NCBI GenBank assembly: GCA_016288465.1 | Contig: JAEEZC010000003.1 | Location: 1-45,767 of the forward strand | Length of the DNA: 45,767 bases | DNA from: Verrucomicrobiota bacterium | Lineage (GTDB): Bacteria > Verrucomicrobiota > Kiritimatiellia > RFP12 > UBA1067 | Reading direction: 5' to 3' | In this document: piece after piece, positions 1-45,767 of the stretch | Position numbering within the stretch: position 1 is the stretch's first letter | Layout: every line of letters begins with the position of its first letter | Notes under the pieces: model-generated | Seen by the model: only the letters and a program-made list of their open reading frames with translations | Database searches by the model: none | Told to the model about the DNA's origin: nothing | Program-made: the position numbers and the translations under genes

Positions 1-841
1 AAGGAGATGTGGCGCATAAGGGATTCCGGCTTTTACTGAAGAAAGATTCTCGCTCAAGGCCAGATGGAATTCTTGCCACGAACTATGCCTATATGGTGTA
101 CTTGGACGAGAAGCCTGATTCTTCTGGCGGGGAGAAAGGAAACTCCGCGCCGGAAGGGAATCGTGCCATGGTCAAATCGGCTGGCGTTCCTGAAAAGGGA
201 GCCGAGAGGAAGTGTTTGAAAGGCCTGACGCTTCTGCCGTGTGAAGAGAAAGAGCAATAGCCCCCTGTCTGCATGCCTTTGGAGGGCGTCTGCTTAGTGT
301 TGCGCGGTTCCTTGCCCCGTACAAGTCGTTGTCCGAGGGTGTACGCCTGTTTGGCCTAGGGTGTATGGGTGCCGCGAAAGGGGGCTTTGGGGGCTGTTTT
401 TGCTCTCAAAATAGCGGTTTTTGGGTTGCGCTGTGCGATTAGGTGGGAGTGGTGATTAGTTGCTAGTGGTTAGTGATTAGTTGATAGTTGGTGGTTGGTA
501 GGCGTGTCCGGTTGGGATTTCCGCGGCCGAACCGTTTTGGGAATGTTGTCGCAAGCACTCTTGTTCGTGAAGCCTGCGAAGTAGGCGTGTTCGTGTCGGC
601 GGCAGGGTGTGACAGGCGCACGTCGCAGGGTGCGATTCGAGTGGGTTCGGGAAAGGGATTTAAGGGACGTAAGGGACCGAAGGGGCGGGAGCGCGGCTAT
701 TGCAGCCATGGCAATTGTCTGTGGCGGAGCGGGTGGCAGTCGCATTAGAGGCCCGACCACCGTCTACATGTTCTACACGGCTATTGTAAAATCCCGCCTA
801 AATCACTTTTGCGGCAGGAAAACATAAAGCCGAATTGTCCG

Positions 842-2683
842 CTAGCTGTCCGACTTGACGGGCTTCCTCGGGACGTGTATCGGCTCGATGCCGAGTTCGG
901 CGAAGCGGCGGAACAGAGCCTTAGTTCCCTCAATTGCGCCAAATCCGTCGCAAGCCTCGTCGATTTCCGCGATTATTTCATGCGAATTGCACAAGGTGAA
1001 TCGGCGCCAGCGAAGCACCAGATAGTACGTCGACGTTCCGGTGCCCTCGTATATTCTACGGACGACGTAGACCTCCTTCACCGCCCGTCCATGCTTGGAC
1101 AGCACCTGCTTCAGCTCCTCCCGCTCGCCATCGGACATCGGGCAGGCCTGGATGTTGTCCTTCGGCTTGAGCTTCGCATTGAGCCGGCGCATAAGAGCCT
1201 TCTCTCCGTGCTGGCGCAGGTCCAGGAGGTCCTTTATGCGGTCCACCGCCCCGATTTCGAGGAAGTGGCAGAACAAGGCGCCTTCGGCCCAGAGCCGCAT
1301 CATCGGATCCTTCTCTATCAGCTGCTCAAGGCGGTCCGCGATTGGCGAGGCATCCTCGGCGGACGCCGCCTTCGGAAGCTCGTAGCAGAGTTCCGCCGTC
1401 TCGATCGCGGCGTTGTCGGGATGCGCGGCGCGACCTGCGCGCACGGCGGCAATCGCCTCGTCCTTGCGTCCAAGGGCGTTGAGGGCCATGGCGCGGTCCA
1501 GGATCTCGTCCGGAGTCGCCGAGCCGTCCTTGGGCAGGGATTCGATATACTTCTCGTTCCTCTCGCGCGATTCCTTGATCGACTTGGCCATCTCGTCGAC
1601 TGCGGGGCGCATCAGCTTGTCAACTTCGCCGTCAAGCGCGCCGGCGGAGCCGAAGATGCTCTCGAATGCGTCCTGCGGCGCGGAGGCAAATGGCACAAGC
1701 GCGTTGACGTCGGTCGTGCCTGCGCGCACCGCAAGCGGCGGATGCTCCTCCATCGGCGGAACAATCGAGCGCAGGTCGCGTTCAAGCCGACGACGCGCCT
1801 CGTCCGCCGGAATCCTGCGGCGCATCGCGGCGCGGATTGCCTCCGCAGGCGAAGCCTTGGCGCCGTTTTCGGAAACGGCGATGGGACGCATGATTTCATC
1901 CATGTCGGCGTCGGCGCCGCGCAGCTTCAGCGTGACCAGCACCTCGCGCAGCGTCTCCTCGCCGTAGAGCTGCGCAACCGAGCGGTCGGCCGCGAGTTCG
2001 CGTTCGCGCGCCACCGGAGACACCAGGCGGTCGAGACGGCGCAGATAGGAGCGGCGCCAGGGCCCCAGGGCCCAGGTAAAGACGCCGAGCTGGACGGAGC
2101 TCCAGAATACGTGGACGTGCCGAAGCGCGCCGAAATGGACGGTGTCGCTGTGCGCAATGTGTCCGAGCTCGTGCGCAAGGACGCCGCGCAGGCCGCGCTC
2201 GCCAAACGCGACGAGAAGCGGGAAGCCGAGCATAAGCACGTTGCTGCGGAGGCAGGGGACTAGCGGGAACGCGGACGACACGGAGGCGTTGAATTCGTCC
2301 GGGACGAGAAAGATTCGGTGGATGCGCGGCGCTCCGACGGCATCGGCCGTCTCGCGGACGAGTTCGTGGAGGCGCGGCCAGTCCTCGGCGCGAAGCTCCG
2401 GAAGCCCGGTCCATGACCTATGAGTAATGATGATGTAATAAGCGCTTGCCGTGACGACGAGGTTGATCACGAGGAACGAGATGAGCCGGACATGCTCCAG
2501 CGGCTCCATGACGCAGAGCGCCACAAGCCAGGCGAGAACGGCGAACAGCAGGAGTCCGACCACGGCGCCTTCCGCCAGCAGCAGCGCGAGCCTGAAGCGG
2601 TAGAACGACGGATGCTCGCGGTAGCAGCGCTCCGCGCTCTCCCACCGCTCCCATTCCCTGCGAGTGACTCCTTCCAACACCAA
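842..2683 (-). CDS. M48-family zinc metallopeptidase, membrane-anchored, TPR-like C-terminal region
   Basis: 613-aa ORF with N-terminal hydrophobic segments and an HELGH zinc motif (VLAHELGHIAHSD). A minus-strand AAGGAGG just upstream favours GTG at 2680 over TTG at 2683 as the start. The overlapping + ORF 809..2263 is an Arg/Ala-rich shadow. Confidence 0.8.
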   Translation of the reverse strand: MVLEGVTRREWERWESAERCYREHPSFYRFRLALLLAEGAVVGLLLFAVLAWLVALCVMEPLEHVRLISFLVINLVVTASAYYIIITHRSWTGLPELRAEDWPRLHELVRETADAVGAPRIHRIFLVPDEFNASVSSAFPLVPCLRSNVLMLGFPLLVAFGERGLRGVLAHELGHIAHSDTVHFGALRHVHVFWSSVQLGVFTWALGPWRRSYLRRLDRLVSPVARERELAADRSVAQLYGEETLREVLVTLKLRGADADMDEIMRPIAVSENGAKASPAEAIRAAMRRRIPADEARRRLERDLRSIVPPMEEHPPLAVRAGTTDVNALVPFASAPQDAFESIFGSAGALDGEVDKLMRPAVDEMAKSIKESRERNEKYIESLPKDGSATPDEILDRAMALNALGRKDEAIAAVRAGRAAHPDNAAIETAELCYELPKAASAEDASPIADRLEQLIEKDPMMRLWAEGALFCHFLEIGAVDRIKDLLDLRQHGEKALMRRLNAKLKPKDNIQACPMSDGEREELKQVLSKHGRAVKEVYVVRRIYEGTGTSTYYLVLRWRRFTLCNSHEIIAEIDEACDGFGAIEGTKALFRRFAELGIEPIHVPRKPVKSDS

Positions 2684-2776
2684 CGACCTCCTTCTGCCTC
2701 TTGCCGCGCTCGTTACCGGGCTATCCGCTTCCTCGGACGGCTTTGACGCGCTATTTTTCCAACTTTCGGAGCGGAT

Positions 2777-2785
2777 AGTATACCA
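2777..2785 (-). promoter_or_regulatory. Candidate extended -10 promoter (TGGTATACT on the minus strand) for the M48 peptidase gene
   Basis: The reverse complement of agtatacca reads TGGTATACT, about 95 nt upstream of the M48 start. A TTGACG-like -35 lies at 2803..2808 but with a long 20-nt spacer. Confidence 0.35.
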
Positions 2786-2840
2786 TAACCCGGTTTTTTC
2801 CGCGTCAAGGGCTCTCCGGAGTCACGGGAGCCGTATTTTT

Positions 2841-2849
2841 TGATATAAT
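2841..2849 (+). promoter_or_regulatory. Candidate extended -10 promoter (TGATATAAT) for valS
   Basis: TGaTATAAT lies 65 nt upstream of the valS ATG in the divergent intergenic region. No good -35 was seen. Confidence 0.4.
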
Positions 2850-2913
2850 ATATCCTCAATCTTTTAGGGCGTGCGCGAGCCGTCCTGCAGGAGACGAACA
2901 AAAGCACAAGACT

Positions 2914-5592
2914 ATGGACAAGCACTACGACGCGAAGGCCGCAGAGGCCAAATGGTATCCGATATGGGAGAACAACGGCTGTTTTCATGACGAGCCAGGC
3001 AAGGGCGAGCCGTATTCCGTCGTCATTCCGCCGCCGAACGTGACGGGCATTCTCCACATGGGCCATGCCCTCAACCAGACGATTCAGGACATTCTCGTCC
3101 GCTGGCGCAGGATGCAGGGGCGCAACACGCTCTGGCTGCCTGGCACGGACCATGCGGGCATTGCGACCCAGAACGTGGTCGAGAAGGCCCTCAAGAAGGA
3201 GGGCAAGCGCCGTCAGGACCTCGGGCGCGAGGCTTTTGTGGAGCGCGTGTGGGAGTGGAAGAAGCAGTACGGCGGCACGATCGTCCACCAGCAGCGCATG
3301 CTCGGCAACTCCACTGACTGGCAGAGGGAGCGCTTCACGTTCGACGAGGGATGCTCCAAGGCCGTCGCCAAGGTCTTCACCAGGCTCTACGACGAGGGCC
3401 TCGTCTACAAGGGCAACTACATCGTCAACTGGTGCCCGAGGTGCGGAACCGCGCTGGCGAACGACGAAGTCGAGCACGAGGCGCACCACGGCAACCTCTG
3501 GTACGTGAGGTATCCGGTCGTCGGCAGCGAGAAGGGCGCGGCGGGCGAGCCGTACAAGGACTACATAATGGTGGCGACGACGCGTCCGGAGACGCTGCCG
3601 GGCGACACGGCGGTCGCGGTGAACCCGAAGGACGAGCGCTATGCGCATCTTGTCGGCAAGAAGGTGATTCTGCCGCTCACCGGGCGCGAGATACCCGTCA
3701 TCAGCGACGACTACGTCGAGAGGGAGTTCGGCACCGGCATCGTGAAGATCACTCCGGCGCACGACCCCAACGACTTCCTCGTCGGCAAGCGCCACGGCCT
3801 TGAGGAGATCAACATCATGACCGACGACGGGCACATGAACGAGCTCGCCGGCGCGAAGTATGCGGGGATGGACAGGTTCGAGTGCCGCAAGGCGCTTGTC
3901 GCGGACCTTGAGTCCGGCGGCTACCTGGACCATATCGAGGACTACGACAACCAGGTCGGCCACTGCTACCGTTGCCATGAAGTCGTGGAGTCTCGTCTCT
4001 CCAAGCAGTGGTTCGTCAGGATGAAGCCTCTCGCCGAGCCCGCAATCGCGGCGGTGAAGTCCGGCGAGGTCAGGTTCGTGCCGGACCGCTGGTCGAAGAT
4101 CTACTTCAACTGGATGGAGAACATCCAGGACTGGTGCATCTCCCGTCAGCTGTGGTGGGGCCACAGGATTCCCGCCTACTACTTCGGCGACGGCAAGCTC
4201 GTCGTGGCCGAGACCCCGGAGCTCGCCCTCGAAAAGGCGAAGGCCATCGACCCGAACGTCACTGCGGCCGACCTAGAGCAGGATCCCGACGTGCTGGACA
4301 CCTGGTTCAGCTCGTGGCTGTGGCCGTTCTCCACTCTCGGCTGGCCCGAGAAGACGAAGGACCTCGACTACTACTATCCGACGACAGACCTTGTGACGGC
4401 GCAGGACATCATATTCTTCTGGGTCGCGAGGATGATGATGGCCGGCATACACTTCATGGGCAGGCCGCCGTTCAGGAACATCGTGATACACGGCATCGTT
4501 CGCGACGCCCAGGGCAGGAAGATGTCGAAGAGCCTCGGCAACTCGCTCGATCCGCTCGAGCTCATCGACGCGTACTCGGCGGACGCGCTCCGCTTCTCCA
4601 TTGCGCTCATCACGTCGCTGGACTGCGACTCGAAGGTGAGCAAGGAGAAGTTCGAGATCGGGCGCAACTTCTGCACGAAGATATGGAACGCCGCGCGCTT
4701 CATGGAGATGATGGGCGGCGGCGAGGCCGGGGGCGGCGCGCCCGACGGCCTTGCGGCGTTCGGCCGGGACCTCACAAGCGACGAGAAGCACATACTCTGG
4801 GCGACTGACATCGCGTGCCGCAAGGTGAACGACATTCTGGAGAGCTACCGCATCCAGGACGGCGCGCTTGCGGTGTACGACTTCTTCTGGACGCAGATCT
4901 GCGACTGGTACGTCGAGTACGCGAAGGACGCGCCCGACAAGAAGCGCGCCTTCGCGATTCTCCGCGACGTGTTCTGGAAGGCGCTCCGGCTTCTGCACCC
5001 GTACATGCCGTTCATCACCGAGGAGGTCGCGCACCAGCTCGGCTACCTCAAGGACGGCGAGACGATCATGCGCGCGAAGTTCCCGACCGGCTATTCCGAC
5101 GAGGAGAAGGCGGCGTGGGGCCTGTCGCAGGAGACGTACGATTTCGTGAACGCGAAGCGCGAGGCCATCACGGCGCTGCGCGCCCTCCGCGCCGAGTACA
5201 AGGTCGCGCCGTCCGCCTTCGTGAAGGCGACGATCGCGACAGACGACCCGAAGGCGAAGGCGGAGGCCGAGTCGCTGAAGCGCGCGATGCGCGCCGAGGC
5301 CGTGGAGTTCGTCGCCGCGGGCTCCGACCTCGCCATGCCGTCGAAGATCACGTCGTTCGGCACGGTCTACCTCTCTCTCGAGGGACTGGTCGACAAGGCG
5401 GCCGAGGCGAAGCGCATCGCGGCGGAGCTGGCGAAGATCGGCGGGTTCATCAAGGCGAGCGAGGCGAAGCTCGCGAACGAGAACTTCGTCGCGCACGCGC
5501 CCGAGGCCGTCGTGGCGGAGGCGAGGCGCAAGCTCGCCGAGAACAGGGAAAAGGTCGCGCAGCTGGAGAAGCTCTCGAAGCTCTTCGCATGA
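2914..5592 (+). CDS. valS: Valine--tRNA ligase
   Basis: 892 aa. Class I HIGH-type motif (PPPNVTGILHMGHALN), KMSKS motif (KMSKSLGN), and a C-terminal coiled-coil tail typical of ValRS. Confidence 0.97.
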   Translation: MDKHYDAKAAEAKWYPIWENNGCFHDEPGKGEPYSVVIPPPNVTGILHMGHALNQTIQDILVRWRRMQGRNTLWLPGTDHAGIATQNVVEKALKKEGKRRQDLGREAFVERVWEWKKQYGGTIVHQQRMLGNSTDWQRERFTFDEGCSKAVAKVFTRLYDEGLVYKGNYIVNWCPRCGTALANDEVEHEAHHGNLWYVRYPVVGSEKGAAGEPYKDYIMVATTRPETLPGDTAVAVNPKDERYAHLVGKKVILPLTGREIPVISDDYVEREFGTGIVKITPAHDPNDFLVGKRHGLEEINIMTDDGHMNELAGAKYAGMDRFECRKALVADLESGGYLDHIEDYDNQVGHCYRCHEVVESRLSKQWFVRMKPLAEPAIAAVKSGEVRFVPDRWSKIYFNWMENIQDWCISRQLWWGHRIPAYYFGDGKLVVAETPELALEKAKAIDPNVTAADLEQDPDVLDTWFSSWLWPFSTLGWPEKTKDLDYYYPTTDLVTAQDIIFFWVARMMMAGIHFMGRPPFRNIVIHGIVRDAQGRKMSKSLGNSLDPLELIDAYSADALRFSIALITSLDCDSKVSKEKFEIGRNFCTKIWNAARFMEMMGGGEAGGGAPDGLAAFGRDLTSDEKHILWATDIACRKVNDILESYRIQDGALAVYDFFWTQICDWYVEYAKDAPDKKRAFAILRDVFWKALRLLHPYMPFITEEVAHQLGYLKDGETIMRAKFPTGYSDEEKAAWGLSQETYDFVNAKREAITALRALRAEYKVAPSAFVKATIATDDPKAKAEAESLKRAMRAEAVEFVAAGSDLAMPSKITSFGTVYLSLEGLVDKAAEAKRIAAELAKIGGFIKASEAKLANENFVAHAPEAVVAEARRKLAENREKVAQLEKLSKLFA

Positions 5593-6182
5593 TAGCGTAC
5601 GTCAGGGGCACACTGGTCGAGAAGGACGTCGGCCGCGCGGTCGTCGAGGCTGGCGGAGTCGGCTACGAGCTGCTGATACCGGTATCAACGTTCGAGAGGC
5701 TGCCGAAGGAAGGCGAGGAGGCCAAGCTCCTCGCCTGGCACTGCGTCAGGGAGGACGACGAGGTCCTTTTCGGGTTCGCGACGCAGGCGGAGCGCGAGAT
5801 GTTCCAGAAGCTCACGCTCGTGAGCGGCGTGGGGCCGAAGATCGCGCTGGCGATACTTTCCGGCTCGTCCATCGGCGAGCTGTCGCTTGCCATAGCGAGC
5901 GGGAACGCAAAGCGCATATCCTCCATAAAGGGCGTGGGCAAGAAGACCGCCGAGAAGATATGCGTGGAGCTCAAGGACAGGGTGAACGCGATCGAGGCGC
6001 TTGCGTCGTCCGGAGGGCGCGGCAAGGACGCGGCGGCTCCCGCGCTGCACGACGCGGTGCTGGCGCTTACGGCCCTCGGGTTCAGCGACGAGTCCGCGAA
6101 CAAGATGGTTAGCAAGGTCGTCGCGTCCAATCCCGACGTGCGCGACACCGAGACGCTGGTGCGGCTTGCGCTCAAGGGCTGA
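5589..6182 (+). CDS. ruvA: Holliday junction branch migration complex subunit RuvA
   Basis: In-frame ATG at 5589 gives 197 aa: MIAYVRGTLVEK...GVGYELLIP...LVSGVGPKIALAILS...IKGVGKKTAEKI (two HhH motifs). ATGA overlap with the valS stop. Confidence 0.93.
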   Translation: MIAYVRGTLVEKDVGRAVVEAGGVGYELLIPVSTFERLPKEGEEAKLLAWHCVREDDEVLFGFATQAEREMFQKLTLVSGVGPKIALAILSGSSIGELSLAIASGNAKRISSIKGVGKKTAEKICVELKDRVNAIEALASSGGRGKDAAAPALHDAVLALTALGFSDESANKMVSKVVASNPDVRDTETLVRLALKG

Positions 6183-6195
6183 CCGAAGATGTGAA

Positions 6196-7974
6196 ATGGA
6201 CAAAACGGAGAATCGGAGGACAAAGACAATGAGAGAGAGTCACGTGCAGTTCGTCGTCGCCGCGGCATTCGCCTTTGCGGCGGGCCTGGCGTCGTTCGGC
6301 GGCGAGAAGGTGTACCTGTGGCCGGAAGGCAGGATGCCTGACGCGCAGCCGCACCAGATCGCCGCGATGACCGACGAAAGCAAGGCCGAGGGCTTCAATC
6401 CCGACGAGTGGCGCAGGCCGTACATCGAGTGGTACGATGCGCCGGCGGCGGAGGGGAAGACCGACGCGTGCATGATCCTCATCTCCGGCGGCGGCTACTA
6501 CAACTGCTGCGACGGCAAGCTCGTGGAGGAGTGGCACAAGAAGCTGTCCGCCCTCGGCGTCACTTGCGTCAAGCTCGTCTACCGCACTCCGCGTCCGAAC
6601 GGCATCGCAATATGGCAGAGCGCGTGGGAGGACGGCCAGCGCGCGGTGCGCCTCGTGAGGCGTGACGCGGAGAAGAGGGGCTTCAGCGCGGAGAAGATCG
6701 GAACGATGTCGATGTCGGCCGGCTCGCATCTCTCCACGCTTCTGGCGACCAGCTCGCAGACGCCGGCCTACGCGCCGGTGGACGAAGTCGACTCGACGCC
6801 GTGCCACATAAACTGGGCCTGCACGTTTGCGATCGCCTTTGCACTCACGGACGGCATAGGGACGCCCAACTCGCGTGTCGGCGACGCGGTCGACGTGAAG
6901 CTCGACTCCGTCTTCAAGTTCGACGAGAAGACCTGCCCGATGTGGATGTCGCACGGCGGAGAGGACAAGTATTCGCCGATGGCGTCCACGCTCGTCTACC
7001 GCCGTCTGCGCGAGAAGAAGGTGCCGGCGGAGCTCCATCTCTACCCGGACAAGCCGCACATGGCGATCGGCTTCGACCGCGCCGTCGAGTTCATGCGGCA
7101 GATGGGCTTTCTCGGGCCCGTGGCGCCCGATGCGGATCTGATGGAGCGCTTCGCCTCCGACGGCGACCGCGCGTCGCACTCGAAGGCCGCGATCTGGCCG
7201 GAGGGCAAGATGCCCGACGCGCAGACGAACCAGTGCACGCCGTACATAGAGTGGCACATGCCGAAGGAGCTCAAGACGAAGGCGATACAGATCATCTACT
7301 CCGGCGGCAGCTACATGAGCAACAGCCCCGACGGCTTCGAGGTCGCTCCGGCGCGCCGCTACCTGAACGCGCGCGGCATGACGGTCGTGACGATGAAGTA
7401 CCGCACTCCGCGTCCTCTCGGCGGGCTTGCGAAGCACACGACGGCGTGGCAGGACCTGCAGCGCGCGATACGCATAGTGCGCAGCGAGGCGCCGTCGCGC
7501 GGGCTTGACCCGGACCGCATCGGCATAATGGGCTCTTCCGCCGGCGGCCATCTGACGCTCATGGGCGCGACGAGCTCGAAGCACCGCTCGTATCTCGACA
7601 TCGACGCAATCGACAAGTTGCCCTGCAACGTGCAGTGGGCCGTTGCGATCTACCCTGCCTACGCGCTCACCGACGGCGCCGACAGGAACAACACGACAGG
7701 CGGCAACGCCGATTCCGCAAGGCTTGTCCCGGAGTTCTCGTTCGACCTCGCGACTCCGCCCATGCTCTTCATCCACGGCGATGCGGACGGATGGGCCGCG
7801 ATGAACTCGGTGAAGACCTGGGAGCAGCTCAGGCGCATGGGCATCCAGGGCGAGCTGCACACGCTCGTGCTGAGGCCGCACTGCTTCCAGCGCAAGGCGT
7901 CGCCGGGTACGGGCAGCTACACGTGGCTTGACCGCATTGGCGAGTTCCTCGACGCCAAGGGCTTTTGCAAATGA
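6196..7974 (+). CDS. Secreted tandem-duplicated alpha/beta-hydrolase (carbohydrate esterase-like, two esterase domains)
   Basis: Signal-peptide-like N-terminus (start ATG 6196, or alternatively 6229). Two homologous halves each carry WPEG(R/K)MPDAQ...YIEW...YRTPRP...W(E/Q)D.QRA(V/I)R.VR plus a serine motif (SMSAGSHL and GSSAGGHL). Confidence 0.75.
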   Translation: MDKTENRRTKTMRESHVQFVVAAAFAFAAGLASFGGEKVYLWPEGRMPDAQPHQIAAMTDESKAEGFNPDEWRRPYIEWYDAPAAEGKTDACMILISGGGYYNCCDGKLVEEWHKKLSALGVTCVKLVYRTPRPNGIAIWQSAWEDGQRAVRLVRRDAEKRGFSAEKIGTMSMSAGSHLSTLLATSSQTPAYAPVDEVDSTPCHINWACTFAIAFALTDGIGTPNSRVGDAVDVKLDSVFKFDEKTCPMWMSHGGEDKYSPMASTLVYRRLREKKVPAELHLYPDKPHMAIGFDRAVEFMRQMGFLGPVAPDADLMERFASDGDRASHSKAAIWPEGKMPDAQTNQCTPYIEWHMPKELKTKAIQIIYSGGSYMSNSPDGFEVAPARRYLNARGMTVVTMKYRTPRPLGGLAKHTTAWQDLQRAIRIVRSEAPSRGLDPDRIGIMGSSAGGHLTLMGATSSKHRSYLDIDAIDKLPCNVQWAVAIYPAYALTDGADRNNTTGGNADSARLVPEFSFDLATPPMLFIHGDADGWAAMNSVKTWEQLRRMGIQGELHTLVLRPHCFQRKASPGTGSYTWLDRIGEFLDAKGFCK

Positions 7975-9206
7975 AAGGAAACACGGCAATGACGAAACTC
8001 GCGATATTGGCGGCTGCCGCCGCCGCGGCGCTGCAGACCTTCGGGGCTGAGGCGGAAATCAGGGACTCCGGCACGACGTTCGCCAGGGATGCGCTTCAGA
8101 AGTACGTCGACTCGGGCGAGCTGCCCGGGGCGGTCAGCGTGTTCATGAAGGGCGGGATGAGAGAGATCGCGTGCGTGGGCTACGCCGACGTGGACGCGAA
8201 GCGCCCGGTCACCATCGACGACCCGTTCATGCAGTGCTCGCAGACGAAGGGCTTCTGCGGCGTCACTATCGCGATGCTTGTCGAGGAGGGCAAGATCTCG
8301 CTTGACGACCCCGTGTCGAAGTACCTGCCCGAGTTCAAGACGCTCTGGGTGAAGGCTTCCGAGACGAACGACGTCATCACGCTCGAGAAGGCCAGGAACG
8401 AGCTTACAGTGCGCATGGTCATGAACCACACCGGCGGCTTTCCGTTCGAGCTGCCGAACGGCCAGGCGATGGGCGGATGGTCGCGCCGCATGCCGCTCAG
8501 GAGCGTCGCCGCGACCGCCGCGTCCCAGCCGATCCTGTTCGAGCCGGGCACGAAGGTCAGGTACTCCAACGTCGGCATCGACATCGGCGCGGCGGTCGTG
8601 GAGGTCGTGACTGGCAAGCGCTGGGAGACGTTTCTCAAGGAGCGCGTCCTGGATCCCCTCGGCATGTCCGCCACCGGCTTCTGGCCGACCGACGAGCAGC
8701 TCACGAGGAAGATCGAGCTGTACGACGTCAAGGGCGGTCAGAAGGCCAAGTGGAAGATGCAGGCCGACTGGATGCAGCGTCCCTACAACGACGACCGAGT
8801 GTTCGCGTCCGCGGGCGCTGGGCTCTGGACGACGGCGCGCGACCAGCTCAAGTTCTACGGCATGCTCATGAACCTGGGCGTCGGCGACAACGGAGTGAGG
8901 ATACTCAAGGAGGAAACGGTCAAGAACCTGCTCGCCGTCTCGTCGCGTCCGAAGGGCCTGGGCGGCTACTCGCTTGGGCTCAACGCGCTCGAGGAGGACA
9001 GCGACACCGCGTGGTTCGGCCATGGCGGCGCCTGGGGCACGAACTGCTCCGTGAACTGGCACCGCAAGGAGCTCAACCTCTGGGCGTGCCAGTACAGCGG
9101 CGGGCCTCGTCCGTGGGAGGGCGCTCGCGGCGAGGCGGTGAAGAAGTTCTTCAAGTACGTGGTCGACAATTCAGGCGTCGAGGCCTACACTGGCCGTCTG
9201 AAGTAG
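7971..9206 (+). CDS. Beta-lactamase-fold serine hydrolase (class C / family VIII esterase-like), secreted
   Basis: S-x-x-K motif (CSQTKGF), Y-x-N (RYSNVG), HGG box (WFGHGGAWG) and a signal peptide. ATG 7971 overlaps the upstream stop (ATGA); ATG 7989 is an alternative start. Confidence 0.8.
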   Translation: MKGNTAMTKLAILAAAAAAALQTFGAEAEIRDSGTTFARDALQKYVDSGELPGAVSVFMKGGMREIACVGYADVDAKRPVTIDDPFMQCSQTKGFCGVTIAMLVEEGKISLDDPVSKYLPEFKTLWVKASETNDVITLEKARNELTVRMVMNHTGGFPFELPNGQAMGGWSRRMPLRSVAATAASQPILFEPGTKVRYSNVGIDIGAAVVEVVTGKRWETFLKERVLDPLGMSATGFWPTDEQLTRKIELYDVKGGQKAKWKMQADWMQRPYNDDRVFASAGAGLWTTARDQLKFYGMLMNLGVGDNGVRILKEETVKNLLAVSSRPKGLGGYSLGLNALEEDSDTAWFGHGGAWGTNCSVNWHRKELNLWACQYSGGPRPWEGARGEAVKKFFKYVVDNSGVEAYTGRLK

Positions 9207-9244
9207 GATGACGGGACATTTCGCATGATCAAGGAGGCACAGCC

Positions 9245-10543
9245 ATGCATTCGGTGATACTCGCAGCCATTCAGCTCGTAACCCTCGACCCGGGGCATTT
9301 CCACGCCTCGCTCGTCCAGAACAGGTCGTATCCGGAGGTCTCTCCGACGGTCAAGGTGTTCGCGCCTGCCGGAGCGGAGCTTGAAAGCCACCTCAAGCTG
9401 ATCGACAACTTCAACTCGCGCGCGGCGTCCCCGACCTCGTGGAAGGAGGACGTGTACCGCGGCTCCGACTACCTTGAGAAGTTCGAGGCGGCGGCAAAGG
9501 GCGGGGATCTCGGGGAGAGGCCGGTCGTGATACTCGCCGGCAAGAACAACAGGAAGGGCGACTATGCGCTCGCCGCGGTCGAGGCCGGGTGCAACGTCCT
9601 TTCCGACAAGCCGATGGCGATCACGCCCGAGGTCTTCGCAAAGACCGAGAAGGCTGCCCGTCTTGCGCAGGAGAAGGGCCTGTTCTTCGCGGACATCATG
9701 ACGGAGCGCAACGAGATCACGACGATTCTCCAGCGCTCGCTTGCGATGGACAAGGGGCTGTACGGAGAGCAGGAGAAGGGCACGCCCGAGGATCCCGCCG
9801 TGACGAAGGTCTCCGTGCACCACTTCTGCAAGCTCGTGAACGGCGCGCCGCTCAGGCGTCCGGAATGGTACTACGACACCAAGGTGCAGGGCGAGGGCAT
9901 AACGGACGTGACGACGCACCTCGTGGACCTTGTGCAGTGGGAGACCTTCCCCGGGGAGAAGCTCGCGAAGTCCGACGTCGAGGTCGTCTCCGCTAAGACG
10001 TGGGCGACGCGCATAACGCCAGAGCAGTTCAAGATGTCGACCGGCGGGACAGTCGCGGAGCCGTTTGACTGCGAGGCGAACGGCGAGTTCGTTTGGCGTC
10101 TCAGGGGCGTCAACTGCAAGGTGTCGGTCGTCTGGAACTTCATGGCGCCCAAGGGCACCGGCGACACGCACTACTCGATCATGCGCGGCAGCAAGGCCGA
10201 GCTTGTCATACGCCAGGGCGCGGACGAGGGCTACAAGCCCGTTCTGTACGTGAAGGCGCGCGGCGACGTAGCCGCGACGGGCGCGGCTCTCGAGGCGGCG
10301 CTTGCGAAGGTCCGCGGCAAGTGGGCTGGCGTCGCCGCCGTCGCCACCGACGAGAAGGGCGTCTGGCGCATCACGTATCCTTCCGAGTACGACATCGGGC
10401 ACGAGGCGCACTTCAGCCAGGTCGTGCGGATGTACCTCGACTGGATGAAGGCGGGCAAGGAGGATCCGGACTACGTCGACAACATGCTCGTGAAGTACTA
10501 CACGATAGTCGAGGCCCGCAAGAAGGCGCGCGCGGCGAAGTGA
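9245..10543 (+). CDS. Putative oxidoreductase (Rossmann N-terminal domain plus putative-oxidoreductase C-terminal domain family)
   Basis: 432 aa. The N-terminal LDPGHFHA motif and overall architecture are recalled from the Oxidoreduct_C-type family. Not verified by search. Confidence 0.65.
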   Translation: MHSVILAAIQLVTLDPGHFHASLVQNRSYPEVSPTVKVFAPAGAELESHLKLIDNFNSRAASPTSWKEDVYRGSDYLEKFEAAAKGGDLGERPVVILAGKNNRKGDYALAAVEAGCNVLSDKPMAITPEVFAKTEKAARLAQEKGLFFADIMTERNEITTILQRSLAMDKGLYGEQEKGTPEDPAVTKVSVHHFCKLVNGAPLRRPEWYYDTKVQGEGITDVTTHLVDLVQWETFPGEKLAKSDVEVVSAKTWATRITPEQFKMSTGGTVAEPFDCEANGEFVWRLRGVNCKVSVVWNFMAPKGTGDTHYSIMRGSKAELVIRQGADEGYKPVLYVKARGDVAATGAALEAALAKVRGKWAGVAAVATDEKGVWRITYPSEYDIGHEAHFSQVVRMYLDWMKAGKEDPDYVDNMLVKYYTIVEARKKARAAK

Positions 10544-11235
10544 CACTGCCTGAACCGAGACGCATCACGCTGTTCGCCGGCCATTACGGCAGCGGCAAGA
10601 CCAACGTCGCGCTCAACTATGCGCGGCGCCTGAGGCGTCTCGGCTCCGGTCCGGTCACGATAGCCGACCTGGACATCGTGAATCCGTACTTCAGGACAAA
10701 GGACTTCGCGGACGAGCTTCTGCGCGAGGGCATCGGGCTGGTCGTGTCCGAATTCGCGAACTCCAACGTGGACTTCCCCGCGATGCCGAAGGAGATATAC
10801 TCCCTTGCGGTCTCGGGGGAATGCGATGCGGGGCGCGTCGTGATGGACATCGGCGGCGACGACCGAGGCGCCCTTGCGCTTGGCCGGTATGTCGACGACA
10901 TCCGGGCGGGCGGCGACTACGAGATGGTCGGCGTCGTCAACGCCTCGCGTCCGCTGACGCGGAGGCCCGAAGACGCGGCCGAGGTGCTCAGGGAGATCGA
11001 GGAGGCGTGCGGGCTCAGGTTTACGGGGCTCGTGAACAACACGAACCTCGGGCAGCAGACGACGGCCGGGACAGTTCTCGACTCGCTTGAGTACGCAGAG
11101 TCGGTCGCGGCGCTTGTCGGGGTTGACGTTCTCTTCACGTGCTGCCGCAGCGACATCGCGCCGGAGCTTGAAGGCAGGGTCGAGAGGCTCATGCCGCTGG
11201 AAATCTTGAAACAGTACTATCAGATGGAGGAATGA
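10540..11235 (+). CDS. P-loop NTPase of unknown function (SIMIBI/GPN-loop-like)
   Basis: GTG 10540 overlaps the upstream stop (GTGA). Walker A GHYGSGKT, Walker B-like IADLD, DxxG (DIGGD), and NNTN in place of NKxD. 231 aa. Confidence 0.65.
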   Translation: MTLPEPRRITLFAGHYGSGKTNVALNYARRLRRLGSGPVTIADLDIVNPYFRTKDFADELLREGIGLVVSEFANSNVDFPAMPKEIYSLAVSGECDAGRVVMDIGGDDRGALALGRYVDDIRAGGDYEMVGVVNASRPLTRRPEDAAEVLREIEEACGLRFTGLVNNTNLGQQTTAGTVLDSLEYAESVAALVGVDVLFTCCRSDIAPELEGRVERLMPLEILKQYYQMEE

Positions 11236-11236
11236 A

Positions 11237-11932
11237 ATGGCTGAGCTTATAGTTGCGCTTGACGTTGACTCTCGTGCGCAGGCCGAGGCGAAGGTGAAGG
11301 AGATAGGCGACGCGGTCGGCTTCTACAAGATCGGGCTGGAGCTGTTCACCGCCGAGGGACCCGACGTGGTGAAGGCGGTCAAGGATCTCGGGAAGAGGGT
11401 GTTCCTCGACCTGAAGTTCCACGACATTCCGCGGACGGTCGAGCGCGCCGTCCGCTCGGGAGCCAGGCTTGGGGTCGACCTGATGACAATCCATTCGGTC
11501 GGCGGCAGGGCGATGATCGGCGCGGCGGCTGCGGCGGCCGCGGAGTTCGGCGAGAGGGGCCCCAGGATTCTCGCCGTGACGGTGCTCACCTCTCTGGACC
11601 GGACCGATCTCGAAGATGTCGGCATCGCGGGGCGCAGTCCTGCCGAGCAGGTCCTTGCGATGGCGAAGTTCGCGACGTCCTGCGGTGCGCACGGCCTGGT
11701 CTGCTCTCCGAAGGAGGTCGGGGCGCTTTCGGCGGAACTGCCGAGCGGGACTCTTTTCGTGACGCCCGGGGTTCGTCCCGCTGGCGGCGACGTCGGGGAC
11801 CAGAAGCGCGTAGCCACGCCGGCGGACGCGGTCCGCGACGGAGCAACGCACCTTGTCGTAGGGCGCCCGATACTGTGCGCGGCCGATCCTGCCGCGGCGG
11901 CCAGGGCGATTCGCGCGGAGATGGGGATGTGA
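11237..11932 (+). CDS. pyrF: Orotidine 5'-phosphate decarboxylase
   Basis: LIVALDV...FYKIGLELF...VFLDLKFHDIPRTV...TPGVRP signature. 231 aa. Confidence 0.93.
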   Translation: MAELIVALDVDSRAQAEAKVKEIGDAVGFYKIGLELFTAEGPDVVKAVKDLGKRVFLDLKFHDIPRTVERAVRSGARLGVDLMTIHSVGGRAMIGAAAAAAAEFGERGPRILAVTVLTSLDRTDLEDVGIAGRSPAEQVLAMAKFATSCGAHGLVCSPKEVGALSAELPSGTLFVTPGVRPAGGDVGDQKRVATPADAVRDGATHLVVGRPILCAADPAAAARAIRAEMGM

Positions 11933-13302
11933 CAGCGAACGCGTCCATATTCGTCGCGGCCCTTGCCGTGGTGCTCGCCGTCCCGCCGCTGTCCGCCGCG
12001 GACGAGGCGCTGACGGACGGCGAGATATGGAATCGGGGCGTTTCGCAGTACGAGGTCGGAGACGTCACGAACGCGCTTGCGACGCTGCGGCCGCTGATGC
12101 TGTCGCGCACGCATGGCGCGCGGGCGGCGGAGGTCGTCGCCAAGCTGGAGCACGAGAGGGGGAACCGCGAAGAGGCCGCCGTCGCCGCGCAGATCGCGCT
12201 GCGGGCGAACCCTGGGGATCCGCGTGCGGCGCGGAACTTCACCCGTGCGACGGACGGGCTTGCAGAGAAGCGCGAAGCCGACCGCGTCAGCGCAGTGCTG
12301 AAGGCCGCGCAGGGCAAGGACCCGGCCGCGATGCTGCGCTCGGCGACGCATGACGCGCGCAAGCTCATGGAGGAGGCGGGGACGTACCGCACGAACGCCG
12401 CGCAGAAGGCCGTGGCTCTTGCGGACTCGCTGTCCGCCAGGGCGGCGAAGCTGGCGGACGTGTGGATACCGGTGAGGGAGTCGATTGTCCAGTCCGTGAC
12501 GAACGAGGAGCAGGCCGCAACGATACTTCAGCAGCTCGACACTGCTCGGGAGAAGACCAGAAAGGCCGCGATGGAGCTCTCGGACCTGGACGGAGGCGCA
12601 TATTCGACGATGAGCGACGTCGAGCACGACTTCACCCGGTTCATGAAGCTGACGGTGCCGCCGCCTGCGGCGATGGACGAAGACCACGTCTGCCAGTCGA
12701 ATGCGTGGATGGACGTCGAGGCGTTCAACGGACGGTCGTGGCAGCAGGACGCCTTGGACTTCACGAGGGCTTTCCGCGCCAAGTTCCCCGCATGGGCGCG
12801 CGAGTACGAGCAGCAGGCGCAGGCCGACACCAACAAGCCCCAGTTCACAGCGGAGGCCCAGGCCAAGGTTTCCGCGCTTGCGACGGAGCTGGAGAAGATC
12901 CAGATGGAGTGCTGCGAGAAGAATCTGCCGCCAAGCCAGGAAAAGGCCCTTGGCATCATCGACGAGATACGCTCGCTTTTGCCGAAGGACGGCGGAGGCG
13001 GCGGGCAGGGACAGAGCGGACAGTCTGGCGACAAGGGCGGCGACGACAACCAGAAGAACGACCAGCAGCAGGATCCTGGCGAGCAGAAGCCCGAGGACGA
13101 CGAGGGCCAGAAGCAGGAGGAAGAACCTCAGCAGCAGGAGCCGGAGAAGGACGAAGGGGGACAGCCGGAAGAGGAGAAGGAGGAGGACAGCGAGGTCGAG
13201 GCCGTGCTTCAGAAGGCCCAGGAGCGGAACGACGAACACGAGGCGAACAAGAGGGCGCGGATGCGCAAGGCGCCGCTTCCGCCCAACGAGAGGGACTGGT
13301 GA
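11929..13302 (+). CDS. Secreted protein with helical/TPR-like N-terminal part and Gln/Glu/Asp/Lys-rich low-complexity tail ending in RDW (BatC-like tail, tentative)
   Basis: GTG 11929 overlaps the pyrF stop. Signal peptide IFVAALAVVLAVPPLSAADE. About 90 aa of acidic low complexity, then ...AVLQKAQERNDEHE...NERDW. The BatC resemblance is from memory only. Confidence 0.6.
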   Translation: MTANASIFVAALAVVLAVPPLSAADEALTDGEIWNRGVSQYEVGDVTNALATLRPLMLSRTHGARAAEVVAKLEHERGNREEAAVAAQIALRANPGDPRAARNFTRATDGLAEKREADRVSAVLKAAQGKDPAAMLRSATHDARKLMEEAGTYRTNAAQKAVALADSLSARAAKLADVWIPVRESIVQSVTNEEQAATILQQLDTAREKTRKAAMELSDLDGGAYSTMSDVEHDFTRFMKLTVPPPAAMDEDHVCQSNAWMDVEAFNGRSWQQDALDFTRAFRAKFPAWAREYEQQAQADTNKPQFTAEAQAKVSALATELEKIQMECCEKNLPPSQEKALGIIDEIRSLLPKDGGGGGQGQSGQSGDKGGDDNQKNDQQQDPGEQKPEDDEGQKQEEEPQQQEPEKDEGGQPEEEKEEDSEVEAVLQKAQERNDEHEANKRARMRKAPLPPNERDW

Positions 13303-14423
13303 TGAAGATAGTCGTTGCATGTGGTGGCACTGGCGGGCACGCCTTTCCCGGACTTGCCGTGGCCGAGGAAATGTCCAGGCGCGGGCACGAGGTCGTCGTC
13401 TGGGACTCCGGAAGGGACATCGAGTCTTCGGTCATGAAGCGCTGGAAGGGGCCGGTCTTCTCGACCGGCGCCAGGCAGCTGGCGGCAAGGAACGTGTTCG
13501 CGATAGTCCGCTCCATCGCGAGATGCCGAAAGGAGATGAAGCGCTACAAGCCCGACGCCCTGCTGGCCATGGGCTGCTACTCGTCGCTGCCGCCCGTGCT
13601 GGCGGCTCGGAGCTGCGGCGTGCGGGTCTTTCTGCACGAGGCGAACACGGTGCCTGGGAAGGCGGTCGAGTTCCTCTCGAGGTTTGCGGACGTCGTTGCG
13701 ACCAGCTTCACTGGAACGGCCGCCAGACTGCCGGATGTGAAGACGGAAAGGACGGGGCTTCCCATAAGGTCCGACATAGCGTCGGGCAGCCGCTTCAGCT
13801 TCATCCCGGCCGGCTCCTTCGTCGTGTTCGTCACGGGCGGTTCGCAGGGTGCCCACGCCGTGAACGAGCTTGCCGTTGCGGCGCTTTCGATGTTCTGGCG
13901 TGAGCTGGAGAAGCGTCGTTCCCAGGGCGGCGCGGAGGGAGTGCGGCCGCTGTACGTCATACATCAGACCGGGGTTCTCGACGAAGGGCCGGTCATCGGA
14001 TCGTATGCGGCGGCGCGTCTGCCTTCGCGCGTGCACGCGTTCGAGAAGGAGATGGCGGACGCGCTGGCATCCGCCGACGTGGTCATCGCGCGGGCCGGTG
14101 CGTCGACGTGCTTCGAACTTGCCGCGTGCGGCAAGCCGGCGCTGCTGGTTCCGCTGCCGAGCGCGGTGCGCGACCATCAGCACTTCAACGCGGCGGCGTT
14201 CGCCTCTGCGGGCGCGGCGGACGAGGGCGTGCAGGCCAAGCTCGCTCCGAGGCAGCTGTGCCGGTATCTTCTGAATCTGTACGACAACCCGGCGAAGCTC
14301 GAGGCCATGTCCTCCAAGATGCGGTCCCTTGCCGTGCCGGACGCCGCCGCGCGTGTCGCCGACATGATCGAGCGCACCGTCCGTTCGGGGACGGCGGACG
14401 AGACTCGCGGCACTCAGGCGTAG
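13302..14423 (+). CDS. murG: Undecaprenyldiphospho-muramoylpentapeptide beta-N-acetylglucosaminyltransferase
   Basis: MKIVVACGGTGGHAFPGLAVAEE N-terminus, a GGSQGA motif, and C-terminal RAGASTCFELAACGKPALLVP. ATG 13302 overlaps the upstream stop. Confidence 0.93.
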   Translation: MKIVVACGGTGGHAFPGLAVAEEMSRRGHEVVVWDSGRDIESSVMKRWKGPVFSTGARQLAARNVFAIVRSIARCRKEMKRYKPDALLAMGCYSSLPPVLAARSCGVRVFLHEANTVPGKAVEFLSRFADVVATSFTGTAARLPDVKTERTGLPIRSDIASGSRFSFIPAGSFVVFVTGGSQGAHAVNELAVAALSMFWRELEKRRSQGGAEGVRPLYVIHQTGVLDEGPVIGSYAAARLPSRVHAFEKEMADALASADVVIARAGASTCFELAACGKPALLVPLPSAVRDHQHFNAAAFASAGAADEGVQAKLAPRQLCRYLLNLYDNPAKLEAMSSKMRSLAVPDAAARVADMIERTVRSGTADETRGTQA

Positions 14424-14441
14424 ATTTCGCGTTCCTGGTTA

Positions 14442-14450
14442 TGGTATAAT
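14442..14450 (+). promoter_or_regulatory. Candidate extended -10 promoter (TGGTATAAT)
   Basis: TGGTATAAT lies 19 nt after the murG stop and 40 nt upstream of the small ORF at 14490. GGAGG is at 14475..14479. Confidence 0.45.
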
Positions 14451-14489
14451 ACGGACGTCTAGGAGAGAACACATGGAGGTAGGTGCAGT

Positions 14490-14699
14490 ATGATCAAGAA
14501 GCTTTTCAGCCGCGTGCTGCCTTCGGCCGCCGCGATCGCTCTTGTCGTGCTCGGCAGCCTTTGGCTGTACGGGTTTGTCGGGGTCAAGGCCGGCTGGATA
14601 GGCCCGACGGAGATACCGGGCCTCAATGCGGTGTCGCACAGCGGCGCCGAGGCTGCGGGTGGCGTCGCGGCGGCGGCGAAGGCCAAGATCGGCCTCTGA
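14490..14699 (+). CDS. Small membrane-anchored protein (69 aa), hypothetical
   Basis: Good SD (GGAGG, 10-nt spacing), N-terminal TM segment (AAAIALVVLGSLWLYGFVGV) and Ala/Gly-rich tail. No recognisable family. Confidence 0.45.
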   Translation: MIKKLFSRVLPSAAAIALVVLGSLWLYGFVGVKAGWIGPTEIPGLNAVSHSGAEAAGGVAAAAKAKIGL

Positions 14700-14749
14700 G
14701 TTTCGGGCTGCACCAGCGGCCCTGGCGTTTTGGCGAAAGGACAAGTCCA

Positions 14750-16150
14750 ATGAAGCTAACCTTCTACGGCGCGGCGCAGACGACGACGGGGTCAATGCAT
14801 CTTCTCGAGGCGAACGGCAAGAGGATACTCCTCGAGTGCGGTCTCTATCAGGGCCATCGCAAGGAGGCCTTTGAGAAGAACCGCAACCTTCCGGTTGACG
14901 CTTCCAAGATAGACTATGTGATACTGTCGCACGCGCACATCGACCATTCCGGGAACCTGCCGCAGCTTGTCAGGCAGGGCTTCAGGGGCCGGGTGTTCGC
15001 GCGTCAGTCCACGACGGACCTCTGCGACATAATGCTGAGGGACTCGTGCTTCCTGCAGAAGCGCGACCTCGAATACATCAACAAAAGGCGCCGCAGGGAA
15101 GGCAAGAAGCTCTTCGAGCCGCTGTACGACGAACATGACGTCGACGCGCTGATGAAGCTGTTTGTGCCGACCCACATGCACGAGCCGCGCGAGATATGCC
15201 GCGGCGTGACGCTCGAGTTCTTCAACGCCGGCCACATTCTAGGATCGGCGCTTGTGCAGCTTGACGTGAAGTCGGACCACGGGCACAACCACCGGATTCT
15301 CTTCTCGGGCGACCTTGGCCAGCCCAACCAGCCGATTCTGCGCCACTACGAGTACCCTGCCGGCGCTGACATATTGCTGATCGAGTCCACGTATGCCGAC
15401 CGCTTCCATCCGTCCGCCGACGACGTGGAGCTGCGGCTCGAGAGCTATCTCAAGTACATAGACCGGCACAACGCGAAGCTTCTGGTGCCGGCGTTTTCGG
15501 TGGGGCGCACGCAGCAGATCATCTACTATCTCAACAAGCTTGCGGAGAGGCGCAAGCTGCCGCGCGAAGTCAAGGTCTTCATCGACTCCCCGCTGTCCCA
15601 GAAGGCCACTCGCATATACGCCGCGCACCGCGAGGTGTACAACGACGAAGCCCGCGCCATGCTGGCCGCCGGCAAGGACCCGCTGTCTTGCCCGAACCTG
15701 TCGTTCGTGGGCACGCCCGAGGAGTCCATGGCCCTGAACGACATGCCCGGCCCGATGATCATCATCGCGGCAAGCGGCATGTGCGAAGGAGGGCGGGTCC
15801 TGCACCATCTGAAGCACTGCGTGCAGGATCCCGACAACATAATCCTCATATGCGGCTTCCAGGCCGAGAATACGCTCGGGCGGCGCGTGGTGGAGAGAAA
15901 GAGCCCCATACGCATCTTCGTCGAGGAGGTCGAGCTGAAGGCGAAGGTCGAGGTCATAAACGCCCTTTCCGCGCATGCGGACCGCGCCGGCCTCGTAGAC
16001 TGGCTTTCCGAGGTGAAGGACAACGTGCGGCACGCTTTCGCCGTGCACGGTGAGCCGGAGAAGGTCGCCGCAATGGTTGAGATTCTCAAGGACCACGGAA
16101 TACGCAACTGCACCGCCCCGCTGCCGGGGCAGACATTCAAGTTCGACTGA
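14750..16150 (+). CDS. MBL-fold beta-CASP family hydrolase (RNA-metabolising metallo-beta-lactamase)
   Basis: In-frame ATG 14750 gives 466 aa. HxHxDH motif (SHAHIDHSG), then beta-CASP region and C-terminal SAHAD motif. Confidence 0.85.
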   Translation: MKLTFYGAAQTTTGSMHLLEANGKRILLECGLYQGHRKEAFEKNRNLPVDASKIDYVILSHAHIDHSGNLPQLVRQGFRGRVFARQSTTDLCDIMLRDSCFLQKRDLEYINKRRRREGKKLFEPLYDEHDVDALMKLFVPTHMHEPREICRGVTLEFFNAGHILGSALVQLDVKSDHGHNHRILFSGDLGQPNQPILRHYEYPAGADILLIESTYADRFHPSADDVELRLESYLKYIDRHNAKLLVPAFSVGRTQQIIYYLNKLAERRKLPREVKVFIDSPLSQKATRIYAAHREVYNDEARAMLAAGKDPLSCPNLSFVGTPEESMALNDMPGPMIIIAASGMCEGGRVLHHLKHCVQDPDNIILICGFQAENTLGRRVVERKSPIRIFVEEVELKAKVEVINALSAHADRAGLVDWLSEVKDNVRHAFAVHGEPEKVAAMVEILKDHGIRNCTAPLPGQTFKFD

Positions 16151-16166
16151 AGAACCACATAAACAA

Positions 16167-16673
16167 ATGAAGCTTATAGAGTCGTTCCAGGTAGACCACA
16201 CGAAGATCGGCCCCGGCATCTACGTCAGCCGCAGAGACAGGGTGCAGGGCGGATGGATCACGACGTTCGACGTGCGCATGAAGACGCCGAACAAGGAGTC
16301 CGCGATCCATCCGAACGCGATGCACACGATCGAACATGTTGTCGCGACATATCTTCGCAGCTCCGATTTCCGCGACCATGTAGTCTACTGGGGGCCGATG
16401 GGCTGCCTTACGGGGTTCTACTTCATCACGAACACGCCTGACGAGATAAGGCCCGAGGATGTCGAGGGGCTGATCCGCTCGGCGTTCAGGCATCAGGCCA
16501 ACTACCGCGGGGACGTGCCAGGCGCGACGCCGGTCTCGTGCGGAAACTACCTCCTTCACGACTTGCCGTCCGCAAAGCGGGAGGCCAAGGAGTTCCTGTC
16601 GAGGAAGTGGCGCTTCGCCTATGCGAAATCCCGTCGCGCCAATGTCGGAGGAAAGACCTTTTTCGACGCCTGA
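16167..16673 (+). CDS. luxS: S-ribosylhomocysteine lyase
   Basis: MKLIESFQVDHTK..., HxxEH metal motif (HTIEH) and GCLTGFY cysteine motif. 168 aa from ATG 16167. Confidence 0.9.
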   Translation: MKLIESFQVDHTKIGPGIYVSRRDRVQGGWITTFDVRMKTPNKESAIHPNAMHTIEHVVATYLRSSDFRDHVVYWGPMGCLTGFYFITNTPDEIRPEDVEGLIRSAFRHQANYRGDVPGATPVSCGNYLLHDLPSAKREAKEFLSRKWRFAYAKSRRANVGGKTFFDA

Positions 16674-16690
16674 CAAAGCAGGAGGACCAA

Positions 16691-18022
16691 ATGAAGACCA
16701 TACTCGACAAGATCGCCGCGGACGGAGTCAAGTACAACTGCTCGGTAAAGACCGTGGGCGAGGCCAAGATAGCCTCGCCTGTCAGGCGGCACGACTTCAT
16801 CTGCGACGGGCAGCGCGTTCTCCTCACCGGCGACCGCGAGGTGCTGGAGGCGTGGAAGGGGCGTCTCGGCCACTTCCCGTCATTTGAGCGGGCGGGTGCG
16901 CACGAGCGGATATTCCACGACCCGGCTTGGACGCGCGTCGGCATTGTCACGGCGGGCGGCCTCTGCCCTGGGCTCAACAACGTAATAAAGGGGCTCGTCG
17001 AGATACTTTCGGCCGACTATGGCATACGAAGCATCTTCGGCATACGCTATGGCTACGCGGGGCTCAACCCCGAGTACGGCTATGCGCCCATTCAGCTTGA
17101 CGTCGACTCGGTCGACACGATCCACGAGCGCGGCGGGACCATTCTCGGGTCTTCGCGCGGCCAGCAGCCGACGGGTGTGATCGTGGACACCCTTGTAAGG
17201 ATGAACATCAACATCCTCTTCTGCATCGGGGGCGACGGGTCGTTGCGATGCGCGCACGAGATAGCGGAGGAGATTCTCCGCCGCGGGCTGGGCATATCGG
17301 TCGTGGGCATTCCGAAGACCATAGACAACGACCTTCATTTCGTGGGGCGTTCGTTCGGCTTCGAGACGGCCGTTGCGGAGGCGGCGCCCGTCATACGCAG
17401 CGCGCACATGGAGGCGAAGGGCGCGCACAACGGCATCGGCCTGGTCAAGCTTATGGGCCGCGACTCCGGCTTTATCGCGGCGTACGCGGTCATGGCGAAT
17501 CCGGTCGTCAACTTCTGCCTGGTGCCGGAGACAGACTTCGAGATAGAGGGGCCGAACGGGCTGCTGGCCGCGCTCGGACGCCGATTCGCGTCCGGCAAGG
17601 ACCATGCGGTGATCGTCGTTGCCGAAGGCGCCGGCCAGAAGTTCCTTGAGGGTGCGGACGAGAAGGACGCTTCCGGGAACGTGCTCAAGAAGGACATTGG
17701 AAGGTATCTGCGCCATCGCATTTCGGAGTATCTGAAGGGCGAGGGCATAGACCACGCCGTCAAGTATTTCGATCCGAGCTACGCCATTCGCTCCGTGCCG
17801 GCGCGCGGAACCGACGCGATACGCTGCTACATGCTGGCGAGGAACGCGGTCCATGCGGCCATGGCGGGCCGCACCGACTGCGTAGTCGGCGAGGCTGGCG
17901 AGCTGTACACGCTTGTGCCGATAGCGCTCGCCACGATCGAGCGCCAGAAGCTGAACCTTTCCGGTGACCTCTGGCGATGCGTGGTAGACGCGACCGGGCA
18001 GGAGAGGCTGTTCGGCGTGTGA
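16691..18022 (+). CDS. pfk: 6-phosphofructokinase (PFK-A family, long form)
   Basis: GIVTAGGLCPGLNNVI, IGGDGS and PKTIDND motifs. 443 aa from ATG 16691. Confidence 0.9.
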   Translation: MKTILDKIAADGVKYNCSVKTVGEAKIASPVRRHDFICDGQRVLLTGDREVLEAWKGRLGHFPSFERAGAHERIFHDPAWTRVGIVTAGGLCPGLNNVIKGLVEILSADYGIRSIFGIRYGYAGLNPEYGYAPIQLDVDSVDTIHERGGTILGSSRGQQPTGVIVDTLVRMNINILFCIGGDGSLRCAHEIAEEILRRGLGISVVGIPKTIDNDLHFVGRSFGFETAVAEAAPVIRSAHMEAKGAHNGIGLVKLMGRDSGFIAAYAVMANPVVNFCLVPETDFEIEGPNGLLAALGRRFASGKDHAVIVVAEGAGQKFLEGADEKDASGNVLKKDIGRYLRHRISEYLKGEGIDHAVKYFDPSYAIRSVPARGTDAIRCYMLARNAVHAAMAGRTDCVVGEAGELYTLVPIALATIERQKLNLSGDLWRCVVDATGQERLFGV

Positions 18023-18061
18023 CGAGGTGCAAGTCGCAATCATAGGAGAACACACACAACA

Positions 18062-18955
18062 ATGAATCCGTTCAGTCTGAGGCCGTACGTAAAGAAGGCG
18101 ATATGGGGAGAGGAGCGCTGGGTGCTTTCCGGCATGCCGGGGCGAGAGAGCGTGACAGATGACGGCCGCACGCTTTCGGAACTTCTTGCGGACATGAAGG
18201 ACGACCTGGTTGGAGAGCCCGTGTACAAAAGGTTCGGCTGCAGGTTTCCCCTGCTTGCCAAGTTCATAGACGCAAGGCGGGACCTCTCTCTTCAGGTCCA
18301 TCCCGACGATGCGCTTGCAAAGGCCCGCCATGGTTCGCCCGGCAAGACCGAGATGTGGTACGTCGTCTCCGCGGAGCCGGGCGCAAAAATCGCGGCTGGC
18401 TTCGCGCGGCCTCTTTCAGGTGAAGAATACGAACGTCTCTCGTCCGGCGACGCCACGGGCCTTCTTCAGGCGGTGGTTCGGCACAGCTCCTGTTCCGGCG
18501 AGACGTTCTTCCTTCCGGCGGGAACGGTCCACGCAATAGGCGGCGGCAATCTGATCGCGGAGATCCAGCAGCCGAGCGACGTCACCTATCGGCTCTGCGA
18601 CTATGGACGGCTCGATGCCGACGGACGGCCGAGAGAGCTGCACGTGGAGCTCGCAAGGGAGGCGGTGGATCTTTCCGCATCGTGTTCGCCGGTGAGGTAC
18701 GATCGCTCCGCGGGCAGGGCATCCTTGGCTTCGTGCGAGCACTTCACCGTCGAACGCGTAGTTGCGGACGGCGAGGCAGACGTGGATTTCGGAGAAGACT
18801 CCTTTGTTGCCGCGCTCTGCGTCGACGGAGGGGCGGTGGTGAATGGCGTCGAGGTCGGCCAGGGCGGAGCTCTGCTTGTGCCTGCGGCGGACCGAACGCT
18901 TCGCATCAGGGGGAATGCCACTTTTCTCGCGGCATACATCAAGCATTGTGAATAA
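18062..18955 (+). CDS. manA: Type I mannose-6-phosphate isomerase
   Basis: KKAIWGEERW..., FPLLAKFIDA...LSLQVHPDD and GKTEMWYV cupin motifs. 297 aa. Confidence 0.85.
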   Translation: MNPFSLRPYVKKAIWGEERWVLSGMPGRESVTDDGRTLSELLADMKDDLVGEPVYKRFGCRFPLLAKFIDARRDLSLQVHPDDALAKARHGSPGKTEMWYVVSAEPGAKIAAGFARPLSGEEYERLSSGDATGLLQAVVRHSSCSGETFFLPAGTVHAIGGGNLIAEIQQPSDVTYRLCDYGRLDADGRPRELHVELAREAVDLSASCSPVRYDRSAGRASLASCEHFTVERVVADGEADVDFGEDSFVAALCVDGGAVVNGVEVGQGGALLVPAADRTLRIRGNATFLAAYIKHCE

Positions 18956-18974
18956 GAACAAAACTATCGGAGGT

Positions 18975-20126
18975 ATGGATATGAAGAGTCTTGCAACCGC
19001 GTCCGCTGCGCTTCTCGCCGGGTGCGCCTGTGTGTGCAGCTGCCCTGACGGCATGGAGAAGACGGATTTCGGGACCACTAAGTCTGGCGAAAAGGCGAGT
19101 CTGTATACGCTCGCGGGGCGCGATGGCCTCAAGATTGAGGTCTCGGACTTCGGTGGACGCCTTGTGCGCTGCTGGGCGCCCGACCGCAAGGGCAATTATG
19201 CCGACGTCACCCTCGGCTGGAGAACCGTGGACGATTACGAGCGCTACGGCTTCTCGATGGGCACCCTGATCGGTCGGTACGGCAACAGAATCCGCGACGG
19301 TAGGTTCTCGCTTGACGGAAAGGAGTATCAGCTGCCTGTCAACGAGACGACTCCGGCGCCGCGCCACTGCAATCTCCATGGCGGACCCAGCGGCTGGGAC
19401 TCGAAGGTCTGGAAGGTCGAGTCGCTGTTCAAGGACAAGATCGTCCTGTCCTTGGTCTCGCCCGACGGCGACATGGGCTTCCCCGGGACGGTTCGCGCCA
19501 AGGTTACGTACTCGGTGCTGCCTGGCAATGTCTGGCGCGTTGAATATGAGGCGACGACCGACAAGCCGACGGTGCTCAATCTGACGCACCACTCCTACTG
19601 GAACATGGCGGGAGAGTCGAGCGGCAACGTCCTCGGCCAGCTTCTTCGGATCAACGCCGACAGATATACGCAGACGGACGCGGGCCTCATCCCGACGAAG
19701 GACGCCTCTGTGGTCGGCACGGGCATGGACTTCCGCGAACTTAGGGCCATCGGCGCCAAGGCGGACCTCATGGCCGCGGAAAAGGCGTTCGCCCCCATGG
19801 ACAACTGGTACGACCACAACTTCGTGCTGAACGGCAAGAACGGCGAGATGAAGCTTGCGGCGGAGATGGTCGACCCTGCGTCCGGCAGAGCGCTTGAGGT
19901 CTGGACGACCGAGCCGTGCATGCAGATGTACGGGGCTCAGAACATGACGAAAGACAAGAACATCCCGTCAAAGACGCCAGGAGTGGGATATGAAAGATTC
20001 CAGGGCATGGCGCTAGAAACACAGCACTATCCCGACTCGCCGAACCGCTCCGACTTCCCGTCGACGGTGCTGCGTCCGGGCGAGACCTTCAGGTCTGTGA
20101 CGGAGTATCGTTTTGGGGTGCGCTGA
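18975..20126 (+). CDS. galM: Aldose 1-epimerase (galactose mutarotase), lipoprotein-type signal
   Basis: Lipobox LLAGC, then IGRYGNRIRDGRFSLDGKEYQLPVNE, NLHGG and LTHHSYWN motifs. ATG 18975 follows GGAGG; ATG 18981 is an alternative start. Confidence 0.9.
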   Translation: MDMKSLATASAALLAGCACVCSCPDGMEKTDFGTTKSGEKASLYTLAGRDGLKIEVSDFGGRLVRCWAPDRKGNYADVTLGWRTVDDYERYGFSMGTLIGRYGNRIRDGRFSLDGKEYQLPVNETTPAPRHCNLHGGPSGWDSKVWKVESLFKDKIVLSLVSPDGDMGFPGTVRAKVTYSVLPGNVWRVEYEATTDKPTVLNLTHHSYWNMAGESSGNVLGQLLRINADRYTQTDAGLIPTKDASVVGTGMDFRELRAIGAKADLMAAEKAFAPMDNWYDHNFVLNGKNGEMKLAAEMVDPASGRALEVWTTEPCMQMYGAQNMTKDKNIPSKTPGVGYERFQGMALETQHYPDSPNRSDFPSTVLRPGETFRSVTEYRFGVR

Positions 20127-20155
20127 TTGACTGTGCGGCATTTTTTAGGTATAAT
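20127..20155 (+). promoter_or_regulatory. Sigma70-type promoter, TTGACT-17 nt-TATAAT
   Basis: TTGACT at 20127..20132, a 17-nt spacer, and TATAAT at 20150..20155. It lies directly after the galM stop and 33 nt upstream of the transporter ATG. Confidence 0.6.
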
Positions 20156-20187
20156 TTCACCAATAAACCAAAGTAAGGAGATTTGCA

Positions 20188-21459
20188 ATGGATAGTCAGG
20201 ACAAAAAGGGTGGAAACGTGGCCGCCATCGCCACAATGTTCGCGCTCTTTTTCATGATTGCGTTCGTCACGAACTTCGCCAGCCCGATGGGCGTCATCGC
20301 CAAGAACCAGTTCAATGCGTCGAACGCGCTTTCCCAGCTGGGCAACGCTGCGAACTTCATCGCATATCTCTTCATGGGCATCCCCGGCGGTCTAATCCTC
20401 AAGCGCAGGGGCTACAAGTTCACGGCGCTTACGGCTGTGGCGGTCGGCTTTGCGGGTCTTGCGGTCCAGCTAGTTTCGGGCTTTGTGAGCTCCTTCCCTG
20501 TCTATGTCGTCGGCGCGTTCATAGCGGGCTTCTCGATGTGCATGCTCAACCTCGTGACCAATCCGCTTCTCAACACGCTTGGCGGAGGCGGCAAGAAGGG
20601 CAACCAGCTCGTGCAGTTCGGCTGCTCGCTCAACTCCGTGGGCGCGACGCTCTCTCCGATGGTCCTCGGCTGGCTGATCGGCGAGATCACGAAGGACACG
20701 GCCTTCGGCGATGCGCGTCCGGCGCTTCTCATCGCGATGGGCATCTTCGCGGTCGCGTTCGTCATCGTGGCGCTTTCGAGGATCCCCGAGCCGCATATGG
20801 AGACGGCTGAGGAGAAGGCTGCCCGCATGTCCGGGCAGGTGTCGGTCATGCGCGACATAGCCGAGACTCTCAAGTTCCGCCACTTCACATTCGGCGCGCT
20901 GGCTATTTTCTTCTACATCGTCATCGAAGTGGGCGTCCCGTCGATGGGAATGCTCTATATGACCGAGGTCGGCCAGCCCTGGTATGTCGGCGGCGCGGTC
21001 GCCGGCGTCGTGTGCGGCGCCTACTGGTTCCTCATGATGTGCGGCCGTCTTCTCGGCGGCGTCGTGGGAGGCAAGATATCCTCGCGTGTCCAGGTGTCGT
21101 TCCTCGCTACGCTCGGCATAGCGCTTCTGCTTGCGACCATGTTCACGCCGTTCAAGATGATCACTCTCTTCGGCAAGGAGTTCCCGCTCTCCATGGCCTT
21201 CATGGTCGCTGTCGGCCTCTGCACGTCCGTCATGTGGGGCGGCATCTTCAACATGGCGGCCGAAGGTCTCGGCAAGTACGTCCCGATGGGCTCGGGCATC
21301 TTCATGGCGATGGTGTTCGGAGGGATCCTTATCCCCGTGCAGGGGTTCCTCGCCGACAAGATCGGCATTCTCAACAGCTACTGGCTGTCGATCGGACTGC
21401 TTGCATACGTTCTCTTCTACGCGCTCGTCCTCTCCAGGCCGACGAAGCGCGCCGAGTGA
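20188..21459 (+). CDS. MFS sugar transporter (glucose/galactose or fucose permease family)
   Basis: 423 aa with about 12 predicted TM segments and a FucP/GluP-like N-terminus. Sits between galM and galK. Confidence 0.85.
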   Translation: MDSQDKKGGNVAAIATMFALFFMIAFVTNFASPMGVIAKNQFNASNALSQLGNAANFIAYLFMGIPGGLILKRRGYKFTALTAVAVGFAGLAVQLVSGFVSSFPVYVVGAFIAGFSMCMLNLVTNPLLNTLGGGGKKGNQLVQFGCSLNSVGATLSPMVLGWLIGEITKDTAFGDARPALLIAMGIFAVAFVIVALSRIPEPHMETAEEKAARMSGQVSVMRDIAETLKFRHFTFGALAIFFYIVIEVGVPSMGMLYMTEVGQPWYVGGAVAGVVCGAYWFLMMCGRLLGGVVGGKISSRVQVSFLATLGIALLLATMFTPFKMITLFGKEFPLSMAFMVAVGLCTSVMWGGIFNMAAEGLGKYVPMGSGIFMAMVFGGILIPVQGFLADKIGILNSYWLSIGLLAYVLFYALVLSRPTKRAE

Positions 21460-21516
21460 GATCGGAATGAAGTTCCGCGCCTGTTGTGAACATACCACTT
21501 TGAAAGGACCAATTCC

Positions 21517-22692
21517 ATGCTGAATCAGGAAGTATACGACGAGCTGACTGCGAAGTTCGAGAAGATGTATGGCGAGAAGCCCGAAGTCGTGGCCTATGCG
21601 CCCGGCCGGATCGAGGTTCTCGGCAACCACACGGACTACAACGAGGGTTTCGTCTTCTCGGCGGCGATTGACAAGGGAACCTTCTTCGCGATTTCGCCCT
21701 CGAAGGACGAAAGCTGCGAGCTGACGGCCGGCGACTTCATGGAGACTGCGAAGTTCTCCATCCGCGACGTCAAGCCCGCGAAGGAGATGTCTTGGCAGAA
21801 CTACGTGACGGGAACGTTCAATTGGCTGTTCGACGGCAATCCCTCCTCGGCCAAGCACGGCTTCAGGGCGATGTTCCTCGGCAACATTCCCCTGGGGGCG
21901 GGCCTCAGCTCGTCGGCTGCGCTTGAGATGTGCGCTGCGCTTGCCTTCTCGAAGATCTACGGAATCGAGAAGGACCGGACGGCTCTTGCGAAGATCGGCC
22001 AGAAGGCCGAGCACACTTTCGCCGGCTGCCCCTGCGGTCTGCTCGACCAGGCGTCGTCCATGTACGGCAAGGCGGGCGCGCTTGTCAAGAGCGACTTCCG
22101 CACGAACGAGTTCGAGTCGGTTCCCATGGGCGACGGCGTCGCCTTCATGATGGTCAAGTCGAACGCCAAGCACGCGCTCGTCGACGGTGCGTACGCGTCG
22201 AGGCGCCAGGCGTGCGAGGAGGCGGCGAAGTACTTTGCAGGCGTCCTCCGCAAGGGCGGCGTCACGCACCTGCGCGACGTGACCATGGCCGAGTGGGTGC
22301 TGTATCGCGGCGGCCTTTCCGAGACGACGGCCAAGAGGGCCGTGCATCCGATTGGCGAGGACGAGCGCGTGCTCCAGGGCGCGGCGCTACTTGCCAAGGG
22401 CGATCTCAAGGGCTTTGGCGCTCTCATGTACGATTCGCACGAGTCGAGCCGCAGTTGGTTCGAGAACTCGTGCGAGGAGCTTGACGCGATCGTTGACGCC
22501 GCAAAGGCGATACCGGAGGTGTACGGCGCGCGTCTTTCCGGCGGCGGATTCGGCGGCAGCTGCTGCCTTCTCGTCGATCCGGCGGCGGCTGACAGGATCG
22601 CCGCGCAGATTTCGAGGGAGTACAAGGCAAAGTTCGGTGACGAACCCGTCTGCTCGCTCATCAGACCTTCCGATGGAGCACATCTCGTATGA
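21517..22692 (+). CDS. galK: Galactokinase
   Basis: GRIEVLGNHTDYNEG galactokinase signature and GHMP motif PLGAGLSSSAALE. 391 aa. Confidence 0.95.
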   Translation: MLNQEVYDELTAKFEKMYGEKPEVVAYAPGRIEVLGNHTDYNEGFVFSAAIDKGTFFAISPSKDESCELTAGDFMETAKFSIRDVKPAKEMSWQNYVTGTFNWLFDGNPSSAKHGFRAMFLGNIPLGAGLSSSAALEMCAALAFSKIYGIEKDRTALAKIGQKAEHTFAGCPCGLLDQASSMYGKAGALVKSDFRTNEFESVPMGDGVAFMMVKSNAKHALVDGAYASRRQACEEAAKYFAGVLRKGGVTHLRDVTMAEWVLYRGGLSETTAKRAVHPIGEDERVLQGAALLAKGDLKGFGALMYDSHESSRSWFENSCEELDAIVDAAKAIPEVYGARLSGGGFGGSCCLLVDPAAADRIAAQISREYKAKFGDEPVCSLIRPSDGAHLV

Positions 22693-23729
22693 ACAGAAAG
22701 CACACAGCGTTTGCAGTCGCGGCGTCGATAGCCGTTTCGTTTTCGTTTGCGCAGGAGGATGACCAGGCGACGTTGGAGACGCCCGTCGAGGTCGCCGTTT
22801 CCGCCAAGGACAACACAAGGTGGTTCTTCTCGCTTCCGCTTTGCCGTCGCGTGCAGGGCGAGGCGGAGGTCCTTCGTCCGGGTGCGTCCGCTTGGGCGCC
22901 TGCCGAGGAGGGCAAGTTCTACCCGCTGGGTTCCTCTTACCGTGCCTGCAAGGGCGGAGAGCTGGTGATTGCGTTCGGCAGCGAGTGCACGGCAACGGTT
23001 TCCGACGGAGCGTCGTTCGGCACGAAGGCCCAGCCCGTCGGCGAGCGCTCGCGCGGAATAGTCCTGACAGGCGGAGAGGTGTCCGTGTCGCTTCCTGGCA
23101 ATCTGAAGCCGGGGCTTTTCTTTGTGACTGCGCCCGGCTTCACGGTGCGCAACCCCGCGGGCGACTCGAAGTACTCGTTTGAGGACAAGGGCGACGGCTA
23201 TTTTGCGTCTGTTCGATGCGTCACGGGCCTGCTTGAGGTTGAGGGGCGTCACTTCAGCGTTCCGGCGATGCATGCGGCGGATGCGTTTGACATCCGTTCG
23301 TCGCATGACGGCCTTGAGACCATCCTGTACGGGAAAAGCGGCGATTACATCGCCCGTCTCGATCGCGGCATCGTCGCCAGCACCGAGGTGCAGGATGACG
23401 GCAGCGTCAAGTCGATCGTCGAACCGTCCGTCCTTGACTGGCACCTTTCGGTGGCAACTCGTGTGCAGATCAACCGCGCAGTGCCGTCTGTAGGCGAGCG
23501 GATGAGCGTCACGATGATGACGTTTGATTCGGCTGGCACGATGCAGAACCACTTTGCGTTTGCCGAGGGCCGCGCCGAGGTCAACACGGGAGAGCTCGTC
23601 GTCAAGGCGGTTGAAGAGGATGACGTTTCCAAGCGCGCATCGGAGGTTACGCAAGAGGCAGTGCCCGAATCGGATCAGGAGTCGGAAGAGGAAACGGATG
23701 AGTCTTCTGGCGATTCAGCGAGCGAGTAA
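22689..23729 (+). CDS. Secreted FecR-domain-like protein with acidic C-terminal tail, hypothetical
   Basis: ATGA overlap with the galK stop. Signal peptide AFAVAASIAVSFSFAQE, a beta-rich FecR-like segment, and an E/S/D-rich tail. Confidence 0.6.
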   Translation: MNRKHTAFAVAASIAVSFSFAQEDDQATLETPVEVAVSAKDNTRWFFSLPLCRRVQGEAEVLRPGASAWAPAEEGKFYPLGSSYRACKGGELVIAFGSECTATVSDGASFGTKAQPVGERSRGIVLTGGEVSVSLPGNLKPGLFFVTAPGFTVRNPAGDSKYSFEDKGDGYFASVRCVTGLLEVEGRHFSVPAMHAADAFDIRSSHDGLETILYGKSGDYIARLDRGIVASTEVQDDGSVKSIVEPSVLDWHLSVATRVQINRAVPSVGERMSVTMMTFDSAGTMQNHFAFAEGRAEVNTGELVVKAVEEDDVSKRASEVTQEAVPESDQESEEETDESSGDSASE

Positions 23730-23808
23730 GGTCCCGGCGGATAGGGGCTGATCCCTTTTTTCGAGACAAGACAAGAAACAACACAAGCAATACGGCGGTC
23801 ACAACAAA

Positions 23809-25455
23809 ATGGTCATCCTGCAATTCAACAAGCTGATTAGGAACAAGTGGATATGGGGCGTTTTTGCCGTCGCCATTTCGGCTTTCTTCGCGTTCGACTT
23901 TCTCTTAGACGGCCTCAACTCGTCGTCGGACGAACGTTCGTCTGACTCTGCCGGCACACTGGCGGGAGAGAAGATAGACAGCAAGGAGTTCTTCGAGCTG
24001 GCAGACGAAATCCGCGGTCTCGGTCGCAATCGCGACTGGAAGACGGAGCAGAGCGAAGTCAACCGCCAGGCATGGGAGAACTGCGCGGCCCTCCGTGTGG
24101 CCCGCGATAACGGCATCGAAGCGACCGACGCAGAGGTAATGGCCGCCATTCGCCGTGACCCCTCGTTCCAGGCGAACGGCGCGTTCTCTTTTTCGCGCTA
24201 CAGTCTTGTTCTGCGCGAAAACTCGCTTACGCCTGAGAAGTTCGAGGCTTCGCTCAAGCGCCGCATGACGCTCATGCGCATCGCCAGGTCCGTTCTGGGC
24301 AGCGCGGTCTGGTGCTCGCCTATGGAGCTTGACCAGGGCGTGGCAGACGAGACCGATGTGTTCACCGTCAAGGTCGCGAGATTCTCGCAGTCCAAGAAGG
24401 ATGCCGACGCGGTCAAGCTTGACGACAACGGCGTCAAGAAGTGGTATGACGAGAACGTCGAATCGCTTGCCCTCCCCGAGCGGCTGAAGATTCGCTATGT
24501 CGCGTTCGACGCCACAGACGCCGCGCTGCAGGCCCGCATGATCGTCACCGAGGACGAAATGCGCGACCGCTATGACACTACGATCGACAAGTACACGTCC
24601 ACGGACACGAACGGCGTGGAGACCGTCAAGAAGTTCGAAGAGGTCAAGGACGAGATCGAAAAGGATCTCCGCAAGATCGCCGCCGTCCAGTATTACGAGA
24701 CGAATCTTAACTTCCGCGTCTATGCGTCAAGGGCCCGAGAGGGCGGCTCGAGGCTTGACGAAATCGCTGCCGAAGACGGCCTCAAGGTCCAGACGAGCGC
24801 ATGGTTCTCCGTCGAGGGGCCGTATCAAGAGGGTTTCATGAGCCGTCCCTATCAGATACTTCCTGGGGCGAGGACCTTGAACGAGGCTGTCGCCGAGCTT
24901 GATCCGGCAAACGAAGACCTCCGCTATGCAATCGTATCCTCGGAGAGGACAGTGTGGTTGATCGAACGCGCCGAGACCAGCGCCGCCCACACCCCGACGT
25001 TTGAAGAGGCGAAGGATGCCATTCGCCCTCGTGCCCTCAAGGCGGCGCGGGCGGACGCATTCAAGGCCTCGGTCGAGGCGATTGCCGCGAAGGGCGTTGC
25101 GTCCATCCTGGCGACAAAGGACGTTTCCACGAACATTGTCTTCTGCGTCGCGGACCTCAGGCCCGGCGAGTTCCCCGATCAGGCAGCTATTACGTCCGCC
25201 TCGGCCGGCCTTTACAAGGGCGACGTGTCCGAGTTCACCCTGACCGGTCCCGGGCGTGCAATCCTTGTGGTTTGCGAAGATCGCAAGGAGGGCGATGCGG
25301 CAAAGGCGATGATCAAGAAGTCCTCCGTACAGAACGAGATCTCCATGCTGGCCGCAGGCCAGCTGCCGGAAGCCTGGCGGAAGTACAATCTCGACAAGTT
25401 GGGCTTCGAGCCCAGCGATGTAGCGTCTGTCGAAAAGACTTTGTCCGAGGACTGA
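23809..25455 (+). CDS. PpiD/SurA-N-like periplasmic chaperone (peptidyl-prolyl isomerase family; parvulin signature not verified)
   Basis: 548 aa with an N-terminal membrane anchor (WIWGVFAVAISAFFAFDF) and SurA-N-like layout. Precedes dut and def. Confidence 0.6.
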   Translation: MVILQFNKLIRNKWIWGVFAVAISAFFAFDFLLDGLNSSSDERSSDSAGTLAGEKIDSKEFFELADEIRGLGRNRDWKTEQSEVNRQAWENCAALRVARDNGIEATDAEVMAAIRRDPSFQANGAFSFSRYSLVLRENSLTPEKFEASLKRRMTLMRIARSVLGSAVWCSPMELDQGVADETDVFTVKVARFSQSKKDADAVKLDDNGVKKWYDENVESLALPERLKIRYVAFDATDAALQARMIVTEDEMRDRYDTTIDKYTSTDTNGVETVKKFEEVKDEIEKDLRKIAAVQYYETNLNFRVYASRAREGGSRLDEIAAEDGLKVQTSAWFSVEGPYQEGFMSRPYQILPGARTLNEAVAELDPANEDLRYAIVSSERTVWLIERAETSAAHTPTFEEAKDAIRPRALKAARADAFKASVEAIAAKGVASILATKDVSTNIVFCVADLRPGEFPDQAAITSASAGLYKGDVSEFTLTGPGRAILVVCEDRKEGDAAKAMIKKSSVQNEISMLAAGQLPEAWRKYNLDKLGFEPSDVASVEKTLSED

Positions 25456-25884
25456 ATGACGGTCTCGTTCAAGCGCATCCGCCCTGGCGCGGTTCTTCCC
25501 GCATACGCCCATCCTGACGATGCGGGCATGGATCTCAGCAGCGCCGAGGATGCGGTCGTCCCGGCGGGCGGGCGGGCGCTTGTGCATACGGGCCTGGTCA
25601 TGTGCCTGCCGCCGCATTACGAGGCGCAGGTCCGTCCAAGGTCCGGCCTGGCTCTGAAGCGCGGCGTCACCGTGCTGAACTCGCCGGGGACGATTGACGC
25701 TGGCTACAGGGGCGAGGTGGGCGTGATACTCGCCAATTTCGGCGAAGACGATTTCGTTGTGAAGGTCGGTGACAGAATCGCACAGCTAGTCGTCGCGTCC
25801 GTTGCCGCCGCCGAGATCGTCGAGACTGTGGACGTCGACGAGACGGGGCGGGGCTCAGGCGGTTTCGGGTCCACTGGGGTCTAG
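25456..25884 (+). CDS. dut: dUTP diphosphatase
   Basis: AGMDL, RSGLALK, GTIDAGYRGEV and C-terminal GRGSGGFGSTG motifs. 142 aa. Confidence 0.95.
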   Translation: MTVSFKRIRPGAVLPAYAHPDDAGMDLSSAEDAVVPAGGRALVHTGLVMCLPPHYEAQVRPRSGLALKRGVTVLNSPGTIDAGYRGEVGVILANFGEDDFVVKVGDRIAQLVVASVAAAEIVETVDVDETGRGSGGFGSTGV

Positions 25885-25912
25885 CGGGTTGTCGTGACGG
25901 CAGAGGGTTCTT

Positions 25913-26458
25913 ATGGTTTTGGGAATCGTCAAGTACGGAAACAAGGCCCTGCGCGAGAAGTCTTCTCCCGTGCCGGTCGTGAACGACTCGTTGCGCAAGC
26001 TTGCCGACGACATGCTTGAGACGATGCGCGCGGCGCGTGGCGTGGGGCTGGCCGCCGAGCAGGTCGGCCGCCTTGAGCGCATCTGCGTTATAGACATTCC
26101 GGATGGCTGCGAGGAGCCCGAGGACGCCATGTTCAACGGCCCCATCAAGATGCCTCTCAAGCTGTTTAATCCCGTCATAGTCGCGCATGAGGGATCGCAG
26201 TACGACAAGGAAGGGTGTCTGAGCTTTCCGAAGATCGGAGGGGCCGTGACGCGAGCCGCCCAGGTGACTTGTCAGTACGTCGACGAGGAGAACAGGCCTC
26301 AGACAATAACGGCCCGCGGCTTCCTTGCCCGCGCGATACAGCATGAGGTCGATCATTTGGACGGGATTCTCTACGTGGACCGTTTCTCGGCTGTTGAGCG
26401 TCTGGCTGTGGCCGGCAAGCTCAAGAAGCTCGCTCGCGAGAATGGCGGCGTTCGGTGA
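25913..26458 (+). CDS. def: Peptide deformylase
   Basis: The three PDF motifs: GVGLAAEQVG, EGCLSFP and HEVDHLDG. 181 aa. Confidence 0.95.
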   Translation: MVLGIVKYGNKALREKSSPVPVVNDSLRKLADDMLETMRAARGVGLAAEQVGRLERICVIDIPDGCEEPEDAMFNGPIKMPLKLFNPVIVAHEGSQYDKEGCLSFPKIGGAVTRAAQVTCQYVDEENRPQTITARGFLARAIQHEVDHLDGILYVDRFSAVERLAVAGKLKKLARENGGVR

Positions 26459-26518
26459 CTGGGACGGTGTCCGCAGATGCGGCGGTAGTGCTTTTGATCA
26501 AGAAAGTGAGGTAGCAAC

Positions 26519-27439
26519 ATGAACGTCAGGAGAATCGTCCGCGCGCTAGCGCTTGTGGCTGTCGCTTTTGCCGCCGGCTGCGCTTCGGTAACGTCCGGGC
26601 ACGTGGGCATTGCGAATGAGCGCATCGGCGTTTGCAGCTGGAGTTGGCTGAAGCCGATGTCGGGGGTCGCCGAGGATATGGAGGCTGCCGGCGTGAAAGG
26701 CATCCATCTCGCGCTCGGGCCCTTCATCTCTCCGGACGGACGTCATGGCGGAGCGGAAGGCGAGGAGGCGCTCGCTTTCGTGAAGGCGAAGATAGCCAAG
26801 GGCGAATGGAACGTGATGTCCACCATGATCGGCATGGTCGGCGAGGACTATTCGACGCTCGAAACCATACGCGCGACCGGCGGCATCGTGCCTGACGGCA
26901 CGTGGGAGACGAACCGCCGCATCGTGACGCGCGGCGCGCGGCTGACGCAGGAGCTCGGATGCCATTACATGTCGACTCATGCCGGATTCCTCGATGAATC
27001 CAACGCGCAGGCGATGTCGAAGTTCATCGAAAGGGTGCGCTGGATGCGCGATGAATGCCGCAAGTATGACGTCGAGCTGATTCTCGAGTCCGGCCAGGAG
27101 ACTGCAGAGGATCTCTACAGATTCCTTGACTTGGTTCCCGGCGTGGGCATAAACTTCGATCCTGCGAACATGGTTCTCTACGACAAGGGCCGTCCCATGG
27201 ACGCGCTGAAGCTGCTCTATCCGCGGATTCGCCAGGTTCACGTAAAGGACGCTCTTCGCACGAAGGTCCCTGGCACATGGGGAGAGGAAGTCCCCTGGGG
27301 CGAAGGCGAAGTCGGCGGCAGGAAGTTTGTCGCGGCACTTGAGGCGCTGGGCTACAAGGGCAACTATGTTGTGGAACGCGAAGCAGGGAGCGACCGCGCT
27401 CGCGACATCCGCAAGGCGATAAAGATTTTGGAGAACTGA
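26519..27439 (+). CDS. Xylose-isomerase-like TIM-barrel protein (sugar phosphate isomerase/epimerase family), lipoprotein signal
   Basis: Lipobox FAAGC, with LILESGQE, INFDPANMVLY and VHVKD motifs typical of the AP-endonuclease-2/xylose isomerase-like fold. Confidence 0.75.
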   Translation: MNVRRIVRALALVAVAFAAGCASVTSGHVGIANERIGVCSWSWLKPMSGVAEDMEAAGVKGIHLALGPFISPDGRHGGAEGEEALAFVKAKIAKGEWNVMSTMIGMVGEDYSTLETIRATGGIVPDGTWETNRRIVTRGARLTQELGCHYMSTHAGFLDESNAQAMSKFIERVRWMRDECRKYDVELILESGQETAEDLYRFLDLVPGVGINFDPANMVLYDKGRPMDALKLLYPRIRQVHVKDALRTKVPGTWGEEVPWGEGEVGGRKFVAALEALGYKGNYVVEREAGSDRARDIRKAIKILEN

Positions 27440-27440
27440 A

Positions 27441-28655
27441 ATGCGCAAACTGAGGGCGATTGTTCTTGGCGCGGGCTATAGAGGCCGCGCCTATGCGGAG
27501 TACGCAACGGCACATCCGGACCAGCTGGAGATAGTCGGCGTCGCAGACCCCGAGCATGCGGAGGTGATACCGGCTCCCAGATACTGGAAGGACTGGCGTG
27601 ACTGCATTCAGGATCGTCCCGAGGCGGACATCGTCATGGTCACCATGCCCGACAGTCTGCATCACGACCCCGCCATCATGGCGCTTGACGCCGGCTACCA
27701 TCTCCTTCTCGAAAAGCCGATTTCCCCGACGGAGAAGGAGTGCCGAGAGGTGATCGACTGCGCGCTAAGAAACAAGAAGCTCGTGATAATCGGGCACGTT
27801 CTGCGCTACACGGCCTATTTCGCCCACATCAAGGCTCTGATCGACTCGGGCGAGCTGGGCGAGGTGGTTTCCATTTCGCATCAGGAGTCCGCCGGCTTCT
27901 GGAAGGTGGCGCACTCCTACGTGCGCGGCAACTGGGCGAACTCCAAGAAGAGCTCTCCCATCATTCTCGCAAAGTGCTCGCACGACCTGGATCTCTTTGT
28001 CTGGTGGCTTGGCGGAAAGAAGTGCAAGAAGGTGACGTCCTTCGGCTCGATCAAGCTGTTCCGCAGGGAGATGATGCCCAAGGGCGCGGCGACGCGCTGC
28101 GTGGACTGCCCTCCTGCTGTCGAGAAGCGCTGCGTCTGGAGCGCGCGCAACATGTACGTCGACCACGACGAGCTGAAGTACCTGTTTGCGGACCATTCCG
28201 ACGAGGCGATGGAGAAGCTCATCGAGGAGACGGAGTACGGCAAGTGCGTCTACCAGGCGGAGAACGACGTGCCCGACCATCAGACGGTTACGATGGAGTT
28301 CGAGGGCGGGGCGACCGTGAGCCATGTTATGACGGGCTTCACCGAGAAGAACATCCGCACCACTCGCATCAGCTGCACCAGAGGCGAGATCGTCGGCGAC
28401 GGCGAGAACCTCGACATATGCCGCTTCGACGGCAATTCGGTCGAGACCGGCGTGCCGACCAATTTCCGCATCCCCAACCATTCGCGTCACGGCGGCGGCG
28501 ACTTCAACCTTGTCTCGGAAATGATTCGCATCCTTCGCAGAAACGATCCAGAGGAGATTCGCGAAACGACCGAGGAGGCTCTTCAGAGCCATCTCATATG
28601 CTTTGCGGCTGAAAAATCTCGTCTCGCCGGCGGACAGGTAGTGGAAATCAACTGA
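27441..28655 (+). CDS. Gfo/Idh/MocA family oxidoreductase
   Basis: N-terminal Rossmann GAGYRGRAY and an EKP motif (LLLEKPISPT). 404 aa. Starts 2 nt after the upstream stop. Confidence 0.8.
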   Translation: MRKLRAIVLGAGYRGRAYAEYATAHPDQLEIVGVADPEHAEVIPAPRYWKDWRDCIQDRPEADIVMVTMPDSLHHDPAIMALDAGYHLLLEKPISPTEKECREVIDCALRNKKLVIIGHVLRYTAYFAHIKALIDSGELGEVVSISHQESAGFWKVAHSYVRGNWANSKKSSPIILAKCSHDLDLFVWWLGGKKCKKVTSFGSIKLFRREMMPKGAATRCVDCPPAVEKRCVWSARNMYVDHDELKYLFADHSDEAMEKLIEETEYGKCVYQAENDVPDHQTVTMEFEGGATVSHVMTGFTEKNIRTTRISCTRGEIVGDGENLDICRFDGNSVETGVPTNFRIPNHSRHGGGDFNLVSEMIRILRRNDPEEIRETTEEALQSHLICFAAEKSRLAGGQVVEIN

Positions 28656-28662
28656 CGCCGAG

Positions 28663-30750
28663 ATGATCGACTTCCGGAAGCTGCTCAACCCCGAACAGTA
28701 CGACGCGGCTACAGCCGGCGATGGACCCCTGCTCGTGCTCGCTGCGGCGGGCACGGGCAAGACCAGGACGCTTGTGCACCGCGTTGCCTATCTTGTCGAG
28801 CGCGGCGTGCCGGCGGAGAGGATACTTCTTCTCACGTTCACTAACCGCGCGGCCCGCGAAATGCTCAACCGCGCGCGCGGGCTTTCCGGCTCTGCCGTCG
28901 CCTCCATCTGGTCCGGCACGTTCCATTCCGTCTGCGCGAGGTTCCTGCGTCGCTGGGGCGGCCGGCTCGGCTACGAGCCGGGCTTCCGCATACTCGACGA
29001 GGACGACCAGAAGAAGCTTGTCGGCGACATAATCAAGTCTTCCGTGGCGGATCCCAGGGACTTCCCGAAGAAAGACGCCGTCGCGAAGATGATTTCCGAA
29101 GCGGCGAACGAGCGCAAGCCGGTGGGCTTCATTGCCGCGCGCTGGCAGACCAAGGTCGCAGGCGTAGAGCCCGAGGCCATTGCCAAGATCGCGGAGACCT
29201 ACACCGCCCGCAAGCAGGAGCTCGGAGCCATGGACTTCGACGACCTCCTGACCAACGGCCTCAGGCTCCTGAGGGAGAGCCCTGAGGTGTGCGAGATGCT
29301 TCAGGAGCACTTCCTGCATGTGCTTGTCGACGAGTATCAGGACACCAACGGCATACAGGCCGAGTTCTCCGACCTGCTCGCCGCAAAGCACCGCAACATC
29401 CTTGCAGTGGGCGACGACTTCCAGTGCATCTACACGTGGCGCGGTGCGCAGATCGAGAACATAATGGACTTCCCCAAGCGCTGGGAAGGCTGCCGCATCG
29501 TCAAGCTTGAGAGCAATTACAGATCCGTGCCGAGCGTGCTGGATGTGGCGAACGTCGTCATGAAGGATGCGCCGCACCAGTTCGAGAAGACTCTGCGCGC
29601 CCATCGCGGCGACATGGGCGAGAAGCCCTGCCTCTGCAAGGTCTACGACGCAAAGGCTCAGGCGAACGAGTTGTTCCGCGAAATAGGGCGGATGCGCGGC
29701 CTCGGCTACAGGTATGGGGACATGGCGGTCCTCTACCGAAGCCACTTCCAGTCGATTGACGTGCAGATGACGCTCGCAAGGATGAACGTGCCTTTCCGCA
29801 TCACCTCCGGCGTCGGCGTCTTCGAGCAGGTGCACGTCAAGGACACGCTGTCCTATCTGCGCCTTGTCGTCAATCCCCGCGACGAACTGTCGTTCGCGCG
29901 ACTCGTCTGCCTTTTGCCTGGCGTAGGGGAGAAGGGCGCTTCGAAGATGTGGGACAGGCTGGGCCGCACGTTCGACGGCTCCCGCAAGGAGGACCGCGAA
30001 GCCCTTCACGGACTCCTTGGCGCCAAGGCGAAGCCGCTCTGGCCGCCGCTCGCCAAGTGCTTCGAGTGCGCGGCGGACCATCTGGCCGACAACGAGATCG
30101 GAGAGATTCTGGAGGATTTCTGCGACCTTTTCTACGAAGACCACCTTCGCCGCGAGTGGGAGGAGGCCGATGCGGAGTCCCGCCTCGAGGACATCAAGGA
30201 GCTCGCCGTCCAGATCGCCGGCGAGGGCATAGGCTCCGAGGACGGCGCCGGAAGGCGTCGTCTCGAGGCGTTCCTGGCCGACGTTGCGCTGCTTACGAAC
30301 CTTGACGCGCGCAGGAACGACGAGTCCGACGACAAGGTGACCCTCTCGACGGTGCACCAGGCAAAGGGCATGGAGTGGCCGGTCGTGCTGCTGCCCTGGC
30401 TTTCCGAAGGCATGTTCCCGTCAGGGAAGGCACAGGAAGAGGGCCGCATCGACGAGGAGCGCCGCCTTTTCTACGTCGCGGTGACGCGCGCCAAGGACAG
30501 GCTCTTCATGTTCTCGCCCGACGTGCGCAGAACTCCCGAAGGCGGCGTGTTCCCCATCGCCCCGTCGGTCTTCGTGCGGGAGATCCCGGCGAACCTTCTC
30601 TCCATGCGGCGCGTGGCGTCTGCGCCTGACTCGTTTTCCTCAGGTTTCAATCGTTCCGGAGCTCTCGGCCGCAATGCCGGATACGGTCGCGGCGGCTCGG
30701 CCGCCGGCGACTGGCGCAGCGGTCGTCGTGATGTTACGCGGAGGTGGTGA
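28663..30750 (+). CDS. UvrD/PcrA/Rep-family ATP-dependent DNA helicase
   Basis: SF1 motifs AAAGTGKTRTL, DEYQDTN, GDDFQCIYTWRGA, NYRS, VHQAKGMEW and LFYVAVTRAKDRL. 695 aa. Confidence 0.9.
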   Translation: MIDFRKLLNPEQYDAATAGDGPLLVLAAAGTGKTRTLVHRVAYLVERGVPAERILLLTFTNRAAREMLNRARGLSGSAVASIWSGTFHSVCARFLRRWGGRLGYEPGFRILDEDDQKKLVGDIIKSSVADPRDFPKKDAVAKMISEAANERKPVGFIAARWQTKVAGVEPEAIAKIAETYTARKQELGAMDFDDLLTNGLRLLRESPEVCEMLQEHFLHVLVDEYQDTNGIQAEFSDLLAAKHRNILAVGDDFQCIYTWRGAQIENIMDFPKRWEGCRIVKLESNYRSVPSVLDVANVVMKDAPHQFEKTLRAHRGDMGEKPCLCKVYDAKAQANELFREIGRMRGLGYRYGDMAVLYRSHFQSIDVQMTLARMNVPFRITSGVGVFEQVHVKDTLSYLRLVVNPRDELSFARLVCLLPGVGEKGASKMWDRLGRTFDGSRKEDREALHGLLGAKAKPLWPPLAKCFECAADHLADNEIGEILEDFCDLFYEDHLRREWEEADAESRLEDIKELAVQIAGEGIGSEDGAGRRRLEAFLADVALLTNLDARRNDESDDKVTLSTVHQAKGMEWPVVLLPWLSEGMFPSGKAQEEGRIDEERRLFYVAVTRAKDRLFMFSPDVRRTPEGGVFPIAPSVFVREIPANLLSMRRVASAPDSFSSGFNRSGALGRNAGYGRGGSAAGDWRSGRRDVTRRW

Positions 30751-30752
30751 AT

Positions 30753-32069
30753 ATGGTTTCTGCCAAGCTTATTCTGGACAAGAAGCGCGAAGGACGTGCG
30801 CTTGGAAGCGCCGAGATACGCGAGTTCGTCGAGGGGTTCACGAAAGGCGACATCCCGGACTACCAGATGGCCGCCTTCGCCATGGCGGTCTGCTGCCGGG
30901 GCATGACCGACCGCGAGACCGCGGACCTGACGGACGCCATGATGAGATCTGGCGAGATGCTTGACTGGAGTGATCTCGGCATGCCGACCGCAGACAAGCA
31001 TTCCACGGGCGGCGTGGGCGACAAGCTCTCTCTCGTCGTGCAGCCGCTCGCCGCGGCCTGCGGAGTCGCGGTTCCCTCGCTGACCGGACGCGGGCTCGGC
31101 ATAACCGGCGGAACGGCCGACAAGCTCGAGACGATTCCCGGATACGACGCGGCGCTTTCGCTGGAGGCGTACAGAAAGGTCGTCGCAGAGGTCGGCGTCT
31201 CCATGACCGTGCAGACGAACGAGATATGCCCTGCGGACAAGAAGCTCTATGCGCTTCGCGACGTCACGGGTACGGTCGCCTCCATTCCGCTCATCTGCGG
31301 GTCGATACTTTCGAAGAAGCTGGCGGAAGGCGCAGGTTCGCTCGTCTTTGACGTGAAGACCGGCTCAGGCGCGTTCATGAAGACGCGCGAAGACGCAGTC
31401 GCGCTCGCGAAGGCCCTCGTCGGCGCGGCCCACGCCGCAGGACGCAAGGCCGCCGCCCTCGTCACCGACATGGACGAGCCGCTCGGCTTTGCAGTCGGCA
31501 ACGCCAACGAGGTGGAGGAGTCCCTGTGCGTGCTGAGAAATCCGGAGGAGGCCTTCAGTCGCAATGGGCGCATGGTAGGGCTGTGCGTCGAGCTCGCGGC
31601 GACAATGGTGTCGTTCGCCAGGGGCGTTTCCCTCGAAGACGCGCGCGAGGAATGCAAGTCCAGGCTCGGCGATGGCTCGGCCCTTGCGAAGTTTGAGGCG
31701 ATGGTGCGCGCGCACGGAGGCGACCTTGACGCGTTCGCCGCGCTTCTTCGCAAGCCGACGTTCAAGTTCAAGATCCAGGCTCCGCGCTCCGGATATGTGG
31801 AGGGCATCGACGCGTACAAGGTGGGGCGCGTCGCGCTGTCGCTCGGAGCCGGCCGCGAGAAGGCCGGCGACTCCATAGATCCGCTCGCAGGCATCACCCT
31901 CTCCGTCAAGACAGGCGACCGCGTCTCCGTCGGCGATCCGCTTGCGACGCTTGAGAAGTCGTCCTGCCCTGATGGGCTCGACCATGCTGCAGACGCTCTT
32001 TGCGCCGCGTTCCGGATCGGACCGTCGGCGCCGGAGATGCGTCCGATCATTGTCGAGAAGGTTGAGTGA
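30753..32069 (+). CDS. deoA: Thymidine / pyrimidine-nucleoside phosphorylase
   Basis: DKHSTGGVGDK motif, with LTGRGLGITGGTADKLE. ATG 30753 has GAGGTGG 6 nt upstream. GTG 30744, overlapping the helicase stop, is the alternative start. Confidence 0.92.
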   Translation: MVSAKLILDKKREGRALGSAEIREFVEGFTKGDIPDYQMAAFAMAVCCRGMTDRETADLTDAMMRSGEMLDWSDLGMPTADKHSTGGVGDKLSLVVQPLAAACGVAVPSLTGRGLGITGGTADKLETIPGYDAALSLEAYRKVVAEVGVSMTVQTNEICPADKKLYALRDVTGTVASIPLICGSILSKKLAEGAGSLVFDVKTGSGAFMKTREDAVALAKALVGAAHAAGRKAAALVTDMDEPLGFAVGNANEVEESLCVLRNPEEAFSRNGRMVGLCVELAATMVSFARGVSLEDAREECKSRLGDGSALAKFEAMVRAHGGDLDAFAALLRKPTFKFKIQAPRSGYVEGIDAYKVGRVALSLGAGREKAGDSIDPLAGITLSVKTGDRVSVGDPLATLEKSSCPDGLDHAADALCAAFRIGPSAPEMRPIIVEKVE

Positions 32070-32099
32070 ACGCTTCACGGAAGCGCACGGAAGGAGCGT

Positions 32100-32801
32100 A
32101 TGGTTGACTACGACGAGCTGAGGCGGAAGTTCAAGGCGAAGCGTCCCTCCGGCGCAAGGTCCGGCAAGGCCGCCGTCAAGGCAATCGCGCGCGAGTACGA
32201 GCTCAAGCGCGCCGAGCTTTCGGCGGGCGCCCCCGTATTCCATCGCGGGCCTCTCTTCTACGGGATGGTCGTTCTGCTCATGGTCGTGATCGGCGCGCTC
32301 GTCGTGCCGCAGATTCTGAACGGCACCCTTACGGTCGGCAAGAAGCGCATAGAGCGCAACGACCTGCAGGCCCGCAAGGCGATAAACTCCCTTACGATAG
32401 CGCTCGGCCGATACAAGTTCCACGTCGGCGAGTATCCGTCGAACGAGGAGGGCCTTGCCGTGCTTGCGTATCGTCGCCCTGCCGACATACGCCGCGTCCG
32501 CGCGGCGCACAAGGGCTGGGATGGCCCGTACGTCAACCACATAGTCAAAGATCCATGGGGCAACGACTACGTCTATGAGACTCGTTCAGACGGAGGCCAC
32601 CCGGTCCTGTACTCCAAGGGCCCGGACGGACGCGCCGGCACTACGGACGACGTCATGCCGGACCAGCTGTCGTTCGACGCGGCGTTTACGGACACGTCCT
32701 GGACGAACGGGTGGGCTCCCTGCGAGCTGAGGGGCGTCGTCGTCGCTCCGGACGAGGAGACCCGCCGGCGCGTAAGGGAAGAGATGAAGCAGTACGAGTG
32801 A
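32100..32801 (+). CDS. GspG-like pseudopilin-domain protein lacking a canonical prepilin leader
   Basis: The C-terminal half carries the T2SS-G signature (GWDGPYV...KDPWGNDYVY...YSKGPDGRAGTTDDV). The N-terminus is about 50 aa of charged residues followed by one TM segment, with no G/FTLIE-type cleavage/methylation motif. Confidence 0.75.
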   Translation: MVDYDELRRKFKAKRPSGARSGKAAVKAIAREYELKRAELSAGAPVFHRGPLFYGMVVLLMVVIGALVVPQILNGTLTVGKKRIERNDLQARKAINSLTIALGRYKFHVGEYPSNEEGLAVLAYRRPADIRRVRAAHKGWDGPYVNHIVKDPWGNDYVYETRSDGGHPVLYSKGPDGRAGTTDDVMPDQLSFDAAFTDTSWTNGWAPCELRGVVVAPDEETRRRVREEMKQYE

Positions 32802-32808
32802 CCCCGCC

Positions 32809-33738
32809 ATGCTTCTTGCGGCCATAGTTGTGCTGGCGCTCACGCGCGCGGAGATCGTGCAGAGGATGCGCGCCCCGGTCGTCACTCAGTCGGACGGCAT
32901 GGTCAAGGTCTACGCCGACTGCCCCGAAGACATGCGCCGAGAATACCAGGGGCCCGTCGCCGGCTTTGTCGCCGACACGGTCGACACCCTGTACCGCAGC
33001 CTCGCGATGAAGCCGCTGCGCTTCGAGAGCCCTGGTCTGATCGTGCACGTCGGCGACGTAAGGACGAATGTGTCCGACGTCGTCTCAAGGGTCTCGACGA
33101 ACGGCGCCCGCGTAGTTACGCGCATCTACCTGAAGAGCCCCGGCTACGCCGACATCGGACGCCTCAGAGTCGAGGTCGCGCGCGCCTTCTACAGGTCCGT
33201 GAAAGGGCAGGAGATATCCCCCGCCGCCGCGTCCAAGGCTCTGCGAAGGGCGGATCCCCGGCTACGCATATCCGACGAGCGCGCGCGGCTGGAGTCGTGG
33301 CTGGCGACCGGCGGCTTTGGCGACGAGGACGAGAAGGCCGACGTGCAGAAGCGCGACGAGGAGGCGCTTGCGCTCATGCGCAAGATACTCGAGCCCGGCG
33401 TCCCGTCGCGCCGCGACGTCATAACGTTTGCGTCGAGACTCTTCATCTATCCGCGCACCTTCGACGAGAAGTTCGTCGGCGGCTCCGACTGCGTCTCGTT
33501 CAGGGATGCGGTGAAGCTCGCCCGCAAGGACCCGCGCGTCCGCTTTCTCGCGTTCTTCAAGGCGAACGAGCTTCCCGTCTGGGGAGGCGGACGCGGCGAC
33601 GGGCTGCGCGACGCGGCGGATGCGTACGTCGAGTTCCTGCGCGAGCTCGCGAAGTTCGAAAAGGGCGAAGACGAGCTTCTGCGCATGCTCGACGAGGCGG
33701 ACGAGAGACTCAAGGCGGTTTTCAGCAGCGTGAAGTAG
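32809..33738 (+). CDS. Hypothetical protein (309 aa), N-terminal hydrophobic anchor
   Basis: Coding-like composition, co-oriented 8 nt after the pseudopilin-like gene. No recognisable motif. Confidence 0.55.
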   Translation: MLLAAIVVLALTRAEIVQRMRAPVVTQSDGMVKVYADCPEDMRREYQGPVAGFVADTVDTLYRSLAMKPLRFESPGLIVHVGDVRTNVSDVVSRVSTNGARVVTRIYLKSPGYADIGRLRVEVARAFYRSVKGQEISPAAASKALRRADPRLRISDERARLESWLATGGFGDEDEKADVQKRDEEALALMRKILEPGVPSRRDVITFASRLFIYPRTFDEKFVGGSDCVSFRDAVKLARKDPRVRFLAFFKANELPVWGGGRGDGLRDAADAYVEFLRELAKFEKGEDELLRMLDEADERLKAVFSSVK

Positions 33739-33778
33739 CTTTTTCTGCGCGTAAGGCGCGGCAAGGAAGGAGATGGAC

Positions 33779-35146
33779 ATGGAAAAGAACAGAAAGACCA
33801 TAACCGACAACACAGTGGATCCTGATGTGCTCGCCTACACCGTCGGCGACGATCCGGTGCTGGATCTCGCTTTGGCGGTGTGGGACTGCATGGGCACGGC
33901 CGCGCATGTCACCATGCTCAGCGAGATGAAGGGCCTCAGGCGCCCTGTTGTCACGAAGGCGGAGGCCGCGAGGGTGCGCCGCGAGCTCGGCAGGATCGCC
34001 GCGCTGGCCGAGAAGGGCGGATTCGAGATCCGCGTCGACGACCAGGACGTCCACATGGCAGTCGAGCGCATGCTCACCGAAAAGCTCGGCGACCTCGGCA
34101 AGAAGATCCACACGGGCCGCTCCCGCAACGACCAGGTCGCCGTGGACGTAAGGCTTCACATGAAGGACGAGCTGCTGCGCGCCGAGGCCGAGACCGTGTC
34201 GCTGGCCGCCTCTCTCCGCAGGCTCGGCAAGCGCGGCGGAATGACGCCTCTCGTCGGCCGCACGCATCTCCAGCCCGCCATGCCGTCCACAGTCGAGATG
34301 TGGGCCACGGGCCATGCCGAGATGATCCTGGACCAGCTCGAGAACCTCGAGGCCGCGTATCGTCTTGCGGACCTGAATCCGCTGGGCTCCGCCGCAGGCT
34401 ACGGCGTGCCGCTGCCGCTCGACCGCCAGCGCACGACGAAGCTCCTCGGCTTCTCCCGCACCATCCACAACTGCTTCGGCGCGTCGATGGCGCGCGGCGA
34501 ATGCGAGGCGAGCCTGCTTTCGGCGCTTGCGCAGCTGATGGCCGTCGTCTCCAGGCTGGCCGAAGACCTCATACTCTTCTCCATGCCGGAGTTCGCCTAC
34601 TTCAGGCTGCCGCGCGAGTACTGCACAGGCTCGTCGATCATGCCGCAGAAGTTCAATCCGGACGTGCTGGAGCTCATGCGCTCCAAGGCCGCGCAGGTGC
34701 TCGGACTCCAGACCGCCGCGCTTTCGCTTCTTCACGCAATGCCGGGCGGCTACAACCGCGACCTTCAGGACTGCAAGTGGCTCTACATGAAGGGCCTGTC
34801 CATCACACGCCAGACGCTGCGCATCCTCGCCAAGGTCGTGGACGGAACGAAGATCGACGCCGATCGCTGCCGCGCGGCGTTTACGCCTGGAGTGTTCGCG
34901 ACGGACGTCGCCCTAAGGCTCGTCGCTGGCGGCACTCCCTGGCGCGACGCATACCACGACGTCAGAGACCACCTTGAACGTCTTTCGGACGAGGATCCGG
35001 ACGCGGCAGTTGCCGCGAAGACCCACGAAGGCACGACTGGCGGCATCGACCACGACGTGTACGAAAAGCGCGAGGTCGCCGCTATGAAGTCCGTCGAGAA
35101 GCGCCTTGCCGCGCTGGCCGCCGCAAAGAGCGCGCTCCTTAAGTAG
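33779..35146 (+). CDS. argH: Argininosuccinate lyase
   Basis: GRSRNDQVA and GSSIMPQKFNPD fumarate-lyase signatures. ATG 33779 has AAGGAG 6 nt upstream; ATG 33773 is the longer alternative. Confidence 0.95.
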   Translation: MEKNRKTITDNTVDPDVLAYTVGDDPVLDLALAVWDCMGTAAHVTMLSEMKGLRRPVVTKAEAARVRRELGRIAALAEKGGFEIRVDDQDVHMAVERMLTEKLGDLGKKIHTGRSRNDQVAVDVRLHMKDELLRAEAETVSLAASLRRLGKRGGMTPLVGRTHLQPAMPSTVEMWATGHAEMILDQLENLEAAYRLADLNPLGSAAGYGVPLPLDRQRTTKLLGFSRTIHNCFGASMARGECEASLLSALAQLMAVVSRLAEDLILFSMPEFAYFRLPREYCTGSSIMPQKFNPDVLELMRSKAAQVLGLQTAALSLLHAMPGGYNRDLQDCKWLYMKGLSITRQTLRILAKVVDGTKIDADRCRAAFTPGVFATDVALRLVAGGTPWRDAYHDVRDHLERLSDEDPDAAVAAKTHEGTTGGIDHDVYEKREVAAMKSVEKRLAALAAAKSALLK

Positions 35147-35228
35147 AAGGCCGCCCTGTGCCTTGCACCGTCCCTTGAGCGAGTAAAGGCTCAGAGGACG
35201 GGCGCGCAAAACGTGAAAAAGGGACTTC

Positions 35229-36416
35229 GTGCGCTCTCCAAAGACAATTCTGGTGCTGCTTTCGTCTGGAGGGGACTTCTCTATGCAGATGTTCTCCGGC
35301 GTCCAGAAGTACGCGCGCATGGCTGGGTGGCATCTCCAGACGGTCGAGTACGCCAAGGCGGACAAGGGAGGCTATATGCTGAACCGTTCGCCGTCCGGCC
35401 GCGACATCGGCGAACTGCTTAAGTTCTGGAATCCGGACGGATGCATCGTCGAGTGCGGCATGGCGCAAGAGCTTCTGCGCTCGGTGGACTTCAAGAAACG
35501 TCCTACGGTTTTCCTCGACCGGCATCCGCCGGCCGGAAAGTCCGACATGGTCTGCGTCTACAGCGACGCGGAATCCATCGCAAGGTACGCCGCGCGCGAA
35601 CTGCTGATGTCCAGTTATGGCGACTTCGCCTATGTGCCGTATACGGAAGACTTCGCCTGGAGCCGTGAGCGCGGCGAGGAGTTCTCGAAACTCGTCCGGA
35701 TGAACGGCAAGCGCATTCACGTCTTCAGGTATCCCGAGCGGCAAAGTCGTCCGGAAAGCATGGTGGAGATGTTTTCGCCGTGGTTGCAGTCTCTTCCCAA
35801 GCCCTGCGGCGTGTTTGCGGCCAACGACCAGGTCGCCGAGGGCGTTCTGCTCGCCTGTTCCTGCTGCGGAATCGCCGTTCCGGACGAAATGTCCGTCGTC
35901 GGCGTCGATGACGAGACATACATCTGCGAGAACTGCAAGCCGACGATATCGAGCGTCCAGCGCAATTTCGCCAACGCCGGCGCGATCGCGGGGGAGACGC
36001 TTGCGGAGCTGATGGACGCGAAGGACGGGCGCGTCGCCTCGCGCACATATCCGGCGGCAGGGCTTGTCCGCCGCGAGTCCTCGCGCATCATCAAGGGCAA
36101 AGACCGCCGTGTCGCGAAGGCGGTGGAGTACATCCGCTGCCACGCCTGCGACGGAATCGGTCCGCAGCAGGTCGTGGCGGAGATGGAAATCTCGCGCACG
36201 TTGGCCGACCTGAGCTTTCGCGCGGCACTCGGGCACACGATCCTCGACGAGATACACGCCGTCAGGCTGGATCACGTCAAGAAGCTTCTTGCGAAGGAAG
36301 TCGCGCCGTCCGTCATCGCCGGACAATGTGGCTATTCTTCCATTGTCGATCTCCGCAGGGTTTTCAAGGCTAGGCTCGGCATGACAATGGGCGAATACCT
36401 TGCGTCGCTGGCGTGA
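35229..36416 (+). CDS. Hybrid transcriptional regulator: LacI-type periplasmic-binding-protein sensor domain plus C-terminal AraC-type HTH (XylR-like architecture)
   Basis: PBP type-I hallmark VFAANDQVAEGVLLACSCCGIAVPDEMSVVGVDD. C-terminal AraC HTH (VEYIRCHA...ISRTLADLSFRAALGHTILDEI...AGQCGYSSIVDLRRVFKARLGMTMGEY). GTG start at 35229. Confidence 0.8.
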   Translation: MRSPKTILVLLSSGGDFSMQMFSGVQKYARMAGWHLQTVEYAKADKGGYMLNRSPSGRDIGELLKFWNPDGCIVECGMAQELLRSVDFKKRPTVFLDRHPPAGKSDMVCVYSDAESIARYAARELLMSSYGDFAYVPYTEDFAWSRERGEEFSKLVRMNGKRIHVFRYPERQSRPESMVEMFSPWLQSLPKPCGVFAANDQVAEGVLLACSCCGIAVPDEMSVVGVDDETYICENCKPTISSVQRNFANAGAIAGETLAELMDAKDGRVASRTYPAAGLVRRESSRIIKGKDRRVAKAVEYIRCHACDGIGPQQVVAEMEISRTLADLSFRAALGHTILDEIHAVRLDHVKKLLAKEVAPSVIAGQCGYSSIVDLRRVFKARLGMTMGEYLASLA

Positions 36417-36441
36417 AGGCTGCCTGTTTGGGATGTGATTC

Positions 36442-36489
36442 GATTTCTGTTTGATTTGTATCTTATTGTAGGTGTGTCTTTGCTATAAT
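36442..36489 (+). promoter_or_regulatory. Promoter A: 22-nt motif GATTTCTGTTTGATTTGTATCT, 20-nt spacer, TATAAT(ACC)
   Basis: Motif at 36442..36463 and TATAAT at 36484..36489. An identical motif with identical spacing occurs at 39720..39767. Lies 48 nt upstream of the glycine-rich protein ATG. Confidence 0.55.
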
Positions 36490-36536
36490 ACCCACAGACT
36501 GTTCGACAAGACAGGCAAAAGGGAGGAGACACGCGT

Positions 36537-39023
36537 ATGGCAATTCGCGAATATGCAACAAAGACCGCAGGCGTTCTTGCGGCTGTCGCGCTCGGGCTGT
36601 CGGCCCGTGCGGACTTCGTGCTCGAAGGCGACGCCAATTCCACGACGTCAGCCGTCGGGGCGGACGACGTGATAACGTTCACGCAGTCCGGCACGCTCAC
36701 GGTAACCGGCTCCGGCACAGTCAATATTCTGCTCGTTGGCGGCGGGGGCGGCGGCGGTTCGCACAAGGCCACCGACGGAAACATCAGCGGCGGCGGCGGT
36801 GGCGGCGGCGGTGTTGTCTATACCAATTCGTTTGCCGTTACGGCAGGGACATACAACATTGTGGTGGGTGCGGGTGGTGTCGGCGGCGGCAAGCCGGAGG
36901 ACAATACGAAAGTCGATGGCACGAACGGCGGCAATACGACCGCTTTCGGCTTCACGGCATACGGCGGCGGCGGTGGCGCGGCATGGGGCGGTCGCGTAGG
37001 CCTCAGCGGCGGTTCCGGCGGAGGGTCGACATCTGCTTGGGACAGTCGTGTTGAAGGCGGAACGGCGATTCACGCCCAAGACGGTAATATCGGCTATGAC
37101 GGAAAGACTGCAGTTCATGCATACACGCCCGGCGGCGGCGGCGGTGCGAGCAATTCGTCGACGGTGGACTCGGAACGCGCAGGGAAGGACGGCATTGCAA
37201 TCGACATAACCGGTGAATCCGTGTACTATGCCGGCGGCGGCGCTGGCGTCAGCTACACGCGCACGACGGCAGGTGGCCTTGGCGGCGGAGGAAACAAGGG
37301 CGAAAAGGGAACGGACGGCCTTGGCGGCGGCGGCGCAAGCGGCTGCGACGGAGGCAGCGGAATTGCAATCATCCGCTATACGCCGCAGTTTTCCGATTCA
37401 AGTTCCTTTTCCATATCCGGAGATGCCAATGCCGAAGAACTTACGCTCCACGACGGCAATGCGCTTGTGTTCCGTCAGAACGGCACGCTTACCGTAACAG
37501 GTGCCGGGATTGTGGACATCCTTGCCGTTGGCGGCGGTGGCGGCGGCGGAGCCACCAACTCCGCAGGAGAGGTTGCCACTGGCGGCGGCGCGGGCGGACT
37601 CGTCTACAGGCAGTCGGTCGCCGTACATGCGGGAACGTTCAGCATTGTTGTCGGAGCGGGCGGTGCGATTGGCGCGAACGGCGGCAACTCGTCCGTCCTC
37701 GGCATTACGGCTTACGGTGGTGGCGCCGGCGCCAAGAGTGGAGGGAATCATCCTGGCAATCCTGGCGGTTCCGGCGGTGGTGCGGCACATGCCTGGGGTG
37801 AGGATGCGAGTACGACAATGTCCGGAGGCGAGGCGGCCTACGCTTCATCAGACAACCATGGTTCTGCCGGCGGTTCGTCCTATTCGTACTATGGTTGCGG
37901 TGGCGGCGGCGGAGCAGGCTCATCGCCTATTTACCGAGACAAGGATGGCGAGACGATCGAAATTGGGGCGGAAAACGATAAAGGCTCTTATCCGCAATGG
38001 GGAGGCGACGGCTTGGCAATCGACATTACCGGGCGGTCGGTCTATTACGCCGGTGGCGGCGCGGCATTCCGGTCTGGCTATAGCAGGCCGAGCGGTGGCA
38101 AGGGCGGCGGAGGCGGCTACAACGAGGACGGAACCGACGGACTCGGCGGTGGCGGTTCGGGCAATCACAGGGGCGGAAGCGGTGTCGTGATCGTGCGTCT
38201 GCGCAGAAAAGCCTCTCCGATAGCGCACGAACCTGCGACCGGCGGCTCTGTAATCCGCGTCGGCGGGGGCTACCGTGCACACAGGTTCACGCAGAACGGA
38301 ACTCTTGTCGTCCCGAAGAACATTGTCGCCGACGTTCTGCTTGTTGGCGGCGGAGGAGGCGGCGGTTCGCACAAGGCAACCGACGGGAACATCAGCGGTG
38401 GCGGCGGCGGAGCCGGCGGTCTCGTTTACAAGACGAACATTGTCATTGCGGCAGGAACATACGATGTTGTGATCGGTGCGGGCGGTGTCGGCGGCGGTAA
38501 GCCGTCAGACAACACGAAGGTCGATGGCACGGACGGCGGCAATTCGACCGCATTCGGCTTCACGGCATACGGCGGTGGCGGTGGCGCGGCATGGGGCGGT
38601 CGCGTAGGTCACAGCGGCGGTTCCGGCGGCGGTTCGACATCTGTTTGGGATGAGAGCGTGGAAGGCGGCAAGGCGATTCACGCCGAAGACGGCAATATAG
38701 GCAATGATGGAATGCCTGCGACCCATGCATACGCGCCAGGAGGCGGCGGAGGTGCGAGCAATTCGACAACAGTGGATTCGACACGCGCTGGGAAGAACGG
38801 CATTGCAATCGACATAACCGGTGAATCCGTGTACTACGCCGGCGGCGGCGCGGGCGTCAGCTACACGCGCACGACGGCAGGCGGCCTTGGCGGAGGAGGA
38901 AACAAGGGCGAAAAGGGTACGGACGGCCTTGGTGGCGGCGGCGCAAGCGGTTGCGACGGCGGTTCTGGCGTCGTGATCATCCGCTATCGTTACGAGGCTG
39001 GCACTTTCATCTTCGTGAAATAA
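36537..39023 (+). CDS. Secreted glycine-rich repeat protein (three about 270-aa glycine-rich domains)
   Basis: Signal peptide (AGVLAAVALGLSARA). Three repeats each carry Q.GTL.V....V(N/D)(I/V)L.VGGGGGGG...GGG.GG(V/L)VY....V..GT(Y/F).(I/V)V(V/I)GAGG...YYAGGGA...GGSG(I/V).I(I/V)R. No catalytic motif recognised. Confidence 0.85.
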   Translation: MAIREYATKTAGVLAAVALGLSARADFVLEGDANSTTSAVGADDVITFTQSGTLTVTGSGTVNILLVGGGGGGGSHKATDGNISGGGGGGGGVVYTNSFAVTAGTYNIVVGAGGVGGGKPEDNTKVDGTNGGNTTAFGFTAYGGGGGAAWGGRVGLSGGSGGGSTSAWDSRVEGGTAIHAQDGNIGYDGKTAVHAYTPGGGGGASNSSTVDSERAGKDGIAIDITGESVYYAGGGAGVSYTRTTAGGLGGGGNKGEKGTDGLGGGGASGCDGGSGIAIIRYTPQFSDSSSFSISGDANAEELTLHDGNALVFRQNGTLTVTGAGIVDILAVGGGGGGGATNSAGEVATGGGAGGLVYRQSVAVHAGTFSIVVGAGGAIGANGGNSSVLGITAYGGGAGAKSGGNHPGNPGGSGGGAAHAWGEDASTTMSGGEAAYASSDNHGSAGGSSYSYYGCGGGGGAGSSPIYRDKDGETIEIGAENDKGSYPQWGGDGLAIDITGRSVYYAGGGAAFRSGYSRPSGGKGGGGGYNEDGTDGLGGGGSGNHRGGSGVVIVRLRRKASPIAHEPATGGSVIRVGGGYRAHRFTQNGTLVVPKNIVADVLLVGGGGGGGSHKATDGNISGGGGGAGGLVYKTNIVIAAGTYDVVIGAGGVGGGKPSDNTKVDGTDGGNSTAFGFTAYGGGGGAAWGGRVGHSGGSGGGSTSVWDESVEGGKAIHAEDGNIGNDGMPATHAYAPGGGGGASNSTTVDSTRAGKNGIAIDITGESVYYAGGGAGVSYTRTTAGGLGGGGNKGEKGTDGLGGGGASGCDGGSGVVIIRYRYEAGTFIFVK
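36729..37380. repeat. Intragenic direct repeat, copy 1 (domain 1 of the glycine-rich protein)
   Basis: Collinear without indels with 38337..38988 at a constant 1608-nt offset. Includes a 38-nt exact run (37191..37228 = 38799..38836). Confidence 0.85.
38337..38988. repeat. Intragenic direct repeat, copy 2 (domain 3 of the glycine-rich protein)
   Basis: See copy 1. By eye, roughly nine in ten positions are identical overall, and higher in the last about 190 nt. Confidence 0.85.
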
Positions 39024-39049
39024 AGAAGCCTGATACGAGCTTTGCGGTA

Positions 39050-39085
39050 TTCGCCGCCGTTGCCACACCCTGGCGCGGCGGCGAA
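39050..39085 (+). terminator. Candidate intrinsic terminator hairpin after the glycine-rich gene
   Basis: TTCGCCGCCG (39050..39059) pairs with CGGCGGCGAA (39076..39085) across a 16-nt loop. The following tract is only weakly T-rich. Confidence 0.4.
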
Positions 39086-39132
39086 CATTGAATTTCGTGT
39101 AGGATTGACGAAAATCAACATTGATTTTCGTG
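39085..39132. repeat. ACATTGAWTTTCGTG boxes: two direct copies 33 bp apart plus an inverted copy forming a perfect 11-bp inverted repeat
   Basis: Direct copies at 39085..39099 and 39118..39132. ACGAAAATCAA (39108..39118) and TTGATTTTCGT (39121..39131) are exact reverse complements separated by 2 nt. Confidence 0.6.
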
Positions 39133-39314
39133 ATGCCGATATGCGCCGCGGGGACAGGCCCCTCCGGTTACGGAATGTAAACCGAAGACCAACGCAGACG
39201 GGCCTTCGCTAACGCTCGGCCAAGAATACGCAAGCGTTAGTGTCGTCTCTGTCGATTCTTGTTCCTTCGTCTGCTTGACAGGGTTGCCTAAGGTGTCAAA
39301 ACGCCTTGCTCCTT

Positions 39315-39391
39315 CTATGTAAGCTTTGTCGGTCACCTATGTAAGCTCATTCCCCTAACTGTGCGAGCTTCTTTCTCTGCCTGTGTAAGCA
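39315..39391. repeat. Four direct CTRTGYRAGC(W) boxes with exact 22-bp phasing
   Basis: Boxes start at 39315 (ctatgtaagct), 39337 (ctatgtaagct), 39359 (ctgtgcgagct) and 39381 (ctgtgtaagca). Confidence 0.8.
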
Positions 39392-39395
39392 GTAG

Positions 39396-39476
39396 AAATG
39401 ACGCCATTTCACCCTCCAAATGACGTCATTTCACCCCTCAAATGACGTCATTTCAGGGTTCAAATGACGTCATTTC
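39396..39476. repeat. Four AAATGACGYCATTT(C) palindromic boxes with exact 22-bp phasing
   Basis: Boxes start at 39396 (one T>C deviation), 39418, 39440 and 39462. Three are perfect 14-bp palindromes. An inverted CTGTGT-type box closes the array at 39481..39490. Confidence 0.9.
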
Positions 39477-39719
39477 TACTGCGAACACAGATAGGAGAGA
39501 TTTTTTGCATAAGGAAAACAGCCGGAAAACACGGTTAGGAGAAGGGAAATGCGCAAGTAGGCGAAAATTCTCCTAAGTCCGTCGAAAGCTAACTCCTATC
39601 GCGAAGCCTGACAGTTCTGCGAGACGGGAATGCACCGATGCGTGAGCATCCACGGCTCGGAGTTTCAAGTTAGCCGCGTGTGCTCTCGCGGCTTCCTCCT
39701 GCTGTCTCAAACGTGACAA

Positions 39720-39767
39720 GATTTCTGTTTGATTTGTATCTCCTGGTTGGCGCGAGTTTGGTATAAT
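39720..39767 (+). promoter_or_regulatory. Promoter B: identical 22-nt motif GATTTCTGTTTGATTTGTATCT, 20-nt spacer, TATAAT(ACC)
   Basis: Motif at 39720..39741 and TGGTATAATACC with TATAAT at 39762..39767. Lies 30-36 nt upstream of the glycosidase start codons. Confidence 0.55.
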
Positions 39768-39796
39768 ACCATGCGCATGGATCAAGACAGGGATAT

Positions 39797-42409
39797 GTGT
39801 GCATGAAGTTGTGTTCGTCCATACTGCTTGCCGTAGCCGTCGCCGCGAACTGCCGTGCGGCCGCTTCGCCTTTCGGCATCTGCGAACACATCGCCGCGCC
39901 GTCGAGCTACATGCAGGGCGGAGAGTACACGAACCGTGTCGCGATGCTGAACTACTGCCGCGCCGCCGGAATCGGCATGGTCAGGACGGACTTCCGCTGG
40001 AGGCTTTGCTGGTCGGCCGTGAGCGGCGACTGGTCTTGGACGTATTTCGACAATGTGATTGCGGACGCCGAAAGGCGAGGCGTAGAAGTGCTTCCGATAC
40101 TCTTCGGCGACAACCCGGCAACCGGCGCGAAGGCGTACGACGACCTCGACGGATGGGCGGAATTCGTCCGGCAGGTCGTCACGCGCTACAAAGGGCGCAT
40201 CTCGGCGGTGGAGGTCTGGAACGAGTGGAACCATCCGTACTTCTGGACCGGCACAATTGCGCAGTACGCGCGGCTTCTGGAGCGGACCGCCGCGACCGTG
40301 CGGGCGGTCGATCCTTCCGTGCGCATCGTGATGGGCGGGGTCGCGGGCGCCGATCTCGCATCCATCGAGAAGCTTTGCAAGGCGGCTGCGCTCGACGCCT
40401 TCGACGCCGCGGCGTTCCATCCATACTGCTATCCCAATCCGCCGGACTACGATTCGAACTGGCTTGCCAGGCGCATAGAGGCCTTGCGGACTCTTCTCGA
40501 CGGGCAGGGGCGTTCGAGCGCGACGATATGGGTTACAGAAATCGGCTGGCCGACCGAAGGCGACGCGGCGGTAACCGAGGCTCTTCAGGCCGTATACATA
40601 ACGAACGCTGTGAACATCGCGGTTTCGGCCGGAGCGGAGAAGGTGTTTGCGTACGAACTGCGGGCGTGGGGCGTGCCGGAGGACGGAAGGGAAGGCTCGT
40701 TCGGCATAGTGAACCGCGACAACTCCGCGCGTCCCGGCCTTTACGCATACCGCGCATACATCCGCAGCCAGACGACCGGCGAAGCCGATCCTTTGGCCGA
40801 CGCCGTCTTCTTTGCAGGTTCGGATGGATGGGACGTACGTTCGTTTTCCGGCGGCGCGGGCTGGTCTGACCGCCGCGCTCCGCATCCCGACGCCGACTAC
40901 ATTGTCGACTTCGGCGATGCAGGAACGCTTTGGACGCCGTCTGCCAGCACGACGTTCGGCGGACGTTCCCTGACGCTCGGGCGCGTGAACGGCTTGGCCG
41001 GGAACGTGAGACAGATCGGCTGGAATGTTACCGCAACGGTCTCAGACCTTCGCCTTGGTAGAGGACGTTGGGAGGTTACTTCGGGAGCCGGCAACCATCT
41101 TGAAGTCCTCGCAGGCGCCGCAACAGTGCTTTCGCCCGCGTCGGATCCGTTCGTCTTCGCGCCCGCTGCACAGGACTCCGACCATGCCTTCACTCTGTCC
41201 GCGTCTCTTTCGGGTCCTGCGTCGTCGGCAATTGCCTTCACCGAAGGCGCGACGGAGACGGACACGCTCGACGCGACGGTTTCGGGCGACGCTTCCGCCT
41301 TTGTAGGACAGTTCATGGCGACAGGCCCGCGCGTCACGTTGCGTCTCGATTCCGCCGCGCTCGCCGGATGCGACGCCGCGCCGCGTTCGGACGGCGTGTC
41401 GCTTTCCGACGGTGCGACGCTTGCGCCGCTTTTCGACGGACAGTCTCTTTCCTCTTCTTCGCGCGGCTTTTTGTCCGACGGAACCGCAGTCATAGAAGTG
41501 CCGGACGGCTGGAGCTTCACGCTTTCCGTTCCGCTTTCGGGGTTCTTCTTGAAGCGCGGCGAAGGGACGCTCGTCATCGGAAGCGGAGTTTCAGGCGCAG
41601 GCGGAATCGTCGTCGAGGAAGGCTCCGTCGTCCCGGAGAACGCGAACGCGGCGTCGCGCATTCTCTCCTTTTCCGGCGGACGCGTTCTCGGGACTCTTGG
41701 CGCGGACTCCTTCGAAGGAGTTGCCGTCGGAAGCGCGACTGCCGCGCTTGACGGCTGGACTGGCGAAGGTTCGGTAGCGTCCGCCACGCCTGTGCCCGGC
41801 TCGGGCGTAGGCTGGCCGTTGCCCGGAGAGAATCACTCCAAAGCGCTGAAGCTGGAAGGCGCGCCGGTGACGAGAGACTATGCGGAGTCTGGCGTTCAGG
41901 AGCGTGCTTCGCTCGACATGCTCGTTCAGGTGCGGCGCTTCAGAGGCGACTGGCGCACAGTCTTCACTCCTGCGGAAGGCGAAGCCAGAATGTCCGTCGC
42001 GTTCGATTCGGACGGCGCGCCATGGCTTTGGCATGCGGACGCGGAAGGGCGTCCGGTCTGGACGCGGCTCAGGGCGAGGCGCGCGTTCGCGAACGGCGAC
42101 TGGGTTCGCGTTTCGCTCGACTTCGACTACGCCACGAATCCGCAGGGGCTTGCCTTCGTTCAGGTTCGGCTCGACGGATGGTGCGCCACGGCTCCCGAAG
42201 GATGGAAGAAGCCGTTCGAATCGGTGGGCGGAGGAACCTGGTTCCGTCTGCTTCCCGTGGATTCGGATGCGAAGTCGGTGTCGCGCGTCGGTTTTGAAGG
42301 AGCGTTGGCGCTCGACGATGTCGTTCTCGCTTCGCGCGACGACGCCGAGCCGTCTCCGTTGGGACGGGAGAAGGTTTTCGTTCCGGGATGCGCCATGTTC
42401 GTAAAGTAG
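39797..42409 (+). CDS. Secreted multidomain glycoside hydrolase: clan GH-A TIM-barrel (GH39/GH5-like), beta-strand-repeat (PATR-like) middle region, LamG/concanavalin-like C-terminal domain
   Basis: Signal peptide. Acid/base-type motif VEVWNEWNHP and nucleophile-type motif IWVTEIGWPT. Middle region is rich in G/S/A/T beta-repeat sequence. C-terminal jelly-roll-like segment. Start is ATG 39797 or 39803. Family assignment is from motif memory only. Confidence 0.85.
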   Translation: MCMKLCSSILLAVAVAANCRAAASPFGICEHIAAPSSYMQGGEYTNRVAMLNYCRAAGIGMVRTDFRWRLCWSAVSGDWSWTYFDNVIADAERRGVEVLPILFGDNPATGAKAYDDLDGWAEFVRQVVTRYKGRISAVEVWNEWNHPYFWTGTIAQYARLLERTAATVRAVDPSVRIVMGGVAGADLASIEKLCKAAALDAFDAAAFHPYCYPNPPDYDSNWLARRIEALRTLLDGQGRSSATIWVTEIGWPTEGDAAVTEALQAVYITNAVNIAVSAGAEKVFAYELRAWGVPEDGREGSFGIVNRDNSARPGLYAYRAYIRSQTTGEADPLADAVFFAGSDGWDVRSFSGGAGWSDRRAPHPDADYIVDFGDAGTLWTPSASTTFGGRSLTLGRVNGLAGNVRQIGWNVTATVSDLRLGRGRWEVTSGAGNHLEVLAGAATVLSPASDPFVFAPAAQDSDHAFTLSASLSGPASSAIAFTEGATETDTLDATVSGDASAFVGQFMATGPRVTLRLDSAALAGCDAAPRSDGVSLSDGATLAPLFDGQSLSSSSRGFLSDGTAVIEVPDGWSFTLSVPLSGFFLKRGEGTLVIGSGVSGAGGIVVEEGSVVPENANAASRILSFSGGRVLGTLGADSFEGVAVGSATAALDGWTGEGSVASATPVPGSGVGWPLPGENHSKALKLEGAPVTRDYAESGVQERASLDMLVQVRRFRGDWRTVFTPAEGEARMSVAFDSDGAPWLWHADAEGRPVWTRLRARRAFANGDWVRVSLDFDYATNPQGLAFVQVRLDGWCATAPEGWKKPFESVGGGTWFRLLPVDSDAKSVSRVGFEGALALDDVVLASRDDAEPSPLGREKVFVPGCAMFVK

Positions 42410-42423
42410 GTATCGGAGGAAAG

Positions 42424-44064
42424 ATGATGAGATGTTCGGTTCGCCAGATCGAGATTGTCGCTTTATTGGCTGCGGTTGTAGTCCAGTGCGCATTCGGGCA
42501 TGGAACTTCGCTCGGCACGTGCGCCCATGTGACGCGCGACGAGTTCGCGGAGAGGGATGCCGCCTACAAAATGATGCGCGAAGCGGGAATGGACTACGTC
42601 AGATGCGACTTCGACTGGCGCTGGTACCAGAATGGCAGGGACGCGCCGTTAGACTGGCGCATGTGCGACGCTGTCGTTGGCGACGCGGCGAAGCGCGGAA
42701 TAACCGTCCTGCCGATCCTCTGCAACCCGCCGGATTGGGCAAGGCCGGTGCAAGACCATGTCGCGGAATGGCGTTCGTTCGTGCGCGCGACGGCAACGCA
42801 CTTCAAGGGACGCATCCCGGTCTACGAAATCTGGAACGAGGAGAACCATCCCGGCTTCTGGAAGAATCCGAATGCCGAGGACTACGTGCCTGTCCTTAGG
42901 GCCGCATACGAGGAGATCAAGGCGGTCGATCCGTCTGCCAAGGTCGCCATCGGCGGCACTGCCGGGTTGGCGCTCGATTATCTTGAGGACGTGTACAAGG
43001 CGGGCGGCAAAGACTGCTTCGACATAATGAACGTCCATCCGTACAGCTGGCCGAATCCGCCGGACGCGCTTGCCGGGCAGATGGAGAGTCTGCGCAGGCT
43101 CATGGCGAAGTACGGCGACGCGGCGAAACCGGTCTGGATAACGGAGATTGGGTGGCCGACGCACAGGGCTTCCGTGCCGATGGCGGGCGTTCTGCTCGCA
43201 GGGCTGAAGATAGCCCGTCCGGAACGGAAAACCTGGCGCGTCGGCTACGTCGACGAGGCGGACAACATGGACATGACGCGGGATATCGCAGAGGGAATCC
43301 GCGAATGCCTTCCGCAAGGTTCGACGTGCAGGGCCTGTACGGCGGCGGAGCTTGTCGCGGCGCTTGGGACGAACGGACTCGACGCGGTCGTCTATCCGTA
43401 CACTGAGGCGTATCCGTTCGCGACGGTCAAGGCTGTGGCGCAGTTCGTGAAGCGCGGCGGAGTGCTGGCTGATTTCGGCGGCTCGCCGATGTACTATCCT
43501 GTTCTGGACGGAAAGCGCGTCCAGAAGGATGCCGAAGGAAAGGACCTTTTCGGCGCGACGGCGCCGAAGTTCCGCATCAGCGTGTATGGTCCGGGCAAGG
43601 AGAACGGGCTTAAATGGGGCGTAAAGACGTTCGCCACCGACGCTGCGACAAAGGCCGGCATGAAGTTCGAGCCGAACGGATTCGGCGCGTTCCGGTTCTT
43701 CAGGGCCGACCGTCTGCAGTCCGGCGACGAGATGGTTCCGCTTCTGTCGGTGAAGGACGTGAAAGGGGAGGACGCTGTCAGCGCATGCGTATACCGCTTC
43801 GGCAGCGACTTGAAAGGGGCTGTGATCGTCTCGGGCTGCACGGGCGCTGCGGGCGGAGTCGGCGAGCGGCAGCAGGCGGAATATCTCCAACATGCGCTGG
43901 CCGCGGCTGCGCAGACAGGCGTCGAGCGCGTGTTCGTCTACGAGTTTCGCGCGAACGAGAAGGATCCGCGCTACAGCGAAGACCATTTCGGCATCGTCCA
44001 TCGTGATTTCACCCCCAAGCCCGCGTATGAGGTGCTCAAAGCCGGCTCCGATGTCCAATTGTAA
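42424..44064 (+). CDS. Secreted clan GH-A glycoside hydrolase paralog with C-terminal GATase1-like (GH42 domain-B-like) module
   Basis: GGAGGA SD, then ATG 42424 and a signal peptide. YEIWNEENHP and VWITEIGWPT motifs, plus HPYSWPNPPD shared with the upstream paralog (HPYCYPNPPD). Confidence 0.85.
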   Translation: MMRCSVRQIEIVALLAAVVVQCAFGHGTSLGTCAHVTRDEFAERDAAYKMMREAGMDYVRCDFDWRWYQNGRDAPLDWRMCDAVVGDAAKRGITVLPILCNPPDWARPVQDHVAEWRSFVRATATHFKGRIPVYEIWNEENHPGFWKNPNAEDYVPVLRAAYEEIKAVDPSAKVAIGGTAGLALDYLEDVYKAGGKDCFDIMNVHPYSWPNPPDALAGQMESLRRLMAKYGDAAKPVWITEIGWPTHRASVPMAGVLLAGLKIARPERKTWRVGYVDEADNMDMTRDIAEGIRECLPQGSTCRACTAAELVAALGTNGLDAVVYPYTEAYPFATVKAVAQFVKRGGVLADFGGSPMYYPVLDGKRVQKDAEGKDLFGATAPKFRISVYGPGKENGLKWGVKTFATDAATKAGMKFEPNGFGAFRFFRADRLQSGDEMVPLLSVKDVKGEDAVSACVYRFGSDLKGAVIVSGCTGAAGGVGERQQAEYLQHALAAAAQTGVERVFVYEFRANEKDPRYSEDHFGIVHRDFTPKPAYEVLKAGSDVQL

Positions 44065-44251
44065 GGTAGTGGTCTGGCTCGCTTGTTATGTGCTTGCTTC
44101 TGCGATGAAGACGACTCGGGTCGGCCTAGTCGACGTACTCGTCGTAAACCCTCATCCTCCCGTCCGCAGCAGTTTGCTGTGGCTCAGCACTGTTTCCACT
44201 CTGTTTTTGAAGAGTGTTTGGAATGCACTATAGACGCAAAAGAACCTCCTG

Positions 44252-44260
44252 TGATATAAT
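44252..44260 (+). promoter_or_regulatory. Candidate extended -10 promoter (TGATATAAT)
   Basis: TGaTATAAT with TAGACG 17 nt upstream. Lies 32 nt upstream of the small ORF starting at 44292. Confidence 0.4.
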
Positions 44261-44291
44261 ATTTGCAACAAGAGGTTGAAAGGCGTCTCTT

Positions 44292-44408
44292 ATGGTGCTC
44301 GGAAAAATTCAGCATTTCATGACGCGTCGCTTTGACAGGGAAGGGACGAAACGCCATCATGTTCAGACGTTTCGTGCCATGCGCGCGCTTCCTCCGGACA
44401 TGCGATGA
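44292..44408 (+). CDS. Tiny basic ORF (38 aa), hypothetical
   Basis: MVLGKIQHFMTRRFDREGTKRHHVQTFRAMRALPPDMR. Its TGA overlaps the ATG of the next tiny ORF (ATGA). Below the ORF-track cutoff; read by hand. Confidence 0.25.
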   Translation: MVLGKIQHFMTRRFDREGTKRHHVQTFRAMRALPPDMR

Positions 44409-44530
44409 GCATAAATGGAAAGCAGTCGAACATCACGGACGAAGATCTCCTTGAAGTGGCGGCGCGATATTCAATAGGTTCGGCGGAGTCGATGCTGGCT
44501 GAAATCAAAAGCGTGTTCGCTTCCGGCTGA
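44405..44530 (+). CDS. Tiny acidic ORF (41 aa), hypothetical
   Basis: MSINGKQSNITDEDLLEVAARYSIGSAESMLAEIKSVFASG. Translationally coupled to the preceding ORF and ends 16 nt before the first repeat copy. Confidence 0.25.
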   Translation: MSINGKQSNITDEDLLEVAARYSIGSAESMLAEIKSVFASG

Positions 44531-44546
44531 ACTTTGGAAGAACGTC

Positions 44547-44604
44547 TGTCAGATTCGCCATTAGGCAGTTCCGGCTGAGAGAGCCCGGACAGGCCTGCGG
44601 GCGG
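44547..44604. repeat. Direct repeat copy 1 (TGTCAGATTC plus a 48-nt hairpin-containing unit)
   Basis: The 48-nt unit 44557..44604 (GCCATTAGGCAGTTCCGGCTGAGAGAGCCCGGACAGGCCTGCGGGCGG) is identical to 45509..45556. An imperfect hairpin pairs 44563..44574 with 44585..44596. Confidence 0.85.
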
Positions 44605-44694
44605 AAGTGCCGAGAGTGTCAGTGGCTGTGCCTGGCACAAAAACGCAGATTGCGAGATTATTTGCCGGCGCTATTGTCTGTTGGGCTTTGGCCG

Positions 44695-44724
44695 TTGACT
44701 TTTGGCGATGTTATTTGGTACAAT
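44695..44724 (+). promoter_or_regulatory. Promoter of the vapBC-type operon: TTGACT-18 nt-TACAAT with TGG extended -10
   Basis: TTGACT at 44695..44700 and TGGTACAAT with the hexamer at 44719..44724. Lies 44 nt upstream of the GTG start. Confidence 0.6.
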
Positions 44725-44730
44725 CATCGG

Positions 44731-44755
44731 TGACATCATTTTGCTTTCAAAATGA
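44731..44755. promoter_or_regulatory. Candidate antitoxin operator: TGACATCATTT-N8-AAATGA (inverted repeat TCATTTT/AAAATGA)
   Basis: Lies immediately downstream of the -10 box, around the predicted transcription start. Its arms are reverse complements of each other. Confidence 0.45.
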
Positions 44756-44767
44756 AAGGGTGTTCCT

Positions 44768-45049
44768 GTGGCTACAGTTACAGTTCGAGAGTTGTCTGCA
44801 CGCACGCTTGATGCGCTTAAGATGCGCGCAAGCGCAAACCACCGCAGTCTCAATGGCGAGATACTGTGCATTTTCGACTACGCGGTCTCCGGCTCGTCTG
44901 AGTTTGACTTCATACGTGAGAACCGGGCAAGGAGCCAACGCGATGCTCTTAAGGCCGTGTTCGGCAGATGGGACGACGACAGAAGCGAAGATGAGATTGT
45001 CAGGGAGGTTGAGAATTCCCGGACGAAGGGCCGGGAGGTCATCCTTTGA
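44768..45049 (+). CDS. vapB: Ribbon-helix-helix antitoxin (FitA/VapB-type)
   Basis: N-terminus TVRELSARTLDALKMRASANHRSLNGEILCIFDY matches the Arc/FitA RHH pattern. GTG start. Its stop overlaps the toxin start (TTGA). Confidence 0.85.
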   Translation: MATVTVRELSARTLDALKMRASANHRSLNGEILCIFDYAVSGSSEFDFIRENRARSQRDALKAVFGRWDDDRSEDEIVREVENSRTKGREVIL

Positions 45050-45438
45050 TATTGCTTGATACGAATGTCCTCATTGCCATACTTCGCGGCAATAAGAAGG
45101 TCGCTGAGCGCTTCTCGCGTAATCTTGGGGATATGGCGATTCCCGCAATGGTTGTAGGCGAACTGCATTTCGGTGCCGCTAAATCCAGGAATCCGGCGAA
45201 AAACCGGAGATTGGTACAGGCACTTCTGGGGGCGCTTCCTGTCATGCACACTACTGACGCGATAATGGAACTGTTCGGCGAGCATAAGGCGGTTTTGGCA
45301 AGCCGAGGAGAATCAGTCGAGGACGCGGATGTCCTCATTGCCGCAACGGCCCTTGCCTATGACGCGACGCTTGTTACAGGCAACATCCGCCATTTCTCGC
45401 GATTTGAGGGGTTGCGGATTGAAGACTGGAACAGTTGA
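45046..45438 (+). CDS. vapC: PIN-domain ribonuclease toxin (VapC/FitB-type)
   Basis: MILLDTNVLIAIL... with conserved acidic residues (D5, E39 region, D-rich SVEDADVLIAATA). 130 aa. TTG start. Confidence 0.9.
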   Translation: MILLDTNVLIAILRGNKKVAERFSRNLGDMAIPAMVVGELHFGAAKSRNPAKNRRLVQALLGALPVMHTTDAIMELFGEHKAVLASRGESVEDADVLIAATALAYDATLVTGNIRHFSRFEGLRIEDWNS

Positions 45439-45473
45439 TTCCAATTGGTGAGCCGCTTAAGCTGTAGCCCGCT

Positions 45474-45556
45474 TGTCAGATTCTCCGACAGCCGTCGTAT
45501 ATTCGTGTGCCATTAGGCAGTTCCGGCTGAGAGAGCCCGGACAGGCCTGCGGGCGG
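45474..45556. repeat. Direct repeat copy 2 (TGTCAGATTC, 25-nt insertion, identical 48-nt unit)
   Basis: TGTCAGATTC lies at 45474..45483. The 48-nt unit 45509..45556 is identical to 44557..44604, 952 bp downstream of copy 1. Confidence 0.85.
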
Positions 45557-45767
45557 CAAGGTTTTCGCCAGAACGCCACGTGTTCAAAGCGAGTGCGTTT
45601 GGTATTAAGGCTGAGGGGTCTGTCCCCGTCATGGCCTTTTGACGCGTTATTGCTGACTTTTTGCGAGATTCAGGCACTTATGCAATACGGGTGGCGCGGC
45701 AACGCGAAGGGGATGGCTGTCACTTGAGCATTTGCCGCAAGTCCCTTCAGGCAGAGTTTCCTGTCGC

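Follow-up and report, generated by a model that had tools for sequence, protein, structure and literature searches.

A tandem 13-mer upstream of two extended -10 promoters as a putative operator of the adjacent XylR-type regulator in a Kiritimatiellia bacterium

Genes and features at the locus

The stretch of DNA analysed here (the "window") comprises 45,767 nucleotides of contig JAEEZC010000003.1 from a Verrucomicrobiota bacterium of the class Kiritimatiellia. The part that concerns us holds a gene for a XylR-type regulator, followed on the same strand by a gene for a glycine-rich protein and by two glycoside-hydrolase genes, and a copy of the same 22-nucleotide motif precedes each of the two latter units. 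The relevant features are listed below; promoter positions are reckoned from the predicted -10, with the start placed ~7 nt downstream of it.

35283-36416, + strand: XylR-type regulator gene, putative binder of the motif (Peripla_BP_3, PF13377, 9e-28; AraC-type HTH_18, PF12833, 2e-10)
36424-36436, + strand: CTGTTTGGGATGT, the first promoter's distal 13-mer (~-72 to -60); it lies 23 bp before the proximal one and matches it at 10/13 positions
36442-36463, + strand: 22-mer at the glycine-rich-protein promoter, an exact repeat; its core, 36447-36459, is CTGTTTGATTTGT (~-49 to -37)
36481-36489, + strand: extended -10 of the first promoter, TGCTATAAT, with no -35-like hexamer 16-18 nt upstream
36537-39023, + strand: gene for an 828-aa secreted glycine-rich protein, the first target (PF21722, Gly_rich_2, 2e-54, in three stretches; signal-peptide-like N-terminus)
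39029-39103, + strand: GC-rich hairpin, a probable terminator between the units
39104-39701, no strand: non-coding DNA between the units, with an array of TGACGTCA palindromes
39702-39714, + strand: degenerate distal 13-mer of the second promoter, CTGTCTCAAACGT, matching the first promoter's distal copy at 8/13 positions
39720-39741, + strand: the other 22-mer, in the promoter of the glycosidase operon, with its core at 39725-39737
39759-39767, + strand: extended -10 of the second promoter, TGGTATAAT, assigned from the sequence and from strain comparison
39803-44064, + strand: two overlapping glycoside-hydrolase genes, the second target (weak Pfam matches PF00150 and PF01229; homologues and synteny)
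39803-42409, + strand: the GH5-like gene, 868 aa, beginning with an ATG (39803) in the frame of the listed ORF
42388-44064, + strand: the GH39-like gene, 558 aa, overlapping the GH5-like gene

The regulator gene ends 26 nt upstream of the first 22-mer, and ~780 nt separate the glycine-rich gene from the GH5-like gene. The closest PDB relative of the regulator is E. coli XylR (4FE4/4FE7, E about 1e-27; residues 99-372), which likewise combines a LacI/PBP-like sugar-binding domain with an AraC-type DNA-binding domain (9e-28 to 4FE4). XylR-like regulators are numerous, with 606 homologues at E <= 1e-30 and many paralogues in these genomes; all named homologues in the regulator and glycine-rich protein searches belong to Kiritimatiellia. 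Two Gly_rich_2 homologues (P0060 and P0080) are fused to sigma-70 region 2 and 4 domains (PF04542, PF08281, PF04545), an unexpected architecture for a glycine-rich surface-type domain.

Downstream of the glycosidase genes, two identical 48-nt direct repeats (44557-44604 and 45509-45556, 952 bp apart) flank a toxin-antitoxin pair, made up of a PIN-domain toxin (45046-45438; PF01850, 2.6e-16) and a 94-aa ORF (44769-45050) that matches nothing in Pfam and is assigned as the antitoxin by position. The arrangement looks cassette-like, and the G+C content is low there (0.52). A 38-aa fragment with a weak, sub-threshold HipA_C match (44292-44408) stands behind another TATAAT promoter.

The repeated motif and the promoter layout

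A preliminary description of this DNA had placed the same 22-mer at 36442 and 39720, each copy 20 nt before TATAATACC, and this was borne out to the letter. A pattern search of the window finds GATTTCTGTTTGATTTGTATCT exactly twice (36442-36463 and 39720-39741, both on the + strand), and in either case TATAATACC comes after a further 20 nt. When up to 3 mismatches are allowed, the same two matches are the only ones in the window, and 100 shuffles give none. The motif is 77% A+T in a genome of 63% G+C, and it would span about -54 to -33 if the start lies ~7 nt after the -10.

The -10 block common to both promoters is TTTGsTATAATACC, an extended -10 of the TGnTATAAT type. A -35-like hexamer is absent from both motif-bearing promoters of the window, and our sigma-70 scan calls neither of them because it needs a -35. 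The -10 assignment nevertheless seems reasonable for both, since all six TATAAT hexamers in the window lie on the + strand where a promoter might be expected, upstream of + strand ORFs and within intergenic DNA or at its margin, and one of them, at 20150, belongs to a canonical TTGACT-17-TATAAT promoter. The other four TATAAT promoters of the window have nothing similar to the motif at -54 to -33.

Both -10 elements are of the sigma-70 type, TATAAT with a TGn extension, and neither sigma-54 elements (GG-N10-GC, -24/-12) nor ECF elements of the GAAC...CGT type were found at these promoters. A sigma-54 reading of the spacers was considered and given up: it misses the expected spacing by one, and strains do not keep the TGGCGCG-like string that the second promoter has in its spacer. 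Rfam gave no match at gathering scores anywhere in the window.

It was also proposed earlier that the half-sites of the motif are an internal repeat with an 11-bp period, GATTTCTGT / GATTTGTAT. We reject this pair as the conserved unit because orthologous promoters keep the 13-mer CTGTTTGATTTGT and a copy of it 23 bp upstream, and do not conserve the 5' GATTT. The layout of each promoter in the window can be written as [13-mer] - 10 nt - [13-mer CTGTTTGATTTGT] - 24 nt - [TGnTATAAT], with no -35. As judged from this comparison, the conserved unit is a tandem of 13-mers with a 23-bp period, ~36 bp in all. The core 13-mer ends at about -37 and abuts the position of the -35 hexamer, and the sole part of the 22-mer that overlaps it is the species-specific ATCT tail. 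At 3 mismatches the further 13-mer sites in the window are its own distal copy (36424-36436) and two chance-level matches in coding DNA.

Orthologous promoters and paralogous regulators

Orthologues of the regulator were retrieved with their flanks from five loci, L129 (68% identical), L130 (66%), L131 (63%) and L132/L133 (60%). In every one of them a 13-mer near CTGTTTGATTTGT (0-3 mismatches) stands right after the regulator stop codon, 24 nt (23 in L132) upstream of TATAAT, TACATT or GATAAT, which is preceded by TGC or TGG. A second 13-mer lies exactly 23 bp further upstream, where it overlaps the regulator stop codon. This distal/proximal arrangement is present in L129 (at two promoters), L130, L131 and L132. 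Counted together with the window, the tandem at its 23-bp period occurs in 7/7 promoters examined (in the second window promoter its distal copy is degenerate). Since L130 is partly related to L131, and L132 to L133, the seven should be read as ~4-5 independent lineages. The distance from the end of the 13-mer to the -10 hexamer is 24 nt in six promoters and 23 nt in one, with no TTGACA-like hexamer at 16-18 nt. The 10-nt linker and the 24-nt spacer have diverged completely among the orthologous promoters.

The genes downstream of these promoters vary from lineage to lineage. In L129 the promoter is followed by a gene for a protein of 1007 aa whose PATR match is weak and sub-threshold; in L130 and L131 PATR-repeat proteins follow, in L130 with a GH106/GH39-like enzyme after them; and in L132 a small protein is followed by FGE-sulfatase, cellulase and fucosidase genes. 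The second promoter at the L129 locus shares this layout and precedes the operon to which the regulator gene belongs. One regulator gene flanked by two promoters with its putative site is thus an arrangement that recurs independently in L129. Across ~150 kb (the window and the related loci), the 13-mer at up to 2 mismatches is found at these promoter positions only.

Paralogues serve as a control here. The recognition helices of the regulator are near-identical among the motif-bearing loci (HTH1 ISRTLADxSFRxAxGHTILDEIH; HTH2 RCGYSSxxDLRRVFK), and they differ both in a 55% paralogue (P0148, in L134) and in the XylR-like genes beside a 62% glycine-rich orthologue (L127), the second L127 regulator among them. 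The 13-mer is absent from the promoters checked downstream of these regulators with other helices (L127 and L134), and in this small sample the site sequence co-varies with the recognition helices. In L134 (7645-7700), the P0148 regulator gene is followed by a different direct repeat, AAAGTGTCGTTAT / AAAGTATCTTTTT (AAAGTrTC...), again with a 23-bp period and upstream of TGGTAGAAT. Because this other repeat keeps the same period, the comparison suggests that the 23-bp geometry is a family trait and the sequence regulator-specific. At a further locus (L128, with a 63% glycine-rich orthologue whose upstream neighbour is not a regulator), the promoter of this orthologue has a related site, TGATTTGTTTC, twice with a 24-bp period before TAGAAT. 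Elsewhere on L134, a related Kiritimatiellia contig, several hundred nucleotides of G+C-rich tandem repeats (CGCCGCGTCCACTG, GACACACGCGGCGGGGACGCCGCGTCCACTTGTC; 2127-2830) lie upstream of a GH2 gene.

The preliminary description had read the motif as one dedicated control element common to both transcription units. This reading is strengthened by the adjacent XylR-like gene, by the position of the site, kept in four other lineages, and by the paralogue loci that do not have the motif.

Variation among strains

Three other assemblies of the species were identified through exact or near-exact proteins, namely L001, L002 and L126, the last with 95.2% nucleotide identity. From L126 the window does not differ at all in 36400-36599, against an average of 4.8%, and the spacer of the first promoter is invariant. 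The second promoter behaves otherwise. The 100 nt around it hold 11 differences between the window and L126, 7 of them in the 20-nt spacer between the 22-mer and the -10, and L002 has a third version of this spacer. When 39742-39761 is set against 13206-13225 of L126 and 611-630 of L002, there are 6-7 differences among strains that are ~95% identical. On either side of the spacer, the window, L126 and L002 agree letter for letter in the 22-mer, in the 30 nt before it and in the -10, and between the window and L126 the identity extends over the 160 nt upstream. The spacer of the second promoter is a local substitution hotspot. Please note that conservation of 22 nt among 95%-identical strains is, on its own, only weakly informative.

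The strains also differ in gene content just downstream. Between the second promoter and the GH5-like gene, L126 carries an extra gene for a 377-aa GH28-like protein (L126 13267-14460 compared with window 39803-39870). In the window strain, the mature GH5-like protein is joined instead to the signal peptide of this GH28-like gene, MKLCSSILLAVAVAANCRAA. This fusion implies a deletion, and the window strain appears to have lost the GH28-like gene through a deletion between the two signal-peptide regions.

Origin of the second promoter

The preliminary description held that the sequence flanking the two 22-mers was otherwise dissimilar and that the repeat was not a duplication of the whole region. 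Neither statement is supported. Outside the 22-mer, the flanks from -72 to -13 match at 21/38 columns (binomial p ~1e-3; 1e-4 of random offsets reach this value), a repeat finder aligns 69 nt at 75% identity across both promoters, and each window promoter is more similar to the other one than to the promoters of the orthologous loci. Since the flanks match and the promoters are closer to each other than to their orthologues, diverged copies of one module are the simplest account; the second promoter probably derives from the first and has diverged since.

A reason for keeping such a copy may be found in the DNA between the units. Directly after the stop codon of the glycine-rich gene lies the GC-rich hairpin at 39029-39103 (MFE -39.5 kcal/mol, z = -4.3, with 0/200 shuffles as stable). 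A simple terminator scan makes no call here because the extended stem with internal bulges does not fit its pattern and the T-run is weak. The non-coding DNA that follows (39104-39701) is missing in relatives in which the glycine-rich and glycosidase genes are adjacent: in L127 the glycine-rich gene and the GH gene are 33 nt apart, and in L003 a 546-aa gene comes directly after the glycine-rich gene, with the GH gene behind it. We infer that an ancestral glycine-rich-plus-glycosidase operon was probably split by a ~700-nt non-coding insertion and the terminator hairpin. A second promoter would be needed, and kept, because the hairpin and the insertion split an operon that is still single in relatives, and the second operator-promoter copy would restore co-regulation of the glycosidase genes.

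The non-coding insert has structures of its own. Four 14-bp palindromes AAATGACGTCATTT with a strict 22-bp period, bracketed by the inverted repeats CTGTGTAAGCAGTAGAAATGACG / CGTCATTTCTACTGCGAACACAG, lie at 39381-39490 (12848-12950 in L126), and together they resemble a set of operators or iterons, or else a small mobile element. At ~39110-39131 there is a perfect palindrome with 10-bp arms, CGAAAATCAA-CA-TTGATTTTCG.

The leaders share a 9-mer, CAAGACAGG. It was weighed as a second control element and rejected, since strain L126 has CAAGCCAAGG instead and a third copy is found within coding DNA; a leftover of the duplication is the likelier explanation.

If the second promoter is a copy, the 22-mer could be identical by descent only, that is, the undiverged part of a recently copied promoter that acts as a generic, UP-like AT-rich element. 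The similarity that extends beyond the 22-mer (both the flank columns and the 69-nt alignment), the 9-mer common to both 5' leaders and the high A+T content of the motif in a G+C-rich genome would all suit this account. It does not explain, however, why orthologous promoters, beside regulators of only 60-68% identity, keep the 13-mer and its distance while linker and spacer have diverged completely, why the other four window promoters have nothing comparable in the same place, or why the spacer beside the motif changed at 6-7/20 positions between strains and the motif did not. We regard descent alone as improbable.

Comparison with known activator sites

The regulator's likeness to E. coli XylR extends to the presumed sites. 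E. coli XylR uses ~37-bp sites of two direct repeats beside weak -35 elements at two promoters (PMC3561964). The layout in the window, predicted here from sequence, resembles the E. coli operators IA and IF (at xylAB and xylFGH) in its length (~36-37 bp), its two direct repeats, the poor -35 and the two promoters per regulator. The recognition sequence is another one, CTGTTTGATTTGT here and repeats of the gaAa-a-a-AAT type there; a GATTT(T/G)T-like element occurs in both, in opposite orientation relative to transcription, which makes for a weak resemblance. Further, the promoters here are co-directional and 3.3 kb apart, whereas those of E. coli are divergent and separated by ~360 bp. Instead of xylose catabolism and transport genes, the targets here are GH5/GH39-like enzymes and a glycine-rich surface protein, and no CRP site is evident.

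The wider class offers a similar picture. Class II sites of the AraC/XylS family (araI1-I2 of AraC, the sites of RhaS, Om of XylS, and MelR) are tandem direct repeats about two helical turns apart that end at or next to the -35 of a promoter in which this element is poor. E. coli XylR, AraC, RhaS and XylS all occupy a site beside such a -35 and recruit RNA polymerase. The sites described here are likewise tandem direct repeats ending beside a missing -35, but with a period of 23 bp instead of the usual 21, with an extended -10, and with a core 13-mer that abuts the -35 without overlapping it. The marbox of MarA/SoxS/Rob, by comparison, is a single asymmetric 20-bp site for one double-HTH domain. 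The 22-bp unit with sub-elements 11 bp apart that was proposed earlier would fit one AraC-type domain in two adjacent major grooves in this manner. Because a second full 13-mer is kept 23 bp upstream in the orthologues and the 5' GATTT sub-element is not, the comparison points to two bound domains rather than a single marbox.

A proposed mechanism and its alternatives

The preliminary description had suggested a site for an activator of the AraC/XylS type by the -35, and this fits well with an adjacent gene whose product has an AraC-type HTH and with promoters that have no usable -35. We consider it likely, with good confidence, that the 22-mer holds the promoter-proximal recognition site of the adjacent XylR-family regulator, that both targets are switched on together, and that the second promoter is a diverged copy. 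Under this proposal the regulator would bind an inducing sugar and occupy the ~36-bp tandem site beside the missing -35, the bound regulator would recruit RNA polymerase, and the glycine-rich surface protein gene would be switched on together with the GH5-like/GH39-like operon. Sugar-dependent activation of both promoters, with the binding, the sign of the control, the inducer and the transcription starts, is deduced from the layout, because it matches that of E. coli XylR and of class II AraC-family sites. Judging by the GH28-like and GH106 neighbours found in relatives, rhamnose, galacturonate and oligosaccharides of pectin or rhamnogalacturonan would be candidate inducers.

The sign of the control deserves particular care. 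Extended -10 promoters can work without a -35 or an activator, and the site could for this reason in principle repress instead of activate; alternatively, it could be the real site of a factor other than the adjacent XylR-like protein, of which the many paralogous regulators among the 606 homologues offer no shortage. Against both versions, the site at -72 to -37 lies wholly upstream of the spacer and the -10, where AraC-family activators sit, and overlaps neither the -10 nor the start; the motif goes together with a single orthologous group of regulators and is missing beside paralogues; and the XylR-type regulator with an AraC domain is an activator in the characterised case. A repressor site, or a site for another factor, therefore seems to us a poor prospect next to activation by the adjacent regulator.

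A bolder extension of activation by the adjacent regulator may be mentioned as speculation, argued from analogy and rather doubtful. In E. coli, one XylR dimer bridges two separate operators and loops the DNA. By analogy, one regulator dimer might bridge both co-directional promoters across 3.3 kb by DNA looping, the ~90-nt operator-plus-promoter module might be a copyable cassette, and the variable spacer might be a strain-level strength knob. If true, the surface glycine-rich protein and the glycosidases would fire as one unit despite the terminator between them, and the lineage would use the module again to mend or rewire operons that had taken up insertions; in L129, too, two copies flank the regulator.

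Wider occurrence of the motif

Larger sequence collections were scanned with the motif and its core. The 22-mer has two matches in JGI metagenome contigs, one of them (L124) an unrelated match in coding DNA of a Methanoperedens-type organism and the other on a 1.6-kb contig (L125), and none in viral contigs. Its 18-mer core, TTTCTGTTTGATTTGTAT, matches at least 119 loci in genome contigs, and among the matches listed, which include none from the window's own species, all are chance matches, mostly in AT-rich genomes, and none has a -10 at the right spacing; the 18-mer is too permissive as a query. In the collections scanned (for genome contigs, among the matches listed), the motif is not a widespread repeat.

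That the motif belongs to a mobile or repetitive element scattered regardless of promoters seems very unlikely from the window, the related loci and the collections scanned: the second copy does lie at the edge of a ~700-nt repeat-bearing non-coding insert, the contig of another same-species assembly breaks off directly behind the glycine-rich gene, a hint of repeated DNA there, and in strain L002 the module abuts a different upstream gene, but there are only two copies in 45.7 kb, both properly upstream of genes, no exact copy occurs in the viral contigs and the JGI metagenome match L124 is an unrelated chance match, no inverted or direct terminal repeats bracket the module, and the relatives never show it apart from the regulator gene and a -10.

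Significance

Kiritimatiellia are uncultured or barely cultured polysaccharide degraders, and literature searches on Kiritimatiellia regulators found nothing relevant that describes their promoters or regulons. What is described here is an ordinary kind of gene switch, now in a little-studied phylum, and no new regulatory principle. Its use lies in the detail. The comparison yields a candidate operator for one orthologous group among the numerous XylR-like regulators, [yTGTTTGAwTTGT]-N10-[CTGTTTGATTTGT]-N24-[TGnTAnnnT], and it displays a promoter layout with an extended -10, no -35 and an upstream tandem site. It also joins a Gly_rich_2 surface protein with GH5-like and GH39-like enzymes in one putative co-regulated unit, which in relatives takes in GH28-like and GH106 enzymes. 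The pattern may be used to predict regulons in metagenome-assembled genomes.

Follow-up and report, generated by a model that had tools for sequence, protein, structure and literature searches.

What is the role of a gene that encodes an exported protein with 29% glycine and is placed between a sugar-sensing regulator and glycoside hydrolase genes in an uncultured Kiritimatiellia bacterium? The gene is located on the forward strand at positions 36537..39023 of the window, i.e., the whole stretch of 45,767 nucleotides (nt) analysed here. Its product of 828 amino acids (aa) contains three TG-type glycine-rich domains, as indicated by the open reading frame (ORF) list, the translation, and matches to Pfam PF21722 and PHROG 2295. 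With modest confidence, the product is considered to be a multivalent surface glycan-binding protein that serves as a sugar-binding partner of the neighbouring glycoside hydrolases.

The N-terminus contains a putative signal peptide (MAIREYATKTAGVLAAVALGLSARA; 36537..36611, +), read from the sequence, with an A-x-A site and without a lipobox Cys. The protein has a single hydrophobic segment (aa 11-29), residues 2-20 form a low-confidence helix in the full-length AlphaFold model, and the N-terminus is alike in all 120 homologues except the truncated or fused ones. Three domains follow on the same strand: domain 1 (aa 40-286; 36654..37394, +), a beta-sandwich with a glycine-rich lattice, defined by the envelope of our own HMM and a single-domain AlphaFold model; domain 2 (aa 306-560; 37452..38216, +), a diverged copy defined by the same HMM and orthologous to the middle domain of the homologue P0003; and domain 3 (aa 576-822; 38262..39002, +), the partner of domain 1 according to our HMM, the domain comparison, and the approximately unbiased (AU) test. 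The initial annotation had described an 828-aa ORF with a signal-peptide-like N-terminus and three glycine-rich domains, which is borne out by the ORF list, Pfam, and our HMM. The motif skeleton that it proposed (Q.GTL.V, hhVGGGGGGG, GGG.GG.VY, GAGG, YYAGGGA, and GGSG..I.R) was found in all three domains, and the Gly run noted there does follow L(L/A)V, although with a total of 7 residues rather than "7 or more" beyond L(L/A)VGG. The gene is under purifying selection, with an omega of 0.077 against the sister strain L004.

With regard to family membership, the protein matched Pfam PF21722 (Gly_rich_2) in three stretches with 185.4 bits against a gathering cut-off of 24.3 (E 2e-54), the best of which spans profile positions 4-226 of 226, and PHROG 2295 with E 8e-106. 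PF21722 is present in every one of more than 1100 homologues retrieved; NCBI and UniProt label its members "glycine-rich domain-containing protein". No NCBIfam family was returned for the protein, and at E<=0.1 Pfam gave nothing besides PF21722, including no ALK-type glycine-rich family. The full-length AlphaFold model has a pLDDT of 87.6 and the domain-1 model a pLDDT of 96.5 with pTM 0.93; about 60% of each domain is without regular DSSP structure, though pLDDT is above 90. In Foldseek searches the best match was the Pam3 fibre (7ypx_A; E 3.9e-7, probability 1.0, TM 0.45-0.47, 24% identity), followed by the Bxb1 tail tip (9d93_Qb, E 4.5e-6, and 9d93_Qa, E 2.1e-5; TM 0.39-0.45), while the TG domains of ALK/LTK matched more weakly (E 1.4e-3 to 3e-2, TM 0.22-0.30). 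All TM-scores against solved structures are below 0.5, and those of 0.40-0.47 for the phage heads are moderate. S16 gp38 was absent from the best 50 PDB matches of either model, and 243 viral models matched at E<=1e-3 in the fold search. A sequence search of PDB chains with the protein returned none at E<=1, and a profile of 42 homologues found the Pam3 fibre alone (E 0.6). Each domain can thus be described as a TG-type head, i.e., a beta-sandwich with a glycine-rich lattice and a significant structural match. As judged from the structural matches alone, the Gly-rich segments may adopt polyglycine-II geometry. The two checks proposed at the outset, an HMM search and structure prediction of one domain, gave PF21722 and a model resembling the Pam3 and Bxb1 heads, and the phage-tail likeness mentioned in the initial annotation is supported by the fold search (Pam3 fibre, Bxb1 tail tip). 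The domain family and the fold are therefore already known, and the gene adds a member to them.

Phages place the PF21722 fold at the tips of tail fibres as a receptor-binding head with which they grip their hosts. The strong PHROG and viral-model matches, together with phage fibres as the nearest solved structures, could suggest that the gene is a fibre gene of a prophage or phage-tail-like particle left in the chromosome. However, no phage genes were detected around it, the neighbours being housekeeping genes, the regulator, and the hydrolases. In the protein, a Sec signal peptide leads directly into domain 1, the C-terminal tail is of a cellular type, and neither an N-terminal helical shaft nor a chaperone gene is found, whereas the chromosomal context is conserved in distant relatives. 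A prophage origin was rejected on the basis of the non-phage neighbours, the signal peptide, the tail, and this conserved context, and it is regarded as extremely improbable. Pam3 gp24 (PDB 7YPX, 7YFW) and the window protein both combine a TNF-like beta-sandwich with a glycine-rich lattice, and both have motifs of the GGGGxGG type and variable loops on a conserved stem. However, gp24 forms a homotrimer, has a helical shaft at its N-terminus, and depends on a chaperone, whereas the window protein has three heads per chain, is Sec-exported, and has no shaft and no chaperone gene. Similarly, the "brush" domains of the Bxb1 tail tip (PDB 9D93, Qa/Qb) are glycine-rich and represent the second-best structural match, but they belong to the tail hub of a virion and do not form a tandem array. 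The TG supradomain of ALK/LTK (PDB 7NX1, 7LRZ, 7LIR), a ligand-binding module, also has a glycine-rich lattice borne by a beta-sandwich, but it belongs to the ectodomain of a eukaryotic receptor kinase that binds a protein cytokine; the window protein has no Pfam match to the ALK-type family, and its TM-scores of 0.22-0.30 place it outside the ALK/LTK family.

An enzymatic role was also considered, since the gene lies in hydrolase operons, at times with unannotated genes in between, and might encode an enzyme that has so far escaped recognition, for example one with a new catalytic fold acting on glycans. The Pfam and NCBIfam searches matched no catalytic or enzymatic family, so the initial statement that no enzymatic motif is visible holds. 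Nearly all invariant columns are Gly, conserved acidic or nucleophile residues are absent, and the relatives in fold are binding modules. An enzyme was rejected on the lack of a catalytic match and of such residues, and only a very small probability is assigned to it.

In the 42 three-domain homologues, the invariant Gly columns flank loops of high entropy. In the lists of positions and amino acids that differ from the sister strain, the loop-coding part of domain 1 (37022..37136, +) stands out as a hot spot; it holds 23 of the 119 differences of the gene and 6 of the 21 amino-acid changes, and its columns fall in the high-entropy loops between conserved Gly runs. These variable loops bear on the possibility that the protein is a structural component of the envelope or matrix, in which glycine lattices would be the rigid units from which a sheath or surface layer is built, without a specific ligand. 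The very high Gly content, the rigid predicted lattice, a C-terminal tail common to many large surface-type proteins, and the lack of a known ligand agree with such a role. On the other hand, hypervariable loops and a strain hot spot in domain 1 are more in keeping with a surface for recognition than with contacts in a lattice, hydrolases and a sugar-sensing regulator consistently accompany the gene, and few genomes of the class carry it, unlike a core envelope component. A purely structural role is thus regarded as unlikely, and a binding role as preferable.

The neighbourhood provides the context for the proposed ligand. A hybrid XylR-type regulator (35229..36416, +), composed of a periplasmic-binding-protein-like sugar sensor (Pfam Peripla_BP_3, E 9e-28) and an AraC-type HTH (HTH_18, E 2e-10), is located immediately upstream of the glycine-rich gene. 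In the promoter region, a 22-nt box, GATTTCTGTTTGATTTGTATCT (36442..36463, +), ends 20 nt upstream of a TATAAT (36484-36489) and is a candidate site for the regulator. A second exact copy (39720..39741, +), also 20 nt from a TATAAT, lies before the hydrolase operon; the number of such duplicates expected by chance is zero, and both copies are conserved in L004. The operon contains two clan GH-A-like glycoside hydrolase genes (870 and 558 aa; 39797..44064, +) with weak Pfam matches to Cellulase, GH17, and GH39, which are probably co-regulated with the glycine-rich gene. Just 3' of the stop codon, a strong hairpin (39033..39100, +; RNA fold -35.2 kcal/mol, z -3.9) likely marks the transcript end; it is without a canonical U-tract and was not called by the consensus terminator scan. 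The consensus promoter and terminator scan of the region gave nothing useful.

The same context was observed in seven homologous loci, which range from 97% to about 38% identity and include three-domain and two-domain forms. In the window and in each of these seven loci (8/8), a glycoside hydrolase gene on the same strand follows within two genes, with unannotated genes sometimes between it and the glycine-rich gene. The hydrolases differ in family among the loci, being either of the GH-A clan or GH78-type rhamnosidases. A Peripla_BP_3 plus HTH_18 regulator is adjacent in 5/8 loci; in L004, L021/L022, and L025 this regulator type immediately precedes the homologue, and in L020 it lies downstream of it. 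These eight loci do not represent eight independent observations, because conservation of the neighbourhood among related loci is partly inherited. With respect to distribution, a single match at E<=1e-20 was obtained among 150 other representative genomes of the class, a count that is a lower bound because the PF21722 search of the gene's own genome missed the window gene and the C8 paralogue. Because 1/150 genomes matched, the protein does not appear to take part in polysaccharide use throughout the class.

Several homologues are fused to other domains. P0025 combines a GDSL esterase with three TG domains, and P0120 a SASA carbohydrate esterase with two. In addition, P0041, P0042, and P0062 have anti-sigma or ECF-sigma N-termini followed by a transmembrane segment and a TG array; an internal segment of these sigma/anti-sigma "fusions" resembles a signal peptide, and the gene calls may be read-throughs.

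We infer a glycan as the ligand from this context; the ligand need not be a glycan, because proteins or lipid-rich envelopes are also among the targets of the phage and ALK/LTK relatives. A role as an adhesin that attaches to proteins or the cell envelope, in cell-cell or host attachment or as a phage decoy, would accord with several of these relatives: glycine-rich tips of the S16/PP01 gp38 type are reported to bind outer-membrane proteins, the names of the PDB entries indicate a protein cytokine as the ligand of the ALK/LTK TG domains, and the glycine-rich fingers ("brush") of mycobacteriophages are presumed anti-receptors that are presumed to contact lipid-rich walls (PMC13243795). However, carbohydrate catabolism forms the context in every locus examined, and family members are fused to carbohydrate esterases; a non-glycan ligand is therefore viewed as quite unlikely. 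It was also reported that TFP_Y of a Klebsiella phage, a homologue of gp24, recognises LPS, and that host-range mutations occur in its glycine-rich domain (PMC12671077).

For the glycan-binding function preferred here, the following scheme is proposed. The product would be a Sec-exported, non-enzymatic protein of three tandem TG-type modules, each of which would form a TNF-like beta-sandwich whose glycine-rich extended strands pack into a lattice. The conserved Gly runs would serve as a rigid scaffold for the intervening variable loops, which would form the binding surface, and three heads on flexible linkers would allow multivalent binding. A short C-terminal tail (Gly, five hydrophobic residues, and Lys) would keep the protein at the cell surface, where it would capture poly- or oligosaccharides for the products of the neighbouring glycoside hydrolase genes. 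Via the common 22-nt promoter box, the XylR/AraC-type sugar sensor encoded alongside would switch on both the gene and the hydrolases. Such a protein would resemble multi-CBM proteins and the SusE/F-like surface glycan-binding proteins (SGBPs) of Bacteroidota polysaccharide utilisation loci, which are non-catalytic, multi-domain, and exported, with hydrolases encoded beside them and a sugar-sensing regulator in control. In contrast to these, the window protein has an unrelated fold and no lipoprotein Cys, is not accompanied by a SusC/SusD pair (no SusC/SusD-like genes occur among the listed neighbours), and would be anchored, if at all, via an uncharacterised C-terminal tail.

A broader proposal, which is put forward tentatively and as the less probable outcome, is that Kiritimatiellia use tandem TG-head arrays as surface proteins for glycan capture, and that these arrays form a class not recognised before. 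As the cellular counterpart of the receptor-binding tips of phages, they would carry specificity loops that diversify on a fixed polyglycine scaffold, be displayed by an undescribed C-terminal tag of seven residues, and be encoded by the first gene of sugar-regulated hydrolase loci. In a stronger version, the three heads of a single chain may form a hypothetical pseudo-trimer that mimics a fibre tip. Literature searches on PF21722 or Gly_rich_2 found nothing; no binding assay for a cellular PF21722 protein was found in the literature searched, nor a tested function for cellular members in the family entry, and the combination of a tandem two- or three-domain array, signal peptide, C-terminal tail, and hydrolase-operon context is not described in the literature searched. 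Most of what is known of the glycine-rich head comes from phage tail fibres and ALK/LTK receptors, where it serves as a compact scaffold for the evolution of binding specificity. Here, exported proteins of an abundant, uncultured gut and rumen lineage carry two or three of these heads, and the genes for these arrays stand before glycoside hydrolase genes. Glycan binding would give a concrete function hypothesis for a large Pfam family without a tested cellular role.

The C-terminal tail, GTFIFVK-COOH (39000..39020, +), is a candidate lineage-specific sorting or docking tag, and we infer both its role and the retention of the protein at the surface. Nearly all homologues finish in the same tail, which is also found at the end of 96 ORFs with a length of 200 aa or more in the genome, against 8 expected. 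Its carriers include LamG and PA14 proteins, another TG protein, and the 870-aa hydrolase, which ends in CAMFVK. The tail region has low confidence in the full-length model (pLDDT 55 in the last block), and with 7 residues it is below the length of a transmembrane helix. It lacks the features of the known C-terminal sorting signals PEP-CTERM, LPXTG, GlyGly-CTERM, and T9SS CTD (zero NCBIfam families), and a literature search for a Kiritimatiellota C-terminal sorting signal found nothing useful. The protein would be a clean substrate for learning what the tail does in Kiritimatiellia.

A further question is raised by the likeness of domains 1 and 3. Two direct-repeat arms (36729..37380, +, and its partner 38337..38988, +) align without indels at the constant offset of 1608 nt noted previously. 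The initial annotation called them near-identical at the DNA level, which is an overstatement because identity is 85.3% over 652 nt (96 mismatches, 57 at third codon positions) and 80% across the full 247-codon domain, with a dS of 0.40 between the two domains. An exact run does exist, measuring 40 nt (37189-37228) instead of the 38 nt given earlier, but it is no longer than chance allows (permutation mean 30.8, P = 0.11), because 85% identity yields such runs by chance. Domain 2 shares more with domains 1 and 3 than the bare motif skeleton formerly assigned to it, i.e., 53-55% protein and 58-59% DNA identity. The repeat is far beyond chance and reflects homologous domain duplication in a Gly-rich protein.

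The history of this duplication was resolved by a domain tree. Domains 1 and 3 of the same protein cluster together both in the window lineage and, separately, in P0003 (an orthologue at 63% identity), whereas the domains 2 of the two proteins are orthologous. AU tests reject positional orthology of domain 1 and of domain 3 (p ~1.7e-6 each). Other lineages are homogenised too, with 90% identity between domains 1 and 3 of P0010 and 79% between domains 1 and 2 of P0012 and P0049. Domains 1 and 3 have therefore been homogenised within the gene by old intragenic gene conversion (concerted evolution). The gene of L004 is 95% identical, has exactly 2487 nt and three domains, and shows no indel. The closest partner of each domain is its positional counterpart in L004, and dS between the strains is 0.16 against 0.40 between domains 1 and 3, so that homogenisation predates the split from L004. 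Of the earlier suggestion of recent gene conversion or duplication, conversion is upheld by the tree and the AU tests, but "recent" is not. Tandem domains of bacterial surface proteins with intragenic conversion offer a parallel, since the non-adjacent domains 1 and 3 are homogenised here and domain 2 is orthologous; unlike that class, the last conversion is old (dS 0.40) and copy number does not change between strains.

Repeats of about 650 bp and GGC tracts could also make the gene a contingency locus, in which frequent deletion, expansion, and slippage vary the repeat number. The direct repeats at the 1608-nt offset, the occurrence of two- and three-domain forms in the family, and the concerted evolution, which shows that the copies interact, are compatible with this explanation. 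In another lineage, P0031 looks like an in-register recombinant of domains 1 and 2 with one unit fewer than its close three-domain relatives; it is possibly a one-unit deletion variant, but may instead be an assembly collapse. Against such instability, the arms are only 85% identical with no unusual identity tract (P 0.11), dS is higher between domains 1 and 3 than between strains, and comparison of related strains found three domains in L004, at the same length, and in orthologues down to about 40% identity. In-frame slippage of (GGC)n tracts, which had been suggested together with deletion and expansion, is likewise contradicted, as the longest perfect triplet run has 5 units and the Gly-run length is kept at 7 in 212 domains. 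A contingency locus is hence very unlikely; the two similar domains do not appear to act as a switch for rearrangement, and the repeat is old and appears stable.

Two finer traces of exchange were looked for within the gene. Copying of the domain-1 hot spot from domain 3 was rejected, with 10 sites favouring one strain and 8 the other, and a fresh conversion tract between domains 1 and 3 was rejected as well, the 40-nt run not being significant. The dS between these domains is slightly lower in the 3' third, at 0.31 compared with 0.43-0.47 elsewhere.

The glycine-rich gene (36537..39023, forward strand) is an open reading frame for a protein of 828 aa, of which glycine makes up 29% of residues and whose N-terminus is signal-peptide-like (MAIREYATKTAGVLAAVALGLSARA, with an A-x-A site and without Cys). 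It contains three stretches of a single Pfam family, PF21722 (Gly_rich_2; 185 bits, cut-off 24.3), which an HMM made from the three copies places at aa 40-286 (d1), 306-560 (d2), and 576-822 (d3), all in the + orientation. The Pfam check proposed in the initial annotation assigned all three copies to PF21722, and the motif skeleton described there is found in each of them; the protein is a new addition to an established domain family. It is also matched by PHROG 2295 (function not assigned; E 8e-106), while NCBIfam holds no model for it and PDB chains gave no match by sequence. More than 1100 relatives were found in a search of 5.8 billion proteins, all with PF21722; the few that bear names come from Kiritimatiellia MAGs and are annotated as "hypothetical" or "glycine-rich domain-containing". 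The earlier statement that no enzymatic motif is visible was borne out, as no catalytic family of Pfam or NCBIfam matches and the invariant residues include none that is acidic or nucleophilic. In the alignment of 42 three-domain homologues, nearly every invariant column is Gly, and entropy is highest in the segments between the Gly runs.

The same 42 homologues served as input alignment for a full-length AlphaFold2 model (pLDDT 87.6, pTM 0.52), in which the individual domains are well defined and the arrangement between them is not; d1 modelled separately (98-row alignment) reached pLDDT 96.5 and pTM 0.93. In these models, every domain has a beta-sandwich core, and approximately 60% of its residues lack a regular DSSP state though pLDDT exceeds 90. 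Foldseek searches against the PDB returned the cyanophage Pam3 fibre (7ypx_A; E 3.9e-7, probability 1.0, TM 0.45-0.47), the mycobacteriophage Bxb1 tail tip (9d93 chains Qb and Qa; E 4.5e-6 and 2.1e-5, TM 0.39-0.45), and the TNF-like plus glycine-rich (TG) domains of LTK and ALK (E about 1e-3, TM 0.22-0.30), in agreement with the earlier remark that phage tail proteins carry similar domains. Predicted viral structures yielded 243 matches at E<=1e-3, from cyanophages, prasinoviruses, one halovirus, and many uncultured tailed phages, several of which also bear lectin-type or PA14 domains. On the evidence of the models, the fold is related to phage receptor-binding heads and, at greater distance, to the ligand-binding domain of ALK/LTK. 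Pam3 gp24 consists of a TNF-like domain and a glycine-rich domain, and its likeness to S16 gp38 and C. elegans ALK has been remarked (PMC9608196). In a Klebsiella-phage homologue of gp24, which recognises LPS, the mutations that alter host range lie in the glycine-rich domain (PMC12671077). The 828-aa protein follows the same logic as these heads, with fixed Gly columns and variable intervening segments.

With regard to the repeat, 36729-37380 and 38337-38988 do align without indels at an offset of 1608 nt. To call d1 and d3 near-identical was an overstatement, since DNA identity across this stretch is 85.3% (96 mismatches, 57 of them in third codon positions) and protein identity is 86% within it and 78.5% across the whole domain; d2 shares 53-55% protein identity with d1 and d3. 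The longest exact run, first given as 38 nt, measures 40 nt (37189-37228). Permutation that preserved the mismatch count at each codon position gave a mean longest run of 30.8 nt (P = 0.11 for >=40 nt); the observed run is within this expectation, so nothing indicates fresh conversion. In all other points the initial description of the repeat and its domains stands.

Which domains of a protein are unusually alike differs between lineages: they are d1-d3 in the 828-aa protein and homologue P0003 (79% each) and in P0010 (90%), and d1-d2 in P0012 and P0049 (79%), and in P0005 all three pairs share 73-79%. A maximum-likelihood tree of 53 domains pairs d1 with d3 of the same protein as sisters in the window lineage, P0003, P0010, and P0021, and in it d2 of the 828-aa protein is orthologous to the middle domain of P0003 (support 100/99). 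AU tests, for which the groups were chosen after inspection of this tree, reject the grouping of d1 with d1 of P0003 and of d3 with d3 of P0003 (p 1.7e-6 in each case) and do not reject the within-protein d1-d3 grouping (p 0.38). The likeness of d1 and d3 is the outcome of concerted evolution via intragenic conversion or domain replacement. The tree and AU tests thus uphold the kind of process that had been proposed, gene conversion or duplication. The process is not recent, since d1-d3 dS (window strain 0.40, sister strain 0.45, omega about 0.2) is above that between strains. The sister-strain gene (P0002, locus L004 of an ENA metagenome) has equal length, 95.2% DNA identity, and no indel relative to the window gene (dS 0.16, omega 0.077), and in the tree every domain groups with the one at the equivalent position in the window protein.

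The suggested comparison of repeat number among related strains revealed no variation, in the sister strain or in orthologues down to about 40% identity, which retain three domains. The top 121 matches comprise 49 three-domain and 72 two-domain proteins. P0031 (586 aa, NCBI source) is an in-register chimera of the first two-thirds of d1 and the last third of d2, with the junction in the conserved AYGGDGLAFDI(T/S)G site, and lacks exactly one unit compared with close three-domain relatives (P0008, P0013, P0012, P0009, and P0006); it is either a natural product of unequal recombination or a collapsed short-read assembly, which would look alike. In-frame slippage of (GGC)n tracts, also envisaged earlier, finds no substrate: perfect triplet runs do not exceed 5 units, and the Gly run after hhV has 7 residues across 212 domains, so the Gly tracts are structurally constrained rather than slippery. 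A contingency locus was rejected, given an old, stable repeat and the absence of slippery tracts.

Differences from the sister strain (119 nucleotides, about 4.8% gene-wide, and 21 amino acids) are concentrated in the loop-coding segment 37022-37136 of d1, where 23 fall within 115 nt (about 20%), against about 5.5 expected at the gene-wide rate, along with 6 of the amino-acid changes. This hot spot is confined to d1, the homologous part of d3 having 5 differences, and copying of the segment from d3 was rejected. Import of an allele segment may account for it, as may diversifying selection acting on a binding loop.

The glycine-rich gene is preceded by a promoter region of its own, and a strong hairpin (-35.2 kcal/mol, z -3.9) stands after it. 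Upstream lies a regulator (35229..36416, +) that combines a periplasmic-binding-protein-like sensor with an AraC-type HTH. A 22-nt box, GATTTCTGTTTGATTTGTATCT, occurs at 36442 with TATAAT 20 nt downstream, and an exact second copy (zero expected by chance) stands with equal spacing at 39720, before two clan GH-A-like hydrolase genes (39797..44064, +; 870 and 558 aa); both copies are kept in the sister strain. At all seven homologous loci examined, which span 97% to about 38% identity and include three-domain and two-domain forms, a glycoside hydrolase (GH5/39/42-like in some, GH78-type rhamnosidase in others) is encoded on the same strand and no more than two genes downstream, often at a distance of just 3-20 nt. 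A regulator of the kind described above adjoins the homologue in five of eight loci, the window counted.

Fusions were also detected: P0025 joins a GDSL esterase, and P0120 a SASA carbohydrate esterase, to a PF21722 array. Three metagenome homologues (P0041, P0042, and P0062) have anti-sigma (zf-HC2) or ECF-sigma N-termini, a TM segment, and then a TG array, with an internal signal-peptide-like stretch (…MNI(R/K)…AAATL…) at the junction. They may be real sensor fusions or read-through calls of adjacent genes; under both readings, sigma/anti-sigma genes are directly upstream of the TG arrays.

The final seven residues, GTFIFVK (39000-39020), are modelled with low confidence, and nearly all homologues share such a tail of Gly, five hydrophobic residues, and Arg or Lys. 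Among the ORFs of 200 aa or more in the genome of the window, 96 (median 819 aa) have G-x-h4-[RKQHE] at their C-terminus, where the frequency of the pattern inside proteins would predict 8. Carriers include LamG, PA14, and InlB-repeat proteins, the neighbouring 870-aa hydrolase (42389-42406), and a two-domain TG paralogue on another contig (C8:1357-3201, locus L006); no curated sorting-signal model of NCBIfam matches the tail. Further PF21722 proteins of this genome are two giant ORFs with one TG domain each (C34:1-6780, -, at least 2260 aa; C327:3169-13170, +, at least 3334 aa) and a fragment at a contig end (C9:7082-7618).

The hydrolase context, the fusions, the lack of a catalytic match, and the d1 loop hot spot point to a non-catalytic multivalent binding protein working with the hydrolases, which most likely captures their polysaccharide substrate, a putative ligand, at the cell surface. 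A phage gene was rejected, given the cellular context, the signal peptide, and the lineage tail, together with the absence of a helical shaft and chaperone. The link between the PF21722 family and sugar-regulated hydrolase loci is a close one.

Comparison with L004 13267-14500 showed that, in the sister strain, the glycine-rich gene and the hydrolase are separated by an additional gene for a 377-aa secreted protein, without a Pfam match. The window 870-aa hydrolase begins (39797-39870) with the signal peptide of that gene, MKLCSSILLAVAVAANCRAA, which differs from the signal peptide of the sister-strain hydrolase; the leader was swapped by an approximately 1.1-kb deletion between the two signal-peptide regions, or by the reverse insertion. 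In two samples with P0006 (L021 and L022), the TG gene is followed in one by an undivided GH-A-like ORF of 553 aa and in the other by the same gene split into ORFs of 389 aa and 160 aa, with X residues in the product, probably as the result of an assembly gap or frameshift.

Follow-up and report, generated by a model that had tools for sequence, protein, structure and literature searches.

In the ParR/parC systems of R1, pB171 and pSK41, and in the omega repressor arrays of pSM19035, short helically phased repeats flank and overlap a promoter, and the small dimeric product of the downstream gene binds them cooperatively and represses its own promoter. In the origins of pSC101 and pPS10, direct 22-bp iterons come first and are succeeded by inverted repeats lying across the promoter of the initiator gene. 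In E. coli, the genes fis, ihfA/ihfB and hns, which encode abundant DNA-architectural proteins, are each preceded by the protein's own binding sites, overlapping the promoter. HU proteins prefer cruciform and distorted DNA. The HU-HIG proteins form, to our knowledge, a large and fast-evolving group in gut and rumen bacteria whose target and function are not known. Burroughs et al. (2017; PMC5499826), in the excerpted text of that paper, argued against a role of HU-HIG proteins as sequence-specific transcription factors, which they considered unlikely, and noted that the Ig domain fills the DNA cleft in structure 4FMR; no mention of an array upstream of HU-HIG genes was found in the same excerpt. 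Literature searches returned only eukaryotic CRE papers for ATGACGTCAT, among the matches listed, and none for DUF4469.

Here we describe an array of phased boxes in a 45,767-nucleotide stretch of DNA from a Verrucomicrobiota bacterium of the Kiritimatiellia (contig JAEEZC010000003.1), referred to below as the window. As in the plasmid systems, short helically phased repeats are arranged, in the relatives that carry a gene, around a promoter. We consider it rather probable that such arrays make up the cis-regulatory region of stand-alone HU-like/DUF4469 genes, likely controlled by their own products, and that the window holds an orphan copy.

The array and its chromosomal setting

Read directly, positions 39315-39490 of the window consist of eight in-phase 22-bp units, 176 bp exactly, made up of four CTRTGYRAGC boxes in direct orientation and four AAATGACGYCATTT palindromes, with an inverted box closing the array:

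39315..39324, plus strand: outer direct box A1, CTATGTAAGC
39337..39346, plus strand: outer direct box A2, CTATGTAAGC
39359..39368, plus strand: outer direct box A3, CTGTGCGAGC
39381..39390, plus strand: outer direct box A4, CTGTGTAAGC, marking the left edge of the dyad-symmetric part
39396..39409, no strand: inner box B1, AAATGACGCCATTT, one mismatch off a palindrome
39418..39431, no strand: inner box B2, perfect palindrome AAATGACGTCATTT
39440..39453, no strand: inner box B3, perfect palindrome AAATGACGTCATTT
39462..39475, no strand: inner box B4, perfect palindrome AAATGACGTCATTT
39481..39490, minus strand: closing box GCGAACACAG, inverted and A-like

The reverse complement of the closing box, CTGTGTTCGC, equals A4 at 8/10 positions. 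Both box types are confined to the array: AAATGACGTCATTT, with up to two mismatches, has four copies in the 45.8-kb window (shuffle expectation 0.09; 0/100 shuffles reach four), and CTRTGYRAGC likewise four (0.65 expected; 1/100 shuffles reach four). Tandem Repeats Finder reports a period of 22 with 3.7 copies and 88% matches, and the autocorrelation of the array peaks at a lag of 22 with 61% identity. The arms 39381-39431 and 39440-39490, which are 84% complementary, form an imperfect palindrome of ~110 bp. A preliminary description of this DNA had reported the eight contiguous units, both box types with the inverted last box, and the palindrome spanning 39381..39490, and on all of these points the present analysis agrees with it.

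The array lies in a gap of 773 bp (39024-39796) with a GC content of 0.41-0.54, against ~0.63 in the flanks. The small ORFs of this gap have no Pfam match, in keeping with its first description as a lower-GC gap without a credible ORF. Rfam assigned no family at gathering score across the whole window; at an E-value threshold, positions 38900-39900 and three related loci (L121, L125, L008) gave sub-threshold generic microRNA-hairpin matches only. A tRNA/tmRNA scan of the window found none, and a promoter scan of 38900-39900 called no promoter-like site. The surroundings are those of a housekeeping chromosome; the lyase protein of the window has no exact match on record.

An iteron-type replication origin, or the relic of one, was an early suggestion for such a layout. 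Its appeal is that four direct, 22-bp-phased boxes are followed by inverted boxes over the promoter of a downstream gene, as in pSC101 and pPS10. The setting is against it: no DnaA box lies near the array (the nearest DnaA-like 9-mer is more than 1.3 kb off), the cumulative GC skew runs monotonic and unbroken across it, and domain scans of the large ORFs of the window found no rep, par, transposase or integrase domain. This bears out the earlier remark that no rep, par, tns or integrase gene is adjacent, and the precomputed annotation of a syntenic relative (L150) likewise holds none. The protein encoded downstream of homologous arrays is HU-like/Ig-like instead of a winged-helix Rep, and searches of 72,556 plasmids, 50,697 phages and IMG/VR found no relative of it. 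The gene-plus-array units sit singly among housekeeping genes, for example ribosomal operons and dnaB, in most contexts with no co-travelling mobility genes (at one locus, L123, an ISL3 transposase and a DNA methylase are encoded a few kb downstream). Finally, the outer and inner boxes are unrelated in sequence, which is not so for iterons and Rep operators. We regard an origin as highly improbable.

At the DNA level, the conserved module described below matched nothing in plasmid and phage collections, and a scan of IMG/VR with the box pattern gave five matches, all unrelated. The module is shown by 0 of 109 box-pattern loci in 185,579 species genomes.

The upstream module and the fate of its gene

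The array is embedded in a conserved module of 318 bp, ~85% identical over 296-319 bp to L121:4080-4375 and to L122:1685-2001 (equivalent to L123:9694-10010). Apart from this module, the three loci share no nucleotide homology with the window. In L122, L123 and L125, the homologue of the module ends at the ribosome-binding site and ATG of a 234-aa gene, P0017. The features of the module and of the sequence beside it are as follows:

39247..39564, plus strand: conserved 318-bp module, homologous to the full upstream region (promoter-operator and 5' UTR) of HU-like/DUF4469 genes
39275..39299, no strand: small inverted repeat TTGACA-N13-TGTCAA, in the left part of the module
39437..39442, plus strand: degraded -35 position, CTCAAA as against TTGAAA/TTGAAT/TTGATT in gene-bearing members, placed by positional homology with L123:9883-9888
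39460..39465, plus strand: degraded -10 position, TCAAAT as against TGG-TATAAT in gene-bearing members
39491..39554, plus strand: remnant of the 5' untranslated region, with ribosome-binding-site-like AGGAGAAGGGAAA at 39537-39549, from alignment to L123 and L125
39555..39560, plus strand: gene-start remnant, with AAG for the relatives' ATG and TAG for codon 2
39565..39668, plus strand: segment S, including GAGCATCCACGGCTCGGAGTTTCAA at 39644-39668
39690, no strand: synteny breakpoint, from which the window matches the close relative L115 rightwards, L115 having a different gene to the left

In L123 and L125, the stretch equivalent to 39491..39554 runs up to the ATG of the gene. In the window, homology to the HU-like/DUF4469 gene stops at 39564, and tblastn found no homologue of the 234-aa protein there or in L150. 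On this sequence evidence the window copy has been orphaned: nothing of the gene body survives, mutations have struck the start codon as well as both promoter hexamers, and the boxes are left. The missing adjacent gene, which had puzzled the preliminary description, is explained by the loss of the cognate gene in the window.

Segment S stands after the module in the window and before it in L121 and L125. A model of circular permutation or of a tandem unit was considered, since segment S and a GGGGACAGGCCCC motif each change sides of the module between the window and L121; it was dropped because the second match covers only 24 nt (E = 0.003), too little to support it.

Among four copies of the module, variable columns number 3/40 in the direct boxes and 3/56 in the palindromes, as against 28/65 in the spacers; between the window and L121, the second orphan, 3/96 box positions differ as against 40/200 elsewhere (p = 3.6e-5). 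At the small inverted repeat in the left part of the module, both sides have changed, L123 reading TTGGCA...TGCCAA. Conservation in relatives, which had been put forward as a test of the array, is found. Synteny of the array extends to L150, a relative whose nucleotide sequence is 95.2% identical over 13.3 kb, and between the window and L150 the divergence of the boxes (3/96) equals that of the remaining positions (21/683), in a comparison of low power. Since the boxes enjoy no extra conservation against L150, the orphan is probably a relic, and the sequence of the window copy most likely represents one in decay; it might nonetheless remain a binding site for a cognate protein whose gene lies elsewhere in the genome.

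The array is absent from the same site in L115. The idea that it marks the edge of an inserted island was rejected: L150 is collinear through the array, so there was no recent insertion in the lineage of the window, and in L115 the whole upstream context differs. A related proposal holds that the 22-bp units are transposase sites at a Tn7/Mu-like transposon end, or belong to a MITE/REP-type repeat. It is true that the module, at 85% identity, stands out from surroundings that are otherwise unrelated, that a close relative lacks it at this site, and that many family genes lie on short contigs. However, neither a transposase nor a second end is present and the boxes occur nowhere else in 45.8 kb, which disposes of the Tn7/Mu-type sites considered earlier. 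The borders of the unit are the upstream region and start codon of a gene, not terminal inverted repeats, and conservation is concentrated in the boxes around the promoter. The exact box pair is present in only five stretches among 241 million metagenome records. With a single copy in the window as well, this speaks against the generic dispersed REP/MITE-like repeat that had been named as the refuting case. The transposon or MITE/REP proposal is, in our judgement, scarcely credible.

For annotation, the orphan reading would mean that a striking iteron-like repeat can be the fossil promoter-operator of a deleted gene, and that such orphan arrays can persist syntenically between strains.

The shared array plan and its candidate readers

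One plan, in a 22-bp register, is shared by seven distinct family members with 47-100% protein identity (L123, L127, L133, L137, L140, L141 and L147) and by the two orphans: four outer direct boxes and four inner TGnCGnCA boxes, the latter with A/T flanks around the core. In 8/9 of these upstream regions the top autocorrelation lag is 22. In most members, inner boxes 2 and 4 enclose a TTGAAA-17-TATAAT promoter, and promoter scans of L123, L133 and L137 placed TTGAAA/TTGAAT/TTGATT-17-TATAAT with a TG extension at the same position. The full form of this embedded promoter, of the sigma-70 type, is TTGAAA-17 nt-TGG-TATAAT. In gene-bearing copies, B3 occupies the spacer between -35 and -10, and B4 lies just past the -10, over the expected transcription start. 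Several details vary: B1 is degenerate in every copy of the P0017 group, box orientation patterns differ between members, and an inverted match of A4 and its linker is significant in the P0017 group and L141, not in four other members.

The dyad symmetry of the array has been maintained during divergence. It is held by two-sided changes in 21/45 position pairs, and pairing extends to 80% of cells, against 34-44% in slid controls, with 0/500 shuffles matching. Each family member that was tested has inverted symmetry (z = -5 to -14). These data could be taken to mean that the functional form is a DNA cruciform, or a long hairpin in read-through RNA, acting as a supercoiling sensor or as a terminator/insulator between the Gly-rich gene and the glycosidase operon; the HU-like protein might recognise the cruciform. 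The ~110-bp palindrome, folded as single-stranded DNA, is very stable (-42 kcal/mol, z = -13), and in the window and L121 the spacers beside box 3 have turned complementary. Across the family, spacer positions are mostly unpaired, and the differing box orientations cannot all form one hairpin. With a transcription start inside box 4, the mRNA would not include the left arm, and no T-run follows the hairpin stem in the window. A structural role would also leave unexplained why the phasing is strictly 22 bp and why four of the boxes are direct and non-palindromic, and we hold it to be quite improbable.

To judge from its conserved boxes, its variable spacers and the maintained dyad symmetry, we take the intact array for a cooperative promoter-operator, probably an autoregulatory one. 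In the mechanism that we propose, eight sites 22 bp (two turns) apart would lie on one face of the helix, with, in some members, an inverted outer-type box closing the array. On these boxes a protein complex with dyad symmetry would assemble cooperatively and control the promoter. Most simply, this complex would be built from the HU-like product of the gene itself, as with autoregulated nucleoid proteins or ParR/parC.

The protein in question has ~235 residues, with an HU-like N-terminal domain and an Ig-like DUF4469 domain, and is encoded downstream of the homologous arrays on Kiritimatiellia contigs; its family comprises 359 clusters. Its Pfam match to DUF4469 (E = 2e-5, 24.7 bits) is above the cut-off of 22.6, and that to HU-HIG (PF18291; E = 1e-3, 19.6 bits) is below the cut-off of 26.2. 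Among solved structures it is closest to 4FMR, that of the Bacteroides HU-HIG protein BVU_2165, which the family profile matched in the PDB at E = 2.6e-4, classical HU matching weakly. A Foldseek search with the AlphaFold model gave four chains of 4FMR as the sole significant matches (E = 4.5e-8 to 3.9e-7), at a TM of only 0.37 and with the arm region of the model at low confidence. Aligned by hhalign, the Kiritimatiellia family and the Bacteroidales HU-HIG proteins reach E = 0.18, which is not significant. From gene adjacency alone, we infer that the HU-like product is the candidate binder of the boxes.

Similar arrays occur in a second phylum. In Bacteroidales, 22-bp ATATGACGTCATAT arrays lie 80-206 bp upstream of a conserved HU-HIG gene of ~150 aa (Pfam E = 2.6e-17). 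The gene is intact at five loci; at L011 and L012 the array is followed by gene fragments, and at L017 by a conserved leader motif. By their sequence context, these arrays would fit the idea that HU-HIG domains go with boxes of the TGACGTCA type. The link to the Bacteroidales proteins came through Pfam and not through phmmer, which, with the family protein searched against ORFs beside the 109 ATGACGTCAT loci, retrieved its own copy (L063) only.

The main competitor to the HU-like product as reader is a host transcription factor, or a pair of them, unrelated to that product, such as a dimeric factor for TGACGTCA-type palindromes. Such factors would control the HU-like genes and other targets, with the HU-like protein itself not binding. 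Several observations lean this way. The TGnCGnCA core is near-constant across the family, and is found in Bacteroidales too, so that evidence from co-change of box and protein is weak and a conserved host factor could read the boxes. Pairs of ATGACGTCAT 22 bp apart also serve other genes, at divergent promoters of Actinobacteria and at a ribbon-helix-helix antitoxin of Phycisphaerales, and many Prevotella arrays have no adjoining HU-HIG gene. The DNA cleft of 4FMR, in the excerpted account of that structure, appears occluded. Against a host factor, the phased array and an HU-HIG-type gene recur together in two phyla in unrelated chromosomal contexts, and no regulator gene co-travels with the unit. 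The inner-box variant is uniform within a promoter, all four boxes being TGACGTCA, TGCCGCCA or TGACGCCA, as would be expected if the specificity of the reader drifts from locus to locus. We rate the host-factor explanation as possible, if on balance rather unlikely. The outer and inner boxes, unrelated in sequence, diverge at different rates, which suggests two readers.

Other binders were considered. A VapB-like antitoxin, proposed earlier, was set aside, nothing tying VapB to the array. The hybrid AraC regulator named with it found no support either; it more plausibly reads a motif common to the promoters of the Gly-rich and glycosidase genes. A centromere of the ParB/parS or ParR/parC kind was rejected: neither the window nor the neighbourhood of the family genes contains a partition NTPase gene, a centromere-binding protein gene or any ParA, ParM, ParB or ParR domain. 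Of the cooperative operator or centromere array originally envisaged, the operator part stands, through homology to a promoter-embedded phased array; the ribbon-helix-helix or ParB protein does not, its place being taken by an HU-like/Ig-like one.

Under autoregulation by the HU-like product, the enigmatic HU-HIG family would gain a candidate DNA target, a phased two-box array in promoters of two phyla, and we propose that an HU-HIG-type protein may bind TGnCGnCA boxes and regulate its own gene. Were such binding real, the published prediction of no sequence specificity would be overturned. In a broader form of the proposal, HU-HIG-type proteins of both phyla would be site-specific array binders, assembling a dyad complex on the eight boxes of their own promoters, and gene-less arrays would be working landing pads. 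Arrays of the latter kind, in the window and dispersed in Prevotella, would then let the protein organise or silence neighbouring DNA, and the long palindromes might be read as cruciforms. We think this broader form unlikely.

Comparison with known systems

The array would share with ParR/parC and the omega system a dependence on the direct or inverted orientation of its repeats. Those proteins are ribbon-helix-helix dimers, whereas an HU-like and Ig-like protein, whose binding is only predicted, is found here; their iterons are of 7-11 bp and of one type, whereas the period here is 22 bp with two unrelated box types. Unlike ParR/parC, the units have no partition ATPase or actin-like partner and are chromosomal stand-alone genes.

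The likeness to pSC101, pPS10 and R6K gamma lies in ~22-bp direct repeats followed by inverted repeats over the adjacent promoter, pPS10 having four contiguous 22-bp units as here. Unlike these origins, the locus has no Rep-fold initiator, DnaA box, AT-rich unwinding element or plasmid, phage or ICE context, and its direct and inverted boxes differ in sequence. The met-boxes of MetJ (AGACGTCT tandem arrays) are a GACGTC-centred palindrome repeated two to five times and read cooperatively. The likeness is in sequence only: met-boxes are contiguous 8-bp repeats read by a ribbon-helix-helix repressor, whereas the boxes here are 14 bp long and 22 bp apart.

With autoregulated nucleoid-associated proteins, the protein here shares a predicted HU/IHF-family fold. 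The promoters of fis, ihf and hns carry irregular, degenerate sites, in contrast to the eight strictly phased, near-identical boxes with dyad symmetry found here, and the protein here has an extra Ig-like domain. In the HU-HIG clade of Bacteroidetes (PF18291, 4FMR), as far as the excerpted text of PMC5499826 describes it, an HU-like N-terminus is fused to an Ig-like DUF4469 domain, as is predicted for the family described here, and the genes likewise stand alone, with no operon partners and in many diverged copies. The present family differs from that clade in belonging to Kiritimatiellia and in its sub-threshold HU-HIG match; the two have in common the 22-bp ATGACGTCAT arrays upstream of their genes.

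The phased array and its chromosomal setting

Sequence reading of 38700-40100 bore out the preliminary description of eight in-phase 22-bp units, with four direct boxes followed by palindromes and a closing box. Because every start is spaced by 22 bp, 39315-39490 comprises exactly eight units, and three of the palindromes are perfect:

Outer direct boxes A1 and A2, starts 39315 and 39337: CTATGTAAGC
Outer direct box A3, start 39359: CTGTGCGAGC
Outer direct box A4, start 39381: CTGTGTAAGC
Inner box B1, start 39396: AAATGACGCCATTT
Inner boxes B2, B3 and B4, starts 39418, 39440 and 39462: perfect palindromes AAATGACGTCATTT
Closing box, at the array end at 39490: GCGAACACAG

Such a pattern greatly exceeds chance expectation: within the window, the palindrome (≤2 mismatches) has four occurrences (0.09 expected) and the direct box also has four (0.65 expected), all of them in the array. 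Tandem Repeats Finder returned period 22 at the array, and the long imperfect palindrome described at the outset was recovered by a repeat finder as inverted arms of 51 nt, 84% complementary. The gap around it (39024-39796) is lower in GC, as first described; none of its ORFs matches a family, and searches found neither a tRNA gene nor an Rfam family at gathering score. Directly after the terminator-like hairpin of the Gly-rich gene (39050-39085), 39084-39132 holds a direct repeat, AACATTGA(A/T)TTTCGTG, 33 bp apart, accompanied by a perfect 11-nt inverted repeat, ACGAAAATCAA/TTGATTTTCGT; this repeat is also present in L150, a close relative, and lies outside the conserved module.

The window is ordinary chromosome. 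Its housekeeping genes (valyl-tRNA synthetase, OMP decarboxylase, MurG, an RNase J-like enzyme, phosphofructokinase and galactokinase) are followed by:

Lyase gene, before the hybrid regulator
35229-36416: periplasmic-binding/AraC hybrid regulator
36537-39023: Gly_rich_2 protein, then the gap
39803-42409 and 42388-44064: two glycosidase-like genes, after the gap
44769-45047 and 45046-45438: VapB-like and PIN/VapC genes of a VapBC-like pair

Source names of homologous proteins indicate Kiritimatiellia. The cumulative GC skew climbs steadily through the array, and a search found no DnaA-like 9-mer near it. The Gly_rich_2 and glycosidase-operon promoters (36442-36520 and 39710-39790) have in common GATTTCTGTTTGATTTGTATCT, then TTTG(G/C)TATAATACC, then CAAGACAGG, which suggests co-regulation, perhaps by the adjacent hybrid regulator. 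A C-terminal ...(I/M)FVK, perhaps a sorting tag, is common to the Gly_rich_2 protein (39000-39023) and the 870-aa glycosidase-like protein (42386-42409). The VapBC-like pair is bracketed by a 47-nt direct repeat, CCATTAGGCAGTTCCGGCTGAGAGAGCCCGGACAGGCCTGCGGGCGG, at 44558-44604 and 45511-45557; the L150 alignment jumps from window 44231 to 45603, and with this ~1.4-kb segment absent there, the toxin-antitoxin cassette looks like a strain-variable insertion.

Promoter region of an HU-like/DUF4469 gene family

Two ATGACGTCAT boxes spaced by 10-14 nt were found at 109 loci when 185,579 species genomes were scanned. These loci are of several kinds with unrelated uses: arrays in Bacteroidales, divergent promoters in Actinobacteria, an operator of a toxin-antitoxin system, and REP-like repeats. 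The window's module was absent from all of them. In nine actinobacterial loci (L028, L031, L082, L088, L092, L103, L106-L108), two such boxes lie 22 bp apart between divergent genes, overlapping a start codon (ATGACGTCATGG...), a conserved operator-like layout with no relation to the window. Metagenome contigs, scanned more strictly, yielded five stretches, three of which contain the window's whole structure (L121, L122 and L119, the last on the same contig as L063). By BLAST and alignment, window 39247-39564 is ~85% identical to L121:4080-4375 and L122:1685-2001, with no further nucleotide similarity between the window and these loci, even across the 20-kb locus L123.

In L122/L123, L119/L124, L125 and L126, this module ends in the ribosome-binding site and ATG of the gene for a 234-aa protein, P0017. 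Pfam DUF4469 (Ig-like fold) scores above cut-off in P0017, and HU-HIG and classical HU both score below theirs. A profile of 32 homologs matches PDB 4FMR, the Ig-domain-containing HU-HIG protein of Bacteroides vulgatus, at E = 2.6e-4 across residues 23-215; classical HU proteins match it marginally. The AlphaFold model is confident for the helices and Ig domain and low-confidence in the arm region, and Foldseek matches it significantly only to the four chains of 4FMR (E = 4.5e-8 to 3.9e-7). The family comprises 217 clusters at 90% identity, or 359 at 50% identity (E <= 1e-3) among 1.84 billion proteins, with no relatives found in plasmids, phages or IMG/VR. Its genes stand alone in diverse chromosomal contexts, near ribosomal protein operons, dnaB or glycosidase genes, in agreement with the family paper, which describes HU-HIG genes as without operon partners (PMC5499826).

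Two explanations proposed initially for the phasing fail here. An iteron replication origin is rejected on the wrong protein fold, the lack of a DnaA box or unwinding element, the housekeeping context and the lack of plasmid or phage relatives. A transposon end (Tn7/Mu type) or MITE is likewise rejected: there is no transposase, the second end is missing, copies are very few, and the boundaries coincide with a gene's upstream region.

Seven distinct members (P0017, P0057, P0030, P0091, P0101, P0116 and P0113; 47-100% identity) were compared, and all seven have a non-coding upstream region of 260-520 bp. Each has four outer direct boxes (for example GRTGYAAGC, TTGGTGTAAGC, TGCTYACGGTGAAAG or CCTATGGRCA) followed by four inner boxes with a TGnCGnCA core and A/T flanks (TGACGTCA, TGCCGCCA or TGACGCCA). 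The strongest autocorrelation lag is 22 in 8/9 upstream regions, window and L121 counted. Inner boxes 3 and 4 (in L141, inner boxes 2 and 3 instead) are separated by a TGG-TATAAT element (TGG-TAAAAT in L147), with a -35 hexamer 17 nt upstream of it in three members. Promoter scans made a call at this position in L123, L133 and L137, and none in L127, where the -10 occurs on its own. The spacer of the promoter is therefore filled by inner box 3, and transcription would be expected to start within the stretch covered by inner box 4.

Across four P0017-type modules, variable columns number 3/40 in direct boxes, 3/56 in palindromes and 28/65 in spacers, with flanks ~30% variable; when boxes are tested against the rest in pairs of copies, p ranges from 6e-6 to 0.016. 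The module is this gene family's promoter region, and selection acts on its boxes, which are in phase with the helix.

The dyad A4-B1-B2 / B3-B4-A' (A', the closing box) is retained in nine sequences with two-sided changes in 21/45 position pairs; pairing holds in 80% of cells versus 34-44% with slid partners, a level reached by 0/500 shuffles. The P0017 group and L141 have a significant closing box; in four other members it falls short of significance. Because spacer positions are mostly unpaired and box orientations vary between members, the symmetry is read as that of a protein complex rather than a required hairpin. A hairpin or cruciform as the functional form would also leave the direct boxes unexplained. 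HU-type proteins favour cruciforms, so a mixed model may apply.

The orphan copy in the window

The window copy is an orphan. Its homology to gene-bearing copies stops at 39564, AAG stands at the family's ATG position with TAG as the next codon, and CTCAAA and TCAAAT occupy the -35 and -10 positions. No homolog of the family protein was found in the window by tblastn, and no promoter by a scan of 38900-39900. A second orphan, L121, sits beside trpE and trpGD; it too lacks the -10, and its deletion end-points differ from the window's. In both (window 39432-39461; L121 4265-4294), the spacers flanking inner box 3 are now complementary (CCCT...AGGG), which lengthens the palindrome precisely at the -10 position of intact copies; a template-switch mutation (quasipalindrome correction) could account for the loss of the promoter.

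Over window 26537-39861, L150 aligns collinearly (95.2% identity) and has the same orphan, with changes in A4, B2 and the closing box. Third codon positions differ by ~7% in the two flanking genes checked. Boxes diverge at 3/96 positions and the rest of the gap at 21/683, equal divergence that, in this low-power test, reveals no recent constraint. In a second close relative, L115, identity to the window is 96% to the right of 39690, and the gene on the left is a different one. The module recurs in Kiritimatiellia contigs and the orphan is syntenic in L150, synteny failing in L115 left of 39690. The orphan is therefore inherited and is not the generic dispersed REP/MITE-like repeat initially considered, which the five stretches of the stricter scan also disfavour. 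The window feature is probably a fossil of a promoter-operator system, a relic being somewhat likelier than a working secondary binding site.

Segment S (39565-39668, containing GAGCATYYACGGCTCGGAGTTTCAA) lies right of the module in the window and L150 and left of it in L121 (3970-4062) and L125 (about 20-55). L150 has an additional ~1.1-kb segment (13326-14429) between the glycosidase promoter and gene; its 377-aa ORF shares the glycosidase's N-terminus, marking the segment as a local duplication or rearrangement.

Candidate binder and relation to known systems

The boxes are putative targets of a cooperative complex with two-fold symmetry that would bind them on one DNA face and control the promoter. 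Whether the gene's own HU-like product would form it, giving self-regulation, stands at about an even chance, the main rival being an unrelated host regulator. For self-regulation, the gene and array travel alone as a unit, and all four inner boxes of any one promoter have the same variant. In the Bacteroidales genera Porphyromonas, Prevotella and Hoylesella, too, a conserved HU-HIG gene of ~150 aa (Pfam E = 2.6e-17) is preceded, at a distance of 80-206 bp, by a 22-bp array of ATATGACGTCATAT, and the neighbouring genes differ among genera; the array precedes gene fragments in L011 and L012 and a leader motif in L017. Against it, the inner-box core is nearly constant across the family, outer and inner boxes resemble two different sites, and profile comparison found no significant similarity between the Kiritimatiellia and Bacteroidales protein groups. 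Burroughs et al. also argued that HU-HIG proteins are not sequence-specific, and noted that the DNA cleft of 4FMR is filled by the Ig domain (PMC5499826).

The Bacteroidales arrays comprise 2-7 copies of ATATGACGTCATAT at 22-bp period (L008, L044, L049, L077, L089, also L011, L012, L017, and further loci among L002-L102), with Tannerella as a fourth carrier genus. Their highly conserved HU-HIG gene has a conserved leader hairpin, CTGCCAA...CCTCGCTCTGACGG...TTGGCAG, and several extra arrays occur at other loci in Prevotella falsenii, Prevotella sp. SUG325 and Hoylesella pleuritidis.

Of the cooperative operator or centromere array initially suggested, the promoter-embedded phased array upstream of a gene family stands; the associated protein is HU-like/Ig-like, not RHH or ParB. 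Three features appear new: the layout of eight units and two box types with dyad symmetry, its association with HU-HIG/DUF4469-type genes and its recurrence in two phyla. None of them turned up in literature searches or in the consulted passages of the family paper (PMC5499826). The general type of system is known: in ParR/parC, omega, Rep/iteron and fis, an array of phased operators overlies a promoter that the gene's own product regulates.

Follow-up and report, generated by a model that had tools for sequence, protein, structure and literature searches.

Identical repeats around a vapBC pair in a Kiritimatiellae genome: probable 3'-truncated copies of an ECF-type promoter and small-RNA module

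The window, that is, the whole 45,767-nt stretch of DNA that was analysed, is an entire contig (C91) of genome G000, a metagenome-assembled genome (MAG) of 393 contigs that is 82.6% complete. Close to its end lies a toxin–antitoxin locus which, by its domain matches, is a type II VapBC system with the standard ribbon-helix-helix (RHH)/PIN pair (Table 1). The two genes overlap by 4 nt. They are flanked by two exact copies of a 48-mer, GCCATTAGGCAGTTCCGGCTGAGAGAGCCCGGACAGGCCTGCGGGCGG, both on the plus strand and 952 nt apart from start to start; a search of the whole window returned exactly these two copies, and none of 100 shuffles matched the repeat. A short motif, TGTCAGATTC, accompanies both. 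It begins 16 nt after the end of a tiny ORF pair (44530) and abuts copy 1 directly, and it begins again 35 nt after the end of vapC (45474–45483), where 25 nt (TCCGACAGCCGTCGTATATTCGTGT) separate it from copy 2. A sequence-only reading of this DNA had described the identical repeats, the motif before each of them and both distances from the preceding genes, and all of these coordinates agree. It had also described a hairpin in the repeat. The fold is real, though the 48-mer alone has an unexceptional stability (z −1.8). Neither terminal inverted repeats nor tRNA-like ends were seen at the element when the sequence was read by eye.

Table 1. Features of the vapBC region, in window coordinates
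Feature	Position	Strand	Basis or remark
Copy 1: remnant −35 box (TGTCAGATTC) of the ECF-type promoter P1	44547..44556	+	Comparison with 33 homologues
Copy 1 of the 48-mer, predicted small-RNA bases +1 to +48	44557..44604	+	
Copy 1: hairpin 1	44557–44566	+	
Copy 1: hairpin 2 with GAGAGAG loop	44570–44589	+	
Copy 1: 5' arm of terminator T1	44591–44604	+	3' arm missing
Predicted sigma70-type vapBC promoter (TTGACT, 18 nt, TG-n-TACAAT)	44695..44724	+	
vapB-like antitoxin, FitA-like ribbon-helix-helix, 93 aa	44768..45049	+	PF22513, E 1.9e-10
vapC-like PIN-domain toxin, 130 aa	45046..45438	+	PF01850, E 2.6e-16
Copy 2: intact ECF-type promoter P1 (TGTCAG-N16-CGTATA)	45474..45501	+	Strict motif, conservation
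Copy 2 of the 48-mer (hairpin 1, hairpin 2, T1 5' arm)	45509..45556	+	T1 3' arm missing
Unrelated dispersed repeat, start of	45606..45767	+	Present more than 30 times in G000, in many cases at contig ends

Contig C231 of G000 carries a third exact copy of the 48-mer (10959–11006, minus strand), bringing the total in the 82.6%-complete assembly to three. The C231 copy and window copy 2 have 86–87 identical nucleotides in common. The 25 nt next to copy 2 had been taken for an insertion. Since relatives carry a conserved CGTATA box within them, these 25 nt are ancestral, and it is copy 1 that has suffered a deletion. This deletion removed the spacer, the −10 box and the discriminator of the promoter termed P1, and P1 of copy 1 is therefore probably dead. 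At the other end, the homology of both window copies stops right after GGCGG, in the middle of the 5' arm of the terminator termed T1, and no U-run follows the hairpin. Behind copy 2, homology to the C231 copy continues weakly for about 12 nt and gives way to 49 nt of unrelated sequence and then to the dispersed repeat; because this repeat begins there, the contig ends about 160 nt further on. Copy 1 is situated 90 nt upstream of the predicted vapBC promoter, which occupies the position where full elements have a second promoter, P2; homology of the two is not demonstrable.

As an exact or 3-mismatch pattern, the 48-mer had no match in 60 relatives. BLAST with an 86-mer returned homologues of 72–93% identity from several genera of the family, in many genomes and often with two to four per contig on the same strand. 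About 45 homologues from rumen Kiritimatiellae MAGs were gathered by BLAST and a covariance model (R1), and nhmmer was used for the later element census. With R1, the element was found in 25 of the 117 genomes of the genus, at one to four copies each. All matches of a scan of species-representative genomes fell into Kiritimatiellae MAGs of rumen or gut origin, namely UBA "Verrucomicrobia" and the RUG and RGIG bins from goat and sheep, and the sole match of a metagenome scan for a 44-mer was the contig of G000 itself. A DNA search with window positions 42800–45620 yielded neither a close relative with synteny nor a homologue of vapBC. The element is thus low-copy, patchy and lineage-restricted, and it is not a REP.

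REP and BIME sequences are extragenic palindromes present in tens to hundreds of copies per genome. That the window repeats belong to such a selfish family, or to a MITE-like one, or that they are an intrinsic terminator which the genes upstream of them have in common at their 3' ends, could be read from their GC-rich hairpin and from their position 16 and 35 nt behind stop codons. The copy number already contradicts this idea: the genome-wide search leaves no common REP in G000, and the suggestion of a REP-bounded unit falls with it; relatives that have the element have one to four copies. Furthermore, terminal inverted repeats are missing from the element, the hairpin of the window copies is not followed by a U-run, and many homologues lack an upstream gene in the same direction. 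We regard this explanation as very improbable.

The promoter P1 was recognised in an alignment of about 40 element copies, and its conservation was counted in 33 aligned homologues. All of these share the arrangement TGTCAGATT-N14-CGTATA, in which TGTCAGATT and CGTAT are (nearly) invariant. The 14-nt spacer between the two boxes is constant in length but free in sequence, and this combination with invariant boxes is therefore a promoter signature. Past CGTAT(A) follow 7–8 variable nucleotides and then the conserved RNA part, which begins with the first base of the 48-mer. If P1 were read as a sigma70 promoter, its spacing would be 19 nt. CGTA is a −10 element of ECF-class promoters, e.g., those of the B. 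subtilis sigma-W group (PMC5758882). A CGT-containing −10 box behind a fixed spacer of about 16–17 nt, which characterises ECF promoters, is found in TGTCAG-N16-CGTATA and is lost from copy 1. The strict motif has only three matches in G000, namely window copy 2, the C231 copy and C231:3148–3175. The last of these stands directly before a gene for an MreB-ADP-ribosylglycohydrolase fusion, without the RNA part.

ECF sigma factors usually autoregulate and adjoin their targets, and their regulation by Ser/Thr kinases is known (PMC7826278). In loci from two genera (L039 of G106 and L047 of G174), a T1-less copy of the element lies about 60 nt before an operon in which a Ser/Thr kinase gene is followed by a gene for an ECF sigma factor of roughly 205 aa; in L047 the operon has one further ORF. 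The −35 regions of these operon-proximal copies are imperfect, with a spacer 7 nt longer in L039 and the sequence CGGCAG in L047. Among the 117 genomes of the genus, 27 have an orthologue of the sigma factor (63–100% identity), and 19 have both the orthologue and the element, which corresponds to an odds ratio of 33 for genomes that are related and hence not independent. In 18 of these 19, the element and the sigma gene share a contig at a distance of 75–6108 nt, the element usually being downstream of the sigma gene on the same strand. No orthologue was found in G000 as far as it is assembled (82.6%), its best paralogues being 27–32% identical. Most likely, P1 is read by this Ser/Thr-kinase-associated ECF sigma factor, a prediction that draws on the physical linkage of its gene in relatives.

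The C231 copy (about 11043–10915, minus strand) exemplifies the full module, in which P1 is followed by hairpin 1, hairpin 2, the intrinsic terminator T1 and finally P2, which overlaps the U-run of T1. Transcription is predicted to start 7–8 nt after P1, at the G of GCCAUUAGG, which is the first base of the 48-mer (about 45508–45509 for copy 2). The predicted small RNA would comprise about 90 nt, with the 48-mer forming bases +1 to +48 and ending inside the 5' arm of T1. In full copies, this arm corresponds to AGGCCUGCGGGCGG, the last 14 nt of the 48-mer, and belongs to a long hairpin to which the U-run is attached. A promoter and an intrinsic terminator of its own, as expected of a stand-alone small-RNA gene, can be predicted for the C231 copy and most homologues, whereas the window copies have no T1 3' arm. 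P2 consists of a sigma70 extended −10 box, TTTGGTATAAT, in the T1 U-run and is the predicted start for a protein gene or a larger RNA.

The two hairpins of the small RNA differ in their variability. Hairpin 1 reads GCC-AUUA-GGC, and in other clades GCUC-ACAAG-GAGC, GCC-AUAUC-GGC or GUC-AUUC-GAC, so that its stem changes (GCC/GGC, GCUC/GAGC, GUC/GAC) preserve pairing. Hairpin 2 is composed of UCCGGC-UGAGAGAG-CCCGGA, and its GAGAGAG loop is invariant in all 33 aligned sequences. Its outer pair is UA in 20 of them and CG in 10, and 94.8% of the cells are paired compared with 68% at most for a shifted partner. For the full C231 RNA, the folding energy is −42.9 kcal/mol (z −4.8), a value that none of 200 shuffles reached. 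RNAalifold, applied to 17 full copies, recovered hairpin 2 and T1 with 6 compensated pairs; covariation within the 48-mer is thin, the sequence being highly conserved. Rfam 15 gave no relevant covariance-model match for the window region at E ≤5.

P2 of many full elements is the predicted start of an RNA of about 260 nt. Of 18 distinct homologues of this larger RNA, 16 directly follow a full element; among the 17 that were aligned, 15 do so. RNAalifold predicts long-range helices for this larger RNA (GCGUCGGAUG/CAUCCGAUGC, GCCUGAGA/UCUCAGGC and CCGGAAAGAC/GUAUCUUUCCGG), and 22 of the 57 predicted pairs show compensatory changes. In a diverged paralogue on contig C322 of G000, GCGUAGGA/UCCUACGC takes the place of GCCUGAGA/UCUCAGGC. 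The helices compete with a 16-bp terminator hairpin that is followed by a U-run, an attenuator-like arrangement. Five loci with a full element and the large RNA had no relevant Rfam 15 match at E ≤1. Neither RNA is thus in Rfam, and the small RNA most likely represents a previously undescribed family of rumen Kiritimatiellae.

The large RNA contains a segment, UC(C/U)GGGCUCUCUCAG, that is a 15-nt complement of hairpin 2; in G000, the match consists of 12 Watson-Crick pairs plus an extension. Pairing was judged by contiguous complementarity, as duplex energy compared with shuffles is uninformative with long loops allowed. A contiguous complementarity of 15 nt was reached by 3 of 500 shuffles. 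Both pairing partners are invariant, and covariation thus lends no support to the pairing of the small RNA with the large one. The C322 paralogue has no element upstream and no complement of hairpin 2. The complementarity and its absence from this paralogue suggest that the small RNA may pair with the large RNA and tip it towards termination. In such a mechanism, hairpin 2 would pair with the complementary segment UCCGGGCUCUCUCAG of the large RNA, and this would disturb the long-range, antiterminator-like helices and favour the terminator.

Hairpin 2 can also be understood at the level of DNA, as an imperfect palindromic operator for a transcription factor acting at the adjacent promoter or promoters, with no functional small RNA. 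CCGGCTGAGAGAGCCCGG is a near-palindrome located between P1 and P2, and a loop that is strictly invariant (33 of 33) next to a stem in which one pair alone covaries would also suit the binding site of a protein. However, full copies always have a strong terminator next to it, with compensatory changes and a U-run that make sense only for a transcript, and the changes in hairpin 1 preserve its pairs. The absence of the 15-nt complement from the large-RNA paralogue that stands without an element is a further argument against a mere operator, which we consider improbable.

The genes that accompany the element are highly diverse, and the elements stand upstream of them in the same orientation. They encode Sel1-repeat proteins, DUF4143 AAA ATPases, kinases, XRE-type antitoxin-like proteins, VapB, dynamin-like GTPases and PrsW; on C231, they form a set of Hsp70-like, HerA-like and nuclease genes. 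These neighbours are accessory or defence-like genes of low GC3. In at least 11 homologues, the sole upstream gene is a divergently transcribed ABC-transporter gene, which excludes the element as a 3' feature of an upstream gene. An orthologue of this transporter gene was not found in the G000 assembly, although the gene is conserved beside the element in relatives. The layout proposed from the window, ORFs followed by a repeat, is accordingly reversed in the homologues, in which the element is located 5' of genes.

Arrays do occur in relatives. Elements follow each other on the same strand with variable accessory genes between them, three in a row on contig C38 of G162, and at the same locus G162 has one module-plus-ATPase unit more than G006. 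The sequence-only reading was therefore right about a cassette-array layout; its qualification as integron-like did not hold up, with no IntI in the assembled part of G000 and no attC cores in the element. The arrays nevertheless raise the question of whether site-specific recombination takes place at the repeats, either because they are attC-like or because they duplicate an RNA-gene target in the manner of attL and attR; mobile cassettes, the 952-bp vapBC unit among them, would then be delimited by the repeats. Such sites would account for the variable genes between same-strand copies, for the extra unit of G162 and for the accessory or defence-like, low-GC3 character of the adjoining genes. 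The three copies of G000 are moreover 100% identical with sharp borders, both window copies being cut at the same base, which also fits a recent recombination at the 48-mer.

A suitable recombinase was not encountered. The integron integrase model TIGR02249 reached 72–77 bits at best in G000 (82.6% complete), against a cut-off of 265, and these matches are likely ordinary tyrosine recombinases of the Xer type. No PF00589 recombinase is encoded on the element-bearing contigs of five relatives (G162, G185, G106, G174 and G021), and among the neighbouring ORFs, 123 in two sets, the 25 most frequent Pfam families of either set include neither integrase nor recombinase. The proposed link to a tyrosine recombinase or IntI in the vicinity is thus not borne out for the assembled part of G000 or for these array contigs. 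In the 87-nt unit, there is no AAC, and neither RYYYAAC nor GTTRRRY occurs on either strand; the single GTT, in CAGTTCC, departs from GTTRRRY, as does CCGGAAC on the reverse strand from RYYYAAC. An integron attC site lies 3' of a mostly promoterless ORF, a candidate that was rejected for homologues positioned 5' of co-oriented genes and equipped with promoter boxes.

The pattern of divergence is a further objection to recombination sites. Among array copies within one genome, the promoter spacer has diverged and the −35 box, the −10 box and the hairpins have been kept, which speaks for selection on promoter and RNA features, and the promoter motif also stands alone before a gene. Repeats that mobilise the toxin–antitoxin module, as had been proposed, therefore have little chance of being the correct explanation. 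The cassette-like arrays are real, and on present evidence, duplication or homologous exchange explains them better than recombination sites do.

Taken as a whole, the comparison makes it probable that the window repeats are 3'-truncated paralogues of a new ECF-type promoter/small-RNA (or leader) module and not integron-like sites. The module would be a 5' unit in front of genes rather than a 3' site behind them. Copy 2 keeps P1 without a terminator and would read through into DNA that is interrupted by the dispersed repeat and the contig end; copy 1 is probably a dead remnant that would be transcribed only by read-through. The succession of module, gene and module in the window most likely arose by duplication or by homologous exchange between copies, as in the arrays of relatives.

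A more far-reaching model is a two-RNA switch by which a signal sensed by the kinase would gate a variable set of defence-like cargo genes. In this model, a small RNA induced by the ECF sigma factor would pair, through its GAGAGAG hairpin, with the attenuator RNA of about 260 nt made from the adjoining promoter. The cargo would include Hsp70-like/HerA/nuclease sets, dynamin-like GTPases, AAA ATPases and toxin–antitoxin pairs, and the module would also be a portable regulatory head, with copies that recombine and so build and reshuffle cassette-like arrays without a dedicated integrase. We offer this model as a speculation and consider it rather unlikely in its entirety.

With the truncated-module interpretation, what looked like a cassette repeat becomes a concrete regulatory unit that can be tested, in a phylum for which experimental genetics hardly exists. 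Its components would be the predicted promoter motif for an ECF sigma factor, a small RNA of a new family and a new structured RNA of about 260 nt whose alternative helices are well supported; the motif and both RNAs would be tied to one kinase–sigma pair as well as to accessory and defence genes that vary. If true, it would be the first regulon for a Ser/Thr-kinase-associated ECF sigma factor in Kiritimatiellae and would provide two new RNA families for Rfam. The vapBC pair would then be flanked by decayed regulatory modules and not by mobility sites, which matters for the annotation of such islands.

Several known systems resemble parts of the module. Integron cassette arrays with attC sites and IntI likewise have imperfect-hairpin repeats on the same strand between small accessory genes, including toxin–antitoxin modules. 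In contrast to them, the element has no R''/R' core sites and no IntI in the assembled part of G000, it lies 5' of the gene and carries a promoter, and different genera share its primary sequence, while in attC sites it is mainly the structure that is conserved. The ECF sigma factors regulated by Ser/Thr kinases (PMC7826278) share with the system described here the operon of kinase and ECF sigma genes, the bipartite upstream motif and targets encoded nearby; the promoter motif of the element's sigma factor differs in being predicted from association only.

The SigmaE-dependent small RNAs of enterobacteria (MicA, RybB and MicL; PMC4102768) are comparable in that a short RNA gene combines an ECF-sigma promoter with an intrinsic terminator. 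A small ECF regulon and action by base pairing, the latter proposed for the module, would be further common traits. The module has no sequence or Rfam relationship to these RNAs, it occurs in several paralogous copies per genome, some of them terminator-less, and it is fused head-to-tail to a sigma70 promoter. Its proposed target is a neighbouring structured RNA instead of porin mRNAs, and its sigma factor is associated with a Ser/Thr kinase instead of being controlled by RseA. Antisense-driven attenuation, known from the copy control of pT181 and pIP501 and from RnaG-icsA (PMC2879508), is a parallel to the proposed pairing: a hairpin loop would pair with the nascent leader, and judging from the alternative helices, an antiterminator-like fold would give way to a terminator. 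The small RNA of the module, however, is encoded upstream of its target on the same strand and not opposite to it, and the complementarity extends over about 15 nt.

The tiny ORF pair that precedes the first 48-mer copy in the window looks, from its sequence, like a gene remnant with an internal deletion. Both halves share 78-83% DNA identity with relatives, in which their counterparts lie about 256 nt apart, and the first ORF has a weak match to HipA_C (E 1.6e-4).

At its 3' end, the window contains the first part of a dispersed repeat, which opens with a hairpin and U-run (first bases AAGGCYRAGGGGACTGTCCCCGTCATGGCCTTTTGACGCG...), followed by about 130 conserved nt with the last bases ...CCTGTCGCATCAAGAAGGTAG. 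The source genome contains more than 30 copies (72-96% identity); contig ends account for many of them, and some are arranged in tandem. The repeat may be a MITE, a family of small RNAs or the terminal part of a larger element.

Features discussed here (G000, source genome; G185, a relative)
Feature	Location	Strand	Locus
Tiny ORF pair	window 44292-44530		
Start of dispersed repeat	window 45606-45767		
Small genes upstream of full element	G000:C231:11100-12250	(-)	L003
Structured RNA, ~260 nt	G000:C231:10620-10925	(-)	L054, L055
Structured RNA paralogue, ~260 nt	G000:C322:12705-12960	(-)	L054, L055
Low-GC3 gene set after element RNA and ~260-nt RNA	G000:C231:1-10600	(-)	L054
Locus holding duplicated 924-nt segment	G185:C79:1-19999		L040

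In G185, the locus L040 carries two copies of this segment, 98% identical, each comprising the 5' part of the ABC-transporter gene and the start of the element (the element being the predicted P1 promoter with its small RNA). The roughly 10 kb between them encodes a Y1 transposase of the IS200-like type, a 1402-aa ORF, a Ser/Thr kinase and the ECF sigma factor.

The small genes upstream of the full element on contig C231 presumably resemble DUF3791 / DUF3990 / DUF3791; the DUF3990-like frame is apparently split.

The ~260-nt RNA, present in the source genome as two diverged paralogues, is predicted to have its own extended -10 promoter and terminator, and in its predicted fold the long-range helices form alternatives and show numerous compensatory changes. 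No family in Rfam 15 matches it. The C231 gene set encodes two ATPases, one Hsp70-like (607 aa) and one HerA-like (1203 aa), together with a 317-aa protein that has an NS-endonuclease domain, and a zinc-ribbon protein. Beyond these genes comes a second predicted P1 promoter, upstream of genes for an MreB-ADP-ribosylglycohydrolase fusion of 676 aa and for a trypsin-PDZ protease. The region as a whole resembles an island for defence or stress.
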